Source: Patescibacteria group bacterium (GTDB taxonomy: Bacteria > Patescibacteriota > Dojkabacteria > J137). From it: a stretch of DNA of 64,000 nt. The notes below the pieces were generated by a model. It saw only the letters and a program-made list of their open reading frames with translations, was not told where the DNA came from and ran no database searches. Every line of letters starts with the position of its first letter. Positions within the stretch are counted from its first letter, which is position 1. Location of the stretch: the NCBI GenBank assembly GCA_963169855.1, contig CAUJCN010000002.1:5508-69507 (forward strand), written 5' to 3'. The translations under genes and the position numbers were made by a program. This document shows positions 1-64,000 of the stretch, piece after piece.

Positions 1-107
1 CTCTGTTATTTACAATTGTTCTACCAGACTGTGCTTCACCAGTAGAAATTGTTGCTTGTGTTTTATTCTTCTGCTTAATTGCATTCTCAATCACGTTATC
101 TAATTAG
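1..107 (-). repeat. Truncated duplicate of the secA 3' end. It matches 1078-1184 at about 91% identity, including a 53-nt perfect block (55-107 = 1132-1184). The copy continues beyond the window edge.
   Basis: Direct alignment of the window start to the secA C-terminal coding region. In the secA frame the copy reads TAA stop then LDNVIENAIKQKNKTQATISTGEAQSGRTIVNNR... and runs off the window. Confidence 0.6.
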
Positions 108-140
108 ATCTGTAGCGATAGATTCCTATAATAATTTTTA

Positions 141-863
141 CTAAATTTTCAGGTAATTTAATATCACTGCAAAATTTAATCCAAAACCTATTAAGTACGC
201 TAGAACGAATAAGATTTTAGCTATCGGTTTTCCAAAAGTGATAGTAAAGTTATTTAAGTTTGATGCTACATCCACATTGTAATCTCTAAGCTGATTGTAT
301 AAAGCTCCACCTATAGAGACTAGGGTAACTCCAAAATAAACAAACCAGAATGTTTCTGAAAATGATCCCCCAGGAAAGGTATTGAATAGAATCGGTTGAA
401 AAGCTGCTAAGGCAAAACTGTGGGAAACGATATCAAAAATTGGGTATGATTTAAATCTAATTGGTTTCCACGAATAAAAGTGACCCGCAAGAATCGCTGC
501 AAAAGATATCATTAGAGTGTTTACTCCTCCAATAAAGAATGAAAGGATTAGTGCAAAAGCAGCTGTAAATTTCAAAATTGCTAGTCCTTCTGTGTAAGAT
601 ATTAGTCCAGCAGAAATTGGGTTTCGTAGTTTCTTTTTTTCGTCCAATGCATCATCTTCTGCATCTTCAAGATCATTAACAATAAATGAGTAACAATGAA
701 TTGCTAGTGAAATTATCGCAGCAACTAGCAAGTAAGGAATACTTACAGAATTGTTTGTTGCTATTATTGAAACTGCAGTCAGAAGAATAAAGTAATCACC
801 AACGATTACTTTTATTCTTGAAAGTTTGTAGAAAGCTGTAATGTATTTAGCAATTGGATTCAT
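141..863 (-). CDS. UbiA-family prenyltransferase (polytopic membrane protein)
   Basis: 240 aa with several predicted TM helices. Asp-rich motif VNDLEDAEDDALD (NDxxDxxxD) is typical of the UbiA superfamily. ATG start verified. Confidence 0.65.
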   Translation of the reverse strand: MNPIAKYITAFYKLSRIKVIVGDYFILLTAVSIIATNNSVSIPYLLVAAIISLAIHCYSFIVNDLEDAEDDALDEKKKLRNPISAGLISYTEGLAILKFTAAFALILSFFIGGVNTLMISFAAILAGHFYSWKPIRFKSYPIFDIVSHSFALAAFQPILFNTFPGGSFSETFWFVYFGVTLVSIGGALYNQLRDYNVDVASNLNNFTITFGKPIAKILFVLAYLIGFGLNFAVILNYLKI

Positions 864-954
864 AATATGAATGAACTAGATCTCGCATGGTTCGAGAGCC
901 TCACCATGACTCTGCGTGATCTGTTGTCTAAAATTTAATTCTTACTTAAGTGTA

Positions 955-3900
955 TTAAATTAATACGCAAAGTCCAGCTTTTAGATCTTCTTCTACCTTT
1001 TTATATTTAACATCCTTTAATTCTCTACCGTCAGAATATCGAACGCTTACCTTATCATTTCTTCCAATTTCATCTACTCTGTTGTTTACAATCGTTCTGC
1101 CAGATTGAGATTCACCTGTAGAAATTGTAGCTTGTGTTTTATTCTTCTGCTTAATTGCATTCTCAATCACGTTATCTAATTTATTTGTCGTAGTTTCTGT
1201 TGGAATAAATTCTCTGTCCTCTGTTGAAACGTCTTTAATATCTTCGGTATTTGTATCAAGAATTTGTCGTCCTGTTTGAGGCACAGGTACTTCCGTAACT
1301 TTTGAAACATTCAAAATCTTTTTTACAAACTCAGCATTGATCTTTGCAATAAATGATCTGAAAACGTTAAATGCTTCGTTTTTGTATTCAACTAGTGGAT
1401 CTTTTTGTGCGTATGCTTGTAGCCCGATTCCGTCCCTTATATCTTTCATCAATTCTAAATGATCAACCCAAGCATTATCTGTATTCTGGAACATTATTAC
1501 TTTTGATAGATAATAGAAGTCGTCTCCGAATTCTTCAACCTTTTTATCAAAAGCTTGTTTCGCGATTTTTGCCAATTCAGCTGCGGTATCCTTATTATTT
1601 AATTCCTTTGTCTTGTCGTTAAATTGTCCAAAATTTACATACTCTGTGTATTGCACCGGAACCATTGTAAAGAATTCTCTCATTGCTTTTTCAAATGCCT
1701 GAGTTTTATCTTTCAACTCTCTAACTTCTTCGATTACTTCTGATGTTTCTCCGTTATATAAATCCTCAACAAGGGTTCTCAATTTCTTTTTACTATCTTC
1801 TATTCTTTCTAATAGTTCAGATTTTCTATTCGTATCCTCAACTTTATCCACTTCAACCAAATCTTGGTTAATTAAAAATCTTCCATTAGAACCCTCTGAT
1901 AAGTTAAGCATTTCTCTTCTTCTTGTATAGAAAATTTCTCTATGTTGATTCATTACATCATCGTAGTCTACAACTCTTTTTCTATAGTCGAAGTTTACGT
2001 TTTCAATTCTTTTCTGAGCTCCTTCGATTTGTCTTGAAATCAACTTCATTTCGATTGGCATATCATCTTTCAGCCCAACCATTCCTAGTAATCTTGACAT
2101 CATTTCTCCTCCAAGAATTCTTAAAAGATTGTCTTCCATAGATGTGTAGAATCTGGAACTTCCCGGTTCTCCCTGTCTTCCTGTTCTTCCTCTTAGCTGG
2201 TTATCAATTCTTCTTGCCTCGTGTCTTTCTGTACCAATAACGTGAAGTCCACCAACCGCAGCAATTTCTTTCCATGCATCGTCTCCTCTTTTTCCTCCTC
2301 CGATAATAATGTCTGCTCCTCTACCCGCCATGTTTGTTGCAACTGTTACTGCACCTTTTCGTCCAGCCTTCTCGATAATTTTTGCTTCTTGTTCGTGATA
2401 TTTTGCGTTTAATACTTCGTGTGCAATTCCCGCCTGGTCTAAAAGTTGCGATACAATTTCAGATTTATCAACAGACGCAGTACCGATAAGTACAGGTTGT
2501 CCAACAGCGTGTCTTTCTTTTACCTCCTCAATTACAGCTTTAAATTTTGCTTCTTGAGTTTTGTAAATTCTATCGGGGTGGTCAACTCTGATAATAGGTT
2601 TGTTGGTTGGCATTGTGACAGATTCGAGTCCATAAATTTTGTAGAACTCTTCTGCTTCTGTAAGAACTGTTCCAGAACCTCCGCAAAGAACTTTGTAAAG
2701 TCTAAAGAAATTTTGGAATGTAATAGTTGCAAATGTTTTGCTTTCCTGTTGTATCTGGACTCCTTCTTTTGCCTCGATTGCTTGATGCAAACCTTCGGAA
2801 TATCTTCTTCCTTTTAAAATTCTTCCTGTAAATTCATCGACGATTAAAACTTCACCGCTTTTTACTAAATAATGTTCGTCTCGGATGTAAAGAGTCTTTG
2901 CTTTAAGTGCGTTTTCGATGTGGTAAGCTGAAGAATAATCTTTCCAGATATTATCTACTCCCAAATTCGCTTCAACTTGAACAATCCCTTCTTCTGTTAA
3001 ATTTGCCGACCTGCTTTTATGATCTATAATGTAATGTTTTCCTTCTTCCAGATTTATTACTGCTTGAGCAAACTTCATGTATTTATCAGTATCTGCATCA
3101 CTTGGAACTCCAGAAATAATCAGCGGTGTTCTAGCTTCATCGATTAAGATTGAGTCAGCCTCGTCAACAATACAAAAATATAGTTCTCTTTGAGAAATTC
3201 CTGAGAGTTCCCATGCCATATTGTCTCTTAGATAGTCGAATCCAAATTCGTTGTTTGTTCCGTATGTAATATCACAGTTGTAACTTTCTCTTTTTGTACA
3301 TTCAAGAAGGTTTGCTGAGTCCAAACTGCTTAGATTTACTGTTGTACCCATTGCTTCTCTTTTTGTTTGAGCTTCATCACCTTTTAGAAGTTTAATTTGA
3401 TCATCAGCAATAAATTTATAAGAAATTTGTGAATTGATAATTCCAACAACTAATCCTAATTCAATTGCAATATGTCCAGCGTATTCACCGTCTCTTCTAG
3501 AAAGATAGTCATTAACAGTAACCAGATGTGCTCCTCTTCCAGCTAATGCGTAAAGAATCAAAGGGAGTTGGAATGTCATAGTTTTTCCTTCTCCTGTAAA
3601 CAATTCAGCTAATCGTTGGCCTTGAGCCAAAACTATCCCAGCTTTTAACTGAACATCATGATATCTAAATCCCATTTTTCTAAAGAATACTTCATCTACA
3701 TAAGCGTAGACTTCAGGCATTACTTCGTATAGTTTTTTCTGAATAGCCTTTTCGTTCTCAGGTAAACCTTTACCTCTTTCTACTTTAGATAATGAAAGTT
3801 TGTCGTCTGCTGGGATTGCATCAACAAGTAATTTTAATTCTGCTTTAATTTCTTTAATCCTTGTTCGAATTTGTTCATAAGACATGTCTGGAGTTTTTGT

Positions 3901-3984
3901 TCTCCATTCTTTAATTTCGTTCAAAGGCTTGTCAGTCTTGGATAATTGTCCTGTATTTGAGTCAAAAAATGAGAAAAATTTCAT
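955..3984 (-). CDS. secA: Preprotein translocase ATPase SecA
   Basis: About 1000 aa with SecA DEAD-like motor motifs (GEGKT Walker A, DEADSILIDEARTPLIISG, TNMAGRGADI). The ORF-table start at 4005 is TTG; the ATG at 3984 (MKFFSFF...) is likelier. No C-terminal zinc-finger tail. Confidence 0.92.
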   Translation of the reverse strand: MKFFSFFDSNTGQLSKTDKPLNEIKEWRTKTPDMSYEQIRTRIKEIKAELKLLVDAIPADDKLSLSKVERGKGLPENEKAIQKKLYEVMPEVYAYVDEVFFRKMGFRYHDVQLKAGIVLAQGQRLAELFTGEGKTMTFQLPLILYALAGRGAHLVTVNDYLSRRDGEYAGHIAIELGLVVGIINSQISYKFIADDQIKLLKGDEAQTKREAMGTTVNLSSLDSANLLECTKRESYNCDITYGTNNEFGFDYLRDNMAWELSGISQRELYFCIVDEADSILIDEARTPLIISGVPSDADTDKYMKFAQAVINLEEGKHYIIDHKSRSANLTEEGIVQVEANLGVDNIWKDYSSAYHIENALKAKTLYIRDEHYLVKSGEVLIVDEFTGRILKGRRYSEGLHQAIEAKEGVQIQQESKTFATITFQNFFRLYKVLCGGSGTVLTEAEEFYKIYGLESVTMPTNKPIIRVDHPDRIYKTQEAKFKAVIEEVKERHAVGQPVLIGTASVDKSEIVSQLLDQAGIAHEVLNAKYHEQEAKIIEKAGRKGAVTVATNMAGRGADIIIGGGKRGDDAWKEIAAVGGLHVIGTERHEARRIDNQLRGRTGRQGEPGSSRFYTSMEDNLLRILGGEMMSRLLGMVGLKDDMPIEMKLISRQIEGAQKRIENVNFDYRKRVVDYDDVMNQHREIFYTRRREMLNLSEGSNGRFLINQDLVEVDKVEDTNRKSELLERIEDSKKKLRTLVEDLYNGETSEVIEEVRELKDKTQAFEKAMREFFTMVPVQYTEYVNFGQFNDKTKELNNKDTAAELAKIAKQAFDKKVEEFGDDFYYLSKVIMFQNTDNAWVDHLELMKDIRDGIGLQAYAQKDPLVEYKNEAFNVFRSFIAKINAEFVKKILNVSKVTEVPVPQTGRQILDTNTEDIKDVSTEDREFIPTETTTNKLDNVIENAIKQKNKTQATISTGESQSGRTIVNNRVDEIGRNDKVSVRYSDGRELKDVKYKKVEEDLKAGLCVLI

Positions 3985-4066
3985 ATGTTTAAGCTTTAAA
4001 TTCAAAAAAGTAACTAAGTATTATACTGCTAGAAAGCGTATAGTCAAAAAAATGATTTAATATTAT

Positions 4067-4717
4067 CTACAATCTGAAAAATCCAATTATTCGATAAATC
4101 GTTTCGAAAGGATATTCCATATGGTACATCTTCATATTCTCTGTCAGAGCAATCAATCGTGCTTGTTCAACATCGTCCAAAGTTAAAACATATGTAGCAA
4201 TTACTGAAGATTCAAAAAGAACTTTTTTAACAAGTTGAATATGTACGATTGAAACTGCTAATGAAATTATTTGTAACCCTAAAGTAAAGATTAGTAATGC
4301 TGTCTGTAACTCTCCGTTTGTCGTTAATCCTAAAATAAATGAAAAAATCGTTCCTAAAAATAGAAAGTTAAGAATCTGAGGAAGTTTAACGTATGCCTTG
4401 AAGTCTCTTCTTCCAATCTCGCTCTGGAAAATGAAATAATAAAGAGTAAATAAATCAGAGAATAGTAAATGTTTTCTACTAATTAATAATGTATTCTCGA
4501 AGTAGAACGCTGGTAGAGAAATTTCGTCTGTTGCTCTGATAGCGAGTGATACTTTAAATTCTTTCCAGTATCTTTCTACAAGTTCAGCCAACCTAGTTTG
4601 TTGTCCTATTGGAATAATAAATTTATGTTTGATTTCTCTTCGGGAAGCTCCAGCATATAGAGCCAGGATCAATTGAGAAACAAAAACTAGTATTATTATC
4701 ACCAATAGAATGGTCAT
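4067..4717 (-). CDS. Hypothetical polytopic membrane protein, stop/start-adjacent to clpC
   Basis: 216 aa with multiple hydrophobic segments and no recognisable motif. The ATG at 4715-4717 lies 1 nt downstream of the clpC stop. Confidence 0.5.
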   Translation of the reverse strand: MTILLVIIILVFVSQLILALYAGASRREIKHKFIIPIGQQTRLAELVERYWKEFKVSLAIRATDEISLPAFYFENTLLISRKHLLFSDLFTLYYFIFQSEIGRRDFKAYVKLPQILNFLFLGTIFSFILGLTTNGELQTALLIFTLGLQIISLAVSIVHIQLVKKVLFESSVIATYVLTLDDVEQARLIALTENMKMYHMEYPFETIYRIIGFFRL

Positions 4718-4718
4718 A

Positions 4719-7196
4719 CTATTTTTCTAAAGAAAATTTATTATTATCAAACTTCATTATGACAGAATCTCCTTTCTTTAACGACTCTTTTAAGATTTGT
4801 TCAGAAATAAAATTATCGATTTCTCTTTGAACTGTTCTTCTGACTTGTCTAGCACCAAATTGTGGACTGTAGCTGACTCTTCCAACTTCATCAATAACGC
4901 TTTGATCAAAAGATATCTTAATTCCTTGTTCACTTAAGAGTTTCTTTGTATTTTCTAATGCAAGAACAACAATCTTATCGATTTCCTGAGCTGTTAGCGC
5001 TTTAAATACTACTACATCATCAAGTCTATTTATGAATTCTGGTTTGAAGTATTTATTCAGTAAAAGCATAAGTTGACTTTTTAAATCCTCCCATTTTGGA
5101 ATTTGATCTTTTGGATTCTTCATTTTAATCAAACTCTTTTTTGGCTCTTCTGGTTTAAATGCATCCATAATCTTGCTGACTTCGTCTGCGCCAATTTTAG
5201 CCATAATTAGTTCGGCTCCAATGTTACTAGTTGCAATAATGATTGTATTTTTAAAATCGATTAGTCTACCTTTGCCATCTGTAATTCTTCCGTCATCCAT
5301 AACCTGAAGGAGAATGTTAAACACATCTGGATGAGCTTTTTCAATTTCATCTAATAAGATTACAGAATAAGGTTTTCTCCTAACTTTTTCTGTTAACTGA
5401 CCGCCTTCGTCATAACCAACATATCCTGGAGGAGCGCCGATTAATCTTGTAACAGAAAATTTTTCCATGTATTCGCTCATGTCGATTCTGATCATTGCAT
5501 CTTCATCCCCAAAAACCAACTCTGACAGTGCTTTTGCAAGCTCGGTTTTTCCAACTCCAGTTGGTCCTAAAAATAAGAAAGAAGCTATAGGTCTTTTTGG
5601 ATCTTTCAATCCAGTTCTTGCTCTCCGCACAGCTTGGGCAACTGTAGTTACTGCTTCATTTTGTCCTATGATTCTTTTATGTAGGTTTTCTTCTAGATGA
5701 AGTAAATTTTCCTTTTCTTCTCGATTTAAATCTGTAATAGGAACTCCAGTCATTCTAGAAATCACTTCGTTTATATCCTGTACAGTAACTTCAGGTGTAC
5801 CTGTTCCTCTTTCCATTAACCACTGAGATTCTATTGGCTTAAGTTCTTCCTTTATCTTTTCTACCTCAACTTTTAATTCAGCTGCTTCCTTTAATTCTCC
5901 TGATCTTGTTAAAGATTCTCTTTCTGTTTCTAATTTTTTGATTTTATTCTTTAAGTTTTGAACTTCTACGGGTTCTCCAGCAAATTTAAGTCTAACTCTG
6001 CTGCTTGCCTCGTCTAAAACATCTATAGCTTTATCAGGTAAAAATCTATTCTTGATATATCTGTTTGATAAATTCGCAGCCGCAGAAAGTGAATCATCGT
6101 TTATTTTCAATTTATGGTGAGCTTCGTATCTTGGCTTAACACCCTTAAGGATTTGCAAAGTTTCTTCTACTGTAGGTTCGTCTACCACAACAGGTTGAAA
6201 TCTTCGTTCTAGTGCAGCATCTTTTTCAATATATTTTTGATATTCCTGTAAAGTCGTTGCTCCAATAACTTGAAGTTCTCCTCTAGCTAAAGCTGGTTTT
6301 AACATGTTCGAGAAATCCAATTCTCCTTGTTGTGCTCCAGATCCAACAATTGTGTGAAGTTCATCTATGAATAAAATTACGCTTCTTTCTGCTTTTTCTA
6401 AATCTTGGATTAGTTTTTTTGCTCTTTCTTCGAATTCTCCTCTGAATTTTGAACCCGCTACAAGTGATGCTAAGTCTAAAGATTTAACTTTTTTATCTCT
6501 CAAAACTTCTGGAACTTGACCACTTATAATTCGTTGTGCGAGTCCTTCAGCAATTGCAGTTTTTCCAACTCCTGGTTCTCCAATCAAAACTGGGTTATTC
6601 TTTTTTCTCCTCGAAAGAATTTCAACAACCCTGGTTATCTCTTCATCTCTACCCACAACAGGATCGATTTTATCTAGTCTCGCCATTTCTGTAAGATCTT
6701 TTGTGAATTCATCCAAAGTTGGTGTTTCTGATTTACCATTTACTCCTGAACCTTCGATATCGCCTTCTCCAATGACTTTTATAACTGCTTGCCTTGCTTG
6801 AGAGTGGCTTATGGCGTATTTTCTCAAAACCTGTGCGGCTAAACCTTCCTGTTCTAAAATTAGACCTAGAAGAATATGTTCTGTTCCGATATACGTATGG
6901 TTTAATGCTAATGATTCTTGGTATGCTAATTGAACAACTTGAGAAGCTCTTGGCGAGAAGGTTGGATTTTGAGTAGGATAATTACCTTCTGGCATTAATC
7001 TTTCGAGCTGATTTGCTAGTTCCTCTCCATTGATTCCCAACTCCTTGAATATTTTAGTCATTACAACACTATCTTTCGTCAATCCCCACAACATCTGTTC
7101 AGTATCAACTGATCTTTGTTTCTTTTCGATAGCTTTTGAAATTGCGTTTTGAAGAGCTTCGTTTGTTCTATTTGAAAATAATTCTGAAATGTTCAT
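4719..7196 (-). CDS. clpC: Clp/Hsp100 AAA+ chaperone, ClpC-type (two AAA+ modules, Clp_N repeats)
   Basis: 825 aa with two Walker A motifs ([16 protein letters not shown]), N-terminal Clp repeat region and a sensor-2 C-terminal region. The length fits ClpC rather than ClpB. Confidence 0.88.
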
Positions 7197-7514
7197 ATTA
7201 AAATTGTACTAATTTTAAAAAACTAAATGTATATTTAATTTCTTGCCTTTCAAAATATATTTTAGCAGGTTACTCGCCAAACTGCCAATATTCGAAAAAT
7301 TCTAAATCATAAGTACTAAGTTAGAAGGATAATGGTCTACAGTTAAATCTAAAGTGCAGAGTCATACTGAGCATGTCGAAGTACAGACACGAAGATTAAA
7401 GAGCTAAGTTTCAAAATTCAAAACTAAAGATCAAATATATCTAACTAAAAGCCCATCGCCCACAGCTCATAGCTTTTTGTAATAACGTTGAAGTGATAGC
7501 AGTAATACTTTAGA

Positions 7515-10500
7515 ATGAGTAAGATTATGGACGAGTCTCCTAAACGTTATACGAGATCAATTTTAGCGCTTGTTGTTGTTATCGGATTGATATCAACTGT
7601 AGGCTTAATTCGAGATCTATCTAAACAAGGTATAAGACCCTTTGGGTTTATCGAAAATGTTCTGGCTCAAGTTACTCAAAGCAACGCACTATCCTCAGTT
7701 TTTGTTTCTCAAAATGAAGAACCAGTTTTAAGGAAAGTTTTTGATTCTACCGATAGATGTAGACCATCAGGGGTTAATCCTTTAATTCCTGGAAAAGGTG
7801 GTATTAATTTGGCTGCTTTAGACTCCAATACATGGAGGTCTGTAATTGACTACTCTCACGGTAAGAATGATGTTAACGAGCAGTTGAATATGGGTTATCA
7901 ACTAGGAATGTTTACAGATCCGAACGATAGTGGCTCAGCTGCAGAATTCATTATTGATACAAGTAAAGCAGGAATGATTCCTATAGTTAGACTTTGTTAT
8001 CCTGGAGGATGTAATTTCCAAATAGATGTTCCATTGTTAAGAAATCCAGATAACGTACAAGAAATGGCAGCAGCGGAATTTCAGAGCCAATTTGCTACAC
8101 ACGATATTGTAGATTTCTACAAAGCAATCATTAATGAACTTGATAGAAGAATTGGTGGTAACAAAGTTTATAACGAAGATATTTCTAATCTTCAGGGGTA
8201 TGAATTTGTTGCTCTCGTAGGTCCAAACGAACCTGGGACAGCTGGGGAAATGCAAGCATTTGGAATTGATAACTATGATACTTTGGTTAGATCTGTAAAT
8301 GAAGCTGGTTATTATCTGCAAAAATTGAGGGTTGCGAATGGCGGGATAATGTATCTTGCACCAGGTGCATTCAACTTATCTAATACACAAGGTGATGATT
8401 TGAAAGAATTCTTTGGACCAATTGAACGAAATAACGGTGGAGTGCAGACTACAACGCAAAATGGAACAGAGTTGAAAGTCGAGTACTTTGATTATGTATT
8501 AGGTAATGCCTATGATCAAGATTCTACTGACCCTAGTCATGAACCTACAACCGCTGCAACGTATGTTACAAACGGAAATGGAGGTTCTGGCATCAACTTA
8601 AACTATGTAAGTAGGAAATACGATCTTCCAATCATTCTGACTGAGTTTGGAACTTTCAATGGCAATATGGCAACTTTTAAATATTCATTTAAACAACTTT
8701 GTCTTAATGATAATGTAGAGGGAATTTTGTTTTTTAGAAATATTGCGGAGCTTCAAGAGCTATCACCTGAACCAAGACCACTACAAGTATCTACCGAGGT
8801 TATTAGAGATATGACTTTGGGCTGTTCACGAAAAATCACATTCCCAAACTGTAATTTTGACACGACACTTTACGCAACCACTCGTTCGTTAGCAGATACA
8901 GTCCCTGATTCTTTAGCAAAAGCCGAAAGCTTCTGTTCGGTTGTAGACGAAGACTACGAAACTAAAGCAGCAGTCACAGGAGGCTCAGGCTATAGAGTTG
9001 TTTGTGGAGATGCAGGAAATGGTAGAACACATTGTTCGGCAAATGCTCAAAATACTTTGCAAATAGGACTTCCAATAAATAGCTTTGGAAGTAATTCTGC
9101 GTTTGGAACAAGAACAAGACAATTCCCTTCCTACAATGTCGAAGCTTATGCTTCACAGAGCAATCAAGCAGTGGACAGTTTGAATCAATTTGCTGGAAAA
9201 ATTACAGTTGGTGGAATCACTTACCCAATGCCGTGGCTGGGATCTGCAATCCAAAACTCATCAGAGATAATCATGGATAATATACACCAAGGTGATGTGG
9301 TTGGAGAAACATTAGTTTCCCCTGGACTTGAAGTATATTCTTCGATTGCGGATATAGCAGGAGATTCTGGAAAAGGTTTAGCTAGATCAGTGCCTTACAG
9401 CACAAGTGGAATTTCTAAAGATGGGAAGATACCAGATGAAAGAACGGTTTTAGCAAACGACATTGTTTTTGACAAAGCATTATTGTCTGACCTTCAAGCA
9501 TTAAGACCATACAATCCTTCGACATTTAATTCAGCTTCTGAATTTCCTACCTATCCAATGAGTTGCAATTCAACAGGAAGATATGTAAGTAATGCAGATG
9601 ACTATATTTATGGTCCTGAGATTCAGCTTCAAAATAAAGCTGTTTGGGATGGTTCTGGGGGTCGAATGTGTGCACTGGTAGCAAACCGATATGGATCATC
9701 ATCACCGAGAGTAGAATCTTTGGATCCACTAAATTGTCAGGTATTAGAAGATCAGTTTTACATAAGTCCTTCGTTTGGAGCAATCTCTTGTAGAGCAGCT
9801 TTGCCAGCTTGTGCCCAGTCAGCCGATGGAATAAACGGAGGTTTCTGCTATATAGAACCTGATGTAGCCGATCAATGTTTGAATTTCGTGCCTCCTGATA
9901 CAGGATTCAGAGGTGTTAGAGTTTATGTTTATTCTAATACATTAGATGATATAGATGCTAAAGTCGAGATCCCTGGAATTTATGATTCTATATTCAGATT
10001 AAAAGATTTAATGAATCGTGAATTTAAAACTAACGATTTGAAGCTTGTTATGCAAGAAGGTTATGGATGGGAAGTTGAGGTAAAACTAACTACACGAGAT
10101 ACATCTGATATTGCAAACCAAGTAGTGCATCAATATGTAACAACAGATGCAGAGAAAGACGTTTCGAATTTTGAAGGTGAAAAAGTTAACATGTCTTCTC
10201 CAAACTACGTTGTTCGACAATTCATGCCTGCAAAAGAATTAAGCCAGAAAACAAATAAATCGTATATTAAAGATTTAGAATATCTAAATCAAATTAACGA
10301 AATTAGGTCGGTTTACTTGTCTGATCCTAACTCAAGTCATCCTAATAATTTAAGTGAGTATTTTAGTGGAGTAACTAATCCATTTTATGATCCATCTGAT
10401 ACTTCAAAACCAAATTTCAATAGACAAAATATTTTGATAAGCGACATGTCTTCTCAAGCAATGTCTTATCCATTATTGAGTTGTGATCAGGTCAATATCT

Positions 10501-12656
10501 GTAAGAAGTTCAGTCAGAGTGAATTGATTGCTCAAGGTTACGATCCTAGATTAGCAGCTAATTTATGCCCGCTTCCTGGAACATCAAAAATTAACCCTGC
10601 AGCAAAAGTGTCGTGTATTACAGATATTGTAGATAACAGAGTTGAAGATGTATTAGACACAGAATTATGCCGAAGGGGTTATCAAATCAGTGATAAATGT
10701 AAACTGCAGTGTATCGCTGCTCCTGTAGACTCTAGTCCAACAACTCCTCCAGCTTCCGAAGGAGAATCAACAATTAGAAGTTTAGCTGACGTGACACCTG
10801 GACTAGCTTCACTTACAAATAGGATCGAGACAACAATGCAGCTTCCAGAAGGAATGTTAATTGCATTAATGGAAAGAGAAATTACTTCTGCAGTTAAGAC
10901 AGTACAGGGTGAGCCTTTCGAACAACTATATAGAAGATCATCTAGTGGGCAATATGTTTGGGGTCCAGCACAGTTCCATCATATTTCGTGGTATGGTTCT
11001 GAATATGCGCCGTTCAACGATGAAGGAAGATTTGGAACAGGTTATGGAGAATTAGATGGACGAGGCTTTGGTGGAAATTCTCCTCCATACATTGCAGGAA
11101 CTCAACAATGTTTAGATGCATTAGCAATTAACTATACAGATGGTCAACATCTAGAAGAAGGTAAAGCTGATGTACTTGAACGTTCGTATTTAGGATTTGC
11201 TCTTTGTGCAGCAGCAGCTAAATTGAAGAATGATTCGAGAACATTTGATAAACAAGTTACAGAATGGACACAAGACGATGTATTTAATGCATCAAGAGCT
11301 TACCTTGGAGACTGTTCTCAGTTTGGCAGAAAGTATTGTGATATTTATGTAGAAACTATTTGTAATACTTACCCAGAAAAGAATCCTATTATCTGTGAAG
11401 GAGTTCCGATTAGACCAAGCCCAGGCGGCGAAATCTGCGTTCCAATTGAGGTCGATCCAACTGACGGCTGTAACTATGCAGATATTTCTTTGAAATATCC
11501 AATGCCAAGTGTTCAACTTGTGGTATCTCAGAAATACGGAAGTAACCTACATAGTGGGGTTGACTTAGCTGCAGCTATAAATACTCCTATCGTTGCAGCA
11601 GCAGATGGCGTTGTTACTTCTATAAATAACTCTGCTCAGCAACCGGCAAATGGTGCACCACAAGATCCAAGCTCTCCTGGATATTCACAAGGTGCTGGAA
11701 ACTTTGTAAAAATTAAACATCTGCAATTCCAGACTGATAACGAAATTTGGACAAGTTACCAACATATGTCACGAGTTGAATCAGGAATAGTTCCGGGGGT
11801 GCAAGTTAAAGCAGGTCAAGTAATTGGTTACGTTGGAACAACAGGAAGGACAACTGGTCCTCACCTTCACTTTGAGCTAAGACTAAACGATTGTTATGAC
11901 GGATATGGAGAAGGTGACAATCCATTGGGAACTTGCTCAGCAGATCCGCAGCTTTATATGTATCAGGGTGATAATCCACTCCAGTGTATTCCTGGAGCTG
12001 GAACAGATTCAGACATCATGACTGGATCATTTTCATGTCCTGTAACAAGCCCGACAAGAATATCTCAGAATTCTGATGGATGTAATGCATTTGGAACTTG
12101 CGGATTCTCACATTCAAAAGATAATATCTATAATCAGTATCAACAGAAGCCCACAGATATTACTGCTCCTGGACAGCAGGTTGTTGCCCCAACAGATGGA
12201 ACAATTATCGAGATTAGAGATCCCGTGGAAACTGTAAATGCCTATCAACCGATCGGATCTATCTGTGGATTCATCAAACTTCCAGATCAGTCAGAAAGTT
12301 ACTACGATGGTGGCTTTGTTATTCATATGCTAGATTCAACAGGAAGACTATGGAGATTTGTTCATGTTGAAGGTCTTAAAGTAAACGAAGGCGATAAAGT
12401 AACAAAAGGGCAACAACTAGCCGAAGTTTATGACGGCAAGCTTGGAGTTGAAACGAACTATTCAAAGAATACGAAGTATGGAGATAAGAACTGGGAACCA
12501 TGGAGTGTAAGAAGTGATAATGCAGATGGTTGTTTTAATGTTAATAACGCTCACTTGCACTTTGCTATTATTAGCAAGGATGCAATCTCAGCACCATATT
12601 TTGAAGGAAACGAAATTGATTCGACTCCTTGGGTTAAAAAATTCTGCAGCCTATGA
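7515..12656 (+). CDS. Giant (1713 aa) membrane-anchored, Cys-rich secreted multi-domain cell-wall hydrolase. It has a tentative clan GH-A glycosidase-like N-domain, a lysozyme/SLT-like segment, a canonical M23 peptidase domain and a second degenerate M23-like domain.
   Basis: N-terminal TM anchor (ILALVVVIGLISTVGLI). NEP (aa 238-240) and TEFG (aa 376-379) are spaced like GH-A acid/base and nucleophile motifs. ALMEREITS...SSSGQYVWGPAQF resembles the SLT E...S...GxxQ pattern. M23 HxxxD (LHSGVDLAA) and HxH (GPHLHFEL) motifs are present, and a C-terminal NAHLHFAI marks the second M23-like module. Confidence 0.8.
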   Translation: MSKIMDESPKRYTRSILALVVVIGLISTVGLIRDLSKQGIRPFGFIENVLAQVTQSNALSSVFVSQNEEPVLRKVFDSTDRCRPSGVNPLIPGKGGINLAALDSNTWRSVIDYSHGKNDVNEQLNMGYQLGMFTDPNDSGSAAEFIIDTSKAGMIPIVRLCYPGGCNFQIDVPLLRNPDNVQEMAAAEFQSQFATHDIVDFYKAIINELDRRIGGNKVYNEDISNLQGYEFVALVGPNEPGTAGEMQAFGIDNYDTLVRSVNEAGYYLQKLRVANGGIMYLAPGAFNLSNTQGDDLKEFFGPIERNNGGVQTTTQNGTELKVEYFDYVLGNAYDQDSTDPSHEPTTAATYVTNGNGGSGINLNYVSRKYDLPIILTEFGTFNGNMATFKYSFKQLCLNDNVEGILFFRNIAELQELSPEPRPLQVSTEVIRDMTLGCSRKITFPNCNFDTTLYATTRSLADTVPDSLAKAESFCSVVDEDYETKAAVTGGSGYRVVCGDAGNGRTHCSANAQNTLQIGLPINSFGSNSAFGTRTRQFPSYNVEAYASQSNQAVDSLNQFAGKITVGGITYPMPWLGSAIQNSSEIIMDNIHQGDVVGETLVSPGLEVYSSIADIAGDSGKGLARSVPYSTSGISKDGKIPDERTVLANDIVFDKALLSDLQALRPYNPSTFNSASEFPTYPMSCNSTGRYVSNADDYIYGPEIQLQNKAVWDGSGGRMCALVANRYGSSSPRVESLDPLNCQVLEDQFYISPSFGAISCRAALPACAQSADGINGGFCYIEPDVADQCLNFVPPDTGFRGVRVYVYSNTLDDIDAKVEIPGIYDSIFRLKDLMNREFKTNDLKLVMQEGYGWEVEVKLTTRDTSDIANQVVHQYVTTDAEKDVSNFEGEKVNMSSPNYVVRQFMPAKELSQKTNKSYIKDLEYLNQINEIRSVYLSDPNSSHPNNLSEYFSGVTNPFYDPSDTSKPNFNRQNILISDMSSQAMSYPLLSCDQVNICKKFSQSELIAQGYDPRLAANLCPLPGTSKINPAAKVSCITDIVDNRVEDVLDTELCRRGYQISDKCKLQCIAAPVDSSPTTPPASEGESTIRSLADVTPGLASLTNRIETTMQLPEGMLIALMEREITSAVKTVQGEPFEQLYRRSSSGQYVWGPAQFHHISWYGSEYAPFNDEGRFGTGYGELDGRGFGGNSPPYIAGTQQCLDALAINYTDGQHLEEGKADVLERSYLGFALCAAAAKLKNDSRTFDKQVTEWTQDDVFNASRAYLGDCSQFGRKYCDIYVETICNTYPEKNPIICEGVPIRPSPGGEICVPIEVDPTDGCNYADISLKYPMPSVQLVVSQKYGSNLHSGVDLAAAINTPIVAAADGVVTSINNSAQQPANGAPQDPSSPGYSQGAGNFVKIKHLQFQTDNEIWTSYQHMSRVESGIVPGVQVKAGQVIGYVGTTGRTTGPHLHFELRLNDCYDGYGEGDNPLGTCSADPQLYMYQGDNPLQCIPGAGTDSDIMTGSFSCPVTSPTRISQNSDGCNAFGTCGFSHSKDNIYNQYQQKPTDITAPGQQVVAPTDGTIIEIRDPVETVNAYQPIGSICGFIKLPDQSESYYDGGFVIHMLDSTGRLWRFVHVEGLKVNEGDKVTKGQQLAEVYDGKLGVETNYSKNTKYGDKNWEPWSVRSDNADGCFNVNNAHLHFAIISKDAISAPYFEGNEIDSTPWVKKFCSL

Positions 12657-13378
12657 ACACAAATTTAAACAAACAAGACAAGATTAATTACAAAGAATCT
12701 GAGGAGAAAGAAAAGAAGTGGTATCAAAGAATTACACTGCCTATGTTTGTTATGGCAACTATTACCGCAATAATAGTAATGCTTGCACTTGCAATTGTTT
12801 ACTCTGGTGTGAACAGTCTAAGACCAACACAAATCGCAGAAGGGATAGAAGAAATTAGACTTGAGTCTGCAAATGGTCAGATAGTAATGCAGTATAAACT
12901 TTACGATAATAACGGTCGTAAAGTGTTACTAATTGTCGCAAATAATATAAGTGATACAATTTCTTTAAGAAATTTAGTCAATGGAATTGTGTATTCAAAA
13001 GGCTTGACTTTAAATGATGTAGATATCGTTTTAAAAGATTTAGATGAAGATTCATCCTTATCACCGGAAGCTTATTTTGCTCAAATTGAGAATGAAGTTG
13101 ATCCTTTAAACCCATTATTTCAAAGCGATAATAATGAATTCTATCAGGGAGAAGAAACGATTGATCCAATAGATTTTAGATTATACATTCTAGCAACGAG
13201 GTACGAAGACTCTAGATTTAGAGTTGTTCAGCTTGATGAAAATACATTTAGGATTGAGCTGAAAGAAGATTTTACTGAGGAGCGCTTTAGAAATGAGTTC
13301 TTAAAAAACTTTCTAAATACTGATGGAATAACATTTATCTTTGTTGATCAGAACTCAATCAGGGAAGAAACTCCGTAA
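12653..13378 (+). CDS. Hypothetical membrane-anchored protein translationally coupled (ATGA overlap) to the giant hydrolase
   Basis: 241 aa with one TM segment (ITLPMFVMATITAIIVMLALAIVYSG) followed by an acidic soluble domain. The start overlaps the upstream stop. Confidence 0.6.
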   Translation: MNTNLNKQDKINYKESEEKEKKWYQRITLPMFVMATITAIIVMLALAIVYSGVNSLRPTQIAEGIEEIRLESANGQIVMQYKLYDNNGRKVLLIVANNISDTISLRNLVNGIVYSKGLTLNDVDIVLKDLDEDSSLSPEAYFAQIENEVDPLNPLFQSDNNEFYQGEETIDPIDFRLYILATRYEDSRFRVVQLDENTFRIELKEDFTEERFRNEFLKNFLNTDGITFIFVDQNSIREETP

Positions 13379-13962
13379 TCACTTTTTAGAAATATATGGA
13401 TTTCCTTTAATGCAAAATCTTAACTCCATTTCTTTGGATTTTGATATGCCAACTCTTGTTGAAGAAATCACTTCTTTTTCTAAATTCTCTGGAAGTTCAG
13501 CAATAAACACTTCGGAATCAGAACTTGTAAGATCTATTCCATCTTGAAGTTTGGTTATATCCATAGCCTTGCATAGCTTGCCTGGTCCAGTTGTGAGATC
13601 TTTGAGATTAGTTTTATCTCTGTGTTTCTGCATTATTTCTATTCCAGTTAAAGGTTGCAGTGCACGAATTAAAACGCTTCCACCTACTCCCTTTCCTTGG
13701 CAAACTGCATCAATACAATGTTGGCTATGAATTGTATGAACATATGAGTGTCCCCCTTCTAGAAAAAGTGATTATTGCTTTTAGTTTTTCCTCTAAATGC
13801 ATGTGCAGCATGATCATCCATTGCAAGATAAGCTTCTGTTTCAACTATGATTCCGCTGATAATCTGATTATTGAACTTTCGGACTAAAACTTTACCTAAA
13901 AGGTCTTTTGCAACAGTCTCTGGGTTGCGTTTATAAAATTCTCTAAGAAGAATATTATCCAT
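13379..13962 (-). pseudogene. 3-methyladenine DNA glycosylase (Mpg/AAG family) interrupted by a single-base frameshift in an A5 homopolymer (plus strand 13763-13767)
   Basis: N-terminal ORF 13759-13962 ([28 protein letters not shown]) and C-terminal frame 13379-13758 ([51 protein letters not shown]...). Inserting one T restores [12 protein letters not shown], matching the Mpg ETEAY...HA.RG..RN..MFG..G..YVY.YG.H motifs. Confidence 0.65.
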
Positions 13963-15025
13963 GCCTGAAGACTACTATATCTCCATCTTTAACTACATAG
14001 TCCTTACCTTCTAGTCGTACTTTTCCTACATTCTTGCAATTGTTCCAACCTCCAATGTCTAGGTAGTCTTGAAAATAGCACACATCGCAAGCAATGAATT
14101 TTTTTAAGAAATCTGTATGGATTGCAGTTCCAGCCAAAGGTGCTTTCCATCCTTTCTCAATTGTCCAAGCTCTAACCTCTTCTGGTCCTTCGGTAAAGTA
14201 TGAAATCAATCCAAGAAGATCATAAGCTGCTCTAGTTAATCTTTCTAAACCTGTTTCTTGTAAACCAAGTTCATCCATGAACATTTTCCTGTCAGCTTCG
14301 TTCATTGTTGCTAAATCGTATTCTGTTTTAATATCCATTGTAATGTAGTTCTGATTCTCTAAGATTTCTTTTAGAGGTTCCATGTCTGCATCTTTTGTTG
14401 CATTCACAAGGAAAATTACTGGTTTATCAGTTATCAAGAATAATCCTTTTCTTTCTTTCGCAGCATCTTCGTCTTCAGGTAATGGGAAATCTTTAGCTAA
14501 TTTACCTTCTTCTAAATGTTTGCTTAATTCAGTCAAATGTTCCGATAGTGCTCCTAACACTTTATCGAACTTTGCTTTACTTCCAATTCCAGCTTGTCTG
14601 TTAGCAACTGTCTCCATGTCTTTCAAAATTAATTCAGTATTGATTAATTCGATATCTCTTGTAGGATTTACAGAATTTTCTACATGTGTGATGTTTGAAT
14701 TATCGAAAGCTCTGATTACCTGAACAATAGCGTCAACTTCTTTGATATGACTTAAGAATTTGTTTCCCAATCCAGCACCGCTAGCAGCTCCTTTAACAAG
14801 CCCAGCAATGTCTACAAACTCTATTACAGCAGGTGTAGTTCGAGCTGGTTTTGCAATATTTGCAATGTCGAACAGTCTTTTATCTGCAACAGCAACAATC
14901 CCAACATTAGGATCAATTGTACAGAAAGGATAGTTTTCTGCAGGTACACTTTGCTTAGTTAAAGCATTAAATAATGTTGATTTTCCCACGTTCGGCAAGC
15001 CAACAATTCCAAGTTTTAAATTCAT
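13955..15025 (-). CDS. ychF: Ribosome-binding ATPase YchF (Obg-like GTPase family)
   Basis: 356 aa with [16 protein letters not shown]1 motif, a YchF-type TGS C-terminal domain and a coiled-coil insert. ATG verified. Confidence 0.9.
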
Positions 15026-15082
15026 AAGATCGTATTAATAACAAAGCATTATAGCACTTATGGATAAGATGAAATTGGGAAT

Positions 15083-15490
15083 CTAGTTAGAAACTCTGTT
15101 AACCAAGATATCGAGAACTTCAGTATTTCCATCTAATTTTGACTGTATGGTAACAAGCTGACTTCCTGGTTCTAAATCTATGATGGTTGTGTAGACATTA
15201 TTCCTACTAGAAGTGAATTCTTCGTTATTGACTAAAACTTCATCTCCGTTAGTTCTAAATTGTACTGTAATAGATTCCGAAGAAGTTTCGAACTGATTTG
15301 TTTCTGGAGTAAGGAGCTCAATAAAAAGCTCTTGAGAATTTTGATTAGTAGTTTGAGTTGTATCTTCAACAGAATTTGTAACTTCTTTGTTATTAGCAAA
15401 TGCATGAGCAAGAGCAAAAATGTTCAAGAAAACTAGAACTATCAAAGTTATGTAAATTGTCCTTCTTTGAGAAGTTGTAAAAGAATCCAT
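15083..15490 (-). CDS. Hypothetical secreted/membrane-anchored protein
   Basis: 135 aa with an N-terminal hydrophobic anchor and a T/N/Q-rich region. Confidence 0.45.
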   Translation of the reverse strand: MDSFTTSQRRTIYITLIVLVFLNIFALAHAFANNKEVTNSVEDTTQTTNQNSQELFIELLTPETNQFETSSESITVQFRTNGDEVLVNNEEFTSSRNNVYTTIIDLEPGSQLVTIQSKLDGNTEVLDILVNRVSN

Positions 15491-15528
15491 GAATAAAGTT
15501 TACAACTTTACTCAATATGTTCCAAGTA

Positions 15529-16020
15529 TTAGTTCTTGTAAATGATTTCTTCTATAGGAAGATCCTTTGGATAATCAAAGTTTCCTTCAGGCAGTTGATA
15601 ATCTGGTTGAACATAAGCCAAAGTAATTCGAGGCTTAAATTCGTATCTTCTGAAAGGATCTTGATCAAAAACATTAAAACTTTTTGCGATTGATGCTAGA
15701 GAACCATCTTCGTCTATAACTTCTACCATTAATACTTTGTACATTCCTTGAAAACCAGTTTTCACAAAAAGCCTACCTAATTTGATTGTTTTGACATCTA
15801 AGGAGTCAAGCCTTGTTTTCATTGAATCTCTGTTAATGTGATCGTCTAAAAGTCCAAAAACAAAAGTCAAATGTAACTTGTCTGTTACGTTTCCGTTAAT
15901 TCTTGGAACGGTATCAGATTTGTAAAAGTCCGATGGTTTACATACTTGATTTACTAATTCAGTGAATTTTGATGCAGTATCTTTTTCAATAACTGCCACA
16001 ACATGTCCTTCGTTTCCCAT
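15529..16020 (-). CDS. LigT-like 2H phosphoesterase-family protein (paralog of 58420-58962); second HxT motif degenerate (RITL)
   Basis: 163 aa. Motif LHLTFVFGL (H-x-T-x) is present, and the position of the second motif reads PRITLAYV. It is clearly alignable with the 58420-58962 protein (YKVLMVEVIDEDG / YKVLIVEVLDSNG). Confidence 0.5.
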   Translation of the reverse strand: MGNEGHVVAVIEKDTASKFTELVNQVCKPSDFYKSDTVPRINGNVTDKLHLTFVFGLLDDHINRDSMKTRLDSLDVKTIKLGRLFVKTGFQGMYKVLMVEVIDEDGSLASIAKSFNVFDQDPFRRYEFKPRITLAYVQPDYQLPEGNFDYPKDLPIEEIIYKN

Positions 16021-16127
16021 AGTTGAAATTTAATATTTACAACTTATTATACGCCAGAATCGCTAAGTGCAGGAATAAAATTTTGTATTGGTATATAATA
16101 TTATGGTAATAAATGTGCATTTAAGTC

Positions 16128-16634
16128 ATGAATCAAGATTATCCATACAGATACGGTGCGATAGGAGTAATTGTTAATAACCAGGGAAAATTTCTTGTAG
16201 TAAATGTACTTGGTTATAAGCCAGGAGATTTTGATTTTGTTGGTGGTGGAAGAGAAGGCAGTGAAACTCCAGAAGAAAACCTCTACAGAGAAATTTATGA
16301 AGAATTAGGATTGTCACCAAACAATTTTAGATTGATTGGCCAAAGCAATCACAAGCTTTCGTTTGATTTCAAAGGCGGGTTTAGAGAATTCGATACTCCG
16401 AGTGGTAAAGTTAAGTATAAAGGACAAATTAAGGATGCATTTGTACTTGAATTTGTAGGTAACGAAATGGATATAAAGCCAGCTGTTGATCAGGTAAGAG
16501 AATATAAATGGATTGATGCTAGCGAACTAAAAACTCATTTGAACTTTAGGGGGCAATTTGAAGATGCGATTACAATAATTCAAGATGTTATTCCTGAGTA
16601 CCTGAAAGAAGGTGATGAAATAAAGTTTATTTGA
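16128..16634 (+). CDS. NUDIX hydrolase
   Basis: 168 aa with Nudix box GGGREGSETPEENLYREIYEELG (Gx5Ex7REUxEExGU). Confidence 0.75.
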   Translation: MNQDYPYRYGAIGVIVNNQGKFLVVNVLGYKPGDFDFVGGGREGSETPEENLYREIYEELGLSPNNFRLIGQSNHKLSFDFKGGFREFDTPSGKVKYKGQIKDAFVLEFVGNEMDIKPAVDQVREYKWIDASELKTHLNFRGQFEDAITIIQDVIPEYLKEGDEIKFI

Positions 16635-16752
16635 TAAAATCATGTAAAAGCCAGAAGTTTAAAGCTAAATGGCACGATATTTTCAAGTATCTCGAAGAAT
16701 GAAATTTGTATTTTAATCTTTGAATCTTTATATTTTTAATTTTTTAGTAATT

Positions 16753-17463
16753 ATGGCAAATCTACCAATAACTCCATCTTCATACATGCCTAACTTGTTA
16801 CACATTGTTCCACCATACACTGGCGAAGAACGAACTGTAGTTAATGCGATTGTGGAAGTAAACTCAAACTCAATTAACAAATACGAAATAATTACAGAAA
16901 CAGGTCATCTTAAATTAGATAGAGTTGGATATTCAAGTCTAGCGTATCCTTTTACTTACGGTGCAATTCCTAGAACCTGGGATTTGGACGGAGATCCTTT
17001 AGATGTGGTTATTGTAAATGTAGCAGAGCCTTTGATCCCTGGATCACTTGTTGAAGCAAGAATTATTGGAGTTATGAAATTCGTTGATGGAGGAGAAGTT
17101 GATGATAAAGTTATTGCAGTTTTAAACGATGATAAAAGAGTCGATCATATCAAAACTATTGCTGACTTAGGCGAATACTGGGTAAAGGAAGCAACCTACT
17201 ACTGGGAACATTACAAAGATTTAAAGAAACCAGGCACTGGGAAAGTGGAAGGATTCTTCGATTTAGAAGTAGCTCAACAGGTTATTAACGAATGTGCAGA
17301 TAGATATGTAGAAGATTTTCTACCAAAGCTAGATGCTGATAGCTCATGCGCTTGTGGCTGTGAAGGATGCGAAGATTGCGATTGCGAAAATTGCCAGGAA
17401 GATCAAGAAGGACATTGTCATTGCGACTGTGAAGCTTGTGCATCTCAACATGTAGCTCACTAA
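16753..17463 (+). CDS. ppa: Family I inorganic pyrophosphatase with an unusual Cys/His-rich C-terminal tail
   Basis: Motifs NAIVEVNSNSINKYE and DGDPLDVVI. The tail is CACGCEGCEDCDCENCQEDQEGHCHCDCEACASQHVAH. The ORF-table start (16720) is TTG; the ATG at 16753 (MANLPITP) is likelier. Confidence 0.8.
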   Translation: MANLPITPSSYMPNLLHIVPPYTGEERTVVNAIVEVNSNSINKYEIITETGHLKLDRVGYSSLAYPFTYGAIPRTWDLDGDPLDVVIVNVAEPLIPGSLVEARIIGVMKFVDGGEVDDKVIAVLNDDKRVDHIKTIADLGEYWVKEATYYWEHYKDLKKPGTGKVEGFFDLEVAQQVINECADRYVEDFLPKLDADSSCACGCEGCEDCDCENCQEDQEGHCHCDCEACASQHVAH

Positions 17464-17485
17464 TAAAAATCTGCTAGAATGTGAA

Positions 17486-17513
17486 CCGAGGATTCAAAAG
17501 ATCTTCGGTTTTT
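17486..17513 (+). terminator. Rho-independent terminator after ppa
   Basis: Hairpin ccgagga-(9 nt)-tcttcgg followed by TTTTTATTT. Confidence 0.5.
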
Positions 17514-17531
17514 ATTTGTTACTTTCTCAGC

Positions 17532-18077
17532 ATGATAGTTCCTATTAACGAAGTTTTAGAAAATAATTGGCTTACTGGCAGAGACATTGGTAATGGAGAT
17601 GGACTAGTAGAACCAGAAGGAGCGGCGATTGATGTAAGGTTAGGAGAGATTTGGGAAATGGATCCAAATTCGGAGGCTTTTTTAGGCAAAACAACTAGAA
17701 AAACTAGAGAATATAAAAAAGTTGCAGAATACGATCCTGCACAAGAAGACAACTGGTTTACACTTGAACCAAATAAATACTATCAATTCAAGACAGTAGA
17801 AACTATGGATGTGCCACAAACTATTGTGGCTAGATTCGTTGCAAGATACAATGTACTGGCTAATGGAATAATGGTTTTAGGTTACAAAGCAGATCCTGGT
17901 TACCAAGGGCCATTCGTTGTTCCAATTATCAATCTTTCTGGAGTACCATTTAAAATGGAGCTAGGATGCAGATTTGCTCAATTTGAATTCCATAGAGTTG
18001 ATGGTGATGGAGTTATGTATAGAGGTCAATGGAAAGGAGGCAGAGTTTACACTAAAGAAGAAGAGGTTCAAGTTTAA
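17532..18077 (+). CDS. dCTP deaminase/dUTPase-superfamily protein
   Basis: DPGYQGPFVVPIINLSGVPFKMELGCRFAQFEF resembles the dCTP deaminase core (D.G..G.L.LE..N...RIAQLVF). The GTG at 17481 would overlap the terminator; the ATG at 17532 is preferred. Confidence 0.5.
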   Translation: MIVPINEVLENNWLTGRDIGNGDGLVEPEGAAIDVRLGEIWEMDPNSEAFLGKTTRKTREYKKVAEYDPAQEDNWFTLEPNKYYQFKTVETMDVPQTIVARFVARYNVLANGIMVLGYKADPGYQGPFVVPIINLSGVPFKMELGCRFAQFEFHRVDGDGVMYRGQWKGGRVYTKEEEVQV

Positions 18078-18245
18078 AATTCCCCTATAGTATTGCAATC
18101 GTATACAAAAGTGCTACAATAACTGCATGAAAAATAATTTAAAGCTGACAAACTCATGGTCAAAGCATTCAACAAGAATGTTTAGATATCTACACCTTGT
18201 AGAGCCAGGAGCTGTAAGTTAGTTAGCAAATATTTTTCAACTAAA

Positions 18246-18272
18246 AGACCTCCTGGAAAGGAGGTTTTTTTA
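18246..18272 (+). terminator. Rho-independent terminator
   Basis: acctcc-tggaaa-ggaggt hairpin followed by a T7 run. Confidence 0.6.
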
Positions 18273-18284
18273 TACCTTATTTTT

Positions 18285-18346
18285 ATTCCTGAAATGAATT
18301 CAGGATTATAAGGATTTTACTTATTCCCGTAACACGTACGGGATTA
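18285..18346. repeat. Two similar palindromes (TTATTCCTGAAatgaaTTCAGGATTAT and TTATTCCCGTAacacgTACGGGATTAT) 15 nt apart, between the terminator and the downstream operon
   Basis: Seen directly. The two units share TTATTCC...GGATTAT flanks. Candidate operator or small repeat element. Confidence 0.5.
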
Positions 18347-18375
18347 TGTAGAAGTTTATTTTTTATTATTATTTT

Positions 18376-19539
18376 ATGAGCAAAGCTCAACAAGAAATAC
18401 AATCTGTATTCGGTGCTATTCCGGTTGCAGAAGCTTTGGCGAACCCAACATTGGTTCTCGCCGACGGATCAAGTTCGTCTCCGAATTTGCGTTCGTTAGA
18501 AATGGTGTTAACAGCAATATTCGTTAGCAGATACACCGGTGAGGTTGTAACAAATTTCTATCATGGTTCTTCTTTTAGAGAAACTGCTGACAATACTTGT
18601 CTGTGGTTGAGAAAGATGGGCTTCAAGTTAGACAGAGGTTTGTTAGAGCTTCACTTTAATAGATACTTTGGTGATCCGCAGTTGCGTATAGACAACATTG
18701 CTCAGAAAATGAGAAGTAAAGGCAAAAGTGAAGAAAGCATCCAAAGGAGAATTGATTCGTTTGTATGCAATTTGCCAGTTTCTGTCTTTTCAAAAGATGG
18801 AAAAAGTCTGGTCGATCTTATTCAGACCACTAGAGAAGAAACAACAGAATTTATTTCAAATCAATTGGATTTGCAGAAACAAGGGAGTTTTATTGTAGAG
18901 AAAGCATCTGAGATGTTCGGATCAATAACTCCAAATGATGTAATTAGTAATACTGATTCTGAATTTCTAGCAAGATATCCTGTAATGAAAATCTGCTGCC
19001 CAGAGTGCTCGTTAAGTAATGAAGATGAGCCCATCGAGCACGGAGTTTCTGCAGATGGACAAATCTTTCAAAGTGTTGGAGGTGTTTCAACAAATGGGAA
19101 AATTGCTCAGAACTGTTCGTTTATAAAGAACTTAAATGAGTTCTTGTCGGGACAAACTGTTCTAGACCTTCCCGTAAGAGAGTTAATAAACATGGGTTTC
19201 AAAATTAGTGGAAAATTAATCTATTTATTAGAAACATTCTTGTACAAAAACCCAAACATAACTCAAGCAGTAAGAGCGTACTCAAATCCAAACGGAACTA
19301 TTTCTAAAGCGGCGTCAACTTACGAAGGATTAACAATCCTAACTCCGCCTTTGTACATTTATGTTTGCGATAACGGTGAGATGCGGGATGCAAACATTTT
19401 TGAGTTGATGGAGTTTATTGCAGACGGAGAAGGATTGCTACTTCTCAAAGAATTTGTATCACAGATACCGTTAGTAGACGATGGTGTTAAAAGAGTTTTA
19501 GACATTTCTAGTAAACAGATTTTAGTAACTGAATTATGA
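18376..19539 (+). CDS. Hypothetical protein, first gene of the hypothetical/GT4/LmbE operon
   Basis: 387 aa with no motif recognised. The stop overlaps the GT4 start (ATGA). Confidence 0.6.
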   Translation: MSKAQQEIQSVFGAIPVAEALANPTLVLADGSSSSPNLRSLEMVLTAIFVSRYTGEVVTNFYHGSSFRETADNTCLWLRKMGFKLDRGLLELHFNRYFGDPQLRIDNIAQKMRSKGKSEESIQRRIDSFVCNLPVSVFSKDGKSLVDLIQTTREETTEFISNQLDLQKQGSFIVEKASEMFGSITPNDVISNTDSEFLARYPVMKICCPECSLSNEDEPIEHGVSADGQIFQSVGGVSTNGKIAQNCSFIKNLNEFLSGQTVLDLPVRELINMGFKISGKLIYLLETFLYKNPNITQAVRAYSNPNGTISKAASTYEGLTILTPPLYIYVCDNGEMRDANIFELMEFIADGEGLLLLKEFVSQIPLVDDGVKRVLDISSKQILVTEL

Positions 19540-20660
19540 AAATATTAAACATACACGATTATCCACCAACAGAAGGTGGTGGAGTTGAAGTTAATGTAAG
19601 CCGAGTTGGGTCTGCATTGGTTCAAAAAGGAATTCAGTACAGAATTCTAACTAGTAGAAAAATTTCATCAGTTATTAAAAGTAATAGTTCGCAATCTGAG
19701 TTTTCTAAAGATGGTGTTGAGATAAAAATCATAAATAGTTTAAGCGAGTTGAACGATGAAATTATTAATGCTGATATAGTTAATGTTCACTTAACGTTTT
19801 CTTTAAGAACTTTAACAATGATGGCAATTGAATTATGTGCTCAACTTAATAAAAAAACTATTGTTTCTTTACGCACAACTTTCAAACATATACCCTTCTC
19901 TGCTTTGGGTGGTTTAACATCTATAGAAAAAGAGTATCAGTTAAATAAGTTAACAAAGTTATTGTCACAAGATAACTTTGTTTTAGCTGCACCATCGGTA
20001 TATTTAAAAGAGACGCTTAGCTTCTTAGGATTGAACAAACAATTAAACGTGGTTCATAATGGAATCTCTATTGTAAACAATGCCACTAGTGATAAAGAGT
20101 CTACGATATCAGTTGTCGATTTTACTTATATTGGTAATCTATCAGTTCTTAAAAACGTAGAAGGTTTATTAGAAGCATTTGCAAAACTGAACAAATTAAT
20201 TCCGAATACAAAATTAAGACTTATTGGTAACGGAGAACTAATGAATGAAGTACTTCAAAAAATTGAATACTTTGAACTAGCAAGTTCCGTAGAAGTGCTT
20301 GGATATGTTGAAAATAGGTATATTTCTGATTACTTAAAAAGTACAAAAGTACTTATACATCCGTCGTTAACAGAAGCATGGTGTAACTCAGTTGCGGAAG
20401 CCCTATCTATAGGAATTCCTGTAATCGCTTCTGGAGTTGAAGGTCTTCGTGAATTGACACAGGAGGGTAGCTTTGCAGATCTAGTTATCCCAGGTGATAC
20501 GGAATCTTTGTTTCTATCAATGAAAGAAATTCTGGAATCTAAAACAAAATACTTACATTTAAAATCTAAAGCAGACAAAGCAAAAGACTTTGTATTGTCT
20601 AACTATACGATTGAGAATCAAGCGGATCAATTAATTAAACTTTACAAATCCTTATTATGA
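19536..20660 (+). CDS. Family 4 glycosyltransferase (GT-B, retaining)
   Basis: 374 aa with C-terminal HPSLTEAWCNSVAEALSIGIPVIASGVEG (E-x7-E-like GT4 motif). Confidence 0.75.
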   Translation: MKILNIHDYPPTEGGGVEVNVSRVGSALVQKGIQYRILTSRKISSVIKSNSSQSEFSKDGVEIKIINSLSELNDEIINADIVNVHLTFSLRTLTMMAIELCAQLNKKTIVSLRTTFKHIPFSALGGLTSIEKEYQLNKLTKLLSQDNFVLAAPSVYLKETLSFLGLNKQLNVVHNGISIVNNATSDKESTISVVDFTYIGNLSVLKNVEGLLEAFAKLNKLIPNTKLRLIGNGELMNEVLQKIEYFELASSVEVLGYVENRYISDYLKSTKVLIHPSLTEAWCNSVAEALSIGIPVIASGVEGLRELTQEGSFADLVIPGDTESLFLSMKEILESKTKYLHLKSKADKAKDFVLSNYTIENQADQLIKLYKSLL

Positions 20661-21364
20661 AAAATGAAAATAAAAGAGTGTTAATTTTTACACCTCACCC
20701 AGATGACCACATTAGTTGCGGTGGTGCAATATTAAAGCTTGTAAAAAAAGGTTATGAAATTTATGAAGTTCTTTTCACAAACGGGGAAACTGGAGGTCAA
20801 ATTGGAAAAGTTGATGTAGATAAAAATGAACTTGTTCAAATACGAAAAACAGAGTTCGATAAGGCAACCGAAATCATTGGAACAAAAGAGATATTTAGAA
20901 TGAATATCCCAACAAACAACGTCGAATATAGTCCTGAATTATTTTTTGAGTTGATAAGAATCATTCGAGAGGTAAAACCAGTGTTGGCAATTATTCCTCA
21001 CAAGGATGACTATCACAGAGATCACAGAGAAGTAAGTGTGATTTCACAAGACGCTCTTACAAGAGCAGACAACAGTTTCGCCTTGCATTTAGGTGCAAGA
21101 TTCAGAGTTCCTGTGGTTCTTAGTTGTCGTGGCTTAAATCCATTAACTCGTGTAGATCTAATGGTTGATATTTCTGAAGAATTTAATCAATTGCAAAAAG
21201 TTGTCGAAGTATACAGTTCTCAGATTACGCCAAGATTGAAACAGTATACAGAATCACTTCCTAGTGCAGCTGGTTATTACATGAGAACACAATATGCAGA
21301 GGAGTATGAAGTTCCATTGAATCTTCCTATTTTTCCAAATGAAGTGTTAAAAGATTTAGCTTAG
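20657..21364 (+). CDS. LmbE/PIG-L family N-acetylglucosaminyl deacetylase
   Basis: VLIFTPHPDDHISCGGAIL (PHPDDE-like zinc-binding motif) and HRDH later. The start overlaps the GT4 stop. Confidence 0.75.
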   Translation: MKNENKRVLIFTPHPDDHISCGGAILKLVKKGYEIYEVLFTNGETGGQIGKVDVDKNELVQIRKTEFDKATEIIGTKEIFRMNIPTNNVEYSPELFFELIRIIREVKPVLAIIPHKDDYHRDHREVSVISQDALTRADNSFALHLGARFRVPVVLSCRGLNPLTRVDLMVDISEEFNQLQKVVEVYSSQITPRLKQYTESLPSAAGYYMRTQYAEEYEVPLNLPIFPNEVLKDLA

Positions 21365-21442
21365 ATCAAGTAAAATTGACTATTCAGAAACATAGTTCGT
21401 GCATATCATAGCAGTTAGTAATTTATTTATTATTTAACTGCT

Positions 21443-21763
21443 ATGAATATTTCTGTTTTAAATTTCCCACCTACACATCAGGCAACTTTAGTTCCAAAAC
21501 CAGAATTTCGGATTGATTATAATGATTCGGTTACTAATCAAATATCAAAATTCATTAAAAAACTTGAAGAGTATCATTGTCAACCCTGTCTATCAGGTTT
21601 CATAACAGAAAACGTATTACATGCTTTAAACATTACTAATCACGAAGATTTTGTTCGATATAGAGTTATTTCGGATTTGTTTAACTTTTACAAGCTGCAC
21701 CCAATACCTCAGTTATATAAAGCAATTTGCTTGGAAGTGCTTTCGCTTGGAGTTGAGCAGTAA
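21443..21763 (+). CDS. Hypothetical protein
   Basis: 106-aa ORF with ATG start; an 8-bp inverted repeat (agcagtta/taactgct) lies immediately 5' of the start. Confidence 0.4.
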   Translation: MNISVLNFPPTHQATLVPKPEFRIDYNDSVTNQISKFIKKLEEYHCQPCLSGFITENVLHALNITNHEDFVRYRVISDLFNFYKLHPIPQLYKAICLEVLSLGVEQ

Positions 21764-21814
21764 TTTGCATAACAAAAAACTTAAGTGCTAGAATTTTTTA
21801 GTTAAAATTACATT

Positions 21815-22159
21815 ATGGGAGTTTCGGGTTTACCAATACCAGATAATAACTGGACAATAGAGAATGTTTCACCAATTTGGGAAAAACCTACTTTTATTCA
21901 GAGTCAATCAGATCAATTTACTCTTTACCAAGATATTTGTCTGTATGTTATGAAGTTAATACTTCACCATACAACCAAATTGGCAGATGGATGGATTACT
22001 CCAGAAAATCCAATACACAAGCTTTCTGCAACAGATCGGGTTCAGATCTTAACAAGTATTTATGCAGATCTGGAATCGTTGAGAGATACACATAGTTCTC
22101 CTGAATTAGATCGAGCAATAATCGAAATTCGTGCAAGAAAAGAGGAACTTCTAATGTAG
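21815..22159 (+). CDS. Hypothetical protein
   Basis: 114-aa ORF with ATG start. Confidence 0.4.
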   Translation: MGVSGLPIPDNNWTIENVSPIWEKPTFIQSQSDQFTLYQDICLYVMKLILHHTTKLADGWITPENPIHKLSATDRVQILTSIYADLESLRDTHSSPELDRAIIEIRARKEELLM

Positions 22160-22207
22160 AACTAGTTTTCTTAATGTACTAGAATATATTTAGTTAACAA
22201 AAACTCT

Positions 22208-22750
22208 ATGAAAAGATTTTTACTGTCTGCTCTAGTTTTCATCCTAATTCTTGCTTTAACAATTGTTTCTACAATACTGGCTGTAAACTTACATAATAGT
22301 AACGGTCGTTTGTCTCAAACTGAGCAAAGATTATCTAACTTAGAAGAACTCTTGGCTAAAGCAACTTCAGGTGGAGATGATTTAGAATTACCTGATTTTA
22401 GTGAGTACTCGAAACTTGTTTGCAATAATGTGTCTGAAGATGGAAACTTAATTTTATTAGCTCCTTGCCAAAACTCTGTTGTTTCAAATGAGCCAACAGT
22501 GTACGGAATTGTTAGAGGAATGTTCGAAAATACATTTAACTACTATGTCGAATTGGACAATGTTGTTGTCGATTCCGGATTTGTTACTTATATACCAACT
22601 GGTGACATAGGAACTGCAGGACTTTTTAGTATTGATTTAGATTTAACAGAACTGGAATCAGGAGATATTCCGACATTATCTCTATATTACGATGACGCCA
22701 GAGATGGCGATCAAGTAGAGCTAGTTTCTATAGATTTGGAAATTGAATAA
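22208..22750 (+). CDS. Hypothetical membrane-anchored protein
   Basis: 180 aa with an N-terminal TM segment and an acidic C-terminal domain. Confidence 0.45.
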   Translation: MKRFLLSALVFILILALTIVSTILAVNLHNSNGRLSQTEQRLSNLEELLAKATSGGDDLELPDFSEYSKLVCNNVSEDGNLILLAPCQNSVVSNEPTVYGIVRGMFENTFNYYVELDNVVVDSGFVTYIPTGDIGTAGLFSIDLDLTELESGDIPTLSLYYDDARDGDQVELVSIDLEIE

Positions 22751-22764
22751 GTCTTATAGTATAA

Positions 22765-22962
22765 TTAGTTTAGCGTTGAAGGCAATGGCATGCCGGAGCT
22801 TACAAATTAAACAATAAGGCGTCCTCCGAAGCTTATAGCGTAGGTGGAAAGCTGGGTGGAACCGCGGTTCGACAAGCTCACCGCAGGCTCGTAAAGAGTT
22901 TGCATGACCAAGTTTTTTAACCGTCCCAGAGTAATTTATATATTATTCTGAGACGGTTTTTC
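22765..22962 (+). promoter_or_regulatory. T-box riboswitch leader (glycine-specific) upstream of the GlyRS gene
   Basis: Conserved T-box sequence GGGTGGAACCGCGG at 22855-22867. GGC followed by A candidates at 22781-22784 and 22787-22790 in the putative specifier region. Intrinsic terminator ccgtcccagag...ctgagacgg plus TTTTT at 22921-22961, ending 27 nt before the ATG. Confidence 0.8.
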
Positions 22963-22988
22963 TATACCTCAGAAAGTTAACTTATTAT

Positions 22989-24404
22989 ATGAAAAAACTA
23001 GAAAATCTAGAGCAATTTAGATCATGGGCTAAGGAAAATGCTTTTGTATACGCTTCCAGCGAAATCTATGGAGGATTATCTGCAATCTTTGATTACGGTC
23101 CAATGGGAATTCTTCTTAAAAATAACATTCAAAGAGAATGGGAAAAAGCTATGGTTCAGGAAAGATCCGACGTTGTCTTGCTAGATTCAGCAATCTTTAT
23201 GCATCCGAAAACATGGGTTGCATCTGGTCACGCAGCAGGTTTTTCTGATGTTCTTGTTGAAGATAAGAAGACACATAAAAGATACAGAGCTGATCATTTA
23301 GTTGAAGAATTCTATGAGCAGAAAGGTGAAAAAGTGGATATGGATAAGAAGACTCCAGAAGAAATTGCTCAGATTATCAAAGACAATGGAATTAAAAGTC
23401 CAGATGGAAACGATTTAACTGAACCTAGAAACTTTAACTTAATGTTGAAGACCAACTTAGGATCTACTGATGCTCAATTTAACGATGAGAATGTTGTTTA
23501 TGCAAGAGCTGAGACTTGCCAAGGAATTTACCTTCAATATAAGAATATCCAAGAAACAATGAGACTTAAGCTTCCTTTTGGAATCGCTCAAGTTGGAAAA
23601 GCATTCAGAAATGAAATTGTTGCAAGACAATTTATCTTTAGAACAAGAGAATTCGAACAAATGGAAATGCAGTATTTCCACAAACCAGAAGATACAGAAA
23701 AGATTTTTGAAGAATGGAAACAAGCACGAATGGACTGGCATGTGAATGTTCTAGGAATTAATCCTGAGAATTTAAGATTCAAAAAGCACGAGAAATTGGT
23801 TTTCTACGCGTCTGCTGCTTATGATATCGAGTACAATTTTGGTACTTTGGGAGGATTTAAAGAATTAGAAGGTATTCACGCTAGATCAGACTATGATTTA
23901 ACCCAGCATACTAAATTCTCTGGTGAGAAGCTTGATTATTTCGATCAGGAAAGAAATGTTAGATTTATTCCTCATATTGTAGAAACATCAGTTGGTTTAA
24001 ATAGAAGTTTAATGATGGTTTTAGAAGAGGCTTGGACTCAAGAGACCCTTCGAGAGCCTCAGGGTGACACACCAGCGGATACTCGCATAGTATTAAAAAT
24101 TAAAAAATCCTTGGCGCCTATTAAAGCTGCTATTCTTCCATTATCTAAGAAACCTGAACTACAAGCAAAAGCAAGAGAAGTTCAAGATCTACTAAAGTTC
24201 GATATGATGACTCAGTATGACGAAACTGCATCAATAGGAAAAAGATATAGAAGACAGGATGAAATCGGAACTCCTTTCTGTATTACAGTAGATTTTGACT
24301 CATTAAACGATAATGCAGTTACTATCCGAGAAAGAGATTCTATGGAACAGGTAAGATTACCTATTGCTGAGGTGCGAAATTATATTCTTAAAAATTTAAA
24401 GTAA
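22989..24404 (+). CDS. glyQS: Glycyl-tRNA synthetase, alpha2 (GlyQS/eukaryote-archaeal) type
   Basis: 471 aa with class II motifs (FRNE..RQFIFRTREFEQME; GIHARSDYDL) and a C-terminal anticodon-binding domain. Confidence 0.9.
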   Translation: MKKLENLEQFRSWAKENAFVYASSEIYGGLSAIFDYGPMGILLKNNIQREWEKAMVQERSDVVLLDSAIFMHPKTWVASGHAAGFSDVLVEDKKTHKRYRADHLVEEFYEQKGEKVDMDKKTPEEIAQIIKDNGIKSPDGNDLTEPRNFNLMLKTNLGSTDAQFNDENVVYARAETCQGIYLQYKNIQETMRLKLPFGIAQVGKAFRNEIVARQFIFRTREFEQMEMQYFHKPEDTEKIFEEWKQARMDWHVNVLGINPENLRFKKHEKLVFYASAAYDIEYNFGTLGGFKELEGIHARSDYDLTQHTKFSGEKLDYFDQERNVRFIPHIVETSVGLNRSLMMVLEEAWTQETLREPQGDTPADTRIVLKIKKSLAPIKAAILPLSKKPELQAKAREVQDLLKFDMMTQYDETASIGKRYRRQDEIGTPFCITVDFDSLNDNAVTIRERDSMEQVRLPIAEVRNYILKNLK

Positions 24405-24586
24405 TAAAGAACAATTAAAAACAACTGTAGTATATCAAGATGCATTAGAAAGTTACTTGCAATCTAAAAGCAATTACTTGATGATGGTTTTTTAGCTAAG
24501 TAAATTATCTGGGATAGCTTTTGGTGAGCTTCGAAAGAAATCTACAGAAGAGATTCAAGCATTAACTACACAATACGAATTATAGT

Positions 24587-25324
24587 CTAGGGTACATTCT
24601 GGGTAGTTTTTGGAGTTCTATCTTTATTCGTAATAATCCTATCAACATTCCATAAGGTATAGCTAGGGGTGTTTAGGATATCTTCAACGCTGTAAGGTAC
24701 AATATAACTACCTGGTCTCCTCAATTCAACTCTACTGTCGATTGCTTGGTGGGAAACTGAATAAAAAGAATGTCTCCCATTTTCGTACTGATTAATTCTT
24801 ATGTAGCCTACAAATTCTCCGTTCTCATCTTTGATTTGGAAAGCCGAAGTTTGTAATATCTCTACGTGACTAGAACTATCGTAAATGAATTTCAATGTGA
24901 GTGTATGTTCAGGTGAGTTAGGATCGATTGTGTACTTTGACGAATCAACTCCATAAACAGTATTTAAACGTTTTTTCGCAACATCAAAAACATAATTCGC
25001 CTCTTCAGGCTCAATTTCAAAAATTCTAGGTAGCGAGGATCTGTTACCAATTTGTACTATTGCGTCGTTAGGAATAGTAACTGTAGTAATTATTGATCCT
25101 AGATCTCCGTTCTGAAGTACATCCGTAAAGGCTTGGTAAAGCTCATCATCCGTTGGCAAATCACCGCTGAATGCTAAAGTTTTCCCATCTGCTAATGATT
25201 GAACCTGAAATTCAACACCAAATCTACCTACAAGACTAAGTAAGGAATAAATATTTTGTAAATAATCACGTTTAGTAACTACCTTCTCATTGAATCTTAA
25301 GTAAGAGCCACCTCCTAGATCCAC
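24587..25324 (-). CDS. Hypothetical protein (GTG start as given; no internal Met for more than 100 aa)
   Basis: 245-aa ORF with no recognised motif. Confidence 0.45.
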   Translation of the reverse strand: MDLGGGSYLRFNEKVVTKRDYLQNIYSLLSLVGRFGVEFQVQSLADGKTLAFSGDLPTDDELYQAFTDVLQNGDLGSIITTVTIPNDAIVQIGNRSSLPRIFEIEPEEANYVFDVAKKRLNTVYGVDSSKYTIDPNSPEHTLTLKFIYDSSSHVEILQTSAFQIKDENGEFVGYIRINQYENGRHSFYSVSHQAIDSRVELRRPGSYIVPYSVEDILNTPSYTLWNVDRIITNKDRTPKTTQNVP

Positions 25325-25334
25325 CTGAGTTGAG

Positions 25335-25517
25335 TTAACTTTTCAATGCCCTTACTACATCTATAACATTAACTGCTTCCTCATCAGATAATGTCCCCCC
25401 TCTGATAAGCGATGTTAAGATCTCCTTTCCGCCAATAACGCTAACTACAGCTGCTATTAAAAACATTGGAATCTTTCCTTTATGAATTTCAATTAGGTCT
25501 TTAATTCTTTCTCGCAT
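25335..25517 (-). CDS. Small hypothetical protein (60 aa)
   Basis: ATG start with a hydrophobic core; lies just downstream of the bidirectional terminator. Confidence 0.3.
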   Translation of the reverse strand: MRERIKDLIEIHKGKIPMFLIAAVVSVIGGKEILTSLIRGGTLSDEEAVNVIDVVRALKS

Positions 25518-25553
25518 ATCTTCATATTAGATTACCTATAGAAACAAATCAAT

Positions 25554-25578
25554 AAAAAAACCGCCAATTAGCGGTTTT
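25554..25578. terminator. Bidirectional rho-independent terminator (ends rnpB on the minus strand)
   Basis: aaaaaaa-ccgccaattagcgg-tttt: a GC stem flanked by an A-run and a T-run. Confidence 0.6.
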
Positions 25579-25579
25579 A

Positions 25580-25985
25580 ATATGTTCATTCTCATAAGCC
25601 GGATTCTGTTTTAAGGACAATTTCTCTATGCCCCGCCAATGGCAGGTTGCTTTATGCAGGGGTTACCAGCGACTTAATATTACTATTTAGTCCGGTGGTC
25701 TCTTACGCCACCATTTCACCATCACCCAACTACGCCAAAGGCTTAGTCGGGCAGTATCTTTCTGTTGCCCTTTTCTCCCTGAGATCACTCCCAGCCTATA
25801 TTCTGATACAAGTGTTCGTCGTATCAGCTTAAAGGTGCATATCTCGTTAACTTGCAGGCTTTTAAAAGTTTCTGTTTGTCGTACGAGACCAAATTAAAGT
25901 CCGGACTTTCCTCCCGACTACGCTAAAGCTTCGTCGGGTAAACCCAACTAGCCTCGCAAATCGAGTAGTCCAACGGAATGAATCG
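25580..25985 (-). ncRNA. rnpB: RNase P RNA, bacterial type A
   Basis: On the minus strand: P4 5' half GGAAAGTCCGGACT (revcomp of about 25897-25910), GGTGAAATGGTGGCGTAAGAGACCACC (cf. GGUGAAAcGGUGcGGUAAGAGcgCACC) and ACAGAATCCGGCTTATGAG (P4 3' half). A P3 hairpin cccgacgaagctttagcgtagtcggg is present. P1 strands GAUUCAUUC/GAAUGAAC define the ends. Confidence 0.85.
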
Positions 25986-25990
25986 ATAAG

Positions 25991-25996
25991 ATTATA
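25991..25996 (-). promoter_or_regulatory. Putative -10 box (TATAAT on the minus strand) for rnpB, about 7 nt upstream of the predicted 5' end
   Basis: Plus-strand attata at 25991-25996 gives TATAAT on the minus strand. A weak -35-like TGTCAC lies 19 nt upstream. Confidence 0.4.
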
Positions 25997-26134
25997 ACAT
26001 GCCTATAGTATATTTTGTGACATGTTGAAAGCTTCGCTTGTAACATACCAGTAATTTTTATAAATGTTTCAAGCTTTGCTTATAACATGCCTATAGTATA
26101 TTTTGTGACATGTTGAAAGCTTTGCTTATAACAT
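25994..26134. repeat. Tandem direct repeats: a 53-nt unit at 25994-26046 and 26082-26134 (2 mismatches) plus a third partial copy of the 23-nt subunit at 26066-26088
   Basis: Seen directly. Unit = taacat + gcctatagtatattttgtgacat + gttgaaagcttYgcttRtaacat. It overlaps the predicted rnpB promoter and duplicates a TTATAA -10-like element. Confidence 0.7.
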
Positions 26135-26164
26135 TTTTACACTATTTCTAGCCACTATAGGATA

Positions 26165-26752
26165 TTACTTAGGGAGATTTGGCTTTATGTTTGAATACTG
26201 AAATCCTCTCATTAAAAGTCGCTGGATCAACTTTTCTTTAGGTAGCATTGAATTTTTTTGTATGTACTTCTTGATAGACTCTACTTCTTCGTTAGAATCG
26301 TTTAGCAGATCGATTTCTCGGAGAATTTTATCTGAGATTCCTTTTTTCTTTAATTCAGCTTTGATTTTATTTATAGAATATTTCTTAGCTCTTAACTTCG
26401 ATTCTGTAAAAACTTGTGCAAACCTTACATCATCTACAACATTGTGACTGTAAAGGTACTCAATTACAGATTCCAATTCATCTTTTTCAAGTTCTTTCTT
26501 GTATAGGTAAGTACGGATATCTTTTTCAGATTTAAGAACTCCAGAATACTTCCTAAGAGCTTGAAGTTTGAGTTTTGATAATCTTGATCTCTTCTTTAAG
26601 TCATCAGCTTCTTGCAACGAAAGTTCTAATCCTTTATGTAGTCCAAATCTAACTAAATCATCTTTTGTAAATGAGCTCCAAAATTCTCCATCTAGAAATA
26701 CATTTACTTTTTCTTCGTCTTTTTTAGCTTGCTGTATTGAGGTAATTTGCAT
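26165..26752 (-). CDS. recX: RecA regulator RecX-like protein
   Basis: 195 aa, basic and helical, with the three-repeat RecX architecture (LSLQEADDLKKRSRLSKLKLQALRKYSG...). Confidence 0.65.
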   Translation of the reverse strand: MQITSIQQAKKDEEKVNVFLDGEFWSSFTKDDLVRFGLHKGLELSLQEADDLKKRSRLSKLKLQALRKYSGVLKSEKDIRTYLYKKELEKDELESVIEYLYSHNVVDDVRFAQVFTESKLRAKKYSINKIKAELKKKGISDKILREIDLLNDSNEEVESIKKYIQKNSMLPKEKLIQRLLMRGFQYSNIKPNLPK

Positions 26753-26753
26753 A

Positions 26754-27275
26754 TTACTTTGATTCCTCTTCTCTTACGATCTTGTATCGATGTTGGACTA
26801 TACCGTCGTTAAGTTTCTTTGTTTTAAGTAGTTCGAGATTTACTTTTAGTTCCAAATCGTCAAAAAGTTTAACGCCTGAACTTAGAATGATTGGATGAAT
26901 ATCCACTATAATTTCATCGACAAGGTCTGTTTCTAAAAATGTTGAGTTTGTTAGTCCACCACCTGCTATTAGTATATTTTCGTGACCCTGAAATACAAGT
27001 TGCTTTATTAGTATTTCGGGTTTTAGATCAGTGAATTCAGCAACTCTGTAATCGAAATCCTTAGGTTTAGAGGTAAGAATTACGTTTTTAATATTCTCAA
27101 AAGGGAACTGTTCTAGGGCAACTAAATCTTCGTAAGTAACTCTTCCGTAAATTACAACCGAGTTTTTGGAAAGCTCTTTTTCATAAGCCTTTACGTCGTT
27201 AACCCAAGAAGTATCGCCTTGCTCATCGGCTATAAATCCGTCAATTGAAATTGCATTATATATGCAGACTTTCAT
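26754..27275 (-). CDS. Dihydrofolate reductase-family protein (RibD C-terminal domain-like)
   Basis: MKVCIYNAISIDGFIADEQG...ILIAGGG matches the RibD_C/DHFR-like pattern. Confidence 0.6.
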   Translation of the reverse strand: MKVCIYNAISIDGFIADEQGDTSWVNDVKAYEKELSKNSVVIYGRVTYEDLVALEQFPFENIKNVILTSKPKDFDYRVAEFTDLKPEILIKQLVFQGHENILIAGGGLTNSTFLETDLVDEIIVDIHPIILSSGVKLFDDLELKVNLELLKTKKLNDGIVQHRYKIVREEESK

Positions 27276-27276
27276 G

Positions 27277-29667
27277 TTATAGAACTATATTTAGAATTTT
27301 ACCTTTAACGTAAACTATCTTCTTAGGTTCATTAGTAATGTATTTTGAAAGTCTTTCATCGGCTTTAACTAGGTTCATAGCTTCTTCTTCAGAGGCTTCA
27401 GGATTCACTACAACTAGTCCTCTACTCTTTCCATTAAACTGAACTGCTAGATTTACATCTTCTCTCAAGATTTTACTTTCATCGACTATCGGCCATGATT
27501 GTAAGTGTATAGACTCGCTGTGTCCAAAACTACTCCAAAGTTCTTCTGTAATAAATGGTGCGTATGGAGCAAGTAGTTTTAAGAAAATTTCAAACACGGA
27601 TTTTGATAAACTGGTTTCTTTTGCAGCGAAGTTTACAAATTCCATGAACTTAGCAATCGCTGTATTGAAGGCAAGACTTTCAGTATCTTTTTCAATTTTG
27701 CTTATTAGTTTATTAATTTCAGCTTCCTGTTTGGATGATTCGACATTATCCTGAACCTTTGCAGAAAGATCCCAAACTCTTGTTAAGAATCTAAATACTC
27801 CACTTTCTGAACTATCGTTCCATGGTTTTGGTTCTTCCAATGGTCCCATGAACATTTCGTACATTCTTACTGTATCTGCACTATATTTTTCTACTTCGTC
27901 GTTTGGATTAATCACGTTTCCCCATCGTTTGCTCATCTTTCTTCCATCTGGACCGGAAATAATTCCCATATGTCTAAGCTTTGCAAAAGGTTCATCGAAA
28001 GTTAAATATCCTTCGTCGAATAAGAATTTTGTAAAGAATCTAGCATACATTAAGTGAAGAACTGTGTGTTCAGCACCAATCATGTATAGATCTGCAGGAT
28101 TCCAGTAGTTTACATTTTCTTTTGTGAAGATTTCGTTGTCGTTACCGTTATCTGCATATCTTAAGAAATACCAGCTTGAGTCTACAAATGTATCCATTGT
28201 ATCTGGCTCAAAATACCAACCTTTTCCGTACTTTTCTTCAGCAAGTTTCTTAAATGACTCAGAGCCTTTGATTGGAGATTCACCTGTTGGCTTAAAGTCT
28301 ACATCTGTTGGTAATACTAATGGTAAATCCTTCTCGTCCATTGCATGAGGATTTCCTTCTGGATCATAAACAACTGGAATTGGGCATCCCCAGTATCTTT
28401 GTCTAGAAACTAACCAATCTCTTAATCTAAATGTAGTTTTTCTGAATCCAATTCCTTGTTCTTCAACCCAAGATTGCATTTTAGAAGTAGCTTCTTCTGA
28501 TGTTAATCCTGTAAATTCTCCAGAGTTGATTAAAGTCCCGTACTCTGTGAGCCGTTCGTTATCTTTCTTATTCTCTGCGGTAATAACTTCAATATTATTA
28601 ATTCCGTATTTTTCTGCGAACTCGCCGTCTCTTTCGTCGTGTGCTGGTACAGCCATAATTGCACCAGTTCCATAAGTATTTAGAACATAGTCTGCAACAA
28701 ACACTGGTATTTCCTCGTTGTTGAAAGGATTAACTGCTTTCACACCTTTGATTTCAACACCAGTTTTATCTTTCTGTGATTGTCTTTCTAATTCAGTTTT
28801 ATTTCTTGCGTTTTCTATATATGATTCAACTTCTTGAAGATTTGAAATTTGAGGTTTGAGATTTTGAATGATTTTATGTTCAGGTGCAACAACCAAGAAC
28901 GTACAACCAAAGATAGTATCTATTCTGGTAGTAAATATTTCAATTTGAGATTCGGAATTTGAGATCGGAAACTTAACATTTGTTCCCTCGCTTTGGCCAA
29001 TCCAGTGTCTTTGCACTGCTTTTGTACTTTCTGGCCAATCAACTCTATCTAAATCTTTAACTAAGCGTTCGGCATAGTCAGTAATTTTAAAGAACCATTG
29101 GTACATATCTTTCTTTTCTACCAATGTATCGCATCTTTCGCATCTACCATCTATTACTTGTTCTGCAGCTAAGACAGTCTGATCTTTAGGACACCAATTT
29201 ACAGGTGCGTTCTTTTTGTAAGCTAATCCTTTTTTGTACAATTGTAAGAAAATCCATTGAGTCCATTTATAGTAATCTGGTCTGTGTGCTCCTAGCTCTA
29301 AATTCCAGTCAACAGAGATTCCTAGTCTCTTAATCTGCTCTATGAAGTTCTTAACTGCTTTTTCTGTACTTTCTTGAGGGGGTACGCCAGTTTTAATTGC
29401 ATAATTTTCTGCAGGCAGTCCAAAAGAGTCCCAGCCCATAGGAATTAAAACGTTCTTTCCTTTCATTCGATTGTATCGTGCAGCAATATCGTTTGCTACC
29501 ATACCTTCTGCGTGACCAACGTGTAATCCATCTCCACTTGGGTAAGGAAACGAATAAAGTGAGTAGAATTTCTCTTTCCCAGATTCCTTTTTTGTTGTAT
29601 TCAGGTTTGTTTCTTCCCAATTCTTAATCCATTTATTTTCGATGTCTTTTGGCGTGTACCTGTTCAT
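27277..29667 (-). CDS. leuS: Leucyl-tRNA synthetase, canonical, with CP1 editing domain
   Basis: 796 aa with HVGH (HIGH) and KMSKR (KMSKS) motifs. The editing domain is marked by TTRIDTIFGCTFLVVAPEH and GTGAIMAVPAHDERDGEFA. No T-box lies upstream (only a 48-nt IGR after a terminator). Confidence 0.95.
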   Translation of the reverse strand: MNRYTPKDIENKWIKNWEETNLNTTKKESGKEKFYSLYSFPYPSGDGLHVGHAEGMVANDIAARYNRMKGKNVLIPMGWDSFGLPAENYAIKTGVPPQESTEKAVKNFIEQIKRLGISVDWNLELGAHRPDYYKWTQWIFLQLYKKGLAYKKNAPVNWCPKDQTVLAAEQVIDGRCERCDTLVEKKDMYQWFFKITDYAERLVKDLDRVDWPESTKAVQRHWIGQSEGTNVKFPISNSESQIEIFTTRIDTIFGCTFLVVAPEHKIIQNLKPQISNLQEVESYIENARNKTELERQSQKDKTGVEIKGVKAVNPFNNEEIPVFVADYVLNTYGTGAIMAVPAHDERDGEFAEKYGINNIEVITAENKKDNERLTEYGTLINSGEFTGLTSEEATSKMQSWVEEQGIGFRKTTFRLRDWLVSRQRYWGCPIPVVYDPEGNPHAMDEKDLPLVLPTDVDFKPTGESPIKGSESFKKLAEEKYGKGWYFEPDTMDTFVDSSWYFLRYADNGNDNEIFTKENVNYWNPADLYMIGAEHTVLHLMYARFFTKFLFDEGYLTFDEPFAKLRHMGIISGPDGRKMSKRWGNVINPNDEVEKYSADTVRMYEMFMGPLEEPKPWNDSSESGVFRFLTRVWDLSAKVQDNVESSKQEAEINKLISKIEKDTESLAFNTAIAKFMEFVNFAAKETSLSKSVFEIFLKLLAPYAPFITEELWSSFGHSESIHLQSWPIVDESKILREDVNLAVQFNGKSRGLVVVNPEASEEEAMNLVKADERLSKYITNEPKKIVYVKGKILNIVL

Positions 29668-29715
29668 ATAGAAATAGTGATAATTACCAGTAATGATAAC
29701 ACTTTCGGGCTATAG

Positions 29716-29743
29716 AAAAAACACGGGATTTAGTTATCCCGTG
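29716..29743 (-). terminator. Rho-independent terminator after the 29749-30441 gene
   Basis: Minus strand reads cacggga-taactaaa-tcccgtg followed by TTTTTT. Confidence 0.55.
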
Positions 29744-29748
29744 CTCAA

Positions 29749-30441
29749 TTACATATCTACAGATTCCTCTTCGTAATGCATGCTTACACCAGAATTTGAG
29801 CTCAAGTCAAACTGTACAAGTTCCTTCGCTCCAAAACCACCGTCTCCACCCATACACTCAACTGTTATGTGTGGATTTGAGTTAAGTTCAACCACTCTGT
29901 TACAAATTCCGTAAGGTAAAACGTATTCTGTTTGGTAGTAAGCTTGTTCAAAATCTCCACCATCCATAAATCCAACCCCGTAACCTACTGGAACAACGCA
30001 GTTCTCTAGACAAGATACATAGACATAAAATTGTGAAGAAATTACACTTTCAGGTGCATTTGTTTCGCATTTCATTAAGCCTCGAACTGTCTGACCAGCA
30101 AATCCTGCTTCAATAATTAAATCTTGAGCCATTGAGTCTAGTGCCAAAACTTGATTGTCGTTGTTTACATAATCATCGTTTTCGTAGCTTTGAGTATAGA
30201 AATCTCCGCAAGCAACTGTGTATCTAGCGAATACGTTTTCATCAGGAACCTCATCACCAGAATTGTTATCGTTTGGAGTTTCGTCGTTGGAGGTATCGTT
30301 ATTGTCTCTATCAACTTCAACTATAACTTCCTTAACCATTGGGAATAACCTTGCTCCAAAGAAGACTCCTAAGAAGAAAAGGAATAGTCCAATAAATACA
30401 GCGAGGATAACTCGAAGAACCTTAACTAGAGTTGGATTCAT
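29749..30441 (-). CDS. Hypothetical secreted protein with signal anchor and D/N-rich segment
   Basis: The ORF-table start (30489) is TTG; the ATG at 30441 (MNPTLVKVLRVILAVFIGLFLFF...) is likelier. Cys-containing C-terminal domain. Confidence 0.5.
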   Translation of the reverse strand: MNPTLVKVLRVILAVFIGLFLFFLGVFFGARLFPMVKEVIVEVDRDNNDTSNDETPNDNNSGDEVPDENVFARYTVACGDFYTQSYENDDYVNNDNQVLALDSMAQDLIIEAGFAGQTVRGLMKCETNAPESVISSQFYVYVSCLENCVVPVGYGVGFMDGGDFEQAYYQTEYVLPYGICNRVVELNSNPHITVECMGGDGGFGAKELVQFDLSSNSGVSMHYEEESVDM

Positions 30442-30479
30442 AGAATGTAAATAATAATTATAAAGTGATTGGACATGTA

Positions 30480-30710
30480 CTATCTGCAAATTCCCAGTGG
30501 ATCTTCGCTAGGTTTCATTCCTTGCTCTGCGATTCCATAACAATAACTAGATTTGAACGAGGATTGGAACGTTGAATTATTCCACAAAACTACTGCTGTA
30601 ATAATAAAGCAACAGAAACAAAGCATGCAAAGTAAAAGCATTCCTGTGATTAATCCAAGAAAGAATTTTCCATTCATTAATTTTGAGATAATAAGTATAT
30701 CTAGTATCAT
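30480..30710 (-). CDS. Small Cys-rich membrane protein (76 aa), doubtful
   Basis: ATG start with two hydrophobic segments and no homology recognised. Confidence 0.25.
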   Translation of the reverse strand: MILDILIISKLMNGKFFLGLITGMLLLCMLCFCCFIITAVVLWNNSTFQSSFKSSYCYGIAEQGMKPSEDPLGICR

Positions 30711-30778
30711 TATACTGAAAATTAAAACTAATATCTAAATTCAGATCTCGAAAATTTTGAACAACAATTTATAATTTT

Positions 30779-32074
30779 ATGTTTAAATGTACAAACTGCA
30801 GTAAAGAATACTCAAAGTGGCAAGGTAGATGCGATGCATGTCAGGAATGGGGAACTATTCAAGAATCTTCTTCAAAGTCCGAAAGTAGTGTTGTTAGATC
30901 AAGAGGAAAGAAAGAAACTAAAGTAACTAGAGAAATTAAAAGATTCGAATTTAAAGAAGGAAGTTTCGAATCAATTCAAACTGGAATAGCCGAATTGGAT
31001 AATTCATTAGGAGGCAGACTCGTTCGTGGCCAAGTTCTTCTTCTATCTGGTTCACCTGGAATTGGAAAATCAACGTTGTCTTCTCAACTTGCGGATAAAC
31101 TTTCTGAGCAAAAATATAACGTTACTTACATTTGTGGAGAAGAATCTCCTGAACAGATTTACCAAAGGCTTAAAAGACTAAAGCTAAAAGCAACCAACGT
31201 CGACTTCATTCAGGAATACGAGATTAACCATATTTCGAGTTACATTGAAGAAAACAAAGACAAGATTGATGTTCTAATTGTCGATTCGATTCAAACAGTT
31301 TACAGCGAAGGACTGACTTCGATGCAAGGATCAGTTTCTCAAGTTAGTGAGTGTACAAGCATGCTTACTAATCTTTCGAAAGCTTTTGGAATTACTACAG
31401 TAATCATTGGACACGTCACAAAGTCTGGGGAAATCGCTGGACCAAAGTTGCTAGAACACATTGTAGACACTGTAATGTATTTCGAAGGTGATAAAACTTC
31501 AGATTTAAGAATTCTAAAAGTAGAGAAAAATAGATTTGGTCCAACAGACGAAGTTGGTCTTTTCCAAATGACTGAAAATGGACTAAAAGAATTAATGGAT
31601 ACTAAAGATTTGTTCAGTAAAGACAAGCCAGAAAGCGAGGGTTCAGCTTATTCAATGGTTTTAGAAGGTAACAGAGCTTTTGTTATCGAAGTACAAGCAT
31701 TAGCTACAAAAACATATTTCAGTAATCCAAGAAGAGCATGTTCAGGATACGATTTAAACAGACTATATATTCTTTTGGCGGTGATCGATAAGAATCTGCG
31801 ATTAACTACTGGTGAATATGATATTTACGTAAATATTACTGGAGGATTAAAAACTTCCGACAGAGCTTTAGACTTGGCTATTATCAAAGCCATTGTTTCT
31901 TCAATCAAAAGTCAGAAAATCAAAAATGATACAGTAACTTTTGGAGAAGTTGGACTCACAGGAGAAATTAGAAAAGTATTACTGCAAGATAAGCGAGAAA
32001 AAGAAGCAAAGAGAATGGGATTTGCAAAGATTGAAACAATGAAAAATGTTAAGAAGTTGAGCGATATTCTTTAG
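30779..32074 (+). CDS. radA: DNA repair protein RadA/Sms
   Basis: N-terminal C4 zinc finger (CTNCSKEYSKWQGRCDACQEW), Walker A GSPGIGKST, KNRFG motif and a Lon-like C-terminal domain. Confidence 0.9.
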   Translation: MFKCTNCSKEYSKWQGRCDACQEWGTIQESSSKSESSVVRSRGKKETKVTREIKRFEFKEGSFESIQTGIAELDNSLGGRLVRGQVLLLSGSPGIGKSTLSSQLADKLSEQKYNVTYICGEESPEQIYQRLKRLKLKATNVDFIQEYEINHISSYIEENKDKIDVLIVDSIQTVYSEGLTSMQGSVSQVSECTSMLTNLSKAFGITTVIIGHVTKSGEIAGPKLLEHIVDTVMYFEGDKTSDLRILKVEKNRFGPTDEVGLFQMTENGLKELMDTKDLFSKDKPESEGSAYSMVLEGNRAFVIEVQALATKTYFSNPRRACSGYDLNRLYILLAVIDKNLRLTTGEYDIYVNITGGLKTSDRALDLAIIKAIVSSIKSQKIKNDTVTFGEVGLTGEIRKVLLQDKREKEAKRMGFAKIETMKNVKKLSDIL

Positions 32075-32129
32075 TCAAATTGTCATATTGAGCTTGTCGA
32101 AATATGAACTCACCATGACAGCAGTTGAT

Positions 32130-32834
32130 TTACTCCAGTGAGATTCCTTTGTTTGTAGCAAAATTTCGTAGCTCTGTCATAAGGCTTCTAACTCTGTAAC
32201 CCCACTGATGACATTCAGGATCTGGTCCACAGAAGACTCTTTCCATTAAAGCTGGTTCTAACATGTAACGAATTCCGTATTGTTGAACCAAAACACGAGT
32301 AACTGTAAAAATACCTTCTCCAATATCGTTAAAGTGAACTCTGTATTCTCCACCACCACCCCAGCCCCAGCAATTATTCATTTCGTAAGAATTTGGATAT
32401 TTGCACAAATCTGTTTCGTGTTTTGCAATTGCAACCACAGTTACACATTCTCTTGGAGCACCATACGCATCGCATGCGGCTGCAAAAAGATCTCCTGTTC
32501 CATACAATGGTGAATTGTTTTCTTGAAAATACAAATCAAAAAGGTAGCCTCTTCTGTCAGACAAAGTAGAAGCCGAGTTAAATTGATAGTTCTGATCGTC
32601 AAATTTGTTTAACTTAGGAGCTTCTGATGTAACTGTGTAAGAAACAAAATTGTATTCTGATTCCGTCGAAATATCTGCCTGTACAATTCCAATGCTTCCT
32701 TTGCCGTAACTAATTAATAGCAAAAAAGTAACTGCGAGAGTTAGTAGGAAAACAGGAAAGACAATCTTAATCAATAATCCAGTTATGTTCCTGTTTGAAG
32801 AGAATTTAGTTTTATATGCCCGTACTTCAGCCAT
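32130..32834 (-). CDS. Hypothetical membrane-anchored secreted protein (possibly lysozyme-like)
   Basis: N-terminal TM segment. VVAIAKHETD...NNCWGWGGGG is faintly reminiscent of lysozyme-like folds; this is weak. Confidence 0.45.
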   Translation of the reverse strand: MAEVRAYKTKFSSNRNITGLLIKIVFPVFLLTLAVTFLLLISYGKGSIGIVQADISTESEYNFVSYTVTSEAPKLNKFDDQNYQFNSASTLSDRRGYLFDLYFQENNSPLYGTGDLFAAACDAYGAPRECVTVVAIAKHETDLCKYPNSYEMNNCWGWGGGGEYRVHFNDIGEGIFTVTRVLVQQYGIRYMLEPALMERVFCGPDPECHQWGYRVRSLMTELRNFATNKGISLE

Positions 32835-32871
32835 TGGTTAAAAAAGTGCTATACAATACAGGATAAACTAA

Positions 32872-34317
32872 TCAGTCAATGTTTGTAAACTGCTTAGCAG
32901 CTTGGAAGATTTTCGATTCTGAGAATTTACTACCAATAAGCTGAATTCCTACAGGTAATCCATTCGAATCATTTCCAACTGGGATGCTTAAAGCAGGGTT
33001 ACCTGTAATATTAGCAGTAACTGTAAATATATCTACTAGATACATTTGCACAGGATCATCCATTTTCTCACCCAATTTGAATGCCGAAACTGGTGAAACT
33101 GGAGATAAGATGAAATCAAATTTACCCAAAACTTCTTCGAATTCTTTTGCTATCTTAGCTCGGACTAAACTTGCTTGTTTGTAATATTTATCGGAATAAC
33201 CTTTACTTAAAGCATAAGTTCCAACAAGGATTCTTCGCTTAACTTCATCTTCAAAGTACCTACTTCTTGATCCAAATAAGTTTTCTTCGTAATTATCGGA
33301 AACCTTTTTTCCGTATCTAACTCCATCATATCTTGCTCTGTTCGAAGAAATTTCTGCTGGGACAAGAATGTAATAGACAGCAAGTGCATGTTTAGCTGAT
33401 GGCAATGAGCACTCTTCTAATTCAAAGTTTGGATTCTTTCTTAATTTTTCAATAAATGCGTCCAATTGTGACTTAACATCAGCGGAAATGTCCTCAGTAA
33501 AAAACTCCTTTGGGATAGCAATTTTAATCTTTTGATCTTTGAGTTTTGAATTTTCTGAAGTTTTGTATAAAACTTCAGCAGTTGTAGCATCGTTCACATC
33601 TTTTCCAGCCATTATTTCTTCTAAAACTTCCATGTCCTCAATAATTCTTGTAAAGAATCCAGGTGTATCGAATGAAGAACCCATAGCGCCAATTCCAAAT
33701 CTAGAATTTCTTCCATATGTTGGTTTAAGACCATACAATCCGCAGAAAGATGCTGGTAATCTCACTGATCCTCCAGTGTCAGTTCCTAAAGCAAAAAATC
33801 CAACTCCAGCTAGTAATGATGCTGCTGAACCCGAGCTTGAGCCTCCTGGTGTTCTTGTAAAGTCCATAGGATGCTTAGTAGCTCCGTATCCAGAATTCTC
33901 CCCGCTTCCTCCAAATCCCCAAGGATCTGAGTTACATTTCCCAACCAGAATAGCACCTTCATTTAAGCATTTTTGAGCCACAGTCGATGTGTATGGTGCG
34001 ACAAAGTCCTCCATAAACTTAGATGAGAAAGTTGTTCTTGTTCCTTCAACCAAATATAAATCCTTAACAGTGAAAGGAATTCCTAATAATTTCTTACTCA
34101 TTACTTCGGGATCCTTAGTTTCAATCTTTCTATCTAATTCTTCAGCTTGTGCAATTGCATCATCCAAGATTGTTATAAATGCATTAATTTGTGGGTTAAT
34201 TGAATGTGCTCTTTCTAGATGTTCTCTTACCAATTCTACAACTTTTATCTCTCCTGACTTAACTTTTTCAACTGTTTCCAGCATTCCCGGGATTGTAGGT
34301 ATTTCTAATGAATTCAT
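32872..34317 (-). CDS. gatA: Glutamyl/aspartyl-tRNA amidotransferase subunit A (amidase signature family)
   Basis: Amidase signature GGSSSGSAASLLAGVGFFALGTDTGGSVRLPASFCG. Confidence 0.9.
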   Translation of the reverse strand: MNSLEIPTIPGMLETVEKVKSGEIKVVELVREHLERAHSINPQINAFITILDDAIAQAEELDRKIETKDPEVMSKKLLGIPFTVKDLYLVEGTRTTFSSKFMEDFVAPYTSTVAQKCLNEGAILVGKCNSDPWGFGGSGENSGYGATKHPMDFTRTPGGSSSGSAASLLAGVGFFALGTDTGGSVRLPASFCGLYGLKPTYGRNSRFGIGAMGSSFDTPGFFTRIIEDMEVLEEIMAGKDVNDATTAEVLYKTSENSKLKDQKIKIAIPKEFFTEDISADVKSQLDAFIEKLRKNPNFELEECSLPSAKHALAVYYILVPAEISSNRARYDGVRYGKKVSDNYEENLFGSRSRYFEDEVKRRILVGTYALSKGYSDKYYKQASLVRAKIAKEFEEVLGKFDFILSPVSPVSAFKLGEKMDDPVQMYLVDIFTVTANITGNPALSIPVGNDSNGLPVGIQLIGSKFSESKIFQAAKQFTNID

Positions 34318-34319
34318 AA

Positions 34320-35171
34320 TTATGTATCTATGTATACTCCTTTATCATAACATCCTATCACTCTAAAATCTTTAGCGTATGTTTTCATTTCTTCTAAAGC
34401 CTCCTGCATTTCCTTACTATTAACGTCACCTCTTATATCCATATAGAATGTAAATTCCCAGTGTGTATTAATAATTGGACGACTTTCTATTTTCACTAAA
34501 GCTAAATCTCTATTAGCAAAAGCTCCTAAGCACTTATATAAACTTCCTGACTCTTCACCAAGTTGAAACTGAATTGTTGTCTTAGGTTTTTCAAACTGAA
34601 TTGATTTATCCAACGAAGCTTTAGCATAGTTGGACTTTCGTAAAGCGAAGAATCTAGTGTAGTTATTTTTATTTTCATGAATGTCTTCTTGGAGAATTTT
34701 CATTCCATAGATGTTAGCTGCAAACTTACTTGCAACTGCTGCCTTACTATTAACCTTAGAATCTTTTACCATTTTTACAGCACCTGCAGTATCTGGAAAT
34801 TCAATAGCTTTTATTTGTCTATTTTCTTCTAGAAACTTTGAAATCTGTCCTAACCCAACTGGATGAGAATACAACTCAGCTATATCTTCAAATTTACTTT
34901 CTGGTTGCCCAATTAAATGAAATTTAATCTTTAGATAAATTTCCTTAAATACTTCAAAGTCATTAGATCCTAGTAAATCATAATTCTGGAAAATTGAACC
35001 GTATGTTGAGTTCTCAATTGGAATAACAATAATCTCGGTTCGGTCGTTGCGTAAATCATCAAAGACTTCTTTGAAAGAGTCTCGTTCAATAAGTTCAATT
35101 CCAGAACCGAATAGAGTTGTCGATGCAATGTGGGAAAAAGAACCAATGTTACCTTGAATTGAGACTTTCAT
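34320..35171 (-). CDS. pheA: Prephenate dehydratase (PDT plus ACT domains)
   Basis: NYTRFF (TRF motif) and KIESRP (ESRP motif), with an ACT-like C-terminus. Confidence 0.8.
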   Translation of the reverse strand: MKVSIQGNIGSFSHIASTTLFGSGIELIERDSFKEVFDDLRNDRTEIIVIPIENSTYGSIFQNYDLLGSNDFEVFKEIYLKIKFHLIGQPESKFEDIAELYSHPVGLGQISKFLEENRQIKAIEFPDTAGAVKMVKDSKVNSKAAVASKFAANIYGMKILQEDIHENKNNYTRFFALRKSNYAKASLDKSIQFEKPKTTIQFQLGEESGSLYKCLGAFANRDLALVKIESRPIINTHWEFTFYMDIRGDVNSKEMQEALEEMKTYAKDFRVIGCYDKGVYIDT

Positions 35172-35175
35172 GAAT

Positions 35176-36498
35176 CTATGGTCTCTTCAAAATTGTTGTT
35201 CTTGGGAATGGAATTGTTTCTCTAATATGGTGAACACCAGATAACCACCTAACCATTCTTTCTAAACCTAAACCGTATCCTGCATGAGGAACGCTTCCGA
35301 ACTTTCGAACGTTTAAATACCATTCGTAGTCTTCCAATTTATAACCTCTATTTACTAATTCAGAGTATAGAGTCTGATAATCGTCTTCTCTTTGACTTCC
35401 ACCAATAATTTCTCTAGCCTCCTCTGGAGCAATTAAGTCCGCATTCCTAGCTCTTTCCATGCCTCTTTCATCTGTGTATCGCTTCATATAGAAAGCTTTT
35501 ACAGCAAATGGATAGTCTTCAATAAACACTGGGATTTGGTAATGATTTCCAATAGCGATTTCTTCCTCAGTTGTCATGTCATCGTTGTAATCTACAGTCA
35601 TTCCTTTCTCAGTTTCTAGGAATTTCTTTGCATCGTAATGCTTCATTCTAATAAATTTTTCATTTACACATCTTTCTAATATTGCTGTATCTCTTTCTAA
35701 TACCTTAAGTTCTTCTTTGCAGTTTTCTAGTGTATCTTTAATGATTCTTTTTACCATTCTTTCCTGAACGTCTTCGTTCATATCTTGATCGTAAAATGCC
35801 ATTTCTGCATCCATCATCCAGAATTCCGACAAGTGGTTTCTAGTCTTACTCTTTTCAGCTCTGAAGACGGGACCAAAATCGTAAGCCTTCCCTAATCCCA
35901 TAATTCCAGCTTCTAAATAAAGCTGACCAGATTGAGTTAGGTACATTTTATCTTCGTAGTAATCTAGTTCAAAAAGCTGACTTGTATCTTCGGCACTTGT
36001 TGGTTGTAGAATAGGAGTATCGAATCTAACAAAGCCTTCTTCGTAGAAAAAGTTAGTAACACTTCTGAAAACCTGGTCTCTAATTCTCAATACTGCCCAA
36101 GGGGTCTTAGATCTTAGATACAAATCTCTATTTTCGAACAGAAAGTCTGGACCATGTTCCTTATTACCGATTGGATACTCAGGAGCAATGCTTAATGGGT
36201 GAATTTCTGTTACTTGAAGTTCAAATTGTTCGAACTTTGGGTGCTTCGATACAATTCCTGAGATTTGAACAGATGACTCTATAGTTAAGCTCTCTGCATG
36301 ATTCCAAGTTTCTTCTGATACCTTAGATTTTTCTACAACGGCTTGTGTAAATCCAGAACCATCTCTTAATTGAATAAAAGCAATCTTACCAGAAGATCTA
36401 CTATTAAAAACCCAAGCTTCAACATTCACATTACTATTAACTTTGTACGAAAGGTCTTTTATTTGAGTTTTTTCTGCTTCTGGTAATATGTTTGACAT
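35176..36498 (-). CDS. asnS: Asparaginyl-tRNA synthetase (class IIb)
   Basis: C-terminus IIGGSQREDD...EDYEWYLNVRKFGSVPHAGYGLGLERMV...IPFPRT closely parallels the E. coli AsnRS C-terminus. An N-terminal OB-fold anticodon-binding domain is present. Confidence 0.75.
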   Translation of the reverse strand: MSNILPEAEKTQIKDLSYKVNSNVNVEAWVFNSRSSGKIAFIQLRDGSGFTQAVVEKSKVSEETWNHAESLTIESSVQISGIVSKHPKFEQFELQVTEIHPLSIAPEYPIGNKEHGPDFLFENRDLYLRSKTPWAVLRIRDQVFRSVTNFFYEEGFVRFDTPILQPTSAEDTSQLFELDYYEDKMYLTQSGQLYLEAGIMGLGKAYDFGPVFRAEKSKTRNHLSEFWMMDAEMAFYDQDMNEDVQERMVKRIIKDTLENCKEELKVLERDTAILERCVNEKFIRMKHYDAKKFLETEKGMTVDYNDDMTTEEEIAIGNHYQIPVFIEDYPFAVKAFYMKRYTDERGMERARNADLIAPEEAREIIGGSQREDDYQTLYSELVNRGYKLEDYEWYLNVRKFGSVPHAGYGLGLERMVRWLSGVHHIRETIPFPRTTILKRP

Positions 36499-36540
36499 AG
36501 TTCTTATTTAATATAAATTATTTTATCACTTATAAATTCA

Positions 36541-36777
36541 TTAAAGAATCTCGAGTTCTAGACTTCCTCCGTTAGAATTTCTAATCATTACTTTATGAGG
36601 ATTTTCTTGCCTTAGTTGAGATAAAATATCCTCTTCCATCTCAGCAAGGTAATTTTCTGGTCGCTTCCTGTTGGAAATTGTATAGACATAGTTTTTATGT
36701 AATTGAGAGGATTTTACAGCGAAAAGGTTTATGTGTAAAGGATTAAGCTCCGTTGAAAACCGAGAAATCAGTTTCAC
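36541..36777 (-). CDS. Small hypothetical protein
   Basis: 78-aa ORF overlapping the upstream gene end by 35 nt; the true start may be internal. Confidence 0.3.
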   Translation of the reverse strand: MKLISRFSTELNPLHINLFAVKSSQLHKNYVYTISNRKRPENYLAEMEEDILSQLRQENPHKVMIRNSNGGSLELEIL

Positions 36778-37402
36778 TAAGTTTCTTTTTAACTAAATTC
36801 ATAAGTCTAGTTTTTTCTGATGAGTCCGTCATAGATTTAATTGCCTCAAAATATTGGTATAACTTTGGTCTATCGGTGTCTGGACTTCTTACAACGCTCA
36901 GTTTGTTAATCCAACCTTCTATTGTGCTTAGAAATTGGGTTGGAATTGCGCCCGAACCATCAGCATTAATATCACCTATAACAGTACTGACTATTCTTTC
37001 GGCATCTTTATTAATTCGGAAAAATGATGAGAAGATTCCACTCTTATATAAAGATAACCCTAATCTGAACTCGTCTTTCCAAGCGTCATCGACTAAATCA
37101 ATATCTATTCCAGCCATGTTCCAAATTTCTAATGTAATTTTAAGGAATTTTCTATACTGAAGAAACAAATTAACTATCGGATCACTTGAATCAGTGTTCT
37201 CTAACTTTCTAAGTTCTTTTTCCCATCCTTTTTCCTGATCGTGTTCTAACTGCTCAATTACTGCCTCAGTTCGTCTTACTTTAGCTTCGAGATCCTTTCT
37301 TATATGAGCCCACTCTTTGTGAGAAGTTGCGATAGACAAAACTAACAGTGGAAACTGTTCGTTTATCTCAAAAATTGTGGTTTTGTTCCTTATTGACTCC
37401 AA
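36743..37402 (-). CDS. Hypothetical protein (TTG start, coupled to the upstream YggT-like gene)
   Basis: 219 aa with no motif recognised. Confidence 0.45.
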   Translation of the reverse strand: MESIRNKTTIFEINEQFPLLVLSIATSHKEWAHIRKDLEAKVRRTEAVIEQLEHDQEKGWEKELRKLENTDSSDPIVNLFLQYRKFLKITLEIWNMAGIDIDLVDDAWKDEFRLGLSLYKSGIFSSFFRINKDAERIVSTVIGDINADGSGAIPTQFLSTIEGWINKLSVVRSPDTDRPKLYQYFEAIKSMTDSSEKTRLMNLVKKKLSETDFSVFNGA

Positions 37403-37732
37403 TTAATCTCTACCAAAAAAACTTAAAATTGATGATATTACGATTCCTAATACTCCAAATAAAGCTAGAGCTATTAGTGCAGCAGCATCAAAGAAACTTC
37501 CGTTGTAAGTTGTCGAAGGGAAAATACCTACGAAAGGTGCTACAAAGAAATCTGATGTTTGGTAAATCCAAGTAACAAATCCTGTATTTGCAACTCCTAA
37601 AAGTAGAAAAACGATTCTAACAGCGAGTAATAACATAATTAATCCGATTACTAGCCAAATCAAACTGCTGATCCTGCTTATTAATAATGAGAACGGATTG
37701 ATTCTCCTAACAATAACTGTTTTTTCTTCCAT
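37403..37732 (-). CDS. YggT-family small membrane protein (tentative)
   Basis: 109 aa with two TM helices and the size/topology of YggT/Ycf19. Confidence 0.4.
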   Translation of the reverse strand: MEEKTVIVRRINPFSLLISRISSLIWLVIGLIMLLLAVRIVFLLLGVANTGFVTWIYQTSDFFVAPFVGIFPSTTYNGSFFDAAALIALALFGVLGIVISSILSFFGRD

Positions 37733-37779
37733 AAGATATATTTAACAATTAGAGTACCTTTATAGGTATTCTACTATAA

Positions 37780-38463
37780 TTAGTTAGGAGTTTGAATAAT
37801 TTGAATGCTGTCGAAGTACTCGAATACTTCATCGAAGTTATGTGCGATATAGTCTGCCTTTACTGTAACTGACGGTCTACTTATGTTTTCAACAAATGCA
37901 ACGAATTTTTCTGCTGAGCCTTTTTCTCTGATTTGGTAATCTGTAAAGCCATCTCCAACTGCAACAAAGTAACCACTAAAATCAAAATTCTGAACAACTT
38001 TTACCTTACCTAATGCATCAGCTAATAGGTTTGTTGTGTCGAATCCATTTGAGTTTCCTTTTTCATCAAAAGTAAATTCATTGGCGTAAATGTTTTCAGA
38101 CTTTATTCCATAACCGTCAAGTGCAGGGATAATGAAATCCTTGAATCCTCCAGAAACTACTATAATTTCATCAGATCTTTTTATTATTCGATCCTTGTTA
38201 TTAACAAACGAATCTGTAAAGTTTGATCTTAATACATCAATCAGTTTACCGAGGTCAACTTTATTGAAAGATAAGATTTCCATTCTTCGGCTCAAAGATT
38301 CTTTAAAATCAATTTCACCTTTCATTCCCAACTCAGTAATCCAAGCAATTTGATTAGATATATCATTTGAACCGTTCTTTTGGTCAACAATCTTTGCTAG
38401 CTCATCCAGAGCTTCAAGTTTGTTTATTGTGCTATCAAAATCTATTATTAAATACTTTTTCAT
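37780..38463 (-). CDS. HAD-superfamily phosphatase, phosphoserine phosphatase-like (HAD-IB)
   Basis: Motif I DFDSTI, motif III K, and motif IV VGDGFTD. Confidence 0.65.
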   Translation of the reverse strand: MKKYLIIDFDSTINKLEALDELAKIVDQKNGSNDISNQIAWITELGMKGEIDFKESLSRRMEILSFNKVDLGKLIDVLRSNFTDSFVNNKDRIIKRSDEIIVVSGGFKDFIIPALDGYGIKSENIYANEFTFDEKGNSNGFDTTNLLADALGKVKVVQNFDFSGYFVAVGDGFTDYQIREKGSAEKFVAFVENISRPSVTVKADYIAHNFDEVFEYFDSIQIIQTPN

Positions 38464-38614
38464 ATTTTATTCTGGTTTACATATTACTAAATCTAAATTA
38501 AATAGTATATATAGTGCCTAAGAGCTTTGATGGATTGACAGTAAAAGAAATTTTCATTGTTGACTGCAGGTAAAAATTTTCGAATTTCTTTACAGAATAA
38601 TGTAAAATTCGAAA

Positions 38615-39526
38615 ATGGAGATTCCGGAAGAATTACAAAAACTCTATTCCCATTGGGAAAAGCACTCAAACTTTAAAATTGACAAGCCGCATAACTCCAT
38701 CATAGACTTTTCTCTGCTTTCTCAAATTGAGTTATTCATTTCAGAGAGAATGTATGTGTGGGAAAAGAAAATCTCAAACTCCCCAAAACCGTTCACATCT
38801 GATCAGATTTTATCCAACTATAGATTCTGTAATATTTATAGAGAGCTCGATAAGCAAACTATTACTATTCATAAGGACATTTCAAATTTAAAGAGTAATT
38901 TTGATTTGTGGCTTTTAAATTTAGCTTTTCATAGATTTGTATGTAGACCCGAAACTATATCAGAGGTAGGCCACTTGTCTTTTGACGACTCTAACAATAG
39001 AAAAGTTTTCGATAATCTGAGTAAACATTCGCGTCCGAAATACGGAACAGCATACATCTTCCCAATAAGTACCATTCAACGGAGTAAATATACAACCAGA
39101 GAGGAATTCTTCTGTTTTTATTTACCATTAGTAATTCCAGAAATCTCTGAATTACTTCAAAGTTTCGAAAACAAAACTGTAAATTCGTCATTAAAAGAAA
39201 TACTACCTTTATTTAAGTTCAATTTGAAATTCCACTGGACTGAAATATTGATTGATGTTGCTTATCAATTTCCTGAACTAATCAACCTATTTGAAGATTT
39301 TCATGTAGGTCCAGGAGCAATACCAACTTTACAAAGATTGGTTAAATCAAATGATATAAATTCAGGGTTGAATGAACTTCCGAATATCGAACTAAAATCC
39401 TTTCCCTATCTAACCTTGAATGATAGAAAAGTGCCTCTTTCTGCAGAGAACTGGGAAGGAATAGGATGTGAGTTTAGAAAATATACTAACTTGAAAAAAG
39501 GAGCTGGTAGAAAAAGAAGATTTTAA
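38615..39526 (+). CDS. Hypothetical protein (303 aa) adjacent to tRNA-Asn
   Basis: No family recognised; conserved-looking FCNIYRELDK segment. Confidence 0.5.
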   Translation: MEIPEELQKLYSHWEKHSNFKIDKPHNSIIDFSLLSQIELFISERMYVWEKKISNSPKPFTSDQILSNYRFCNIYRELDKQTITIHKDISNLKSNFDLWLLNLAFHRFVCRPETISEVGHLSFDDSNNRKVFDNLSKHSRPKYGTAYIFPISTIQRSKYTTREEFFCFYLPLVIPEISELLQSFENKTVNSSLKEILPLFKFNLKFHWTEILIDVAYQFPELINLFEDFHVGPGAIPTLQRLVKSNDINSGLNELPNIELKSFPYLTLNDRKVPLSAENWEGIGCEFRKYTNLKKGAGRKRRF

Positions 39527-39537
39527 GTATATACTTA

Positions 39538-39609
39538 CTGGGACGGCAGGACTCGAACCTGCAACCTTGTCGTTAACAGCGACTTGCTCAACCATTGAGC
39601 TACATCCCA
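39538..39609 (-). tRNA. tRNA-Asn (anticodon GUU)
   Basis: Minus strand TGGGATGTAGCTCAATGGTTGAGCAAGTCGCTGTTAACGACAAGGTTGCAGGTTCGAGTCCTGCCGTCCCAG folds as a cloverleaf with a 7-bp acceptor stem, T-loop TTCGAGT and anticodon loop CTGTTAA. CCA is not encoded. Confidence 0.85.
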
Positions 39610-39667
39610 ATTAGCTTGAAAAGATTATACATCAAATCGGTTCAAAACCAAATGGGAATAATCGGTA

Positions 39668-40354
39668 TTAAGCTTCGATCTGATTGCAAATATCGTCGAA
39701 TAGAATTCGTTCACTAACTGTACAATCTGCAGTTCCGTAAGTTGCAGTAATTACTTCTCTAAGACCTGGGCTCGCAAACTTGTTTACTAAATAGGCATAA
39801 ACAACTTCGCTTGTGATTTTTATTTTTGGTCTACCAACGTCTAACTCCGCTGTATCCGGTTTTTGGTATGCTCCAACGTAAGAGCTAAGAATAAACTCAA
39901 CAAGTGCTTTAAAGTTGTTATTTACAGATCTTTTTCTTAAGAGATCTATTGCAGCTGATAAGAAGACATTACTGCAAAGAATTTCTAACAAATCTTCGTC
40001 CAAATTTTCAACTTTGGGTAACTTATACACCAAGTCAGTTTCTGCTGTAACGCTAAAATTTGTTGTGTTACGAGTTGAAATCTTAGATAAAATTTCACCT
40101 GGAGTTCTAGCACCAATATAGTTAGCTGCTTCACTAAAAAGTTCAATCAGAAGATCAACTTTTATTTCATCAGTAATACCACAACCATTTTGAAGAAAAA
40201 CCTTAAATTTGTTTGCGATTGATACTAAAGATTCAATAGGAGAAACAAAAGTTTTTTGTTCTTCTGTTGCAATTGCTGATAAATAAGGAATGTTACTATC
40301 AATCAATGACTGTAGCTCATCTCTTGATAACTCTTCTTGTGTTACCTGTTCCAT
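39668..40354 (-). CDS. Hypothetical protein
   Basis: The ORF-table start (40408) is TTG; the ATG at 40354 (MEQVTQEELSRD...) is likelier. Confidence 0.45.
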   Translation of the reverse strand: MEQVTQEELSRDELQSLIDSNIPYLSAIATEEQKTFVSPIESLVSIANKFKVFLQNGCGITDEIKVDLLIELFSEAANYIGARTPGEILSKISTRNTTNFSVTAETDLVYKLPKVENLDEDLLEILCSNVFLSAAIDLLRKRSVNNNFKALVEFILSSYVGAYQKPDTAELDVGRPKIKITSEVVYAYLVNKFASPGLREVITATYGTADCTVSERILFDDICNQIEA

Positions 40355-40487
40355 AAAATTATTTTTAAACAAACTATATTGTACACTATCGTCACTTTTT
40401 GACGACAAAAAGCACTTGGTTGTATTAAGAAGTATTGCTTCGCAAAAAACGTAAACTGAATTATAATGACATGTTTACATTAAAATT

Positions 40488-40682
40488 ATGTTTGATTTCT
40501 TTACTTCAACTGTTGCAATTTGTTGTTGTGGGTTTATTTTCGTTTTGATCGTTATAGCTATTGTTTTAATCCTTTCATATCAAGCTGCTACTAAAAAAAG
40601 TACAAAGCAAGGTGTTAAAAAACAAGGTGAGAAAGAAATTCAGTACGAAGACGCAATATACAGGGATAAGGATACAAACTAG
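40488..40682 (+). CDS. Small membrane protein (64 aa), doubtful
   Basis: Single TM segment with Cys residues (AICCCGFIFVLIVIAIVLIL). Confidence 0.3.
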   Translation: MFDFFTSTVAICCCGFIFVLIVIAIVLILSYQAATKKSTKQGVKKQGEKEIQYEDAIYRDKDTN

Positions 40683-40801
40683 AAATTCTAAATCTTAAAT
40701 TCGAAATTATTTGTATTCAGAATTTTGACTTATTGTTCTATAATTTGGCATTTATTCAATAGGTTTCGGATTTATAACTTTATGTTTTTAGTCTTTCTTT
40801 A

Positions 40802-43249
40802 ATGACACCAATGCAGGAACAATACGAAAAGATTAAAGTCGATTATAAAGACTACATCGTATTTTTTCGTCTTGGTGACTTTTACGAAACTTTCGATAAT
40901 GATGCAATTCAAGTTGCGAATATTCTCGGTATTACACTAACAGGTCGTGGGAAGGATGATAATCGAAGACCAATGGCTGGAATCCCCCACCACGCTTTAG
41001 ATAACTACTTACCTAAGCTTTTAGATGCTGGTTGCAAAGTAGCGATTGCTGATCAAGTTGAAGAAGCAACACCTGGAAAATTAGTCGAAAGGCAGATTAC
41101 AAAGATAATTACACCAGGAACAATTACAGACGAAGAATCCCTTCAGAGTGATAAGAGTAATTTTGTAGGCTCTATTTGGATTACAAAGGAAACTAATTAC
41201 CTTACTTACCTCGATGTTAATGGGTCAGAAATCAATGTTTTATCTTCAAAAGATTTAACAGAGTTGATTAACGAAATTCGAAGAGCAAATATCAAAGAAG
41301 TTGTTGTAATTGAAAACCATGAATCTATAGAAACGCTATCTAACAATAATGTCTACCATAATGCATTAAAGAAGAACTTTTTCGATGAAGATGAATGCAC
41401 AAAACTTGTTCAAAATATTTTCGGTGTAAAAACAATAGGAGGATTTGGATTGAAAAACATATCAGATGAATACATAGCAATAGGTTCGCTTTTGAAATAC
41501 GTAAAAGATTGTTTAAGAACTGAACCTATCAACCTAATAAAGATTATTAACATTGTTCAAGATCAATATCTAAAAATGGATATGAACACAATTCGAAATC
41601 TTGAATTGTTCTATACGTCCTCTGGACAAGAAACGCCAACTTTAAATTCAGTAATTAACAAATGTGTAAATCCAGTTGGAAAAAGATCTTTACGAAGTTG
41701 GATTCTACGTCCAATTATCAATCCAGATCAACTAAACTCAAGATACAACAAAACTGAGTACTTTAAAGATAATCGATTTGAATGTGAAGAACTTCAGGAA
41801 ATTTTAAAATCAGTTTCAGATTTGGAAAGAATCAACTCTAGAATAGCACTAATGTCTGCGAATCCCAGGGATCTTCTAGCATTGAAGTATAGCTTGAATA
41901 TGTTCTTACAGTTAGAACAATCACTTGCGATTTCAGGAAGTTTGTTTGAAGATAACATTAAAATATTTGAAAGCAAAATAGAAATTCAATCCGTTGTAGA
42001 TTTAATCGAAAATGCAATTAGTGAAGAATCTTCAGTTGACCTTACAAATGGTGATGTAATTAAAATTGGTTTTAACCCAGAAATCGACGAGATCAAAAGC
42101 ATAACTAAGAATTCAAAAGATCATTTAAACAAAATTCAAGTTAGAGAAGTCGAACGAACTGGAATATCTACTCTGAAAGTTTCATTCAACAGTGTTTTTG
42201 GATACTACATCGAAGTTACAAAAAGTCATATTGCAAAAGTTCCTGAGGATTATATTAGAAAACAAACTCTAGCAAACGCAGAAAGGTACATCACACAAGA
42301 ACTTAAAGAACTAGAAGAAAAAATCCTATCAGCAAACGACAAATTAGTTAAACTTGAAGTCGAAGTCTACAAAACCATTTTAGAAAAGTTAGGAAAGTCT
42401 AAGTTACTAATCGCTGATATTGCAAAAATAGTTTCTGAATTAGATATTTATTCATCTCTTGGAAAGCTTGCAAGAGAAAATAATTATGTAAAACCTCAAA
42501 TCAAAGACTCTTCGAAAATTATTGATGGACGGCATCCAGTAATAGAAGATATTCTCAATGAATTCGTTCCAAATAATTTCGAAGTCTCAAGCGGCAAATG
42601 TATTAATTTAATCACTGGGCCAAACATGTCTGGAAAATCTACTTTCATCAGGCAAGTTGCATTAATTTACCTAATGGCACAAATTGGTTCATTCGTTCCA
42701 GCTAAAGAATTTACATTCACACCTGTAGATAAAATTTATTCCAGAGTTGGTGCTTCTGATAACCTTTCTCGTGGTGAATCTACATTTATGGTTGAGATGG
42801 TCGAAACAGCAAATATTTTGAATAATGCAACAAAGAATTCCTTAGTTATTTTGGACGAAGTTGGAAGAGGAACAAGTACGTATGATGGAGTTGCAATCGC
42901 TTGGTCAATTGTTGAGTATCTTTCAGACAAAGTTAAGCCAATCACATTATTTGCAACTCACTACCATGAGCTTACAGATATGGAGAAACTTCGAGATAAC
43001 ATAAAGAATCTCTCAGTCAGTGTTCACGATGATGGAAAAGAAATTGTATTCACTCACAAAATTATTGAAGGAAAAGCAAATAAAAGCTATGGAATTCACG
43101 TTGCAGAAATGGCTGGAGTTCCTAAAGATGTTGTAAAAAGAGCAAAAGAAATTTTGAATAAGTTTGAAACGCAACCTAAAACAAACTCTTCGACAAGCTC
43201 AGAGCGACTTCCAAGAAAGCCAGATACCGAACAATTGGGTCTTTTATAA
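40802..43249 (+). CDS. mutS: DNA mismatch repair protein MutS (MutS1 type with mismatch-binding domain I)
   Basis: N-terminal GDFYETF (Phe-x-Glu mismatch motif), Walker A TGPNMSGKST and the ABC ATPase C-terminal domain. 815 aa. Confidence 0.9.
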   Translation: MTPMQEQYEKIKVDYKDYIVFFRLGDFYETFDNDAIQVANILGITLTGRGKDDNRRPMAGIPHHALDNYLPKLLDAGCKVAIADQVEEATPGKLVERQITKIITPGTITDEESLQSDKSNFVGSIWITKETNYLTYLDVNGSEINVLSSKDLTELINEIRRANIKEVVVIENHESIETLSNNNVYHNALKKNFFDEDECTKLVQNIFGVKTIGGFGLKNISDEYIAIGSLLKYVKDCLRTEPINLIKIINIVQDQYLKMDMNTIRNLELFYTSSGQETPTLNSVINKCVNPVGKRSLRSWILRPIINPDQLNSRYNKTEYFKDNRFECEELQEILKSVSDLERINSRIALMSANPRDLLALKYSLNMFLQLEQSLAISGSLFEDNIKIFESKIEIQSVVDLIENAISEESSVDLTNGDVIKIGFNPEIDEIKSITKNSKDHLNKIQVREVERTGISTLKVSFNSVFGYYIEVTKSHIAKVPEDYIRKQTLANAERYITQELKELEEKILSANDKLVKLEVEVYKTILEKLGKSKLLIADIAKIVSELDIYSSLGKLARENNYVKPQIKDSSKIIDGRHPVIEDILNEFVPNNFEVSSGKCINLITGPNMSGKSTFIRQVALIYLMAQIGSFVPAKEFTFTPVDKIYSRVGASDNLSRGESTFMVEMVETANILNNATKNSLVILDEVGRGTSTYDGVAIAWSIVEYLSDKVKPITLFATHYHELTDMEKLRDNIKNLSVSVHDDGKEIVFTHKIIEGKANKSYGIHVAEMAGVPKDVVKRAKEILNKFETQPKTNSSTSSERLPRKPDTEQLGLL

Positions 43250-44233
43250 ACCTAACCCAACTTTAATCTTCTCCCAATTTTGCAGAATATTTATAAACGC
43301 AAAGCTGATAATTATTAATCCTGAGGCTTTGTAAAAAGTTGGCTGCATAAACTTAACAGATACGAAACTAATTACGGACAAAACAGGCAATGTTCCTAAG
43401 GCAAAAACCGCCATAATCAAAGCTCCTGTAAGAAAAGATCCAGAGGCAATTGCTGTAAATTGAGCAGCCTGTGTAAATCCACACGGAAGAATGAACGTTA
43501 TTGCTCCGGCAGCTATTGCAGATAAGTTATCAATTGAACTTGTCGTCTTACTCAAAAGATTAATTGATTTTGCTCCAAATCGTTTAGCTATTCCAAAATT
43601 GAAAATCTTAGCACCAAGCAAGTTGAATCCAAGAACTATAAAAACTACGAACAATACAATATCAACAACACTTTGAAATCCCAAAGTTGGTCTCAGAACG
43701 CTTCCTACAGCGCCAATCAAACCTCCTAAAACAAAGAATGCGACTAAACGCGAAACATGAAAAGAGAATATTGGTAAAATTTTTCCATTCTTAGAAAACT
43801 GTGAAGAAATACTCAACGCAATTCCCCCAACAACAGCCATACAAGTCGAAACCGAAGCAATAACTCCGATTATAAAAATACTCATGTAGTTAACTTCACC
43901 TTGAAAGTTGAAATCTACTTTTAACAAGTTCTGAAGAATTACGTAAATTGAGATTACAGATATACAAATCATTATTGCATCGAACCATTCTTTGGATTTA
44001 TTTCTTTTTCCAACAATTCCTGATTCCATTTTGTAACCATTTCTTTCGAGAATGTCTACAATTTTTGTCTTTATATCTTTTATTTTTTCATCTTCGTAGT
44101 TGACAACCACTTCATCTTTAGACTTTGAGTAGTTTATAGCAACAACTCCATCTAACGCCTTCACTTCTCTTTCGATAATTATTTCGCAAGCAGCACAGTG
44201 GATGCCTTCGATTTTAAATTTATATTCATTCAT
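43244..44233 (-). CDS. Heavy-metal-associated (HMA) domain fused to a polytopic permease (TauE/SafE-like, tentative); 3' end overlaps the mutS 3' end
   Basis: N-terminal HMA fold with GIHCAACE metal-binding motif, followed by about 7 TM helices. The ORF-table GTG at 44251; the ATG at 44233 (MNEYKFKIEGIHC) is preferred. Confidence 0.55.
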   Translation of the reverse strand: MNEYKFKIEGIHCAACEIIIEREVKALDGVVAINYSKSKDEVVVNYEDEKIKDIKTKIVDILERNGYKMESGIVGKRNKSKEWFDAIMICISVISIYVILQNLLKVDFNFQGEVNYMSIFIIGVIASVSTCMAVVGGIALSISSQFSKNGKILPIFSFHVSRLVAFFVLGGLIGAVGSVLRPTLGFQSVVDIVLFVVFIVLGFNLLGAKIFNFGIAKRFGAKSINLLSKTTSSIDNLSAIAAGAITFILPCGFTQAAQFTAIASGSFLTGALIMAVFALGTLPVLSVISFVSVKFMQPTFYKASGLIIISFAFINILQNWEKIKVGLGL

Positions 44234-44300
44234 ATTTAATTTATCATACACAAAGTTTTAAACTTGTACTATTCGAACTAAATTATTACAATTGTCCAGT

Positions 44301-45209
44301 ATGCAATTTAGGAAAAACCACATCACAATCACATTCATAATACTTTTGATCCTTGGAGGTATTACAATATATTTTGTAAATAAGACTCTCAATTCAAATA
44401 TTGTAACTCAGTATAAAGGATTTACAATAGACGAAAAGAAAAGTACTTACGAAAATTTATCATCTATTCCTGAGTTTTCATTGTTCTTAGATAGCGTTGC
44501 TAGAACAAGAATGGATTTTTTATTGAAAACTGAACCAGAGATTTTAACTTTAGCTGTTGTAAACGAAGGATTCGCTTCGATATCTCCTGAACAAACCGCT
44601 AAACTACAAACTCCTGAACAACTTCATAAATTGGAGAAAATTGTTCAGCTGCATTTTGTAAGAATGACAGGAGTTGATCTAAACAAGCTTGGAGATTTAA
44701 CAACAATTGGTGGGCAAAAAATTAGAGTTACTTCTCAAGACGGGACATATTCTATCCGTGATTCTGTAGGAAACACTTTTAAATTCGACAAATCCGTTTA
44801 TAAAACAGCAAATGGGTATTTTGTAAAACTAGATCAGATTCTGTTACCTACAAACGTTTCTTTCGCTAATGGTGTTCAAATTGAGCTTGATGAGACAATT
44901 GTCGAAAATGTAGATTTATTTGCGGGGAAAGAAAAGTGGACAGATGAACAAGACGCAAAATTGAAAAGCGATAACATTACGTACCTATTTTCTGAGGAGA
45001 TTGCTGAAGGAAAAACAATTGAAGACTATATATTAGTAGGGAAATATTCTGTATTTCAAATTGCAAATTTCACAGAAGTTAGATCTGCAACAGGATTAAC
45101 TTTACCAGTTACTGTGAGTGAAAACGAAATTAAAATTGGCGATCTCACAGTTGTTCCAGTACTCAATAACATAGAATCCAAAAACGGATTCATCCATTTT
45201 GTAAGATAA
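44301..45209 (+). CDS. Fasciclin (FAS1) domain-containing secreted protein
   Basis: N-terminal TM anchor; LTLAVVNEGFASISP (TxFAPxNxAF-like), LHFV and a C-terminal NGFIHFV (NGVIHxID-like). ATG at 44301 is preferred over TTG at 44292. Confidence 0.5.
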   Translation: MQFRKNHITITFIILLILGGITIYFVNKTLNSNIVTQYKGFTIDEKKSTYENLSSIPEFSLFLDSVARTRMDFLLKTEPEILTLAVVNEGFASISPEQTAKLQTPEQLHKLEKIVQLHFVRMTGVDLNKLGDLTTIGGQKIRVTSQDGTYSIRDSVGNTFKFDKSVYKTANGYFVKLDQILLPTNVSFANGVQIELDETIVENVDLFAGKEKWTDEQDAKLKSDNITYLFSEEIAEGKTIEDYILVGKYSVFQIANFTEVRSATGLTLPVTVSENEIKIGDLTVVPVLNNIESKNGFIHFVR

Positions 45210-45270
45210 CTTTCCTTAGTTGTACACTAAGCTCTACTTTATGTCATAATGGTATATTTACAAAATAACT

Positions 45271-46272
45271 ATGCTTAATACAATAACTACAGCAATATTA
45301 ATCGGATTTTTCGCAACAGCAATTTGGGCTCCGATATTAATTCAACTTTTATACAAGATGAATTTAGTTGTGAAAACAATCATGATGCCTGATCGTTCTA
45401 ACGAGGAATTTATGAAAATTCATGGACACAAATTTGGCACACCAACATTAGGTGGATTAATGATTTCCGTAACAGTAGCGATTGTATCTTTGTTTTTGAT
45501 TCCTGAACCGAATCTAAGATTAGTTTTCATTCTTCCTTTCGTTATTTATACAATTTACGGATTGGCTGAGGGAATGTTAACTTACGGTAGAAAGTTAAGT
45601 ACTAGATTAAAAGCTTTAGATAATAGTTTCGGTGTCAGATTAGGTAAACTTGTTCTACTATACTTAATTACTTTGCTTCCGCTAATTTTGCTTCAAAATC
45701 ACTACGGATTAAATAGCATTACATTCCTTGGAATAATTATTCCAGTCAATGCAGTTTCAATAATTATTGGATCGCTGTTCATGGTTTTTGCTATCTATGG
45801 AATGGAAATCATTGATGGTGCTGATGGCTTAGCAACTGGATTGTTCTTAATAGCGTTGGCTGCCTATATTGTTATTTCTGCAGCAACTGGTCATACAGAA
45901 TTACTTCCAATAATTGGTCTATTGATTGGTTCTTGTATTGTGTATTTGTACTTCAACATAAACCCAGCTAGAGTTTTCATGGGAGGAACGGGAACATTCC
46001 CAATCGCTTATTCTCTTTTGATGTTTGCTCTGATAACTAACACCGTAGATATTTTCTTTATAATGGGATTGGCTTTCTGGGCGGAAGTAACTTCCAGCTT
46101 CTTGCAAATTTTCTCGATGAAATTTTTAAAGAAAAAATTATTCAGAATTGCACCAATCCATCACTATTTCGAAGCTATTGGTTGGCCAGAAACAAAAATG
46201 GTGCAAAGATTTTGGTTGGCAGGAATTTGTTTTGCTTTACTATCACTTTGGATTTTCTCTGTAACCAGGTAA
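45271..46272 (+). CDS. mraY: Phospho-N-acetylmuramoyl-pentapeptide transferase MraY (or close polyprenyl-phosphate HexNAc-1-P transferase paralog)
   Basis: GTPTLGG, IIDGADGLA and C-terminal RIAPIHHYFEAIGWPE...RFW, closely matching the MraY APIHHHxELKGWPEPRV..RFW signature. Confidence 0.72.
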   Translation: MLNTITTAILIGFFATAIWAPILIQLLYKMNLVVKTIMMPDRSNEEFMKIHGHKFGTPTLGGLMISVTVAIVSLFLIPEPNLRLVFILPFVIYTIYGLAEGMLTYGRKLSTRLKALDNSFGVRLGKLVLLYLITLLPLILLQNHYGLNSITFLGIIIPVNAVSIIIGSLFMVFAIYGMEIIDGADGLATGLFLIALAAYIVISAATGHTELLPIIGLLIGSCIVYLYFNINPARVFMGGTGTFPIAYSLLMFALITNTVDIFFIMGLAFWAEVTSSFLQIFSMKFLKKKLFRIAPIHHYFEAIGWPETKMVQRFWLAGICFALLSLWIFSVTR

Positions 46273-46300
46273 ATAACCTCTTGATAGGGTAAAATAGGTT

Positions 46301-47719
46301 ATGACAGAAAGTTTTCTGAAAGTGTTACCACTTGCTTCTTATTTGATTGTGTTACTTACTCCTTTAATTATTTTGGCTATAGATGCCAGGGCTTTTACTT
46401 TCATTTTCTTTCTTTATGTTCTATACGGAATAATAAAATCTGCTAGTTTACTTTTAGGAACGATTGTTGGTTATTATCGCTTCAAATACGAAAGTCGAAT
46501 TAATTGGAAACAGAAACTTCTTAGTACAAATGAATCACTACCAAATCAACTTATAGCAATTCCTGTATACAAGGAAGATTTTTCGATCATAGCGAGATGT
46601 TTGGATTCAATAGTTACTCAAAATTACGATACTGAAAAACTCTTTGTATCTATTTCTATTGAAGAGAATCTAAAGTTTAATCATTTGAAGGAACAGATTT
46701 TGTGTAAGTACGAATCGATATTTAAGAATCGTATACTTGTTGTCCAACACATCCTACAACCAGACGAAGTTAAAGGAGCTGCATCAAATAGAACTTATGC
46801 TGTAAAAGAATTTTTAAGACAAACAGGACTTAAAGTTGAAGATTTTCTAGTAACATCTCCTGATGCTGATACTGTTTTTAACCAACAATACTTCTCTCGA
46901 ATTGCATACCAGTGGATTATCGATGGCTACTCTTATAACGTTTTTTATCAAACTGGAGCTTATAAATTTGACAACAACTTAAGAAAAGTACCTTTGATGG
47001 TTAGAATAGTTTCGATAGGAATTAGCCTTGGAACTTTATCCTCTGCTGTGACAGAAAATAAATACCGTTATACTTTCTCGTGTTTTACAATCCCATTGAG
47101 AACACTTATTGATATTAATTTTTGGGATATTTCGATTTCTATTGATGATACACCTCTTTACTGGAGAGCTTTTGATTATTTTAAAGGAAACTTTGAATGC
47201 AGGACTTTTTATATTCCAATCTCCGTAGATGCTATAGACTCGAAGAATTACTTCGATGCTCACGTTAAGCAATACAGGCAAATTCATCGGTGGGGTTGGG
47301 GTGTCATTGTATTTCCAAGTGCAATAAGAGCTTTGCTGAAAAGCGAAACTAATTTTACAAGAAAGTTAATCTCAACTTTATATTTCTTTGACATTTCAGT
47401 GTTCCTAAAGGCAATGCCAGCAAGTATTATTTTCTATCTACTTTTGATAAACACTTCAAATTTTTTAAGCACAATATCTTACATCAGCTTTGTGTTTCTA
47501 GTCGTAGGAAGTCCATGGGTGTTCAAATTCTCCCTAGAAAATAGTAAGATGTCTTTACTAACGGCATTGACAACAATTTTGTTTTTTTTACCAATGGGTT
47601 TAGTAAATATTTATCTTTATTGCTTAATTCCATTCTTTCATGCTGCAATTGAATTTGCATTTGGAATGAATGTAGTCAATAGAATTAATTGGTCGATAAA
47701 ATTACCAGAAGATGCGTAA
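46301..47719 (+). CDS. Family 2 membrane glycosyltransferase (processive-type, QxxRW motif)
   Basis: AIPVYKED...LDSIVTQNY (GT2 N-terminal pattern), DxD-like SPDADT, QIHRWGWG (Q-x-x-RW), and TM helices at both ends. Confidence 0.62.
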   Translation: MTESFLKVLPLASYLIVLLTPLIILAIDARAFTFIFFLYVLYGIIKSASLLLGTIVGYYRFKYESRINWKQKLLSTNESLPNQLIAIPVYKEDFSIIARCLDSIVTQNYDTEKLFVSISIEENLKFNHLKEQILCKYESIFKNRILVVQHILQPDEVKGAASNRTYAVKEFLRQTGLKVEDFLVTSPDADTVFNQQYFSRIAYQWIIDGYSYNVFYQTGAYKFDNNLRKVPLMVRIVSIGISLGTLSSAVTENKYRYTFSCFTIPLRTLIDINFWDISISIDDTPLYWRAFDYFKGNFECRTFYIPISVDAIDSKNYFDAHVKQYRQIHRWGWGVIVFPSAIRALLKSETNFTRKLISTLYFFDISVFLKAMPASIIFYLLLINTSNFLSTISYISFVFLVVGSPWVFKFSLENSKMSLLTALTTILFFLPMGLVNIYLYCLIPFFHAAIEFAFGMNVVNRINWSIKLPEDA

Positions 47720-50678
47720 ATTCATAAAACTAAAAACAACAAGGAATCTCGATAAGATTAAAGAGTCAAATTCCAAGAGAGTTTTCGCTATAGATATAAC
47801 TAGAGCATTTGCTGTTTTGACAATGATTATTACCCACGTTGTCGCGATAGTTTTTAGTCATAAAGAAGGATCAAGCGGGGTTACATTTTTGATTGGTGCG
47901 TTTGGTGGAACTGTCTCGTTTACATTATTCCTTCTAGTATCCGGAGCAACTAGTTACTTTACAACAATTTCACTTGAAGGACTTACTAAAAAAGGTATCC
48001 GTCGAAGACAATTCAAATCATTTAAGAGAACTCTTCAAATACTATTTGCATACTATTTACTGGCGGCGCTTTCTCTTTTTGTATACGGATTAGCATTTAC
48101 AACAAAAACTAGTGAGGCAATTATCACAGATATTCTTCAAATTCTTCTTTTATTAAGAGTTCCAGAATTTACTGAATTCTTGGTTACATTTGTGGTATTC
48201 AGTTTAACTCTAATCTTCTTCAGAAGAGTTTACAGATTCTTGCTGAGCGATTCACGAATTCTAATACTAGCTGGTGCCATTTCGTACTTTATAGGAACAA
48301 TTATATACAGAATCGACTTGGGTAACGACAGGGCAAACTTGCTTAAAGCTTTGTTCGCTGGACACGAAAACGTTCATACATTTCCATTCCTTCAATACTT
48401 TCCAATCTTACTAACAGGATTATTCATTGGAAAATATATTTCAGCTAGAGATCAAATTCATCCAAGAGCATTCATGACTAGGTTATTTAAGCTCCTCGGA
48501 ATTGTTGCTATCCCTGCAGTTGTTTGTATTGTACTCGCAACTATTATCCCAGATGGCATCTTTGGTTATACAGTTTTCGGAGATAGATTCCCACCACAAT
48601 TAGGATTTATTCTCCTAAGCATTACTCTTTCGTTGTTTGCAATGACATTGGTTCTTTATGCAGAAAAATTCTTTGTTAGAGCGAGAAGTATTGTGACATT
48701 CATAAGTAAAAACGCCTTGTCTTTCTTCGTTGTTCATACGGCACTATTGCTATCGTTTAAGTATTACATGGATACTAATTTCAAAGATGTTGATTGGCGT
48801 TACGATCGATTCCTCTCAGTTTTCCTTTTTTATATTGGAGTCTTAGTAGCTTCGGTTTTTGTAATTTACATTAAAGAAAAGTTGATTGGACTTTACTTTG
48901 TGATTGACGGATATCTAAATACTCATCATTACATAGTTGATTTCCTACTTCCAATTGCTGCAGTTGGATTAGTAATTGCTACAGTATTCTTTACAATTTC
49001 AGATAATAGAATCGTTAGTGGAAAAGAATTAAATATAAATGTAAATGAAGTTAAGAGAGATTTCGAAATTAACGATAATGCCGAAATGTGGTATGACGAT
49101 AACTTTAGATACTATAAACGTGTTAATGTGGAAGATTTGACTAGTGATCAGATTTTCCTATCTCAAAGATGGGCTAAAGTGTCTTTCAATCATAAATCTG
49201 TTGTTGAAGAAAACAATTTGAGAAAAGAATCCGGCGAAGATATACGAGTTGTGGAATTCGATGGAATTACATTCACAGAAGTGCCTATAGTAATTACTTC
49301 ACCTAATTCAGATAGTACTAAAGTTGTTTTTAAATTCAATCCTGGAGAAGTACAGTACTTTATATATTATGGCAACGATTACTCTGCAATGTCCGCTGCG
49401 CCTACAGATCAAGCAGGAATAGAAAATGCTGTTGATGTTAATACTGGAGACCAGAATCAGCACATTCTTAGATCTAGTACAAACAAAAGGTGGTTGCTAA
49501 AGGATTATTCTCAATCACCAAGACTTCAATTATCTGTAGTTGTTCCTGAAGAAATCAGAAGTATTCAGTATATAGTTTTCGAAATTGAAAATACTGATCT
49601 AAGAGGTGAGATGATTACTTCAGACTCGGTAAACTATTCTGCAGAAATTGATACATCAGTTTTGAATCCTGGATACTACACAATTCAAGCTACAGCAATA
49701 GAATTGAGAGATAGTATAAATGTTTACAATACTTACAAAATTCCATTCTTTGTAAGCTATCCTTTGTTCATGACTTGGACTTTGGACTGGGAAGGTTGGG
49801 GAGTAGCACAATACGAATCAAACGACATTTTTGATATTTCTTCGAGATACGGAATGCCAGTTACACATTTTTTTAATCCTAGAATTTTTGTACAGAATCA
49901 ATATTCAATCTATTCAGTAAATCCAGGAGAAGCTCAGTATTATGTAAATTTAGTTAACCAAAGAAAAACCCAAGGAGATGCAATTGGCCTTCACCTACAT
50001 TATTATGCAGATTTATTGGAAGAAATTGGAGTTCCAAAAAGAGCGACAGCTCAGATTGTAGGAAGCAATCGAGACGAAACATCATTAGATGCTTACACCC
50101 AAGAAGAGTCGGAAAAGATTTTGCAATGGAGTATCGATAAATTTGCTGAGCACGGCCTTCCTAGACCAACAATGTTTAGATCCGGTGGTTGGATGACGAG
50201 CTCTGCATTGCTTAAAGCTCTAGCTAATAAAGGGTTTGATCTTGACTCATCCGGAAGAACAGGTGGTGTTTTAAACCCTGCATGGACAGGTAGTACAATT
50301 ATTCCCTGGAATTTAAGTGGAACAACAATGCCATTCAAACCAAATGTAAACAATATTAACGCTTGGGATGGAGAGAGAATTAACATTTTTGAATTCCCTA
50401 ATAACGGTGCTGACTCTTATTGGTTTCCAATTGAAGAATTAATAGCCAGATTTAATCAGAACTATCCTACTAAAGGAGAAATTATGCAAAAGCCACAAGT
50501 TCTTACATATCTAAGTCACCCTCATGGATTCCCTGTATTCGATTCTACAAAAATTAGAAGTTTATTTGATTATACTGGCAATTATCAATTCAAAAACGAT
50601 GATGGGCCTGTAGTTTACTCAACATTAGAAACTACCTATAATGAGTGGAATAAGTTATCATTTATAAATGGAAACTAA
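47712..50678 (+). CDS. Acyltransferase-3 (OafA-like) membrane domain fused to a large extracytoplasmic domain of unknown fold
   Basis: N-terminal RVFAIDITRAFAVLTMIITH (AT3 family start) with about 10 TM helices, then about 550 aa of soluble domain. It overlaps its neighbours by 8 and 11 nt. Confidence 0.6.
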   Translation: MRKFIKLKTTRNLDKIKESNSKRVFAIDITRAFAVLTMIITHVVAIVFSHKEGSSGVTFLIGAFGGTVSFTLFLLVSGATSYFTTISLEGLTKKGIRRRQFKSFKRTLQILFAYYLLAALSLFVYGLAFTTKTSEAIITDILQILLLLRVPEFTEFLVTFVVFSLTLIFFRRVYRFLLSDSRILILAGAISYFIGTIIYRIDLGNDRANLLKALFAGHENVHTFPFLQYFPILLTGLFIGKYISARDQIHPRAFMTRLFKLLGIVAIPAVVCIVLATIIPDGIFGYTVFGDRFPPQLGFILLSITLSLFAMTLVLYAEKFFVRARSIVTFISKNALSFFVVHTALLLSFKYYMDTNFKDVDWRYDRFLSVFLFYIGVLVASVFVIYIKEKLIGLYFVIDGYLNTHHYIVDFLLPIAAVGLVIATVFFTISDNRIVSGKELNINVNEVKRDFEINDNAEMWYDDNFRYYKRVNVEDLTSDQIFLSQRWAKVSFNHKSVVEENNLRKESGEDIRVVEFDGITFTEVPIVITSPNSDSTKVVFKFNPGEVQYFIYYGNDYSAMSAAPTDQAGIENAVDVNTGDQNQHILRSSTNKRWLLKDYSQSPRLQLSVVVPEEIRSIQYIVFEIENTDLRGEMITSDSVNYSAEIDTSVLNPGYYTIQATAIELRDSINVYNTYKIPFFVSYPLFMTWTLDWEGWGVAQYESNDIFDISSRYGMPVTHFFNPRIFVQNQYSIYSVNPGEAQYYVNLVNQRKTQGDAIGLHLHYYADLLEEIGVPKRATAQIVGSNRDETSLDAYTQEESEKILQWSIDKFAEHGLPRPTMFRSGGWMTSSALLKALANKGFDLDSSGRTGGVLNPAWTGSTIIPWNLSGTTMPFKPNVNNINAWDGERINIFEFPNNGADSYWFPIEELIARFNQNYPTKGEIMQKPQVLTYLSHPHGFPVFDSTKIRSLFDYTGNYQFKNDDGPVVYSTLETTYNEWNKLSFINGN

Positions 50679-52947
50679 CGAACCCCCAAAACAAAACGAG
50701 GTTGCGGAAGTCACACTAACTTCTAGAGGAAGAGGAAAAAAAGTTGCTCATACAACATTTTATCCACTATTCTACTTTTTTTCTAATATAGAAAAAGGAA
50801 TCCAGAAAACTGTCTCTGCAGTATTACATTTCCCTAGAAAGCTTTTTTCATTGATTGATAAAAGAACTCTTAAAATTGTATTAGGAATCATTGCAATAGA
50901 GATTGTAATTGGCTACCTTATAGCCTGGTTATATTTAGATATTACAGCTCCCCAGGATATTACTTATTACTTAAGCAAAGTTGATTTTGATGTTTACGCT
51001 GTATTGATGATTGCTATCTTTGGTATTTTCTTGATAGGAAATCTTTTCCAAATTACAATTGGATTTTATGAATCAAGATTCAGTAAAAAAAGATTTGCAT
51101 TATTCAATGTAATTCTAGTTGTAGCATTTGTAGTATTGTTCCTGGGAGCTTACGTTTTCAGACATCCTGAAATGCAAAATAGCTATCCTAAATATGCACA
51201 AGCAATGGAGGATTACACAAAGCCGATTGAAGTTTTATTCAATCTACCAGTCGATGTCTCCGCTTTGAAACCAACAATTACACCAGAATTAAAAGGAGTG
51301 TGGGAATGGGAACCATACTTGGGAAATAATGCTATGACTAGAAGAGGTAAATTTCATGCAGAGATTTCTGCATTCCCTGACCAACGTTTTGTAATCTACA
51401 TTCCAGGAATTAAGAAATTTACAGATCCAACTGTGCATGAATATGGATTCGCATTTAAGGCACCGCCTTTACCAGCAATCGTATCTACATATCCTGAGCA
51501 GGGATCTGTTACAGCAAAAAGAGACGATCAGGTTGTATTTAGAATTGATAGGGACAGTAGAGATCTTGTAGATTGGAGCTTTAGACTTCTCCCATCTACA
51601 GAATTTGATGTAGTCTTCGAAGAATCGGACATTATAATCAAACCTAAGGCATTGTTGGAACAAGGAAAATCTTATACTCTAACAGCAGCCTATAGGCCAA
51701 AGCAAATTAATCTACTAACCAAAGAATCTGTGTCTTTTGGCGAATCTATTAATAAAATTGATTTAAAATTCACGACTATAAAAGAACCATTAATTGACAC
51801 TTTCAAACCAACTGGCAACACTGTAATAATCTCTGAGCAGATAAAAATTAAGTTTACAGAAGAAATGAACAGAGAAAGTGTTGAAGAAAAAATGAAAATA
51901 GAGCCAGCAATCGAGGGCGAAATTGTTTGGACAGACGATAAAAATTTAACTTATGTAAACGAAGAGCCTTTGCCAAAAGATACTGCTTACAAAGTTACTT
52001 TTGCTTCTGGAATGATGAGTAAAATGGATGGAGTTTCTAACAAAGAAATTACTTATGATTTTAAAACAATCGGTAAAGTAAGAATTTCTGATTATTCTCC
52101 AGGTAATGGAGCTACATATGTAAGTGAATACACTGATATTAGAATTGCTTTCGATCAGGAAGTGAACAAGGATGAAGCTCAATCGCATCTAGTTGTCTCA
52201 CCTGCTTACCAAGCTGTATTTAGGTGGGAAGGAAATACAATGATTCTTGCAGCTCTTCAACCTATGGCATTTAATACTACATATTCGGTAAGGTTGACTG
52301 CTGGTGTTCAATCGATCAACGGATTGCCGAGTACGGACGAAATCAATTTCAGTTTTACTACAAGATCAAATGTCTACGTTTTTACAATGCCAATCTACTA
52401 TCAACCAGCAGGTAGTTTCTCTTGTAATATCTACACTGCAAAAATGGTGTTAGCTTACAAAGGTCATTCAGCTGATGCAACTGGATTAATTGCAGAAATT
52501 GGTTATGACGAAGGCAGGTCAGGAAATTCATGGACAGGAAATCCATATGCAGAATATGTTGGAAACGCTGACGGAAGCTGGGGTTACGGTGTTTACTATC
52601 CACCTATTCAGAATATTTTCGCTGCAAGAGGGATATCTTCTGATCCTAAGGTTGGATGGAATGTTTCAGATTTGGCACGAGAAGTTCAACAAGGAAGACC
52701 TGTAGTTATTTGGAGATACAACGGAGTTAGTAGCGGTGCAAACATTTCTTGGACATCTGATGACGGAACTTATGTACCAGCATTTAGTGGGATGCACGGT
52801 GGAGTTGTAACTGGATTCACGGGTCCTGTAGAAAATCCTACGAGTTTCTACTTAAATGACCCTTGGTTTGGTCCATTCTGGTTAGACGTTGGTACTTTTG
52901 ATTATTACTGGTCGTTCTCTAATAGAATGGCTCTAATCGTTTACTAG
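50668..52947 (+). CDS. Large membrane-anchored surface protein with repeated Ig-like segments and a C-terminal C39-like cysteine peptidase-like domain (tentative)
   Basis: TM segments near the N-terminus. The C-terminal QPAGSFSCNIYTAKMVLAYKG follows the Q-x5-C-x6-M-x-L-x-Y-x-G pattern of peptidase_C39-like proteins, with downstream His (GMHGG) and Asp/Asn (NDPW). Confidence 0.5.
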   Translation: METNEPPKQNEVAEVTLTSRGRGKKVAHTTFYPLFYFFSNIEKGIQKTVSAVLHFPRKLFSLIDKRTLKIVLGIIAIEIVIGYLIAWLYLDITAPQDITYYLSKVDFDVYAVLMIAIFGIFLIGNLFQITIGFYESRFSKKRFALFNVILVVAFVVLFLGAYVFRHPEMQNSYPKYAQAMEDYTKPIEVLFNLPVDVSALKPTITPELKGVWEWEPYLGNNAMTRRGKFHAEISAFPDQRFVIYIPGIKKFTDPTVHEYGFAFKAPPLPAIVSTYPEQGSVTAKRDDQVVFRIDRDSRDLVDWSFRLLPSTEFDVVFEESDIIIKPKALLEQGKSYTLTAAYRPKQINLLTKESVSFGESINKIDLKFTTIKEPLIDTFKPTGNTVIISEQIKIKFTEEMNRESVEEKMKIEPAIEGEIVWTDDKNLTYVNEEPLPKDTAYKVTFASGMMSKMDGVSNKEITYDFKTIGKVRISDYSPGNGATYVSEYTDIRIAFDQEVNKDEAQSHLVVSPAYQAVFRWEGNTMILAALQPMAFNTTYSVRLTAGVQSINGLPSTDEINFSFTTRSNVYVFTMPIYYQPAGSFSCNIYTAKMVLAYKGHSADATGLIAEIGYDEGRSGNSWTGNPYAEYVGNADGSWGYGVYYPPIQNIFAARGISSDPKVGWNVSDLAREVQQGRPVVIWRYNGVSSGANISWTSDDGTYVPAFSGMHGGVVTGFTGPVENPTSFYLNDPWFGPFWLDVGTFDYYWSFSNRMALIVY

Positions 52948-52949
52948 TT

Positions 52950-53579
52950 ATGAAAGGAAAATATCTCGACACATTGGCTTTTATCTACGTTATTTTAGGA
53001 ATAGCTATTGCTGGAATATTTTTCTTCAATGCTGAAAATCTTAGGTTACTAACTCTAAACAAACTAACTATTGATAGTCAGGATGATTACGAACTTGATT
53101 ACCCAACTGGAGATTTGGTGGATATAACTTTAACTCCAAGTTCAATTTTCAAAACTGGGGAGGTTGTGAATGGTATTAACTATTCAATATTTTCTACCGA
53201 AGAGTTCATCTTTGACTTTATTGTTATTGCAAACAAATATCCAGAAACTAAAACTACTTTCAGTTGTAGAGATGCTACAAGTTTCAAAAAAGATCTTCTA
53301 AATAAACTTGTAGAAGAATTTAATAAACCTGTTGATATAGCATCAGTTTTAGAAGATGAGGGAATTTACTTGAGTTCGGAAAGCCAGACATCACTTCTTC
53401 AAAATACTACTGGAAACTTTGGGACTTCTACAAGATTGCTTGATTGTACCGATGCAGTTGTTAGAAGTAAGGTAGAAGTTTACTTCGTTATTGGGTTAGA
53501 AATAATAGTTGTAGTTGCAGGAGTTCTATTTATCTTCAGAAAAAAGATTGGCCAAGCTTTCGAAGAGATAGAAACTTAA
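52950..53579 (+). CDS. Hypothetical bitopic membrane protein, last gene of the envelope operon
   Basis: 209 aa with N- and C-terminal TM segments. Confidence 0.45.
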   Translation: MKGKYLDTLAFIYVILGIAIAGIFFFNAENLRLLTLNKLTIDSQDDYELDYPTGDLVDITLTPSSIFKTGEVVNGINYSIFSTEEFIFDFIVIANKYPETKTTFSCRDATSFKKDLLNKLVEEFNKPVDIASVLEDEGIYLSSESQTSLLQNTTGNFGTSTRLLDCTDAVVRSKVEVYFVIGLEIIVVVAGVLFIFRKKIGQAFEEIET

Positions 53580-53863
53580 GCTTCAGCTAACTCTACAACT
53601 CCTAAATGATTGATCCCTTCGTATATTTCTTTAATGTCTTCCAAAGGAACTCTGTTTTTTAAAGCGACTCTTAGTTTATCGAAATCTTCTACTGATATTC
53701 TAAGAATTTTACCGTACATATATTGAACATAAAAATTTCCATTTTCATCTTTTCGAATATCAATAAACTGACTGTCTTTAGTATAAACACCGTACATATG
53801 ACCACCTTCACCTTGTCCAGGTAATATTTTTATCCAAACTTCTGCTTCTGGGTTTCCATTCAT
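53576..53863 (-). CDS. Hypothetical small protein
   Basis: 95 aa with ATG start; ATGA-coupled to the upstream gene. Confidence 0.4.
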   Translation of the reverse strand: MNGNPEAEVWIKILPGQGEGGHMYGVYTKDSQFIDIRKDENGNFYVQYMYGKILRISVEDFDKLRVALKNRVPLEDIKEIYEGINHLGVVELAEA

Positions 53864-54300
53864 AGTATTTTTAAATCGATAGGTAACTGATAATCTGCGA
53901 TCCAGACTCTCCTATCAAGTTTCTGGATTTTTACAGGATGCTTAAGCTTTACTGGTTTTGTAAATCTAATTAGTGTGCCGTACCGTTTAACTGCTTTTTT
54001 CTTAGCATATCTATTAAGCTGATCTTCGTCTTCGAATCCCATCTCGTCGAAATGTTCTTTCATAATATCTCTAATTTGATCAGGATGTATTACATCAATG
54101 TATTCAAAATCTTCAACCTCTACCTTTCCAACTACAGGTCCACTCGATTCTTTTAGAAATATAACATCTCCTTTATGGAGTTTTTGATAAGGTGCTACTT
54201 TGTTATACATCCATTTGATATCAATTTTGACTTCACCTCTCAGGACCAGATCAACGTATTCTGCATTTCGTTTTTTAGAATAAACCGCTAAGTGGTACAT
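53860..54300 (-). CDS. Hypothetical protein, possibly PUA-like (ASCH/EVE-type) fold
   Basis: 146 aa with a beta-rich basic sequence; weak resemblance only. Confidence 0.4.
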   Translation of the reverse strand: MYHLAVYSKKRNAEYVDLVLRGEVKIDIKWMYNKVAPYQKLHKGDVIFLKESSGPVVGKVEVEDFEYIDVIHPDQIRDIMKEHFDEMGFEDEDQLNRYAKKKAVKRYGTLIRFTKPVKLKHPVKIQKLDRRVWIADYQLPIDLKIL

Positions 54301-54360
54301 AAATCTTCTACTATTCGTTTCAAATATTGTTCAACATCAGAAATCTTCAACGGATAATTA

Positions 54361-54630
54361 CTATTCCTTCCTTCCTTCCTTCTTACCCCTTTTTTGATAG
54401 TAGACAATTACAATTTTTACTCCAGCAGTTAGTATACTAATCTCCCTCACATTAATGTTGAGTTGACTGTAGTGAGAAGATACAGAATGTACTCCTATAC
54501 CGTAGTCAATCTCTATGGAAGATTCTAAAGCAAGATCAAATAAATAGTTAAATCTCTCTTTTGCTTCTTCGGTTATTGGAGTCTCATCATCAAACGACTC
54601 TCCATTTTCATAAAAGTACTCTGGATCCAT
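54361..54630 (-). CDS. Small acidic hypothetical protein
   Basis: 89-aa ORF with ATG start. Confidence 0.35.
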   Translation of the reverse strand: MDPEYFYENGESFDDETPITEEAKERFNYLFDLALESSIEIDYGIGVHSVSSHYSQLNINVREISILTAGVKIVIVYYQKRGKKEGRKE

Positions 54631-55234
54631 ATTTTATATTAATTTCCAAAACCTTCTCCAAGTCTTCAATAAATCTTTCAAAATTTTTAAAAATATAACC
54701 TTTTACACCTGAACTCTTTGCAGAGTTTACTTTCTTTTCTGAGTCATCAAAGAATAAAATTTGATCTGGTTTGCAGTCTAAAGTTTTGACTACATGATGA
54801 AAAAAGTTTGTTCTATCTTTATGATGTCCAATCTCTGACGAGACAAATTTTCCATCCATCCAGTTTTGCAATCCTCGAGTTTCCCAAATGTGCTGAGCTC
54901 TATATTTTTCCTGATCTGTTGCTAAATAGACTTTAAGTCCTGAATCTTGTAGTTGTTTTGCTACTTCTATAAACCGTATATCTATTTCTGGGTCTTCTGT
55001 TAACCAGAATTCCAGAAGTTCGTCTACTGTTCCTTTCCAGCCCCATGTGCTTACTACTTCAGCCAGCTGTTCTTTTAAGTCTCCTTTTCCGATCACAACA
55101 GTTTCTTTTAGATTATCGAAGAATGGGGTAAGTATGTTTATATCAATTCCAAATTTTTCGGCGTAAACCTCACGAAAATATTTACTATTGCAGATAACAC
55201 CATCGAAGTCGATAAGTACGGCCTTGTAGTTCAT
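54608..55234 (-). CDS. HAD-superfamily hydrolase
   Basis: MNYKAVLIDFDGVICNS carries the DxDGV motif I at the N-terminus. The longer 55342 start would put motif I at residue 45 and overlap the divergent gene, so the ATG at 55234 is preferred. Confidence 0.62.
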   Translation of the reverse strand: MNYKAVLIDFDGVICNSKYFREVYAEKFGIDINILTPFFDNLKETVVIGKGDLKEQLAEVVSTWGWKGTVDELLEFWLTEDPEIDIRFIEVAKQLQDSGLKVYLATDQEKYRAQHIWETRGLQNWMDGKFVSSEIGHHKDRTNFFHHVVKTLDCKPDQILFFDDSEKKVNSAKSSGVKGYIFKNFERFIEDLEKVLEINIKYGSRVLL

Positions 55235-55291
55235 ATAGAAGATTCTAGCGTTTTTATTCGAAAATGAATAGAGCAGTGCTAAACTTATTGA

Positions 55292-56356
55292 ATGACTATT
55301 GATCTCACGAAAGAACAAATTAAAAGATTCATGATTGAGCATTCTGGACTCAATTCAAAAAAGAATTCAATCGACGAAGTTTTAACTGAGTTAAGTTGTA
55401 TTCAAGTAGATCCAATAAATACAGTTGCTCCAAGCCACGAGTTATCTTTGTACAATAGGGTGATGGGAATTAAAAGATCTGATTTAAATTCTGAACTATA
55501 TGAGAAGAAAACTCTCTTTGAATATTGGTTTCAGCTCTACTCTATTATCCCAATGAAGTTTTTTCCTTATTTTGCTGAACGAAGTTCTGCAAATCTTTAC
55601 TGGCATGATTCTCATTACAAAGCACATAGGACAGAGATAGATGCAACTTTAGATTTCGTAAAGAAAAATGGTTCAACTGGAATTAAAGATTTAATGCATT
55701 TGCCAAAAGTTTCTGGAGTTTTTAATTGGGGAGATAGCCAGTCTCGTGCTGGATTATTAACTTATTTGTGGGACAAAGGTGTTTTAATGGTTTCTCATCG
55801 AAGTAGCAATCAAAAGTATTACGATCTTACAGAAAACATTGTTCCTAAAGAGATTTTGAATCAAAAGAAAAGTCATGAGGAAATTCTCGAGTTTTACTTA
55901 ACTTCTTATTTTAAATACTTGGGAATTGTTCGAAGACCACAGTTAACTAGAATGGGTCACATGTCTAGAACTGGAGTTAAAGATTTATTCAAGAAATGGG
56001 AAAAAGAAAGAAAGATTTTAGGAATTACGATTGATGGTCAAGCAACAAAGCTTTATATCTTGAAGGAACATGCTTATAAAATTGATTCTTCCCCTACTCA
56101 TACTAAACTCAACATTTTACCGCCTCTAGATCCTCTTATAATCGATCGAGATATTCTGAACGATGTATTTGACTACTTCTACAGATGGGAGGCATATACA
56201 CCTGCTTTAAAGCGAAAATTCGACCAATATGGAATGCCAATTCTTTACAAAGGAGAGATTAATGGACAAATTGCTTTGAGAAAGGATTTGGTGAACAGAA
56301 AGTTGAAGATTCATAATCTGGAGAAGTTTGTGTTTACCAATGCAGAACTTGACTAA
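55292..56356 (+). CDS. YcaQ/AlkZ-family (DUF1006, winged-helix) DNA glycosylase-like protein
   Basis: LSCIQVDPINTVAPSHELSLYNRVMG fits the family N-terminal block including the catalytic Q-phi-D motif (QVD). Length 354 aa. Confidence 0.55.
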   Translation: MTIDLTKEQIKRFMIEHSGLNSKKNSIDEVLTELSCIQVDPINTVAPSHELSLYNRVMGIKRSDLNSELYEKKTLFEYWFQLYSIIPMKFFPYFAERSSANLYWHDSHYKAHRTEIDATLDFVKKNGSTGIKDLMHLPKVSGVFNWGDSQSRAGLLTYLWDKGVLMVSHRSSNQKYYDLTENIVPKEILNQKKSHEEILEFYLTSYFKYLGIVRRPQLTRMGHMSRTGVKDLFKKWEKERKILGITIDGQATKLYILKEHAYKIDSSPTHTKLNILPPLDPLIIDRDILNDVFDYFYRWEAYTPALKRKFDQYGMPILYKGEINGQIALRKDLVNRKLKIHNLEKFVFTNAELD

Positions 56357-56358
56357 TT

Positions 56359-57318
56359 CTATTCCTTCTTTTTGTAAGGTGGGAGAATATCTTCGTCCAG
56401 TCTGAACAAGTGCGGTTTCTCTCTTCGATGAGTTTTATCTAGGCTTATAAAAAAGTTTGGTAAGTTATCTTGAATCTTATGACCAAACACAATACTTGTT
56501 CCCCAAGTTACAATTTGTCCTTTGTAAGCGATTTCAATTCTTTTATTCGGTTGTGTTAGCTTTAGATCTATTTTGTATTCAATATCGTCATCATTATCTT
56601 TTACAAGCCATTCAGCTACTCTTCTTTGAACATGTCTCTTAATATCCCCATTCCCTGCCATAAGTCGAACTCTAAATTCTATGGGTTTATGAAACGGTTT
56701 GAATTCTCTAATCGTACTTATGATCGAAGAAATTACCTGAGATCCGCTATTTGATGAGTCATCAAATCTGTAATAAATAATTTTTTCTTGGTTTGCAGCA
56801 CTTTGTCTATCTTCAAATTGTAGTGGTACACTAAATTTAACTCTCATTTGATTTTCTGGAGACAGCATTCCATAAACCATTTTTGCAAAGTAAGTTTCGC
56901 TACTATCTTCATAATAATCGGTTTCAAAAATGACTACTGAATTTGGATTTGCAGATAATTCTTGTTCCACTTCTGCTGCATATTCCTTCATAATCGATAC
57001 AATCTCTTTATTCGAAACATATTTAAGTTCCGCAATTCCCTTCATGAATGCCTGAACAAATTCTTCATCTGGGTCTTCTTGCTGAACGATCTTTCTAATG
57101 TTTTCATCATCTGCCCAGTTAGGCTTCGATAGTAGATCTCCTTGAAATTCCTGCCACACAACTCTTATATTTTTTAGAAAATCAGGAAGTCTTTCGGTTC
57201 TTAGTTCTTCAGCAAATTGTGGATGATCTACTCCAACTTCGTTTATAAAATTCTGAATGGATTGTTCAACTGTTGGGACTGATTCTGGAATCTCTGTGAC
57301 TAATTGATCTAGTGGCAT
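56359..57318 (-). CDS. Hypothetical protein (319 aa, acidic)
   Basis: ORF with ATG start and no motif recognised. Confidence 0.5.
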   Translation of the reverse strand: MPLDQLVTEIPESVPTVEQSIQNFINEVGVDHPQFAEELRTERLPDFLKNIRVVWQEFQGDLLSKPNWADDENIRKIVQQEDPDEEFVQAFMKGIAELKYVSNKEIVSIMKEYAAEVEQELSANPNSVVIFETDYYEDSSETYFAKMVYGMLSPENQMRVKFSVPLQFEDRQSAANQEKIIYYRFDDSSNSGSQVISSIISTIREFKPFHKPIEFRVRLMAGNGDIKRHVQRRVAEWLVKDNDDDIEYKIDLKLTQPNKRIEIAYKGQIVTWGTSIVFGHKIQDNLPNFFISLDKTHRREKPHLFRLDEDILPPYKKKE

Positions 57319-57320
57319 AA

Positions 57321-57866
57321 TTACCAGTGTGGAACTTGATGAGTAATTTTCTTATTATTCTGAATTGCTTCTTTTACTTTATTATTGACTGACGAATAGT
57401 AAATCACATCTCCATCTTCTGAATATTCTGACCCATCTTCTTCTACATGATAGAAGTTCAAGTTCTTACCTGGAAATACTTGTAATCCGGATTTAATATA
57501 AAACTCAGCATTTTCTGGAACACAAAACCCAACTAGAGTTTTATTATTCTCATCTGCATATTTTGTCATTTCTTGCATCAATACTTTTCCGTAACCCTTT
57601 CTTTGCTCTATTGAAGAAACTGCTTGAATTCCCATTATTTCGACTTCTTCATTTTCAATTTTCAAAGCGATTGGTCTTATTGTTCCAAAAGCTACCAATT
57701 TGTTATCTGCTCGAACCAAAAAGAAAATTCTATCGTGGAAATAGTTATTAGTCTGATGATCCCAAACGTTATCTCGATTAAACAGAATCTTTCTATACTG
57801 ATTTACAACATCAAGATCTGATTGAGCTAAATCGCTTCCTTGTACTGTCTCTATCTTTATGTTCAT
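57321..57866 (-). CDS. GNAT family N-acetyltransferase
   Basis: Motif A QRKGYGKVLM (Q/RxxGxG/A). Confidence 0.72.
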   Translation of the reverse strand: MNIKIETVQGSDLAQSDLDVVNQYRKILFNRDNVWDHQTNNYFHDRIFFLVRADNKLVAFGTIRPIALKIENEEVEIMGIQAVSSIEQRKGYGKVLMQEMTKYADENNKTLVGFCVPENAEFYIKSGLQVFPGKNLNFYHVEEDGSEYSEDGDVIYYSSVNNKVKEAIQNNKKITHQVPHW

Positions 57867-58354
57867 TATTCTCCTCTATACGCTCTCTCAAGCTCCGCCA
57901 AATCTAACTTCCCAGTCATCTTCAACATCGCTGCACTAACTCTATCCGCTTTTACAGGATCTGGATCGCGCATCATTACGTCCAAACTTTCTGGAGCGAT
58001 TTGCCAAGTTAAACCAAATCTATCTGTTAACCAACCGCAAGAAATTACAGTCCCACCTTCAGATAACGCATCCCAAAGCTTATCAATCTCTTCTTGAGTT
58101 TTACATGTTACTAATATAGATGTAGCTTCGTTAAGTTTGTAGTAAGAACCACCGTTCAATGCAGCAAAGTTTTGTCCATTCAGTTCGAAATCAATTGCTG
58201 ATAAATCACCAGCTTTTTTTCCAGACATTTCTGCCACTGATTCTGTCATGTAGGTTTTATTTAGAATTTTTGCATCTTCGAAAAGCGATACGTATAGATT
58301 TACAGCTTCTTCTGCTTGGTTGTCAAACCAAAAGAAAGTTACTAATTTCTTCAT
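57866..58354 (-). CDS. VOC-superfamily protein, PhnB/3-demethylubiquinone-9 3-methyltransferase-domain type
   Basis: N-terminal FFWFDNQAEEAVNLYVSLF is typical of the PF06983 family. Local GC content looks higher than the surroundings (estimated by eye, not computed). Confidence 0.62.
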   Translation of the reverse strand: MKKLVTFFWFDNQAEEAVNLYVSLFEDAKILNKTYMTESVAEMSGKKAGDLSAIDFELNGQNFAALNGGSYYKLNEATSILVTCKTQEEIDKLWDALSEGGTVISCGWLTDRFGLTWQIAPESLDVMMRDPDPVKADRVSAAMLKMTGKLDLAELERAYRGE

Positions 58355-58419
58355 ATTTAAATTGATAATTACTAAGATAGGATTACCTTAAGTTTATCTA
58401 ATCAACTGAATAAACTCAA

Positions 58420-58962
58420 CTAAGAGCCATTTTGCGCGTTCACTTCCTTATTAAATTCTGAAACTAAATTAATTCTAACTTTGCTTACGTCTATTCTCCT
58501 AGGCAATTCTGGCAAGTTATCAGGTAATACGAAATCGTTCGCTACATAAGCCAATGTTAAATGGGGTCTGAATTCTCTAATTTTAAAGTTCGGATCGTCA
58601 TTTAGTACATATTCTTCAATACTACTTAAAAGTTCATGAAGCTTACCATTGCTATCTAAGACTTCAACAATTAAAACTTTGTATAGATTTTCGTAACCAT
58701 CAATGTATGAAAGTTTACCTAGTTCTAGATCTTCAACTGTATTCTGACTTAGAACTTCGATAAGTTTTGCATCTAGTCTGTGATCAACATTTAACCCAAA
58801 GAATACTGTACAGTGAAGTGTTTTGGACATATTACCTCTAATATGTTCAACAACTGGCGAATAGTAAAACTGTTCCTTCGAAATAATGCTATTCAAGAAT
58901 TTATCAAAAGTATCTATTGTTTTCTGCGTAAATCTTAATTCTACAAATGCATGATCGTTCAT
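58420..58962 (-). CDS. LigT-like 2H phosphoesterase-family protein with both H-x-T-x motifs intact
   Basis: LHCTVFFGL and PHLTLAYV are spaced about 85 aa apart; paralog of 15529-16020. Confidence 0.55.
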   Translation of the reverse strand: MNDHAFVELRFTQKTIDTFDKFLNSIISKEQFYYSPVVEHIRGNMSKTLHCTVFFGLNVDHRLDAKLIEVLSQNTVEDLELGKLSYIDGYENLYKVLIVEVLDSNGKLHELLSSIEEYVLNDDPNFKIREFRPHLTLAYVANDFVLPDNLPELPRRIDVSKVRINLVSEFNKEVNAQNGS

Positions 58963-59042
58963 GATCTTTGAGTTACAAATAAATTTTGCTGATAGATAAT
59001 GATTATACTAAGTTTAGAGAATTGATTTCAAAATAACTCAAT

Positions 59043-59073
59043 AAAAAAGCACTCCGGGTAGAGTGCTCTTTTT
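59043..59073. terminator. Bidirectional rho-independent terminator
   Basis: AAAAAA-gcactc-cgggta-gagtgc-tcTTTTT. Confidence 0.6.
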
Positions 59074-59173
59074 GACCCTACGGTACGAAAATACAAACCG
59101 TATTTGTGATGAGATTAAGTCCGTCCTACAATGGTTTCAAGGCATAGGACTCAATCTTAATCAGTCTACGTTT

Positions 59174-59386
59174 TCACTTAGTTTTAGCTAAGTTATTCGA
59201 TTCTAGCTTAGTAAAAAGTTTTGAAACTTTATCAATATTTTTGGGATTGGCGTCTTTGATCTTCAGGTATTCGTCAATAAATATATCTGCTAGAGACTCT
59301 ACAAATGCAATTATATCTTCAACTTCGTCATCAGTATAATTTTCCTTACTAAGAGAGAGCCTCTTCCTCGTTTCTTCAATTTTCAT
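59174..59386 (-). CDS. Small acidic protein (about 70 aa) translationally coupled to the LeuRS paralog
   Basis: The ATG overlaps the LeuRS-like stop (ATGAAAATTGA). The longer 59467 start would overlap the upstream gene by 92 nt in another frame. Confidence 0.35.
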   Translation of the reverse strand: MKIEETRKRLSLSKENYTDDEVEDIIAFVESLADIFIDEYLKIKDANPKNIDKVSKLFTKLESNNLAKTK

Positions 59387-61067
59387 ATTTTTTCGGGAAA
59401 TTGACCTGATGAACTGAGAAGTCGTTCCCCATCTGACTCCACATCTCTTCTGTAATAAATGGGACAAATGGCGCTAACAATTTTGTAAAGACTTCCCAAA
59501 CTTCTTTGCTTATATTCTTTTTCTCTTTATATCTATTATTAACGAAAACCATTAATTTACTTAAAGCAACATTATATTTCATTTGTTTAATATTTTGCTC
59601 TGTTTCTTCTATCAATTTATTTATCTCATTCTTTATATCTTCAATCGTCAATGTCTCGTTATAAGATTTAGAAATGACTCTTTCTTGGAACAATCTCCAA
59701 AATCGATCTCGGAAACGCTTTACACCGGAAATATTTTCTTCACTCCATTTAGAAATATCTCCATACGGCGTTATAAATTGAACTGACAACCTCAATAAGT
59801 CACCTCCGTACTTTTCTAACAACTCATTTGTTTCTGGTGCATTTCCCAACCTTTTTGAAAACTTAACTCCAGATTTATCTACTAATAATCCCACAGGTGT
59901 ATATTTGGGGAAAGGTTCATCAAATGGAATCAACCCTAAATCATAGAAAACTTTGGTAATAAATCTTGCATAAACTAAATGTGCTGTTAAGTGTTCAATC
60001 GTACCTGCATAATGATCTACATTCTGCCAATATTCTAACGAATCTTGCGATGCAAATTTGTTTTGGTTATGTGGGTCAGTAAATCTAAATTGATACCACG
60101 AAGAACTTACAAAAGTATCCATTGTATCTGTTTCCCGCTTCGCTTTCCCACCACAAGAAGGACAGGTTGTATTTACAAAATCAGCATTTGACTCCAAAGG
60201 AGCTGTACCATCTGTGAAGTATTGGACTTCGTATGGTAATTCAACAGGTAATTTATCTTCCGAAATCGGTTGTTCGCCACATTTATCACAATATACTATT
60301 GGGATTGGTGTTCCCCAATAACGTTGTCTTGATATACACCAATCATGAACGTGCGGAATGAATTGACCTTCTTTGTTTCTTCTTCCAATCCATGTTTTAT
60401 GTGTATTTAAGTGCTTCTCTTCCCAATCTAATTTTTCGCAGTCTTCATACATTCGTTCAGCATAATCTGATACTTTAAAGAACCATTGCTCTAATTCTTT
60501 TTCCTCCACTTTTGACCCACAACGTTCACACTCATCTTCATTAATTACCTGTTCTTTTGATAATACGGTTTTATCCTCTGGACACCATTTAACTGAGGAT
60601 TTCTTTTTGTAAGCCAACCCATGCTTGTACAATTGCAAAAATAACCATTGAGTCCATCTGTAATATTCTGGTTCAGAGGTATTTATTTCGGTATTCCACG
60701 CATGGCTCAAACCTGCAGATTGATATTGATGAACAAAGTTTGATTTATTCTCATCCGTAATATCTCTAGGGTGTCTACCTGATTTCATTGCAAAGTTTTC
60801 TGCTGGCAATCCAAATGTATCCCATCCAGTTGGATATAAGACATTAAACCCTTTCGTCCTCTTATACCGTACTTGAATATCTATCCCTCCAAAACTTTTA
60901 TAATGTCCTATCGTGACTCCTTTACCAGATGGATAGACAAAAGTGTCTAAAGCATAAAATTTAGGCTTAGTAGAGACTATTTCTGTATCGTAGATCTTTT
61001 CCTTAAACCACTTGTTTTTCCATTTTTCCTCGACTGACTTGTGGTCGTATGCGTTGTTTTCTTCCAT
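59376..61067 (-). CDS. Leucyl-tRNA synthetase paralog that precisely lacks the CP1 editing domain and the C-terminal domain; variant signature motifs TIGH and KFSKR
   Basis: 563 aa that aligns to the canonical LeuRS across the catalytic core (YPSGKGVTIGH...PTGWDTFGLPAEN...WCPEDKTVLSKEQV...CERCGSKVE). HTKTWIGRRNKEGQFIPHVHDWCISRQRYWG joins directly where the canonical copy carries about 190 aa of CP1. It ends at the point equivalent to SIHLQSWP. Extra CxxC pairs are present (CDKCGEQP, CPSCGG). Confidence 0.85.
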   Translation of the reverse strand: MEENNAYDHKSVEEKWKNKWFKEKIYDTEIVSTKPKFYALDTFVYPSGKGVTIGHYKSFGGIDIQVRYKRTKGFNVLYPTGWDTFGLPAENFAMKSGRHPRDITDENKSNFVHQYQSAGLSHAWNTEINTSEPEYYRWTQWLFLQLYKHGLAYKKKSSVKWCPEDKTVLSKEQVINEDECERCGSKVEEKELEQWFFKVSDYAERMYEDCEKLDWEEKHLNTHKTWIGRRNKEGQFIPHVHDWCISRQRYWGTPIPIVYCDKCGEQPISEDKLPVELPYEVQYFTDGTAPLESNADFVNTTCPSCGGKAKRETDTMDTFVSSSWYQFRFTDPHNQNKFASQDSLEYWQNVDHYAGTIEHLTAHLVYARFITKVFYDLGLIPFDEPFPKYTPVGLLVDKSGVKFSKRLGNAPETNELLEKYGGDLLRLSVQFITPYGDISKWSEENISGVKRFRDRFWRLFQERVISKSYNETLTIEDIKNEINKLIEETEQNIKQMKYNVALSKLMVFVNNRYKEKKNISKEVWEVFTKLLAPFVPFITEEMWSQMGNDFSVHQVNFPKKYEN

Positions 61068-61084
61068 AATTCTATTTATATAAT

Positions 61085-61335
61085 AAATAAAAAATCCCTC
61101 GTTGTCAGATACAAAAAGTAACTAACAACGAGGGACGTTATATCTATGATTATGGGTAACGCGGTACCACCCTCATTTATAAATAGATTGCTCTATCTAT
61201 ACACTTTGTGCCACTCTTATCTTTACAAAGAGACATGGCTTTGGTTTACGATTACGGGACCTTCCGTCTGGCTCTACTCTCCCAAATATTTTGAGATTTC
61301 TTCCAGCCCCATCGCCGGCTAGGAATCCATTTATT
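61085..61335 (-). promoter_or_regulatory. T-box riboswitch leader (probable leucine specifier) controlling the LeuRS paralog
   Basis: Minus strand carries AGGGTGGTACCGCG (plus 61160-61173), terminator CCCTCGTTGT...ACAACGAGGG plus ATTTTTT (plus 61089-61134) immediately 5' of the ATG, and a candidate specifier AAUCUCAAAA (CUC = Leu; plus 61293-61295). Confidence 0.75.
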
Positions 61336-61588
61336 CGATATATTCAATGGCGCTCCGGGTCATCGGGTTTATAAATTGTAAATTAATTATATCATTAAAC
61401 TATACTTTTGTTCAATTTGAAGTAGTACGAAGGAATTACACTTTTATGCAAATTTATTTTGTTAGATTAGAAAAAGTTGAGCATACTTATCGGCTGAATG
61501 ATTACATATAGGAACAAGATAAAGAGGTATGTAGATTTGAAGTTGAAAACTTTTATGATATCTATATCGTGATATATATTACATAAAA

Positions 61589-61660
61589 TGACCTCACGGA
61601 GAATCGAACTCCGATTGACAGATTGAAAATCTGTTGTCCTAACCGTTAGACGATGAGGCC
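61589..61660 (-). tRNA. tRNA-Glu (anticodon UUC)
   Basis: Minus strand GGCCTCATCGTCTAACGGTTAGGACAACAGATTTTCAATCTGTCAATCGGAGTTCGATTCTCCGTGAGGTCA folds as a cloverleaf with anticodon loop TTTTCAA and T-loop TTCGATT. CCA is not encoded. Confidence 0.82.
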
Positions 61661-61834
61661 ACAAGCCAGCAAAGCTGGAAATTCAAAATTCTAAGATTTA
61701 AAATTCGAAAATGAAAATCTTAAAAAATTCTACAAACCTTAGCTGAAAAATCAAAAGATTAATGATACAAGGATCAAAAACCATAATGAATCAGCAAAAA
61801 TTGCTCGTAATTATATAATTTTAGCCTATAATAT

Positions 61835-62578
61835 TCAATCTCTGGAGGCGAGGAATTTTAAGATTCCTCCAGCTAAGATAGAAGCTGTTTCTGCTCTTAA
61901 AACGGTAGAACCCAATGTATAAGGTTTAAGTTTAAGCGTATTAGTCAAATAATCATGTTCCGAAGGAGAAAACCCACCTTCCGGACCAATTATAAATGCA
62001 ATTTTCTTAGATTTAATCGAATCTGGAAGCTTTAAAGTCTCCAACCCATCTTTGTTCAAAGTAAACAAAAAGATCTCTTCTAGACCCTCTAAAAGCTCAG
62101 AATTTAGCTCTTTAAGTTTAATGGAAGAAGTAACTTCTGGAAGATCCATTCTTTCTGATTGTTTTGCTGCGCTTCTTGCAATTTTGTTCCATCTATCAAC
62201 TTTTTTATCCGCAACATCACCTTTCATTTGAGAATATTCACACTCGACAGGAATAATCTGAGTGATTCCAATTTCTACTGCTTTTTCAACAATCAAGTCG
62301 AACATTCCACCTTTCAAAAGTCCTTGGAACAGAATCAAGCTCATAGTATCTGCAGAGTCCACAGATCTAAGAATTTCTGTTACTTCTGCAGTCACGAATT
62401 CTTTTGTAACTAGTTTTAAAGTAGCAGCATATTCTTTTTCTCCATTGAATAGAATGATCTTATCCTCAGCTTGAAGTCTGAGCACTTTTCTAATGTGCTC
62501 AGTATCTTCATCCTGAAGTTTTACAGATGATCCGACTGCAATATTCTTTCTTTCTGTAAAGAATCTATTTAATCTCAT
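61835..62578 (-). CDS. rsmE: 16S rRNA (uracil1498-N3)-methyltransferase RsmE
   Basis: MRLNRFF start, a PUA-like N-domain and a C-terminal SPOUT motif region (IGPEGGFSPSE...LGSTVLRAETA). Confidence 0.78.
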   Translation of the reverse strand: MRLNRFFTERKNIAVGSSVKLQDEDTEHIRKVLRLQAEDKIILFNGEKEYAATLKLVTKEFVTAEVTEILRSVDSADTMSLILFQGLLKGGMFDLIVEKAVEIGITQIIPVECEYSQMKGDVADKKVDRWNKIARSAAKQSERMDLPEVTSSIKLKELNSELLEGLEEIFLFTLNKDGLETLKLPDSIKSKKIAFIIGPEGGFSPSEHDYLTNTLKLKPYTLGSTVLRAETASILAGGILKFLASRD

Positions 62579-63180
62579 TATTCTCCGTGAATTGCTGTAA
62601 ATAATTCTTTACTGTATGCCTCAAATTTTCCTTGTTCTCTAGCGGACTCTACTGCATAAGCATAAGTTGTAGATGAGGCTCTTAAGAATGGTAATTGTTT
62701 AACATCGACATCTGCATAATCAGCTAACTCAGTTTGAATTTGTTCTACTACAGACTCGAATTCAAAACAGTGAGGACAGTTGTAATCAATAAATACTTCC
62801 ATGTAAACTGGGAACTTTACTGAATCATCAGTTGCTGCTTCAGCTTTAACAACTTCTAGATCAGCTTTAATCTGAGCAAATTCTCGTAAGTTATACAACT
62901 CGCTATTAACAAAAACAGCTGGAGTACTTGCAGCACCTCCTAGTCTTTCTGTTCCATCTGCAGCTTGAGAAGCAACTCTATTGTGGATTTCCTCTGAATC
63001 GATATCTGTCTTAAATTTTTCGATGTCTAATCCTTGGTTCCTTGCTATATCAAAAACATTGACAACTTCTCTGTACTTAGCCTCTATATTGCTGTTTTTG
63101 CTTGCAATTAATAACAGTAAAACGCCGAATCCAATAACGATTGTTCCAATAATCGCTAACTGGGAAAAAGTGATCTTCAT
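62578..63180 (-). CDS. DsbA-like thiol:disulfide oxidoreductase, membrane-anchored
   Basis: N-terminal TM anchor and a CPHC active-site motif in a thioredoxin-like context. The stop overlaps the rsmE start (TAATG). Confidence 0.68.
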   Translation of the reverse strand: MKITFSQLAIIGTIVIGFGVLLLLIASKNSNIEAKYREVVNVFDIARNQGLDIEKFKTDIDSEEIHNRVASQAADGTERLGGAASTPAVFVNSELYNLREFAQIKADLEVVKAEAATDDSVKFPVYMEVFIDYNCPHCFEFESVVEQIQTELADYADVDVKQLPFLRASSTTYAYAVESAREQGKFEAYSKELFTAIHGE

Positions 63181-63208
63181 AGTTAGTTAATAATAATTAA
63201 TTTTTATT

Positions 63209-64000
63209 TTAGATTTCTACAAAGTATTCTACTAAATAATCGAGTCCGAGTTCATTGACTGCTTGCTCAAAACTAATCGAATTTATCCTTGCGAATTCTA
63301 TAATCTGATTATTCAATTTTAAGAGTAAGCCGCTGTTCTTTGCAACTATTTCTTTAATTCTTTTCAAGACCTTATCTATAATACCCTCATTCAAAGGTAA
63401 TCTTACAGGAGAATGCAAAAGTTCTGGATGCTCCAAAGGATCCATCCCAAGAAATTTCCATCCCAATCTTGGGAACAGCTCTGTAATCTCATCCCATCTG
63501 TATCTTAATTTTCTATCTATTGCTTCCGAATCTAGTAGATACACTCCACCCTGTTCAATGTCGAAATTCCCATTTTCATCGTATTTGAATACATCCGCTG
63601 TAGCTAGTTTCCACAGGATAGTTTCGAAATCCAGACTCTCGGATTCGTCGTCTTCAATCATTGATTCCATTTCTTCGAAAGTCACATTTGGTAAGAAGGA
63701 AATCAAATCATCGACAATTCCGCTGTAGCCACTTCTGAAAGTTGTATAAGGATATATCTTTCTTAACTTTAATTCCGTGATCATATCTGTTAAAGCTTCG
63801 TCGATTATCTTATGCCCAGGAATTGCTAATCCCATGTGTAAAGATTCGTGATACAAAATGTGAGCTAGTGCTTCTTCTGAATAATTTACTGCCTTTACAG
63901 GATCAATCCAAACAACATCTAGACCTGGTACATAACATGCAGGTACACTGTTTTCTGGTATGATTTGAAACTTAAATTTCTTTGTATCAGGATTTATTCC
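63209..64000 (-). CDS. HExxH motif protein (putative zinc metallopeptidase-like); N-terminus lies beyond the window
   Basis: The reading frame is open from the window edge (...VNYSEEALAHILYHESLHMGLAIPGHK...). The table's 63856 start is a TTG inside this longer frame. The motif is HESLH. Confidence 0.45.
   Translation of the reverse strand, partial: GINPDTKKFKFQIIPENSVPACYVPGLDVVWIDPVKAVNYSEEALAHILYHESLHMGLAIPGHKIIDEALTDMITELKLRKIYPYTTFRSGYSGIVDDLISFLPNVTFEEMESMIEDDESESLDFETILWKLATADVFKYDENGNFDIEQGGVYLLDSEAIDRKLRYRWDEITELFPRLGWKFLGMDPLEHPELLHSPVRLPLNEGIIDKVLKRIKEIVAKNSGLLLKLNNQIIEFARINSISFEQAVNELGLDYLVEYFVEI

Follow-up and report, generated by a model that had tools for sequence, protein, structure and literature searches.

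The tail-tip enzyme gp13 of phage phi29 (PDB 3csq, listed as 'Morphogenesis protein 1') opens the cell wall from outside and is built from a lysozyme-like glycan-cleaving domain, a linker and a C-terminal M23/LytM endopeptidase. A LytM-like domain is also carried by PrgK. PrgK (pCF10), TraG (pIP501) and CwlT (ICEBs1) are membrane-anchored enzymes that combine SLT/muramidase and peptidase domains (PMC12102498). For the CPR predator Vampirococcus, giant membrane proteins and peptidoglycan hydrolases have been described, with breakdown of the host wall as their proposed role (PMC8080830). A similar action on the walls of other cells has been proposed for giant proteins of Omnitrophota and Vampirococcus, some of which have SLT-like domains (bioRxiv 10.1101/2023.11.21.568195; PMC8080830). 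An obligately symbiotic or parasitic life has been inferred for WS6/Dojkabacteria (PMC5113843). By what physical means CPR/Patescibacteria engage other cells and exploit them is still to be settled. To our knowledge, no member of the Dojkabacteria has been cultured and no host has been identified for them. The protein family described here is a concrete, testable candidate for host-interaction or envelope-remodelling machinery, since it is restricted to one class, occurs once per scanned genome at one syntenic position, evolves fast and exchanges wall-active modules.

The 64,000-nucleotide stretch of Dojkabacteria DNA analysed (the window) contains a 1713-aa ORF (7515..12656, + strand, stop codon included) that is longer than any other in the window, as first reported from the sequence; SecA, at 1016 aa, comes second. 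Its product, the giant protein, is identical to P0001 encoded on an 817,811-bp contig, and its gene makes up about 0.6% of the ~0.8-Mb genome. ORF coordinates confirm the predicted 318-bp divergent intergenic region (7197..7514) between the giant gene (+) and clpC (−), the latter being a ClpC-type AAA+ gene (4719..7196, −) with 83% identity to a neighbour that carries Clp_N and AAA Pfam domains. Sigma-70-like matches in 7197..7514 are weak (4 vs 1.9 ± 1.1 in shuffles), no terminator was seen there and no clear Shine-Dalgarno sequence precedes the ATG at 7515; nothing in the promoter and terminator scans clearly exceeds shuffle expectation. The same window also encodes an OatA-like acyltransferase (47712-50678).

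Hydropathy identifies only one hydrophobic segment in the giant protein, at residues ~13–33 (7551..7613, +), where alone the Kyte-Doolittle value of a 19-residue window exceeds 1.6, which bears out the single N-terminal TM anchor of the original prediction. The basic stretch KRYTR lies just before this signal-anchor/TM helix, and from the positive-inside rule we infer an N-in, C-out topology, in which some 1,680 residues would lie beyond the cytoplasmic membrane, tethered by the anchor. A conserved juxtamembrane motif, RPFGFIENVLAQ (residues 41–52; 7635..7670, +), follows the family consensus GxxPFGFIxxxxAQ, in which A51 is nearly invariant. The many cysteines noted earlier amount to 40 residues (2.34%), compared with 0.74% in the other ORFs of the window (binomial P about 6e-10); given this enrichment, the even number of cysteines and the conservation of those in the core, the protein is probably extracytoplasmic.

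The first module, D1 (residues ~93–441; 7791..8837, +), had been suggested to resemble clan GH-A glycosidases on the strength of its NEP...TEFG spacing. This suggestion is upheld by the predicted structure, a (beta/alpha)8 TIM barrel as clan GH-A requires, and by the motifs GPNEP (N238-E239; 8226-8231, +) and TEFG (E377; 8643-8645, +), which are separated by 138 residues and unchanged in 23 of 23 homologs. In the model, N238-E239 is found just after strand 172–179 and E377 within strand 314–321 (D1 numbering), so that the putative acid/base (Asn-Glu, strand 4) and the putative nucleophile (Glu, strand 7) would be placed on the same fold as in the clan GH-A enzymes (GH26, GH53, GH5, GH128 and others). 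Structure-based identity between D1 and every solved GH-A enzyme is 8–16%. D1 has no match to Pfam, NCBIfam or PDB profiles, a 19-sequence D1 profile finds nothing in the PDB, and sequence similarity assigns the domain to none of the existing GH-A families (GH5, GH26, GH53, GH128 and others); a sub-threshold match to Glyco_hydro_cc (PF11790), which corresponds to GH128, was obtained for one stand-alone D1 relative. With no family-level sequence match and such low identity, D1 would need a GH family of its own, and we predict that it is a retaining glycosidase whose barrel represents a new version of the clan GH-A type. The substrates known for clan GH-A are beta-glucans, mannans, galactans and xylans; peptidoglycan is not among them. 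The barrel is present twice in three relatives (P0014, P0015 and P0019), and no further D1 paralogs were found within the window.

The barrel is followed by D2, a large, conserved and confidently modelled Cys-rich module of 620 residues (~445–1067; 8847..10715, +) without detectable relatives outside the family. Sequence searches returned no relative, no structural relative is present in the PDB and viral structure libraries, and no enzymatic signature was recognised by any tool applied. The N-terminal 1,330 residues of the giant protein, searched whole and segmented, likewise gave no match in Pfam, NCBIfam, PHROGs or PDB sequences.

D3 (residues ~1087–1330; 10773..11504, +) is divergent and lysozyme/lytic-transglycosylase-like, a term that here covers both a transglycosylase and a hydrolase. 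Its model, resting in this part on 5 sequences only, has a lysozyme-like fold in which a helix ends in a Glu and a beta-hairpin and GLMQ-type motif come next, in agreement with the lysozyme/SLT-like segment proposed earlier. The family-1 lytic transglycosylases and goose-type lysozyme (GH23; Slt70, MltE, MltC, SltB1) have in common with D3 the lysozyme-like helical fold, the catalytic Glu at a helix end with Ser/Thr next to it in most copies, and counterparts of the GLMQ and AYNxG motifs, which read GPxQF (here GPAQF) and AYLG/RYYG in D3. D3 differs from these enzymes in an insertion of ~60 residues, modelled with low confidence, in its conserved disulfide pair and in being missed by PF01464: neither D3 nor 12 homologous copies match any Pfam family, PF01464 included, and a PDB profile search was also empty. 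Comparison by hhalign with the E. coli SLT domains of Slt70, EmtA, MltD, MltC and MltF places the ES and GLMQ motifs in register within an overall match that is too weak to count by itself (probability 5.6%, P 0.0069). The D3-like domain is internal in the giant protein of the window and C-terminal in 8 relatives, and all copies, whether internal or C-terminal, keep its Glu (putative catalytic E1122; 10878-10880, +). No match to D3 was found among phages by tblastn.

The canonical M23 metallo-endopeptidase expected at D4 (residues 1336–1470; 11520..11924, +) is confirmed by Pfam (PF01551, residues 1345–1458, 104.5 bits vs a cut-off of 28.7, E 3.5e-30) and keeps the M23 zinc/catalytic set, H1346-SGV-D1350 (HxxxD), SYQH and H1450-L-H1452 (HxH). 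Its PDB matches are zoocin A, TagE, ShyA, LytM and lysostaphin, and it has domain-level NCBIfam matches to ShyC, ShyA and MepM, every score being far under the equivalog cut-offs. D4 thus aligns, with HxxxD and HxH kept, both with bacteriolytic enzymes that have dedicated immunity (zoocin A, lysostaphin) and with housekeeping enzymes (MepM, ShyA), all of which, unlike the giant protein, have one catalytic domain in 150–500 aa; sequence similarity does not say which of these groups D4 functionally resembles. The second, degenerate module, D5 (residues ~1530–1713; 12102..12653, +), is also recognised by PF01551 when scanned alone (33.7 bits vs 28.7, residues 1546–1639). Its M23 zinc-ligand set is incomplete, with Q1544-KPT-D1548 in place of HxxxD, while FVHVE and H1680-L-H1682 are retained; the HxxxD His is Q or E in three orthologs too, and the Asp, FVHVE and HLH are conserved in P0002, P0003 and P0033. 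D5 is best described as M23-like, its activity being uncertain. Sequence-profile searches recover the two peptidase modules of the original prediction (D4 and D5, PF01551) and give no sequence-profile match for its two glycan-directed modules, D1 and D3.

It is conceivable that the modules are dead, or bind only carbohydrate or peptidoglycan in the manner of the degenerate LytM factors EnvC and NlpD, and that the protein is an adhesin or scaffold for attachment to a host surface or for organising its own envelope. The loss of the first zinc-ligand His in D5 and the lack of a recognised enzymatic signature in D2, the largest conserved part, are consistent with such a role, and giant membrane proteins of CPR bacteria are usually read as attachment factors (PMC8080830). 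However, D4 retains all M23 catalytic and zinc residues, the catalytic Asn-Glu and Glu of D1 are those invariant in all 23 homologs, and the Glu of D3 is equally invariant in both kinds of copy. Conservation of these residues despite 25–35% overall identity argues for active enzymes, and we consider an adhesin improbable.

A homolog search among 1.84 billion representatives returned 218 matches, 77 of them with E <= 1e-30. The TM segment, D1 and D2 are common to about 80–90 giant proteins; the named family members are all Dojkabacteria, and the gene occupies one locus per genome in the 15 species scanned. BLAST conservation spans residues ~20–1085 in all homologs and the C-termini differ: a constant chassis takes up the first ~1,050 residues and the C-terminal modules are a shuffled payload. 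Precomputed Pfam annotation of the first 36 homologs gives M23, NAGPA, VanY, SGNH/GDSL and M15_4, and the domains in 26 further giants (M23 in 15, GDSL_2 in 9, VanY in 4, NAGPA in 4, M15_4 in 3, GH25 in 1 and Amidase_2 in 1) are, as judged from their sequences, all wall-active. The gene order secA, a ~216-aa gene, clpC, giant, partner and ychF recurs in three other genomes. In the complete Dojkabacteria genome AP024679 the giant gene appears to be split. In one genome pair, ClpC is 76% and YchF 71% identical, compared with 32% for the core of the giant protein and an undetectable partner. We reject a prophage or plasmid origin: tblastn finds the core in none of 50,697 phage and 72,556 plasmid records, and the chromosomal synteny is conserved.

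The partner is the 241-aa membrane-anchored protein (12653..13378, +) whose reading frame was said to overlap the stop codon of the giant gene; the coupling ATGA is read directly in the sequence. It has a basic/acidic N-terminal tail, one strong TM segment (about residues 29–49, nt 12737-12799, +; hydropathy maximum 2.76 at residue 31) and a ~190-residue domain without Cys that is predicted to be external. No match was accepted in Pfam, NCBIfam, PHROG or PDB, the best sub-threshold scores being E 0.009–0.05 in NCBIfam, a single E 0.009 in PHROGs and E 0.14 in the PDB, and only 4 close homologs were found. A comparable small TM ORF nevertheless begins −16 to +8 nt from the stop of the giant gene in 8 of 10 distinct loci, and these downstream genes split into at least 2 unrelated sequence groups. 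The position of the partner is conserved and its sequence diverges quickly.

The module architecture supports the earlier reading of the giant protein as a combined glycan- and peptide-cleaving wall hydrolase for attack or autolysis. We propose that it is a Dojkabacteria-specific envelope-degrading enzyme, membrane-tethered, extracellular and disulfide-stabilised, in which the chassis of D1 barrel and D2 is followed by a Pro/Ser/Thr linker and a three-module payload. D3, through E1122, would be expected to cut the MurNAc-GlcNAc glycan strand and D4, as a zinc M23 endopeptidase, the peptide cross-links, while D5 may act as another peptidase or else bind the substrate or activate cleavage. The modules would jointly attack any peptidoglycan-type wall that the tether lets them reach; cutting glycan and peptide bonds side by side would open the sacculus locally, and the D1 barrel may remove or cut a beta-linked glycan that accompanies the wall, for instance a capsule or secondary wall polymer. 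The partner, made alongside through its ATGA start, would most likely bind the giant protein at the membrane and so restrain it, position it or protect against its activity. The target would be a host or prey wall at the contact zone of a presumably episymbiotic CPR cell, for breach or anchoring. An envelope-degrading enzyme aimed at the wall of a host or prey, in preference to the cell's own, is a reading to which we give an even chance; it is favoured because syntenic orthologs freely swap payload modules and because evolution of the giant protein and of its partner is much more rapid than that of the housekeeping genes next to them.

The same architecture could belong to a housekeeping autolysin, a tethered and consolidated remodeller of the cell's own peptidoglycan that enlarges and splits its sacculus in growth and division. 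Its M23 and SLT-like activities would be joined in relatives by carboxypeptidase, amidase and O-acetyl esterase, and the partner would be a membrane regulator resembling FtsX-EnvC or another such activator/inhibitor pair. The N-terminal membrane anchor, the one copy per scanned genome in a conserved place among secA, clpC and ychF, and a payload set (M23, VanY/M15, SLT-like, SGNH, amidase, GH25) of standard self-wall remodelling activities are all compatible with this role. A ~0.8-Mb genome might consolidate such activities in one gene, peptidoglycan synthesis is often encoded in CPR genomes (PMC13293708), and the OatA-like acyltransferase suggests that the cell modifies its own wall. However, module swaps and duplication in syntenic orthologs, together with an identity so far below that of ClpC, are unusual for an essential housekeeping enzyme; the NAGPA and GH-A modules suggest glycans other than peptidoglycan; the ectodomain far exceeds the reach needed for the cell's own wall; and the lack of sequence conservation in the partner is odd for a dedicated regulator. 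No single one of these counter-arguments is decisive, and we regard an autolysin as a serious possibility, though one that we are inclined to doubt.

Returning to the host or prey wall as the target, a stronger version would make the giant protein the principal host-wall breacher of the Dojkabacteria, its chassis (a new GH-A family and a new-fold D2 that recognises or spans the envelope) presenting interchangeable, host-matched payloads and its partner serving as a self-protection or gating subunit; we offer this version tentatively and think it rather unlikely to hold in full. Should the kind of payload follow the wall chemistry of the host, this family could be of use in predicting hosts for uncultured Dojkabacteria. 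The family also provides three leads: a GH-A barrel that current sequence families miss, a divergent lysozyme-like family, and a large, conserved, confidently modelled module without a relative among solved or viral structures.

Among known systems, PrgK, TraG and CwlT are similar to the giant protein in being anchored and in joining glycan- and peptide-directed domains. A VirB1-like hydrolase of a T4SS or conjugation apparatus, making a local wall hole for channel assembly, might be suspected, as PrgK-type enzymes are likewise membrane-anchored and have LytM/M23-like and SLT modules, and VirB1 homologues with extra Peptidase_M23 or LysM domains have been reported in CPR bacteria (PMC12102498). 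However, genes of the VirB4, VirD4 or VirB6 type are absent from the surrounding 6 kb in four genomes and from the scanned ORFs of the 64-kb window. The three enzymes reside in T4SS operons, have CHAP/NlpC-P60 domains and measure less than ~900 aa, whereas the giant protein has no CHAP/NlpC-P60 domain; neither they nor VirB1 proteins possess a D1 barrel and D2 chassis, and the core of the giant protein is unmatched in the plasmid and phage collections. We reject this reading on gene context, the neighbours in four genomes being secA, clpC, ychF and housekeeping genes, and regard it as very improbable.

Phi29 gp13 has the same order of lysozyme-like and M23 domains as D3 and D4, and 3csq is among the weak M23 matches in the PDB (E 0.22). 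It differs in being a soluble virion part of ~365 aa without an anchor, GH-A barrel, D2 or second M23 module, and the core of the giant protein has no phage homolog. Polymorphic toxins and effector-immunity pairs have variable C-terminal modules and a co-varying gene directly downstream; the points of comparison here are a varying payload and a downstream small TM gene in at least two unrelated sequence groups. An N-terminal trafficking domain of the kind found in such toxins (LXG, WXG, Rhs, PAAR or similar) is absent from the Pfam results, which contain M23 only. The giants of Omnitrophota and Vampirococcus, like the protein described here, are membrane-associated and of very great size, and the bacteria that make them are ultra-small or predatory. 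They have no sequence relationship to it, are in many cases much larger and consist mostly of binding repeats, whereas the Dojkabacteria protein is dominated by enzyme modules, carried on a lineage-specific chassis.

At 1713 aa, the giant ORF (7515..12656 (+)) exceeds every other ORF in the window, SecA coming next at 1016 aa. A 241-aa ORF at 12653..13378, the putative partner, overlaps the giant's stop codon as ATGA (...AGC CTA TGA over ATG AAC), and upstream of the giant a 318-bp intergenic region (7197..7514) separates it from a divergent ClpC-type gene; the ORF, the overlap and the intergenic region had all been proposed in the original prediction and are seen directly. A protein identical to the giant is also encoded on an 817,811-bp contig, and GC content is ∼0.33–0.39 along the window. 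The gene order (secA, a ∼216-aa gene, clpC, giant, small gene, ychF) matches that of three other genomes. The ∼216-aa gene in the secA–clpC gap (window 4067-4717 (-); 2683-3333 and 1166-1813 in the homologous loci L001 and L002 of two other Dojkabacteria genomes, respectively) has no Pfam match and is conserved and syntenic. No type IV secretion genes were found among the scanned neighbours in the window, and it is very unlikely that the giant is a VirB1-like hydrolase of such a system.

Hydropathy analysis yields one segment hydrophobic enough for a membrane helix (residues ∼13–33), consistent with the single N-terminal anchor proposed previously. It is preceded by KRYTR which, by the positive-inside rule, predicts a cytoplasmic N-terminus with ∼1,680 residues outside. 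The abundance of cysteine noted from the sequence is borne out, with 40 residues (2.34%) in the giant; the remaining 46 window ORFs contain 0.74% (binomial P ∼6e-10). Nearly all of the 23 cysteines within residues 1–1,070 are kept by 17 or more of the 23 homologs. Both the content and the conservation fit a disulfide-bonded extracytoplasmic protein. About 8 residues past the TM helix lies the motif RPFGFIENVLAQ (window 7635-7670, residues 41–52; family consensus GxxPFGFIxxxxAQ), kept in almost every family member. Its V-L-A|Q resembles a signal-peptidase site, yet is unusually distant from the hydrophobic core, and the motif could serve in processing or docking.

No sequence method recognized residues 60–450. 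The AlphaFold2 model of this region (D1, residues ∼93–441), built from a 19-sequence alignment, is confident (pLDDT 80.9, pTM 0.83) and contains eight alternating strand–helix units, with N238-E239 ending strand 4 and E377 within strand 7. G236-P237-N238-E239, E377, R159, N331 and Y333 are invariant in a 23-homolog alignment. Fold and catalytic signature thus support the tentative clan GH-A assignment, with D1 modelled as a GH-A-like glycosidase barrel that would need its own family, since no existing family profile matches it. Three giants (P0014, P0015 and P0019) carry D1 as a tandem pair. The barrel also occurs in ∼130 smaller proteins (P0093–P0163 among them), either by itself or beside NAGPA or fn3-like domains; two of them have a named source, Dojkabacteria in both cases. 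One of the smaller proteins shows a sub-threshold match to Glyco_hydro_cc (PF11790). This duplication, together with the stand-alone copies, suggests that an undescribed glycosidase family has expanded within the lineage.

The predicted lysozyme/SLT-like segment (D3, residues ∼1087–1330) gave no match in single-sequence or profile searches; an iterated HMM within the family revealed eight relatives that end in the same domain. In the 13-sequence alignment a Glu (E1122 in the giant, usually with Ser or Thr as the next residue), G-P-x-Q-F and two Cys are invariant, and an AYLG/RYYG motif is also present, a set that mirrors the ES, GLMQ and AYNxG motifs of family-1 lytic transglycosylases. Alignment by hhalign to the Pfam-delimited SLT domains of Escherichia coli Slt70, EmtA, MltD, MltC and MltF places the first two motifs in register as a weak match (probability 5.6%, P 0.0069). 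In the AlphaFold2 model a helix ends at E1122 and leads into a hairpin, after which comes GPAQF; the domain also has an insertion below pLDDT 50 where only five sequences back the alignment. On motifs and model, we accept a lysozyme/lytic transglycosylase-like fold with moderate confidence. D4 (residues 1336–1470) is the textbook M23 domain anticipated, with a Pfam score of 104.5 bits, H1346xxxD1350, SYQH and H1450-L-H1452, and zoocin A, TagE, ShyA, LytM and lysostaphin as PDB relatives. Scanned in isolation, the second M23-like module, D5 (residues ∼1530–1713), clears the Pfam threshold (33.7 versus 28.7 bits). Its Asp, mid-domain His and HxH (H1680-L-H1682) are retained, but Gln stands in for the first zinc-ligand His, which is replaced in its orthologs too. 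It is divergent rather than clearly dead.

In every homolog, BLAST conservation falls on residues ∼20–1085 and the C-terminal third varies. Of 1.84 billion cluster representatives searched with a core profile, 218 matched (77 at E <= 1e-30), including roughly 80–90 giants of 1,300–2,450 aa. The recognizable C-terminal modules of relatives (M23, VanY, M15_4, NAGPA, SGNH/GDSL, GH25 and Amidase_2) are all predicted to be wall-active. Every named relative belongs to Candidatus Dojkabacteria, the CPR/Patescibacteria class once called WS6. When one genome per GTDB species was scanned, 15 species were positive with one locus per genome, all of them Dojkabacteria or bulk-labelled MAGs with contigs in common with them. 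The family core had no match in phage or plasmid collections, and a literature search found no publication describing the family.

A partner-like ORF of 131–272 aa, starting -16 to +8 nt from the giant's stop and carrying a strong N-terminal TM segment, is present in 8 of the 10 distinct loci with enough downstream sequence (window counted). The partners fall into at least two sequence groups unconnected by BLAST: the window's partner shares 46% identity with its L001 counterpart, and the L002, L003, L016 and L022 partners show mutual similarity of ∼27–32%. The window partner contains zero Cys and had no significant match in any library searched. Position, topology and coupling are conserved and sequence is not, which is compatible with a putative immunity, gating or positioning subunit. 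In the complete Dojkabacteria genome AP024679.1 (locus L015, 2884-8497) the giant is split into a 993-aa ORF (TM, D1 and the Cys-rich module D2) and a 586-aa ORF ∼410 bp apart; a 153-aa partner follows the second part, its start overlapping the stop. Similarity by tblastn continues beyond the first stop; a genuine split, a pseudogene and an assembly error are all candidate explanations. Between the window's partner gene and ychF, the region 13379-13954 (-) is probably a decayed or frameshifted methylpurine-DNA glycosylase (MPG) gene: the 84-aa ORF 13379..13633 (-) covers only the C-terminal half (PF02245 positions 105–181 of 181, E 4.9e-18), and upstream the frame stays MPG-like for ∼40 codons before several stops. 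In L001 and L002, ychF directly follows the partner.

Elsewhere in the window, an inorganic pyrophosphatase homolog (16720-17463 (+), 247 aa, N-terminal extension of ∼40 residues) has the top Cys fraction (12 Cys, 4.9%), and a class A bacterial RNase P RNA (25579-25949 (-)) is called divergent because it only just reaches the Rfam gathering score (100.2 versus 100 bits). The pair at 47712-52947 (+) comprises a 988-aa protein with an N-terminal Acyl_transf_3 domain, OatA-like in appearance and possibly a wall O-acetyltransferase, and a 759-aa protein carrying Big_5, Big_10 and Peptidase_C39_2 domains, the two overlapping where the first ends and the second begins. Since lytic transglycosylases are blocked by O-acetylation of MurNAc, the pair may be relevant to how the cell protects itself from the giant.

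Taken together, there is good support for a membrane-tethered extracellular enzyme whose lineage-specific chassis bears a glycosidase barrel, a lysozyme-like domain and either one or two M23 peptidases. Action on another cell's wall is the reading we favour, at about even odds. This reading draws on the swapping and duplication of payloads between syntenic orthologs, the fast divergence of giant and partner (giant core only 32% identical between the window and L002, versus 76% for ClpC and 71% for YchF), the NAGPA and GH-A modules, which point to non-peptidoglycan wall polymers, and the very long ectodomain. It is further supported by the symbiotic or parasitic lifestyle inferred for WS6/Dojkabacteria (PMC5113843) and by the precedents of CPR predators (PMC8080830). 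Alternatively, the giant may be a housekeeping autolysin, a possibility we rate somewhat lower, as indicated by its membrane tether, its single copy at a conserved position amid housekeeping genes and a payload repertoire matching the activities normally used for self-remodelling; the genome does make peptidoglycan (PMC13293708). A mainly adhesive role is considered unlikely.

Multi-catalytic wall hydrolases that join a lysozyme-like domain to a peptidase are well known, including phi29 gp13, PrgK/TraG/CwlT and the staphylococcal autolysins, and the giant has the same pairing. What is new is a constant TM–barrel–D2 chassis confined to a single CPR class. The GH-A barrel and the lysozyme-like domain, also new, match no current sequence family, and the 620-residue D2 (residues ∼445–1067) has no structural relative in the PDB or viral libraries. 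A further novelty is that payloads are exchanged at a single syntenic position, next to a coupled membrane partner that itself evolves fast.

Follow-up and report, generated by a model that had tools for sequence, protein, structure and literature searches.

Gene content of the block

The stretch of DNA analyzed here (the window) is 64 kb long, and its positions 44301-53579 hold a block of six plus-strand genes with junctions of +61, +28, -8, -11 and +2 bp in the ORF analysis. The same six genes were obtained from independent gene calls on five Logan contigs with identical sequence, which bears out the same-strand arrangement with short or overlapping junctions described in the first-pass annotation. 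A promoter and terminator scan of the block gave no enrichment over shuffles and is therefore uninformative on its co-transcription, and a cluster look-up for the window proteins returned no names. The first gene (44301-45209, +, from an ATG; the mechanical ORF starts at TTG 44292) encodes a membrane-anchored protein of 302 aa with one N-terminal hydrophobic segment, and its earlier assignment as a fasciclin-domain protein is confirmed by PF02469, which matches in two stretches (1.3e-12). The second gene (45271-46272, +) encodes a 333-aa MraY-family polyprenyl-phosphate phosphosugar transferase with a non-canonical active site, assigned through PF00953, TIGR00445 and MraY structures.

The third gene (46301-47719, +) encodes a membrane-integrated, processive-type GT2 of 472 aa, as judged from its AF2/Foldseek fold and invariant motifs. 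The GT-A domain follows two N-terminal TM helices, and beyond it come an interface helix, on which QIHRW (47279-47293) lies, and the C-terminal TM helices; the DAD and DD motifs lie at 46862-46870 and 47144-47149, respectively, and D188xD190, D282-D283 and Q327xxR330W331 are invariant among the 29 homologues matched in this small family. Pfam gave no match to the window GT2, for which NodC reached only 17.7 bits, and GT2 orthologues carry PF13632. The top Foldseek matches of the AF2 model (pLDDT 90, pTM 0.89) in the PDB are the Chlorella-virus and Xenopus hyaluronan synthases, BcsA and Chs1 (E approximately 1e-10, probability 1.00, TM 0.5-0.59). On this modeled fold, the protein is a processive enzyme of the hyaluronan/cellulose-synthase type, and the original call of a processive-type GT2 with QxxRW holds.

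The start of the fourth gene (47712-50678, +) overlaps the GT2 stop by 8 bp. Its 988-aa product is an AT3-DUF2334/CE4-like fusion that consists of an AT3 membrane domain (residues 1-430), a beta-rich middle part (440-683) and a putative DUF2334/CE4-like part (684-988). PF01757 matches at 42 bits (cut-off 31), in agreement with the proposed fusion of AT3 to a large external domain in a protein of roughly 990 aa, and nine hydrophobic segments lie within residues 26-431. The C-terminal 305 aa match DUF2334 at 28.0 bits when scanned alone and at 24.8 bits in the full protein (cut-off 26), and show a weak match to Polysacc_deac_1 (0.0037). An exhaustive search yielded 459 representatives of this family, many of them approximately 950-1000 aa long with the same layout; among 52 sampled relatives, 33 have an AT3 match and 17 a DUF2334 match, and D692, H761, H763 and H936 are invariant. 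The AF2 model of residues 420-988, built from only 6 sequences, had a pLDDT of 46 and was left out of the fold search.

The fifth gene (50668-52947, +), which overlaps the AT3 gene by 11 bp, encodes a 759-aa membrane protein with three predicted TM segments (66-167), Ig-like Big_5/Big_10 repeats (Big_5, 1e-25) and a C-terminal Peptidase_C39_2 module (1.6e-17, 64.8 bits against a cut-off of 24), the repeats and the module being identified by Pfam. Gln579, Cys586 (52423-52425), His710 and Asp731 are kept in four orthologues, down to 46% identity, and these residues together with the Pfam match support the earlier description of a membrane-anchored protein ending in a C39-like module. A C39 peptidase of the bacteriocin-processing, ABC-transporter type was considered and rejected, as no ABC transporter was found in the block or in the DNA on either side. 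None of the proteins encoded by the third to fifth genes gave a usable match when searched by sequence against the PDB. The last gene (52950-53579, +) encodes p209, a protein of 209 aa with no family match in Pfam or NCBIfam; with an N-terminal and a C-terminal hydrophobic segment around a middle part of approximately 140 aa, it is predicted to have two TM segments, not the single one of the bitopic protein first suggested.

Active site of the MraY-like protein

MraY is an essential antibiotic target with 10 TM segments, and its three Asp residues are treated as invariant. The product of the second gene (hereafter, the MraY-like protein) has nine predicted hydrophobic segments and matches PF00953 (9e-17) and, over positions 21-316 of 321, the TIGR00445 mraY model (134.4 bits, 6e-39), a score below the equivalog cut-off of 192 bits; the wecA model gave only 20.7 bits (1.9e-4), so that the HMM comparison proposed earlier places the protein on the MraY side of the MraY/WecA split. 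Solved MraY structures match it at 3.5e-27 to 2e-22 in a PDB sequence search, and in a tree with the GT2-partner PNPTs described below as the outgroup, it nests within MraY proper. It is also the best-conserved protein of the region, with 79-85% identity among the closest relatives compared with 69-79% for MutS.

When residues are mapped onto Aquifex MraY (4J72), E100-G101 (45568-45573) stand at D117-D118, E179 (45805-45807) at N190 and G239 (45985-45987) at the Mg-binding D265, and H297-H298-Y299 (46159-46167) take the place of HHH (H326 to Tyr). Two of the three catalytic Asp residues (D118 and D265) are thus Gly and the third, D117, is Glu, and the first two His of loop E are kept in a motif that is HHH in the other members of the variant clade. 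K54, TPTLGG, DGADGL, NxxPAR, Q279, PxHH and GWxExKxxxRFW are retained, and the uridine-pocket residues D182, G183, D185, G186, L187, K54, P58 and G61-G62 are common to the variant and canonical sets. The "MraY signature" originally reported is therefore correct as a family call but not as an intact motif (EG for DD, FMGG for FMGD, HHY for HHH); as read from this alignment, the alteration of the catalytic DDD motif is the main point absent from the first-pass annotation.

The DDD motif (D117, D118 and D265) is essential in MraY, with D118 essential in the MraYs studied; D265 is an Mg ligand and a named inhibitor hot spot, and N190 touches the same inhibitor amine as D265 (PMC6606608). The Mg ion of human GPT is bound jointly by N185 and D252, which correspond to N190 and D265 (PMC10258461). 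Our literature searches found no description of MraY/PNPT variants with this kind of N190-D265 swap in CPR bacteria. Among 119 homologues, N179 is accompanied by D239 in 29 of 29 sequences and E/D179 by G/A/S/E at position 239 in 90 of 90, with no mixed pairs. Position 100 is invariably Asp or Glu, H297/H298 are invariant, and the DD pair loses Asp stepwise across the variant clade, from DD through DE/DK and DA/DV/DC to EG/DG. The swap is also carried by one WecA-like subfamily and by P0092 and P0111, which share 46-51% identity with canonical MraYs and no more than 36% with the main variant clade; P0092 is the sole MraY of a complete dcw cluster (MraZ-RsmH-FtsL-FtsI-MurE/F-MraY-MurD-FtsW-MurG-MurC-MurB-FtsQ). 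The exceptionless covariation and the occurrence of the swap among canonical-type MraYs argue for a relocated metal ligand rather than a dead enzyme, and relocation is plausible because the GPT equivalents of the two residues jointly bind Mg (PMC10258461). On this evidence, the swap looks like a metal ligand that has moved within the active site.

Our first reading of the missing Asp residues, a dead pseudoenzyme, was downgraded on the covariation and the dcw context of L026. In a similar view, the MraY-like protein would have lost catalysis but kept its ten helices as a scaffold for binding polyprenyl phosphate, a uridine nucleotide or both, and would act without enzymatic activity as a subunit or regulator of, for instance, the GT2 synthase. 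Such a role would fit the loss of two of the three essential DDD residues, the stepwise decay of the DD pair and the existence of "type B" partners (see below) that lack metal carboxylates and are still conserved and coupled to the GT2, and an active enzyme would have to function with Gly in place of D118, which is essential in studied MraYs (PMC6606608). However, the compensation at position 179 is repeated and exceptionless, which points to a preserved metal site; an acidic residue (Asp or Glu) occupies position 100 throughout, H297/H298 and the uridine pocket do not vary, and a swap-type MraY is the only copy in the full dcw cluster (L026). We consequently hold a non-enzymatic scaffold to be decidedly unlikely.

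Descent of the gene and its proposed link to the GT2 module

Genes of the mur, fts, mraZ, rsmH and pbp types were absent from all 64 kb of the window and, in about a dozen related genomes, from the 10 kb on either side of the MraY-like gene; the placement of an mraY homologue outside a dcw context is thus corroborated. In Dojkabacteria-type relatives the MraY-like gene stands alone. Two deep-branching relatives (L027 and L028) carry the order MraZ-RsmH-FtsL-FtsI-MraY-like, in which the variants after FtsI likewise lack the second Asp (DA, DV), and TatD, MgsA, TyrRS and RelA surround the MraY-like gene in both L028 and L010. With deep-branching clade members in the ancestral dcw slot and the protein nested inside MraY proper, the gene does not look like an extra paralogue, as the first-pass annotation had allowed, but like an ortholog-type descendant of the dcw mraY. 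An old paralogue that primes another lipid-linked glycan in genomes that also have a canonical dcw MraY would draw its support from L012 and L028, which are fairly close (MraZ 63%, RsmH 59% and FtsI 52% identical) and hold MraYs of different types that are only 33% identical, namely a canonical one after FtsW-MurG, with none after FtsI, in L012 and a variant one after FtsI in L028. We regard this possibility as very improbable, given that no genome with both types was seen, that contig-length fingerprints tied none of the canonical matches to a variant-bearing genome, that the variant fills the ancestral slot in L027 and L028, and that trees place the main variant clade as sister to P0096 and P0090, as expected of orthologues.

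The peptidoglycan pathway was searched for by tblastn with proteins from four CPR dcw clusters as queries, for which positive controls cross-detected. FtsW, MurG, Mur ligases, MurB, FtsI, FtsL, FtsQ, MraZ, RsmH and Alr had no match in 322 kb of Dojkabacteria-type DNA surrounding these MraY-like genes, which is a weak test because it covers approximately 0.3 genome equivalents and peptidoglycan genes cluster. Two reviews describe peptidoglycan synthesis as lacking or incomplete in WS6/Dojkabacteria (PMC9698310; PMC10031880). Both points speak against the alternative that the protein is a true MraY making lipid I, displaced from a scattered dcw cluster, with GT2-AT3-C39-p209 acting as an autonomous synthase-dependent exopolysaccharide system that lies next to it by coincidence; the EG and HHY replacements added in the window subclade and the canonical MraY matches from long contigs carrying variant copies (0 of 29) also weigh against it. 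A true MraY would nevertheless accord with the coexistence of the swap with a complete dcw cluster in L026, the DA/DV variants directly after FtsI in L027 and L028, the full conservation of MraY-specific motifs outside DDD, the scores of 134 and 21 bits for the mraY and wecA models and the strong constraint on the protein, and an autonomous module would accord with the primer-free action of HAS/BcsA synthases and the occurrence of the module without an MraY-like gene in L030 and L031. We judge this alternative to be somewhat doubtful.

A scan of genome contigs, among whose representatives the window genome was not included, yielded 10 loci. Three further genomes at species level (L013, L014 and L017) contain the complete block, which is thus not a chance arrangement; p209 always follows the C39-like gene (L013, L014, L017, L030 and L031), and the fasciclin gene is the least conserved member (38-56% identity in L013, L014 and L017). 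The MraY-like gene stands beside GT2-AT3-C39-p209 only in the closest relatives (at least 79% identity of the MraY-like protein); in relatives with 58% identity or less it is an orphan with no GT2 within 10 kb, and L030 and L031 contain GT2-AT3-C39-p209 with no PNPT within 10 kb. Because only four close genomes with a wholly syntenic neighborhood show the MraY-like/GT2 adjacency, it counts as one evolutionary event. The earlier statement that mraY sits with polysaccharide genes is accordingly valid for the window and its closest relatives but not beyond them.

HAS/BcsA-class synthases work without lipid-linked primers, which undercuts the original scheme of a lipid-linked glycan that is primed and then polymerized by the GT2. 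Independent support for a tie between this GT2 family and polyprenyl-phosphate phosphosugar transferases came from metagenomes, which were searched for GT2 relatives with a 14-sequence subset of the 29 homologues: a Glycos_transf_4 gene lies directly 3' of the GT2 relative in 70 of 75 informative loci, and the pair is present in 41 of 48 GT2 clusters at 90% identity. The PNPT and GT2 genes overlap or are at most 58 bp apart in nearly all paired loci. The partner PNPT is WecA-like, reaches no curated cut-off, has an N-terminal extension of approximately 170 aa and also lacks the Mg-binding Asp; "type B" PNPT-like partners ("SWSNGVDGQ" and "MWGFGA"), in which both metal positions are devoid of a carboxylate, are nevertheless conserved and show translational coupling to the GT2. 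Membership of the WecA-like partners in the variant-MraY lineage was rejected, as the two are separate families with approximately 18-22% identity. At 50% identity, the GT2-PNPT pairs link into one cluster, and the pairing may thus be one ancestral arrangement.

We tentatively propose, at somewhat less than even confidence, that the MraY-like protein works as a phosphosugar transferase, orphaned and rewired, to supply the GT2 synthase module. Two parts of different age would have been joined at the locus, namely a descendant of the dcw-cluster mraY, isolated as the dcw cluster eroded in a Dojkabacteria-like CPR lineage, and a four-gene downstream module that appears translationally coupled. 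We infer that the 333-aa protein has probably remained active as a polyprenyl-phosphate:UDP-sugar phosphotransferase whose center is rewired, in that the Mg-binding carboxylate would have shifted from D265 of FMGD (now Gly) to position -3 of DGxDGL (N190, replaced by Glu). Of the DD pair, the first Asp would persist as Glu100 and the second would be dispensable. The GT2 would polymerize a glycan from UDP-sugar and extrude it through its own membrane channel, the AT3 domain would move acyl groups over the membrane while its fused external deacetylase-fold domain modifies the polymer, and the Ig-repeat protein with its papain-fold Cys/His module would, outside the cell, process or attach something at the surface; p209, with its two TM segments, may be a small accessory protein. 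For the window organism and the genomes nearest to it, we propose that the orphaned MraY descendant would partner the synthase by providing a lipid primer or anchor, a role apparently filled in other uncultivated bacteria by the WecA-like transferase beside this GT2 family. This partnership is weakened by the single adjacency event in four close genomes, by relatives at 58% identity or less without a nearby GT2 and modules (L030 and L031) without a nearby PNPT, by the primer-free mode of the HAS/BcsA class and by the possibly single origin of the GT2-PNPT pairs.

In a large natural clade and in independent cases, D265 is exchanged for Gly while the adjacent Asn becomes Asp or Glu. This swap predicts a metal-site logic in which an N190D/E + D265G double mutant would be active and the single mutants would not, and the replacement of D265 bears on a possible loss of inhibitor contacts. 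The locus may also be a snapshot of what is left behind when the cell-wall gene cluster of a minimal epibiotic bacterium is taken apart. CPR bacterial surfaces mediate host attachment, and two widespread uncharacterized pairings, that of the HAS-like GT2 followed by a non-canonical WecA-like protein and that of AT3 with DUF2334 (hundreds of representatives), may define CPR envelope polymers. A wider reading, which we consider unlikely, is that a second PNPT active-site layout, with the carboxylate on the DGxDGL helix instead of FMGD, arose several times, and that Dojkabacteria without canonical peptidoglycan genes recruited such an MraY as the lipid-primer enzyme of an HAS-like GT2 whose product is acylated/deacetylated and handled by a surface protein of Cys-peptidase fold; if true, it would amount to a lipid-primed synthase pathway making a replacement wall polymer.

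Comparison with known systems

The MraY-like protein resembles MraY (Aquifex 4J72, C. bolteae 5JNQ, E. coli 8TLU) in its full-length match, in KxGTPTxGG, DGxDGL, NxxPAR, PxHH and GWxExKxxxRFW, and in having mraY as its best NCBIfam model, and differs in its sub-cut-off score, in D117E, D118G, D265G, N190E and H326Y, and in the lack of dcw neighbors. With WecA/TagO and eukaryotic GPT (DPAGT1) it shares the PNPT superfamily and the expected reaction type, whereas its sequence is clearly MraY-type (wecA, 21 bits); in other lineages, this GT2 family does pair with WecA-like genes, and those partners are non-canonical. The GT2 is similar to class I hyaluronan synthase, BcsA and chitin synthase in predicted fold and topology, in DxD and the interface-helix QxxRW, and in the TM helices on both sides of GT-A. 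Unlike these enzymes, to which it is only 10-15% identical, it has "DD" for the ED/TED base motif and no PilZ or other regulatory domain, and a PNPT-family gene habitually lies beside its family.

Peptidase_C39_2 proteins (Bacillus YvpB, BtrH-type) share with the fifth gene product the Pfam match and the Gln/Cys/His/Asp catalytic set, but here the module is fused to three TM segments and Ig-like repeats. OafA/OafB and OatA likewise combine an AT3 membrane domain with a large extracytoplasmic catalytic-type domain and target cell-surface glycans; their external domain is SGNH, whereas the one described here is predicted to be DUF2334/deacetylase-fold and follows a beta-rich linker of approximately 240 aa. 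By analogy, the parts list is that of icaADBC and pgaABCD, in which a GT2 synthase occurs with an IcaC-like membrane protein of the AT3 family and an IcaB/PgaB-like enzyme of deacetylase fold. The likeness is one of parts list; no IcaD/PgaD or porin is present here, and the AT3 and deacetylase-fold parts, the latter DUF2334-like rather than clearly CE4, are fused into one protein.

The gene block and its four-gene module

Six ORFs lie in succession on the forward strand (44292/44301-53579), with junctions of +61, +28, -8, -11 and +2 bp, and the same six genes are predicted on five independent Logan contigs of identical sequence. The first-pass annotation had described six same-strand genes with short or overlapping junctions, an observation borne out by the ORFs, the junctions, the Logan gene calls and the fold and motifs of the GT2 synthase; its placement of mraY outside a dcw context likewise holds, as no mur, fts, mraZ, rsmH or pbp gene was found anywhere in the 64-kb window. 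Most of its family calls were recovered by profile, namely fasciclin, MraY family, AT3 and C39-like, the GT2 itself being the one without a Pfam match. The first gene encodes the fasciclin protein (PF02469, 1.3e-12). The second (45271-46272) encodes the 333-aa MraY-like protein (PF00953, 9e-17), which scores 134 bits against TIGR00445, under the 192-bit cut-off, with the model covered almost end to end, and only 21 bits against wecA. The 472-aa GT2 matches no Pfam family, whereas PF13632 is present in its orthologues. The AT3 protein (47712-50678) scores 42 bits for PF01757, whose cut-off is 31, and has a putative C-terminal DUF2334/deacetylase-like domain, the C39-like membrane protein combines Big_5 repeats with Peptidase_C39_2 (1.6e-17), and the last product, the 209-aa p209 (52950-53579), matched no family.

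Compared with the PDB, an AlphaFold2 model of the GT2 (29 homologues; pLDDT 90, pTM 0.89) matched best the hyaluronan synthases from a Chlorella virus and from Xenopus, along with BcsA and yeast Chs1, at E values near 1e-10 and TM scores reaching 0.59. D188xD190, D282-D283 and Q327xxR330W331 are unvarying across the family. Exhaustive searching with the C-terminal domain of the AT3 fusion recovered 459 representatives at 50% identity, against only 6 by word-indexed search; many are about 950-1000 aa long and share the AT3-linker-DUF2334 layout of the window protein (proteins P0156-P0304), which represents a large uncharacterised family. Among 52 sampled members, AT3 was matched in 33 and DUF2334 in 17, and D692, H761, H763 and H936 do not vary. 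In the C39-like domain, Gln579, Cys586, His710 and Asp731 are retained in orthologues as low as 46% identity.

The whole block, together with the upstream MutS and HMA-DsbD genes, is shared with three further genomes at species level (L013/L016, L014 and L017). Identity to the window is highest in the block for the MraY-like protein (79-85%), followed by the AT3 fusion (64-72%), the C39-like protein (55-71%), the GT2 (49-57%) and the fasciclin protein (38-56%), with MutS at 69-79%; because these genomes are syntenic throughout, this conservation counts as one event. In two further loci (L030/L031), GT2, AT3 fusion, C39-like protein and p209 recur at 39-48% identity, and no polyprenyl-phosphate phosphosugar transferase (PNPT) gene was found within 10 kb of them. 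Judged by this gene order, the real module is the four translationally coupled genes, and, on the same comparison, it adjoins the MraY-like gene only in the window organism and the genomes nearest to it. Such a distribution brings in the explanation that the protein is an ordinary MraY whose neighbouring genes are coincidental, which we consider rather unlikely. Directly after the p209 homologue in one of these loci (L031:17636-19522) lies a gene for an acetyl-CoA synthetase-like protein (629 aa), which may supply acyl donors to the AT3 domain.

Active site and descent of the MraY-like protein

The MraY-like protein was aligned to solved MraYs, with residue numbers verified on the Aquifex enzyme (4J72). 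Relative to the latter, D117 is replaced by E100, D118 by G101, N190 by E179 and D265 by G239, and HHH reads HHY. D117, D118 and D265 constitute the essential 'DDD motif' of MraY, D265 being the Mg ligand, and N190 adjoins D265, the two contacting the same inhibitor amine (PMC6606608); in human GPT, their equivalents N185 and D252 jointly bind the Mg ion (PMC10258461). Positions 179 and 239 covary with zero exceptions among 119 homologues: Asn179 is accompanied by Asp239 in 29/29, and Glu or Asp at 179 by Gly, Ala, Ser or Glu at 239 in 90/90. The main variant clade comprises 87 sequences and is monophyletic; residue 100 is acidic in every member, the remaining MraY-specific motifs are all invariant, and the second Asp of the DD pair has been lost gradually (DD to DE/DK to DA/DV to EG/DG). 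The swap is also present in two further homologues, P0092 and P0111, which share 46-51% identity with canonical MraYs, no more than 36% with the main variant clade and only 45% with each other. A complete dcw cluster (MraZ-RsmH-FtsL-FtsI-Mur ligase-MraY-MurD-FtsW-MurG-MurC-MurB-FtsQ) has P0092 as its MraY. From this divergence and this cluster, we judge that the swap has recurred and can coexist with a functioning cell-wall pathway. We therefore read it as relocation of a metal-binding carboxylate rather than inactivation of the enzyme, and it is improbable that the MraY-like protein serves as an inactive scaffold.

In a tree with WecA-like PNPT proteins from metagenomic GT2 loci as the outgroup, the variant clade falls inside MraY, its nearest canonical relatives being P0096 and P0090, of which P0096 sits within the dcw cluster of a Dojkabacteria-labelled MAG (L012). 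Two deep-branching loci of the main clade (L027 and L028) have the reduced dcw order MraZ-RsmH-FtsL-FtsI-MraY-like, with no Mur ligase, FtsW or MurG after the MraY-like gene. Beyond that gene, L028 continues with TatD, RsmI, MgsA, TyrRS and RelA, and in the Dojkabacteria-type locus L010, RelA, TyrRS, MgsA and TatD immediately precede a lone MraY-like gene; in the remaining relatives (42-58% identity), among them two chromosomes of roughly 1.1-1.2 Mb, the gene is orphaned in varied contexts. The reduced dcw order, the neighbours common to L028 and L010 and the nesting within MraY favour descent from a dcw copy, with the cluster then eroding stepwise. L012 and L028, however, are fairly close (MraZ 63%, RsmH 59% and FtsI 52% identity), and the canonical MraY after FtsW-MurG in the former and the variant after FtsI in the latter are only 33% identical, so that an old duplication is still conceivable; an old paralogue alongside a canonical copy is nevertheless very improbable. 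Two reviews describe peptidoglycan synthesis in WS6/Dojkabacteria as absent or incomplete (PMC9698310, PMC10031880). Zero peptidoglycan or dcw genes were found across 322 kb of related DNA, a low-coverage result of little weight.

Other features of the window

The window has a low GC content (about 34%) and small genes, and the closest named relatives are Candidatus Dojkabacteria and Patescibacteria MAGs. In addition to SecA, ClpB and several tRNA synthetases, it encodes a 1713-aa protein (7515-12656, +) with a Peptidase_M23 domain close to the C-terminus, whose gene is overlapped by a 241-aa ORF (12653-13378, +) matching no family. Giant M23+NAGPA+GDSL proteins, LysM-M23 and GH18 occur near the MraY-like gene in relatives (L006), and such a set may form the wall-degrading arsenal of an epibiont. 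Three coupled genes (18376-21364, +) encode a 387-aa unknown protein, a glycosyltransferase of GT1 fold (PF00534) and a GlcNAc deacetylase of the PIG-L family, the latter two resembling BshA/BshB or MshA/MshB pairs. A bacterial RNase P class A RNA (25579-25949, -) scores 100.2 in Rfam against a gathering score of 100. A 303-aa protein (38615-39526, +) has a precomputed Pfam match to HMUDK_hel, the helical domain of 5-hydroxymethyl-dU DNA kinase, a family known in phage DNA hypermodification, and a 319-aa protein (56359-57318, -) has weak, below-threshold matches to PRTase-CE and a Reb1 Myb-associated domain.

Pairing of the GT2 family with PNPT proteins and a possible pathway

Scanning metagenomes with the GT2 family yielded 80 loci at 25-42% identity. 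Where downstream sequence sufficed, the next same-strand gene encodes a 480-540-aa Glycos_transf_4 protein in 70/75 loci, and in nearly all paired loci the two genes overlap or are separated by no more than 58 bp. The arrangement is found in 41/48 GT2 clusters at 90% identity and 16/22 at 70%; at 50%, the clusters collapse into a single linked one, and the arrangement may thus be a single ancestral event. By NCBIfam, these partner PNPTs (L036-L108) are closer to WecA than to MraY, yet far under every cut-off; they carry an N-terminal TM extension of roughly 170 aa, and in none of them does the FMGD-type motif retain its Asp. One subtype ('NVVDWLDGLDGL' + 'YLGGGAF') has the same swap as the variant MraY. 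In subtype B ('SWSNGVDGQ' + 'MWGFGA'), the carboxylate is missing at both metal positions; these proteins are conserved nonetheless, and their gene overlaps the GT2 gene. From the frequency of this pairing, the GT2 family is considered to work habitually beside a non-canonical, putatively catalytic PNPT-family protein, and this habit lends indirect support to the transferase-synthase partnership suggested in the first-pass annotation.

Working from directly observed gene structures, families, residue states, covariation and synteny, we infer a pathway in which the MraY descendant would move a phosphosugar from a UDP-sugar onto polyprenyl phosphate, with Glu100 as the probable base and Glu179 holding the Mg ion. 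The GT2 would make the polymer and export the glycan, the AT3 domain would pass acyl groups outward, the fused deacetylase-fold domain would modify the polymer, and the Ig/C39-like protein and p209 would have roles at the cell surface. Priming or anchoring of the GT2 product may fall to the lipid-linked compound that the MraY-like protein makes. We hold this composite, an active rewired MraY-like protein combined with the four-gene module, only tentatively, as a possibility somewhat short of even. Every part falls in known superfamilies, and nothing is categorically new. Within the searched literature, a relocated-ligand MraY, its survival as an orphan after the dcw cluster of the lineage had eroded, and a GT2 family paired with non-canonical PNPT proteins all appear to be undescribed. 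The finding opens sharp, cheap experiments on an enzyme that is an antibiotic target.

The GT2-PNPT loci commonly have TatD immediately upstream and, two genes past the PNPT-like gene, a UbiA-family enzyme (L046:13397-14326, with equivalents in 44 loci) that resembles decaprenyl-phosphate phosphoribosyltransferase, scoring 197 bits where the cut-off is 234. This combination of UbiA and PNPT-like genes recalls the priming of mycobacterial arabinogalactan by WecA plus DPPR synthase.

Follow-up and report, generated by a model that had tools for sequence, protein, structure and literature searches.

The window analysed here, a 64,000-nucleotide stretch of DNA from a Dojkabacteria-like bacterium of the candidate phyla radiation, contains two leucyl-tRNA synthetase (LeuRS) genes, at 27277-29667 and 59376-61067, as a sequence-only reading of this DNA had claimed. 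The second of these encodes a shorter protein and is preceded by a T-box leader. The relevant features are listed below.

27277..29667, minus strand: canonical housekeeping LeuRS, 796 aa, with HVGH and KMSKR, a complete CP1 that contains the TTRxDT and AHDxRD motifs, and a C-terminal domain; leaderless
59043..59067, minus strand: hairpin AGCACUC-UACCCG-GAGUGCU with U-run, read from sequence; probable operon end
59174..59386, minus strand: 70-aa ORF found by sequence reading, with predicted coupling to short leuS (ATGAAAATTGA overlap)
59376..61067, minus strand: short LeuRS, 563 aa, with the catalytic core and an anticodon-binding-type helical domain, but without CP1, leucine-specific domain or C-terminal domain
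61089..61372, minus strand: atypical T-box leader comprising K-turn, short Stem I, Stem II with AGUAGA, ACGG..CCGU Stem IIA/B region, Stem III, T-box sequence and terminator
61089..61134, minus strand: intrinsic terminator CCCUCGUUGUUAG...CUGACAACGAGGG with U6, read from sequence; predicted to compete with the antiterminator
61163..61172, minus strand: T-box sequence GGGUGGUACC, whose UGGU bulge is predicted to pair with the tRNA 3'-ACCA end
61320..61322, minus strand: Leu codon CUA, the specifier, in the specifier loop of Stem I; a purine and the CCGG stem come next
61386..61415, minus strand: sequence resembling a promoter (TTGAAC-18 nt-TATAAT, TG extension) that lies 14 nt before the leader; a pattern match from a consensus scan

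The best explanation of this arrangement is a small operon, in which a putative promoter, the T-box leader, short leuS, the 70-aa ORF and a probable terminator follow one another. A scan reported the same 59043..59067 hairpin on the plus strand.

Identity and architecture of the short LeuRS

The short protein scored 568.5 bits against NCBIfam TIGR00396 (leuS_bact), its best match and over the equivalog cutoff of 548.4, and only 220 bits against the runner-up family, ValRS. It is therefore a LeuRS and not a fragment of another class I synthetase such as MetRS or ValRS, a possibility raised by the sequence-only reading. The canonical copy scored 952.8 bits against the same model. In a Pfam search, the PF13603 editing domain had no match in the short LeuRS, whereas the canonical copy matched it at 1.2e-61. 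BLASTP aligned the two proteins in two blocks, with 49% identity between residues 5-229 of the short and 2-225 of the canonical protein, and 39% between residues 239-558 and 414-726. Between these blocks, where the canonical protein has approximately 190 aa of CP1, the short one has about 10 residues, with a 9-residue linker in the place of CP1, confirming the clean excision that had been claimed. The short LeuRS ends about 5 residues past the equivalent of canonical residue 726, where the C-terminal domain begins, and the claimed lack of the C-terminal tRNA-binding domain is thus upheld by the alignment. Recoding of the stop codon of short leuS from UGA to Gly was ruled out, as readthrough gains just 9 codons before a UAG. 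The exact protein is recorded on three contigs, in NCBI and Logan assemblies.

The AF2 model of the short LeuRS was called confident (pLDDT 85.6), and its best fold match was the LeuRS of Mycoplasma mobile (3ziu; TM 0.89/0.87). The latter was also the best sequence match (1.3e-123), with one continuous stretch of about 37% identity. The CP1 junctions of the two proteins, WIGRRNKEGQFIPHVHDW in the short LeuRS and WIGKEEIDGKITYKLQDW in that of M. mobile, have the same length and position. The linkers that replace CP1 comprise 9 residues each (RRNKEGQFI and KEEIDGKIT, respectively), and a tetrapeptide stands in place of the leucine-specific domain (DKSG and GKDG). M. mobile has a single known LeuRS, with HVGH, KMSKS and a C-terminal domain, whereas the short LeuRS has TIGH and KFSKR, lacks that domain and is a second copy under T-box control. 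The M. mobile enzyme is active, with a kcat of 1.8 s-1, and mischarges Ile (PMC3643597).

The canonical gene had been described as encoding HVGH and a full CP1 and as having no leader, and this description is accurate. A search of the whole window with RF00230 in E-value mode found no T-box before it, and the upstream space amounts to just 81 nt. Short leuS was seen alongside a canonical leuS in one genome, the source of this window.

The coupled, acidic ORF of about 70 aa noted behind short leuS was also substantiated: it overlaps the short leuS stop codon by 11 nt, and its product is mildly acidic (pI 5.1). A homologue of 82 aa is found at locus L004, behind a gene 91% identical to short leuS, and the ORF has a dN/dS of about 0.2 with saturated dS. 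No homologue follows the 70%-identical leuS homologue at locus L091, and no Pfam or NCBIfam family matched the ORF. We rejected the idea that it represents a detached C-terminal domain because it bears no likeness to the C-terminal domains of other family members. The lack of a family match, and the absence of the ORF in L091, whose LeuRS homologue is itself devoid of a C-terminal domain, also rule out this interpretation.

The leader of short leuS

RF00230 matched positions 61128-61372 of the minus strand with 43.9 bits (E = 3.3e-8 in a local search and E = 2e-6 over the whole window). At the Rfam gathering score of 93 bits no T-box was found at the leader, and its detection required E-value mode; the covariance-model check thus provided a match, but one below the gathering score. 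The leaders of two relatives are likewise sub-threshold, with 47.7 bits for L004 and 44.1 bits for locus L001. The low score of the leader is explained by truncation of Stem I. The distal Stem I platform, which stacks on the tRNA elbow, is absent, with 35 nt where the RF00230 model has 75 positions, and just a 4-5 bp stem and a 13-15 nt loop are found above the specifier loop. Stem I contains a GAUGA...GA K-turn. The leader starts at 61372 rather than at 61335, as first proposed.

A T-box with a Leu specifier is present in all 13 distinct family loci that have upstream DNA. The specifier is CUA in the window and in L004 and CUC in the 11 other loci, with variable flanking loop bases. It reads CUA-G or CUC-G/A and immediately precedes a stem that shows C-G to U-A covariation. 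GGGUGGUACC is invariant in all ten aligned leaders, and compensatory changes affect 21 of the 55 predicted pairs in this alignment (A3). They include changes in the terminator helix, which is also found in the MFE and centroid folds. The terminator has a CCCUC segment in common with the antiterminator and ends 21 nt upstream of the short leuS ATG. Terminators with a U-run were identified in 12 of the 13 loci, and the fold z-score of the leader is -3.67. The claim of a leucine T-box with a terminator before short leuS is thus supported, with the caveats of the score and the truncated Stem I, and it is strengthened by conservation of the Leu specifier in the 13 related loci. Judged by these elements, the leader is a real but atypical T-box.

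Naturally truncated Stems I are found in the T-boxes of the actinobacterial ileS genes of Mycobacterium tuberculosis and Nocardia farcinica, which are described as translational in a review (PMC7583486). As in the short-leuS leader, their Stem I is short and has no distal platform for binding the tRNA elbow, and it is combined with a Stem II with an S-turn and a Stem IIA/B element. In contrast, the leaders described here specify Leu instead of Ile and, in 12 of the 13 loci, carry a transcription terminator.

Conservation of the family and of its active site

Approximately 35 relatives of the short LeuRS were found in metagenomes, and all form one clade. Searching metagenomes for E-H-x-T-A-H-L-[VIM]-Y-x-R-F gave 26 loci, about half of which were canonical LeuRSs with the same motif. 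The reading frames are intact in the ~35 homologues, down to 48% identity, and dN/dS for short leuS against L004 is 0.058 over 563 codons, which indicates that purifying selection on short leuS is strong. These data refute the notion of a decaying duplicate or assembly artefact with a chance resemblance to a T-box, which could have been suggested by the sub-threshold Rfam score and the two missing domains. The conservation of the leader, with its compensatory changes, and the recovery of the exact protein from three contigs of NCBI and Logan assemblies also speak against it. Most family members, such as those of 620-630 aa, keep the C-terminal domain, which is lost in the clade of the window and in P0035.

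When a genome collection was scanned with the family profile and generic LeuRS motif patterns, nearly all the matches listed were canonical LeuRSs; the others included at least two CP1-less paralogues from cyanobacteria. The latter do not belong to the same family: their clade is separate, their signature motifs are HVGN and KMSKS, and they lack a T-box. The neighbor-joining tree of the family and the cyanobacterial paralogues left out the M. mobile LeuRS. Base composition gave no signal of horizontal acquisition, as the GC content is 35.1% in short leuS, 36.2% in canonical leuS and 34.7% over the whole window.

The TIGH and KFSKR variants of the signature motifs reported from the sequence are present in the short LeuRS, which retains the Gly, the last His and the S-K residues but neither the first His nor the Met. 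Across the family the HIGH motif varies (TIGH, HIGY, HVGY, HVGH, NVGY, TVGA). Only P0020 and P0023 have a full HxGH, and P0035 (TVGA) and P0026 (NVGY) lack both histidines. The S-K-R residues of the KMSKS loop are invariant in the family. So are Y45, D83, E358, H359, H363, S404 and K405, which are shared with the canonical enzymes in the alignment and which we take to be the columns that contact leucine or the adenylate. The leucine-pocket and adenylate residues of the Thermus thermophilus enzyme are presumably Y43, D80, H541 and H545. The fixed differences from canonical LeuRSs cluster at the ATP-site signatures: V51/L, the variable HIGH, F403/M in KMSKS, and A410/V. Motifs similar to TIGH are known from class I enzymes that are active, such as TrpRS with its TIGN. 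The extra CxxC pairs (CDKC...CPSC) noted in the sequence-only reading are present but not novel; they are an ancestral LeuRS feature, retained by other canonical LeuRSs and lost from the canonical copy of this genome.

A candidate inducible, editing-free LeuRS

We propose, with a probability of roughly 0.6, that the short LeuRS is an alternative enzyme without editing, whose expression is induced by uncharged tRNA-Leu. As long as the tRNA-Leu whose UAG anticodon matches specifier CUA is charged, the leader terminator would form and transcription would halt before short leuS. Uncharged tRNA-Leu would arise if leucine ran short or if the housekeeping LeuRS were blocked by an inhibitor or could not meet demand. 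Pairing of its anticodon to the specifier, and of its free 3'-NCCA end to the UGGU bulge, would let the antiterminator form, and the operon would be transcribed. The product would be a minimal LeuRS of the M. mobile design without proofreading ability, in which synthesis of Leu-AMP and charging of tRNA-Leu are most likely preserved. With a CP1-less inducible copy beside the canonical one, the cell would have one LeuRS that is constitutive and proofreads and another that is inducible, lacks editing and has remodelled ATP-site motifs. The gene architecture, the T-box elements with their Leu specifier, their conservation in the family and the purifying selection are computational results, from which we infer the tRNA-dependent switch, the catalytic activity and a selective benefit. 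As benefits, resistance to a LeuRS inhibitor and a backup under leucine starvation are about equally likely; deliberate mistranslation is less so.

A similar logic is found in Firmicutes, in which second synthetase genes are controlled by T-boxes (thrZ and tyrZ of Bacillus subtilis, ileS2 of the Bacillus cereus group). As for short leuS, a housekeeping synthetase is accompanied by a paralogue transcribed only with uncharged cognate tRNA. However, the Firmicutes paralogues are full-length, with editing domains where applicable, whereas the short LeuRS has lost both its proofreading and C-terminal domains, belongs to a host of the candidate phyla radiation and is preceded by a T-box whose Stem I is truncated.

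In a narrower version of the proposed explanation, with the same mechanism, the short LeuRS would be an antibiotic-resistance isoform, insensitive to a natural LeuRS inhibitor and induced through its T-box when the housekeeping enzyme is blocked. Such an inhibitor could either mimic the adenylate and bind at the synthetic site or act at the editing site by trapping tRNA there. We regard this version as tentative. It is consistent with the coexistence of a canonical copy, with a T-box that LeuRS inhibition would trigger, with the concentration of fixed differences at the ATP-site signatures and with the loss of CP1, which leaves no editing site to be targeted. Furthermore, AgnB2, the LeuRS that confers self-immunity to agrocin 84 and is encoded on the agrocin 84 plasmid, is a structural neighbour of the short LeuRS (5ah5). 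IleRS2, a second-copy class I synthetase with an altered HIGH, provides mupirocin hyper-resistance, up to 10^3-fold higher (PMC10485003), and is a precedent for the broader proposal as well. Like the short LeuRS, these two enzymes are second-copy class I synthetases, in their case beside a sensitive copy; unlike it, both retain CP1. We know of no natural inhibitor of the LeuRS editing site, and this counts against the resistance version, as do the native GC content and the variation of HIGH among family members, which is not fixed in one resistant form. In addition, the short-leuS loci examined contain neither a biosynthetic cluster nor a mobile element, and none of their neighbours is conserved. 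The neighbouring genes (GNAT, PhnB-like, 2H-phosphoesterase-like, RsmE, DsbA-like) differ at each of these loci, and the family has no linked inhibitor or cluster. Self-immunity of a producer, as suggested in the sequence-only reading, thus finds no support.

Several observations argue against the proposed alternative LeuRS itself. HxGH is lost in all but two family members, and the protein of the window lacks a C-terminal domain, whose deletion abolishes aminoacylation by the Escherichia coli and T. thermophilus LeuRSs (PMC3561953). The T-box scores far under the Rfam gathering score and has no distal Stem I platform, and the pairing of short leuS with a canonical leuS was seen in this one genome. 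The degenerate HIGH and the missing C-terminal domain would also fit a LeuRS-derived pseudo-synthetase that does not charge tRNA and instead binds tRNA-Leu or makes Leu-AMP for other ends, such as signalling, sequestration of uncharged tRNA or non-translational aminoacyl transfer, as proposed for LeuRS-I of Sulfolobaceae and LeuRS2 of haloarchaea. These are also extra LeuRSs with a disrupted editing domain, a divergent C terminus and an unclear role, and LeuRS-I makes the adenylate and binds tRNA-Leu without aminoacylation (PMC9437257). They differ from the short LeuRS in that they are archaeal-type and have no riboswitch, and LeuRS-I keeps a disrupted CP1 in place of a clean excision. We consider a pseudo-synthetase unlikely, since the T-box family controls genes that restore charged tRNA, the S-K-R residues and the columns assigned to the leucine pocket are invariant, and TIGH-like motifs function in other class I enzymes. 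Moreover, most family members keep the C-terminal domain, and the M. mobile LeuRS, of like architecture, is active (PMC3643597).

Of similarly low probability is a second departure from the proposed alternative LeuRS, in which the family would comprise low-fidelity or alternative-chemistry LeuRSs switched on by deacylated tRNA-Leu. It takes two forms: the short LeuRS may serve a programmed loosening of leucine-codon fidelity under starvation in a minimal-genome symbiont or, in the clade devoid of the C-terminal domain, it may be a non-charging protein that acts with the 70-aa protein on uncharged tRNA-Leu or Leu-AMP. Carter's urzyme work reportedly proposes that the catalytic role of the signature motifs depends on their coupling to CP1. 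If this reading is true, the evolution of HIGH after CP1 loss, together with the HVGN of the cyanobacterial paralogues that are independently CP1-less, would be natural evidence for such a dependence in class I enzymes.

In the searchable literature we found no description of a CP1-less LeuRS paralogue of this family, and a text search yielded no report of a T-box in Patescibacteria or other members of the candidate phyla radiation. LeuRS proofreading is commonly regarded as indispensable. To our knowledge, M. mobile is the one studied bacterial exception, and it has been read as decay in a parasite. Here, an editing-free second LeuRS preceded by a T-box is recorded in a Dojkabacteria-like bacterium, and the arrangement is conserved in a family of uncultured relatives. 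A genome of approximately 0.8 Mb pays for a LeuRS that proofreads and, in addition, for a regulated one devoid of editing, with conservation across the lineage. This opens to test whether loss of editing is adaptive under starvation or inhibitor stress, what weight the HIGH motif and the C-terminal domain carry once CP1 is gone, and how transcription termination is driven by a T-box of which Stem I is truncated. It also places T-box regulation on record in the candidate phyla radiation.

Two leuS genes in the window

As the sequence-only reading had proposed, the window contains two leuS genes, both on the minus strand, and a small ORF coupled to the second of them:

27277-29667, minus strand: canonical LeuRS, 796 aa; end-to-end match to NCBIfam leuS_bact, 952.8 bits
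61372 to 61089, minus strand: T-box leader, full extent, read directly from the sequence
61128-61372, minus strand: match to the Rfam T-box model RF00230, 43.9 bits in E-value mode
59376-61067, minus strand: short LeuRS, 563 aa; LeuRS equivalog match, 568.5 bits
59174-59386, minus strand: 70-aa ORF; begins 8 nt upstream of the leuS stop codon
59043-59067, minus strand: hairpin and U-run, read from the sequence

The canonical LeuRS harbors the CP1 editing domain (PF13603; 1.2e-61 in Pfam), HVGH, KMSKR and the C-terminal domain, and its closest named relatives are from Candidatus Dojkabacteria (56-64% identity). Its gene is separated from the upstream ORF by only 81 nt, and an E-value search of the window with Rfam yielded no RNA family match in this gap, in agreement with the claim that this copy has no leader. 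Close Dojkabacteria-type relatives of this LeuRS are long proteins (P0125, P0134, P0159, P0191 and P0228; 920-1342 aa); like many profile-search matches, they have Pfam matches that include GNAT acetyltransferase, NUDIX or alpha/beta-hydrolase, domains that seem to be insertions in the synthetase.

The short protein exceeds the leuS_bact equivalog cutoff of 548.4 bits, the runner-up family being ValRS at 220 bits. This identifies it as a LeuRS and not as a piece of another class I enzyme, an objection raised with the original claim. No PF13603 match was found in it with Pfam, and BLASTP against the canonical copy gave two segments (residues 5-229 with 2-225, 49% identity; residues 239-558 with 414-726, 39% identity), such that approximately 10 residues stand in for CP1. 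Its C terminus coincides with the point where the canonical C-terminal domain starts, and both proposed absences are thus borne out. Comparison with the gene of the 91% relative gave a dN of 0.040 and a dS of 0.69 (ratio 0.058). The GC content is that of the surroundings, and the identical protein is recorded from three contigs, one of 817,811 bp. Selection and conservation rule out decay or an artefact, and hence the degenerate pseudogene that had been considered.

The 70-aa ORF, which overlaps the leuS stop codon, has no family match in Pfam or NCBIfam. A related 82-aa ORF lies 3′ of the 91% homologue and resembles it in the N-terminal half, with a dN/dS of ~0.2 at saturated dS. There is no such ORF 3′ of the gene for the 70% homologue. 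The 70-aa ORF probably encodes a real, fast-evolving small protein, which according to the family alignment is not the missing LeuRS C-terminal domain. The hairpin at 59043-59067 probably ends the operon. Three genes downstream of it (57321-58962, minus strand), for which no link to leuS was found, code for a 2H-phosphoesterase/2'-5' RNA-ligase-like protein (two HxT motifs, weak Pfam match), a PhnB/3-demethylubiquinone-methyltransferase-fold protein and a GNAT acetyltransferase. Elsewhere in the window, the RNase P RNA (25579-25949, minus strand) scores 100.2 against an Rfam gathering score of 100; it carries an insertion of 88 nt, and its peripheral elements are shortened. This barely passing, modified RNA suggests a divergent lineage. 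Taken with the Dojkabacteria affinity of the canonical LeuRS and the 818-kb contig, its borderline score indicates a bacterium of the candidate phyla radiation.

The CP1-less family

A search of 5.8 billion proteins identified approximately 35 CP1-less relatives with 48-91% identity, all metagenomic, followed by ordinary LeuRSs (~40-45% identity) that align in two segments. Most relatives are 614-656 aa long and have kept the C-terminal domain, which is missing from the short LeuRS, P0001 (91% identity), P0002 (70%) and P0035; P0013 is likewise without it at 553 aa, but its contig is 2 kb long and the protein may be truncated. The family forms one clade in an NJ tree. When 1.84 billion representatives were searched with a profile, the core family amounted to one representative, P0008 (1146 bits), and a large score gap separated it from LeuRSs of 785-1344 aa, many of which carry additional domain insertions. 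One LeuRS, P0038 (961 aa), has an internal tandem duplication of ~150 residues across the KMSKS region, probably an assembly artefact.

Two cyanobacterial CP1-less LeuRS paralogues make up a separate clade in the NJ tree, and no T-box was found at their loci (L005 4887-6902 and L006 5001-6866; Coleofasciculaceae MAG and Calothrix anomala FACHB-343). Both proteins have HVGN for HxGH, and the L005 gene is flanked by a Ser/Thr kinase gene and ilvD. Six further LeuRSs of 610-710 aa (P0255, P0329, P0359, P0360, P0370 and P0382) match the profile in a single stretch, with a short linker at the CP1 site and, in most, HxGH and KMSKS. Since there are several such proteins, CP1 loss appears, judging from these sequences, to be recurrent across bacteria. 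Some full-length LeuRSs that retain CP1 (loci L092, L095, L098, L100 and L106) form a clade that has the otherwise family-typical E-H-x-T-A-H-L, where canonical enzymes have EHAVLHL, and that is not sister to the CP1-less family in the NJ tree.

A conserved leucine T-box leader

At the curated threshold, Rfam reported no match upstream of the short leuS; the RF00230 match, recovered by E-value (3.3e-8 in a local search, 2e-6 for the whole window), scores low because 35 nt are present where the model expects ~75 positions of distal Stem I. The leader comprises, in order, a GAUGA K-turn, a CCGG/CCGG stem, the specifier loop (3′ side AUUC-CUA-G), a short upper hairpin, Stem II with AGUAGA, an ACGGAAG..CCGU element, Stem III, GGGUGGUACCGCG and the terminator, a 15-bp hairpin with six U. 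The leucine T-box and terminator predicted from sequence are thus supported; the terminator ends 21 nt upstream of the ATG. The predicted fold of the leader is better than those of shuffled controls (z = -3.67), and a promoter-like TTGAAC-18-TGnTATAAT, a pattern match only, lies 14 nt upstream of it. A tRNA-Glu(UUC) gene is located ~215 nt upstream of the leader both in the window (61588-61661, minus strand) and at the locus of the 91% relative (L004 5410-5481); read-through from this tRNA gene into the leader is conceivable.

Using exact-protein look-up and a family-specific DNA pattern, we gathered 13 distinct loci of the family with upstream DNA, and all 13 have the same leader type. The specifier triplet before the loop-closing purine is CUC in 11 and CUA in two (the window and the 91% relative), and the flanking loop bases vary. 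Compensatory changes affect 21 of the 55 predicted pairs in a ten-sequence alignment, in helices including the Stem I base (C-G to U-A), Stem III, the antiterminator and the terminator. This makes the leucine T-box a conserved trait of the family and rules out chance resemblance. The short Stem I apical loop (61326-61346, minus strand; alignment columns 26-46) is conserved in 8/10 leaders, mostly as GAAUAnCCAAUAA and in the window clade as GAAUAUAUCGAAUAA, a possible sign of a tertiary or tRNA contact in place of the missing distal platform.

A hairpin with U-run ends the leader at 12/13 loci. The exception, the P0035 locus (L112 2520-2981, L113), has a longer Stem I, a CUC specifier and a last hairpin 3 nt from the AUG without U-run, and control may therefore be translational there; its protein has TVGA for HIGH. 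At the P0007 locus (L114 6200-6800), the annotated 656-aa protein has its N terminus encoded within the T-box leader; translation probably begins downstream, at MEQEEIPQYDH, which would make the N-terminal extension an annotation artefact.

Active site, function and precedents

Y45, D83, E358, H359, H363, S404 and K405 are among the residues that do not vary in either the family or the canonical sequences, and we take them to be leucine and adenylate contacts known from LeuRS structures of T. thermophilus and E. coli. The AlphaFold model, for which the family alignment served as input, has high confidence (pLDDT 85.6, pTM 0.85). Its closest structure is M. mobile LeuRS (3ziu; TM 0.89/0.87), followed by full-length LeuRSs including AgnB2; 3ziu is also the top sequence match, in one unbroken stretch (1.3e-123). 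In the window clade the HIGH signature reads TIGH; most members have HIGY, HFGY or HVGY, two have HVGH, and NVGY and TVGA occur once each. KMSKS is K[F/Y]SKR. Few residues are fixed differently in the family and in canonical enzymes (V51/L, H223/Q, A362/L, F403/M, A410/V and S428/Y), and several of them adjoin the two signatures.

The best-supported reading is that the short LeuRS is an alternative, editing-free enzyme that would be transcribed only while tRNA-Leu is uncharged. This control would resemble that of thrZ, tyrZ or ileS2, second synthetase genes of Firmicutes with comparable regulatory logic. Resistance to a LeuRS inhibitor is an attractive candidate for the benefit because the family changes sit at the ATP-site signatures and, by analogy, an altered HIGH motif confers hyper-resistance on IleRS2 (PMC10485003). 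However, no examined locus is tied to a biosynthetic cluster or mobile element, and neighbours differ at each, so that the suggested self-immunity finds no support in the gene neighbourhoods. A non-charging pseudo-synthetase, like Sulfolobaceae LeuRS-I (PMC9437257), is a less likely alternative, favoured by the degenerate HIGH motif and missing C-terminal domain, but fits poorly with the T-box control and conserved pocket.

For an alternative editing-free LeuRS, the nearest precedent is M. mobile LeuRS. The CP1 junctions are the same (WIGRRNKEGQFIPHVHDW in the short LeuRS, WIGKEEIDGKITYKLQDW in M. mobile), with DKSG versus GKDG, and for the M. mobile design both charging of tRNA-Leu (kcat 1.8 s-1) and mischarging with isoleucine have been published (PMC3643597). 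Unlike that precedent, the short LeuRS is a second, riboswitch-controlled copy from a family in which the HIGH signature is not fixed. The window clade also lacks the C-terminal domain, without which the LeuRSs of E. coli and T. thermophilus no longer charge tRNA (PMC3561953). The T-box, for its part, has a truncated Stem I together with a transcription terminator. CP1-less LeuRS, T-box-controlled second synthetases and truncated Stem I are each known; their combination, the CP1-less family and its host group were not found in the searchable literature. The finding is of solid interest for synthetase and riboswitch specialists.
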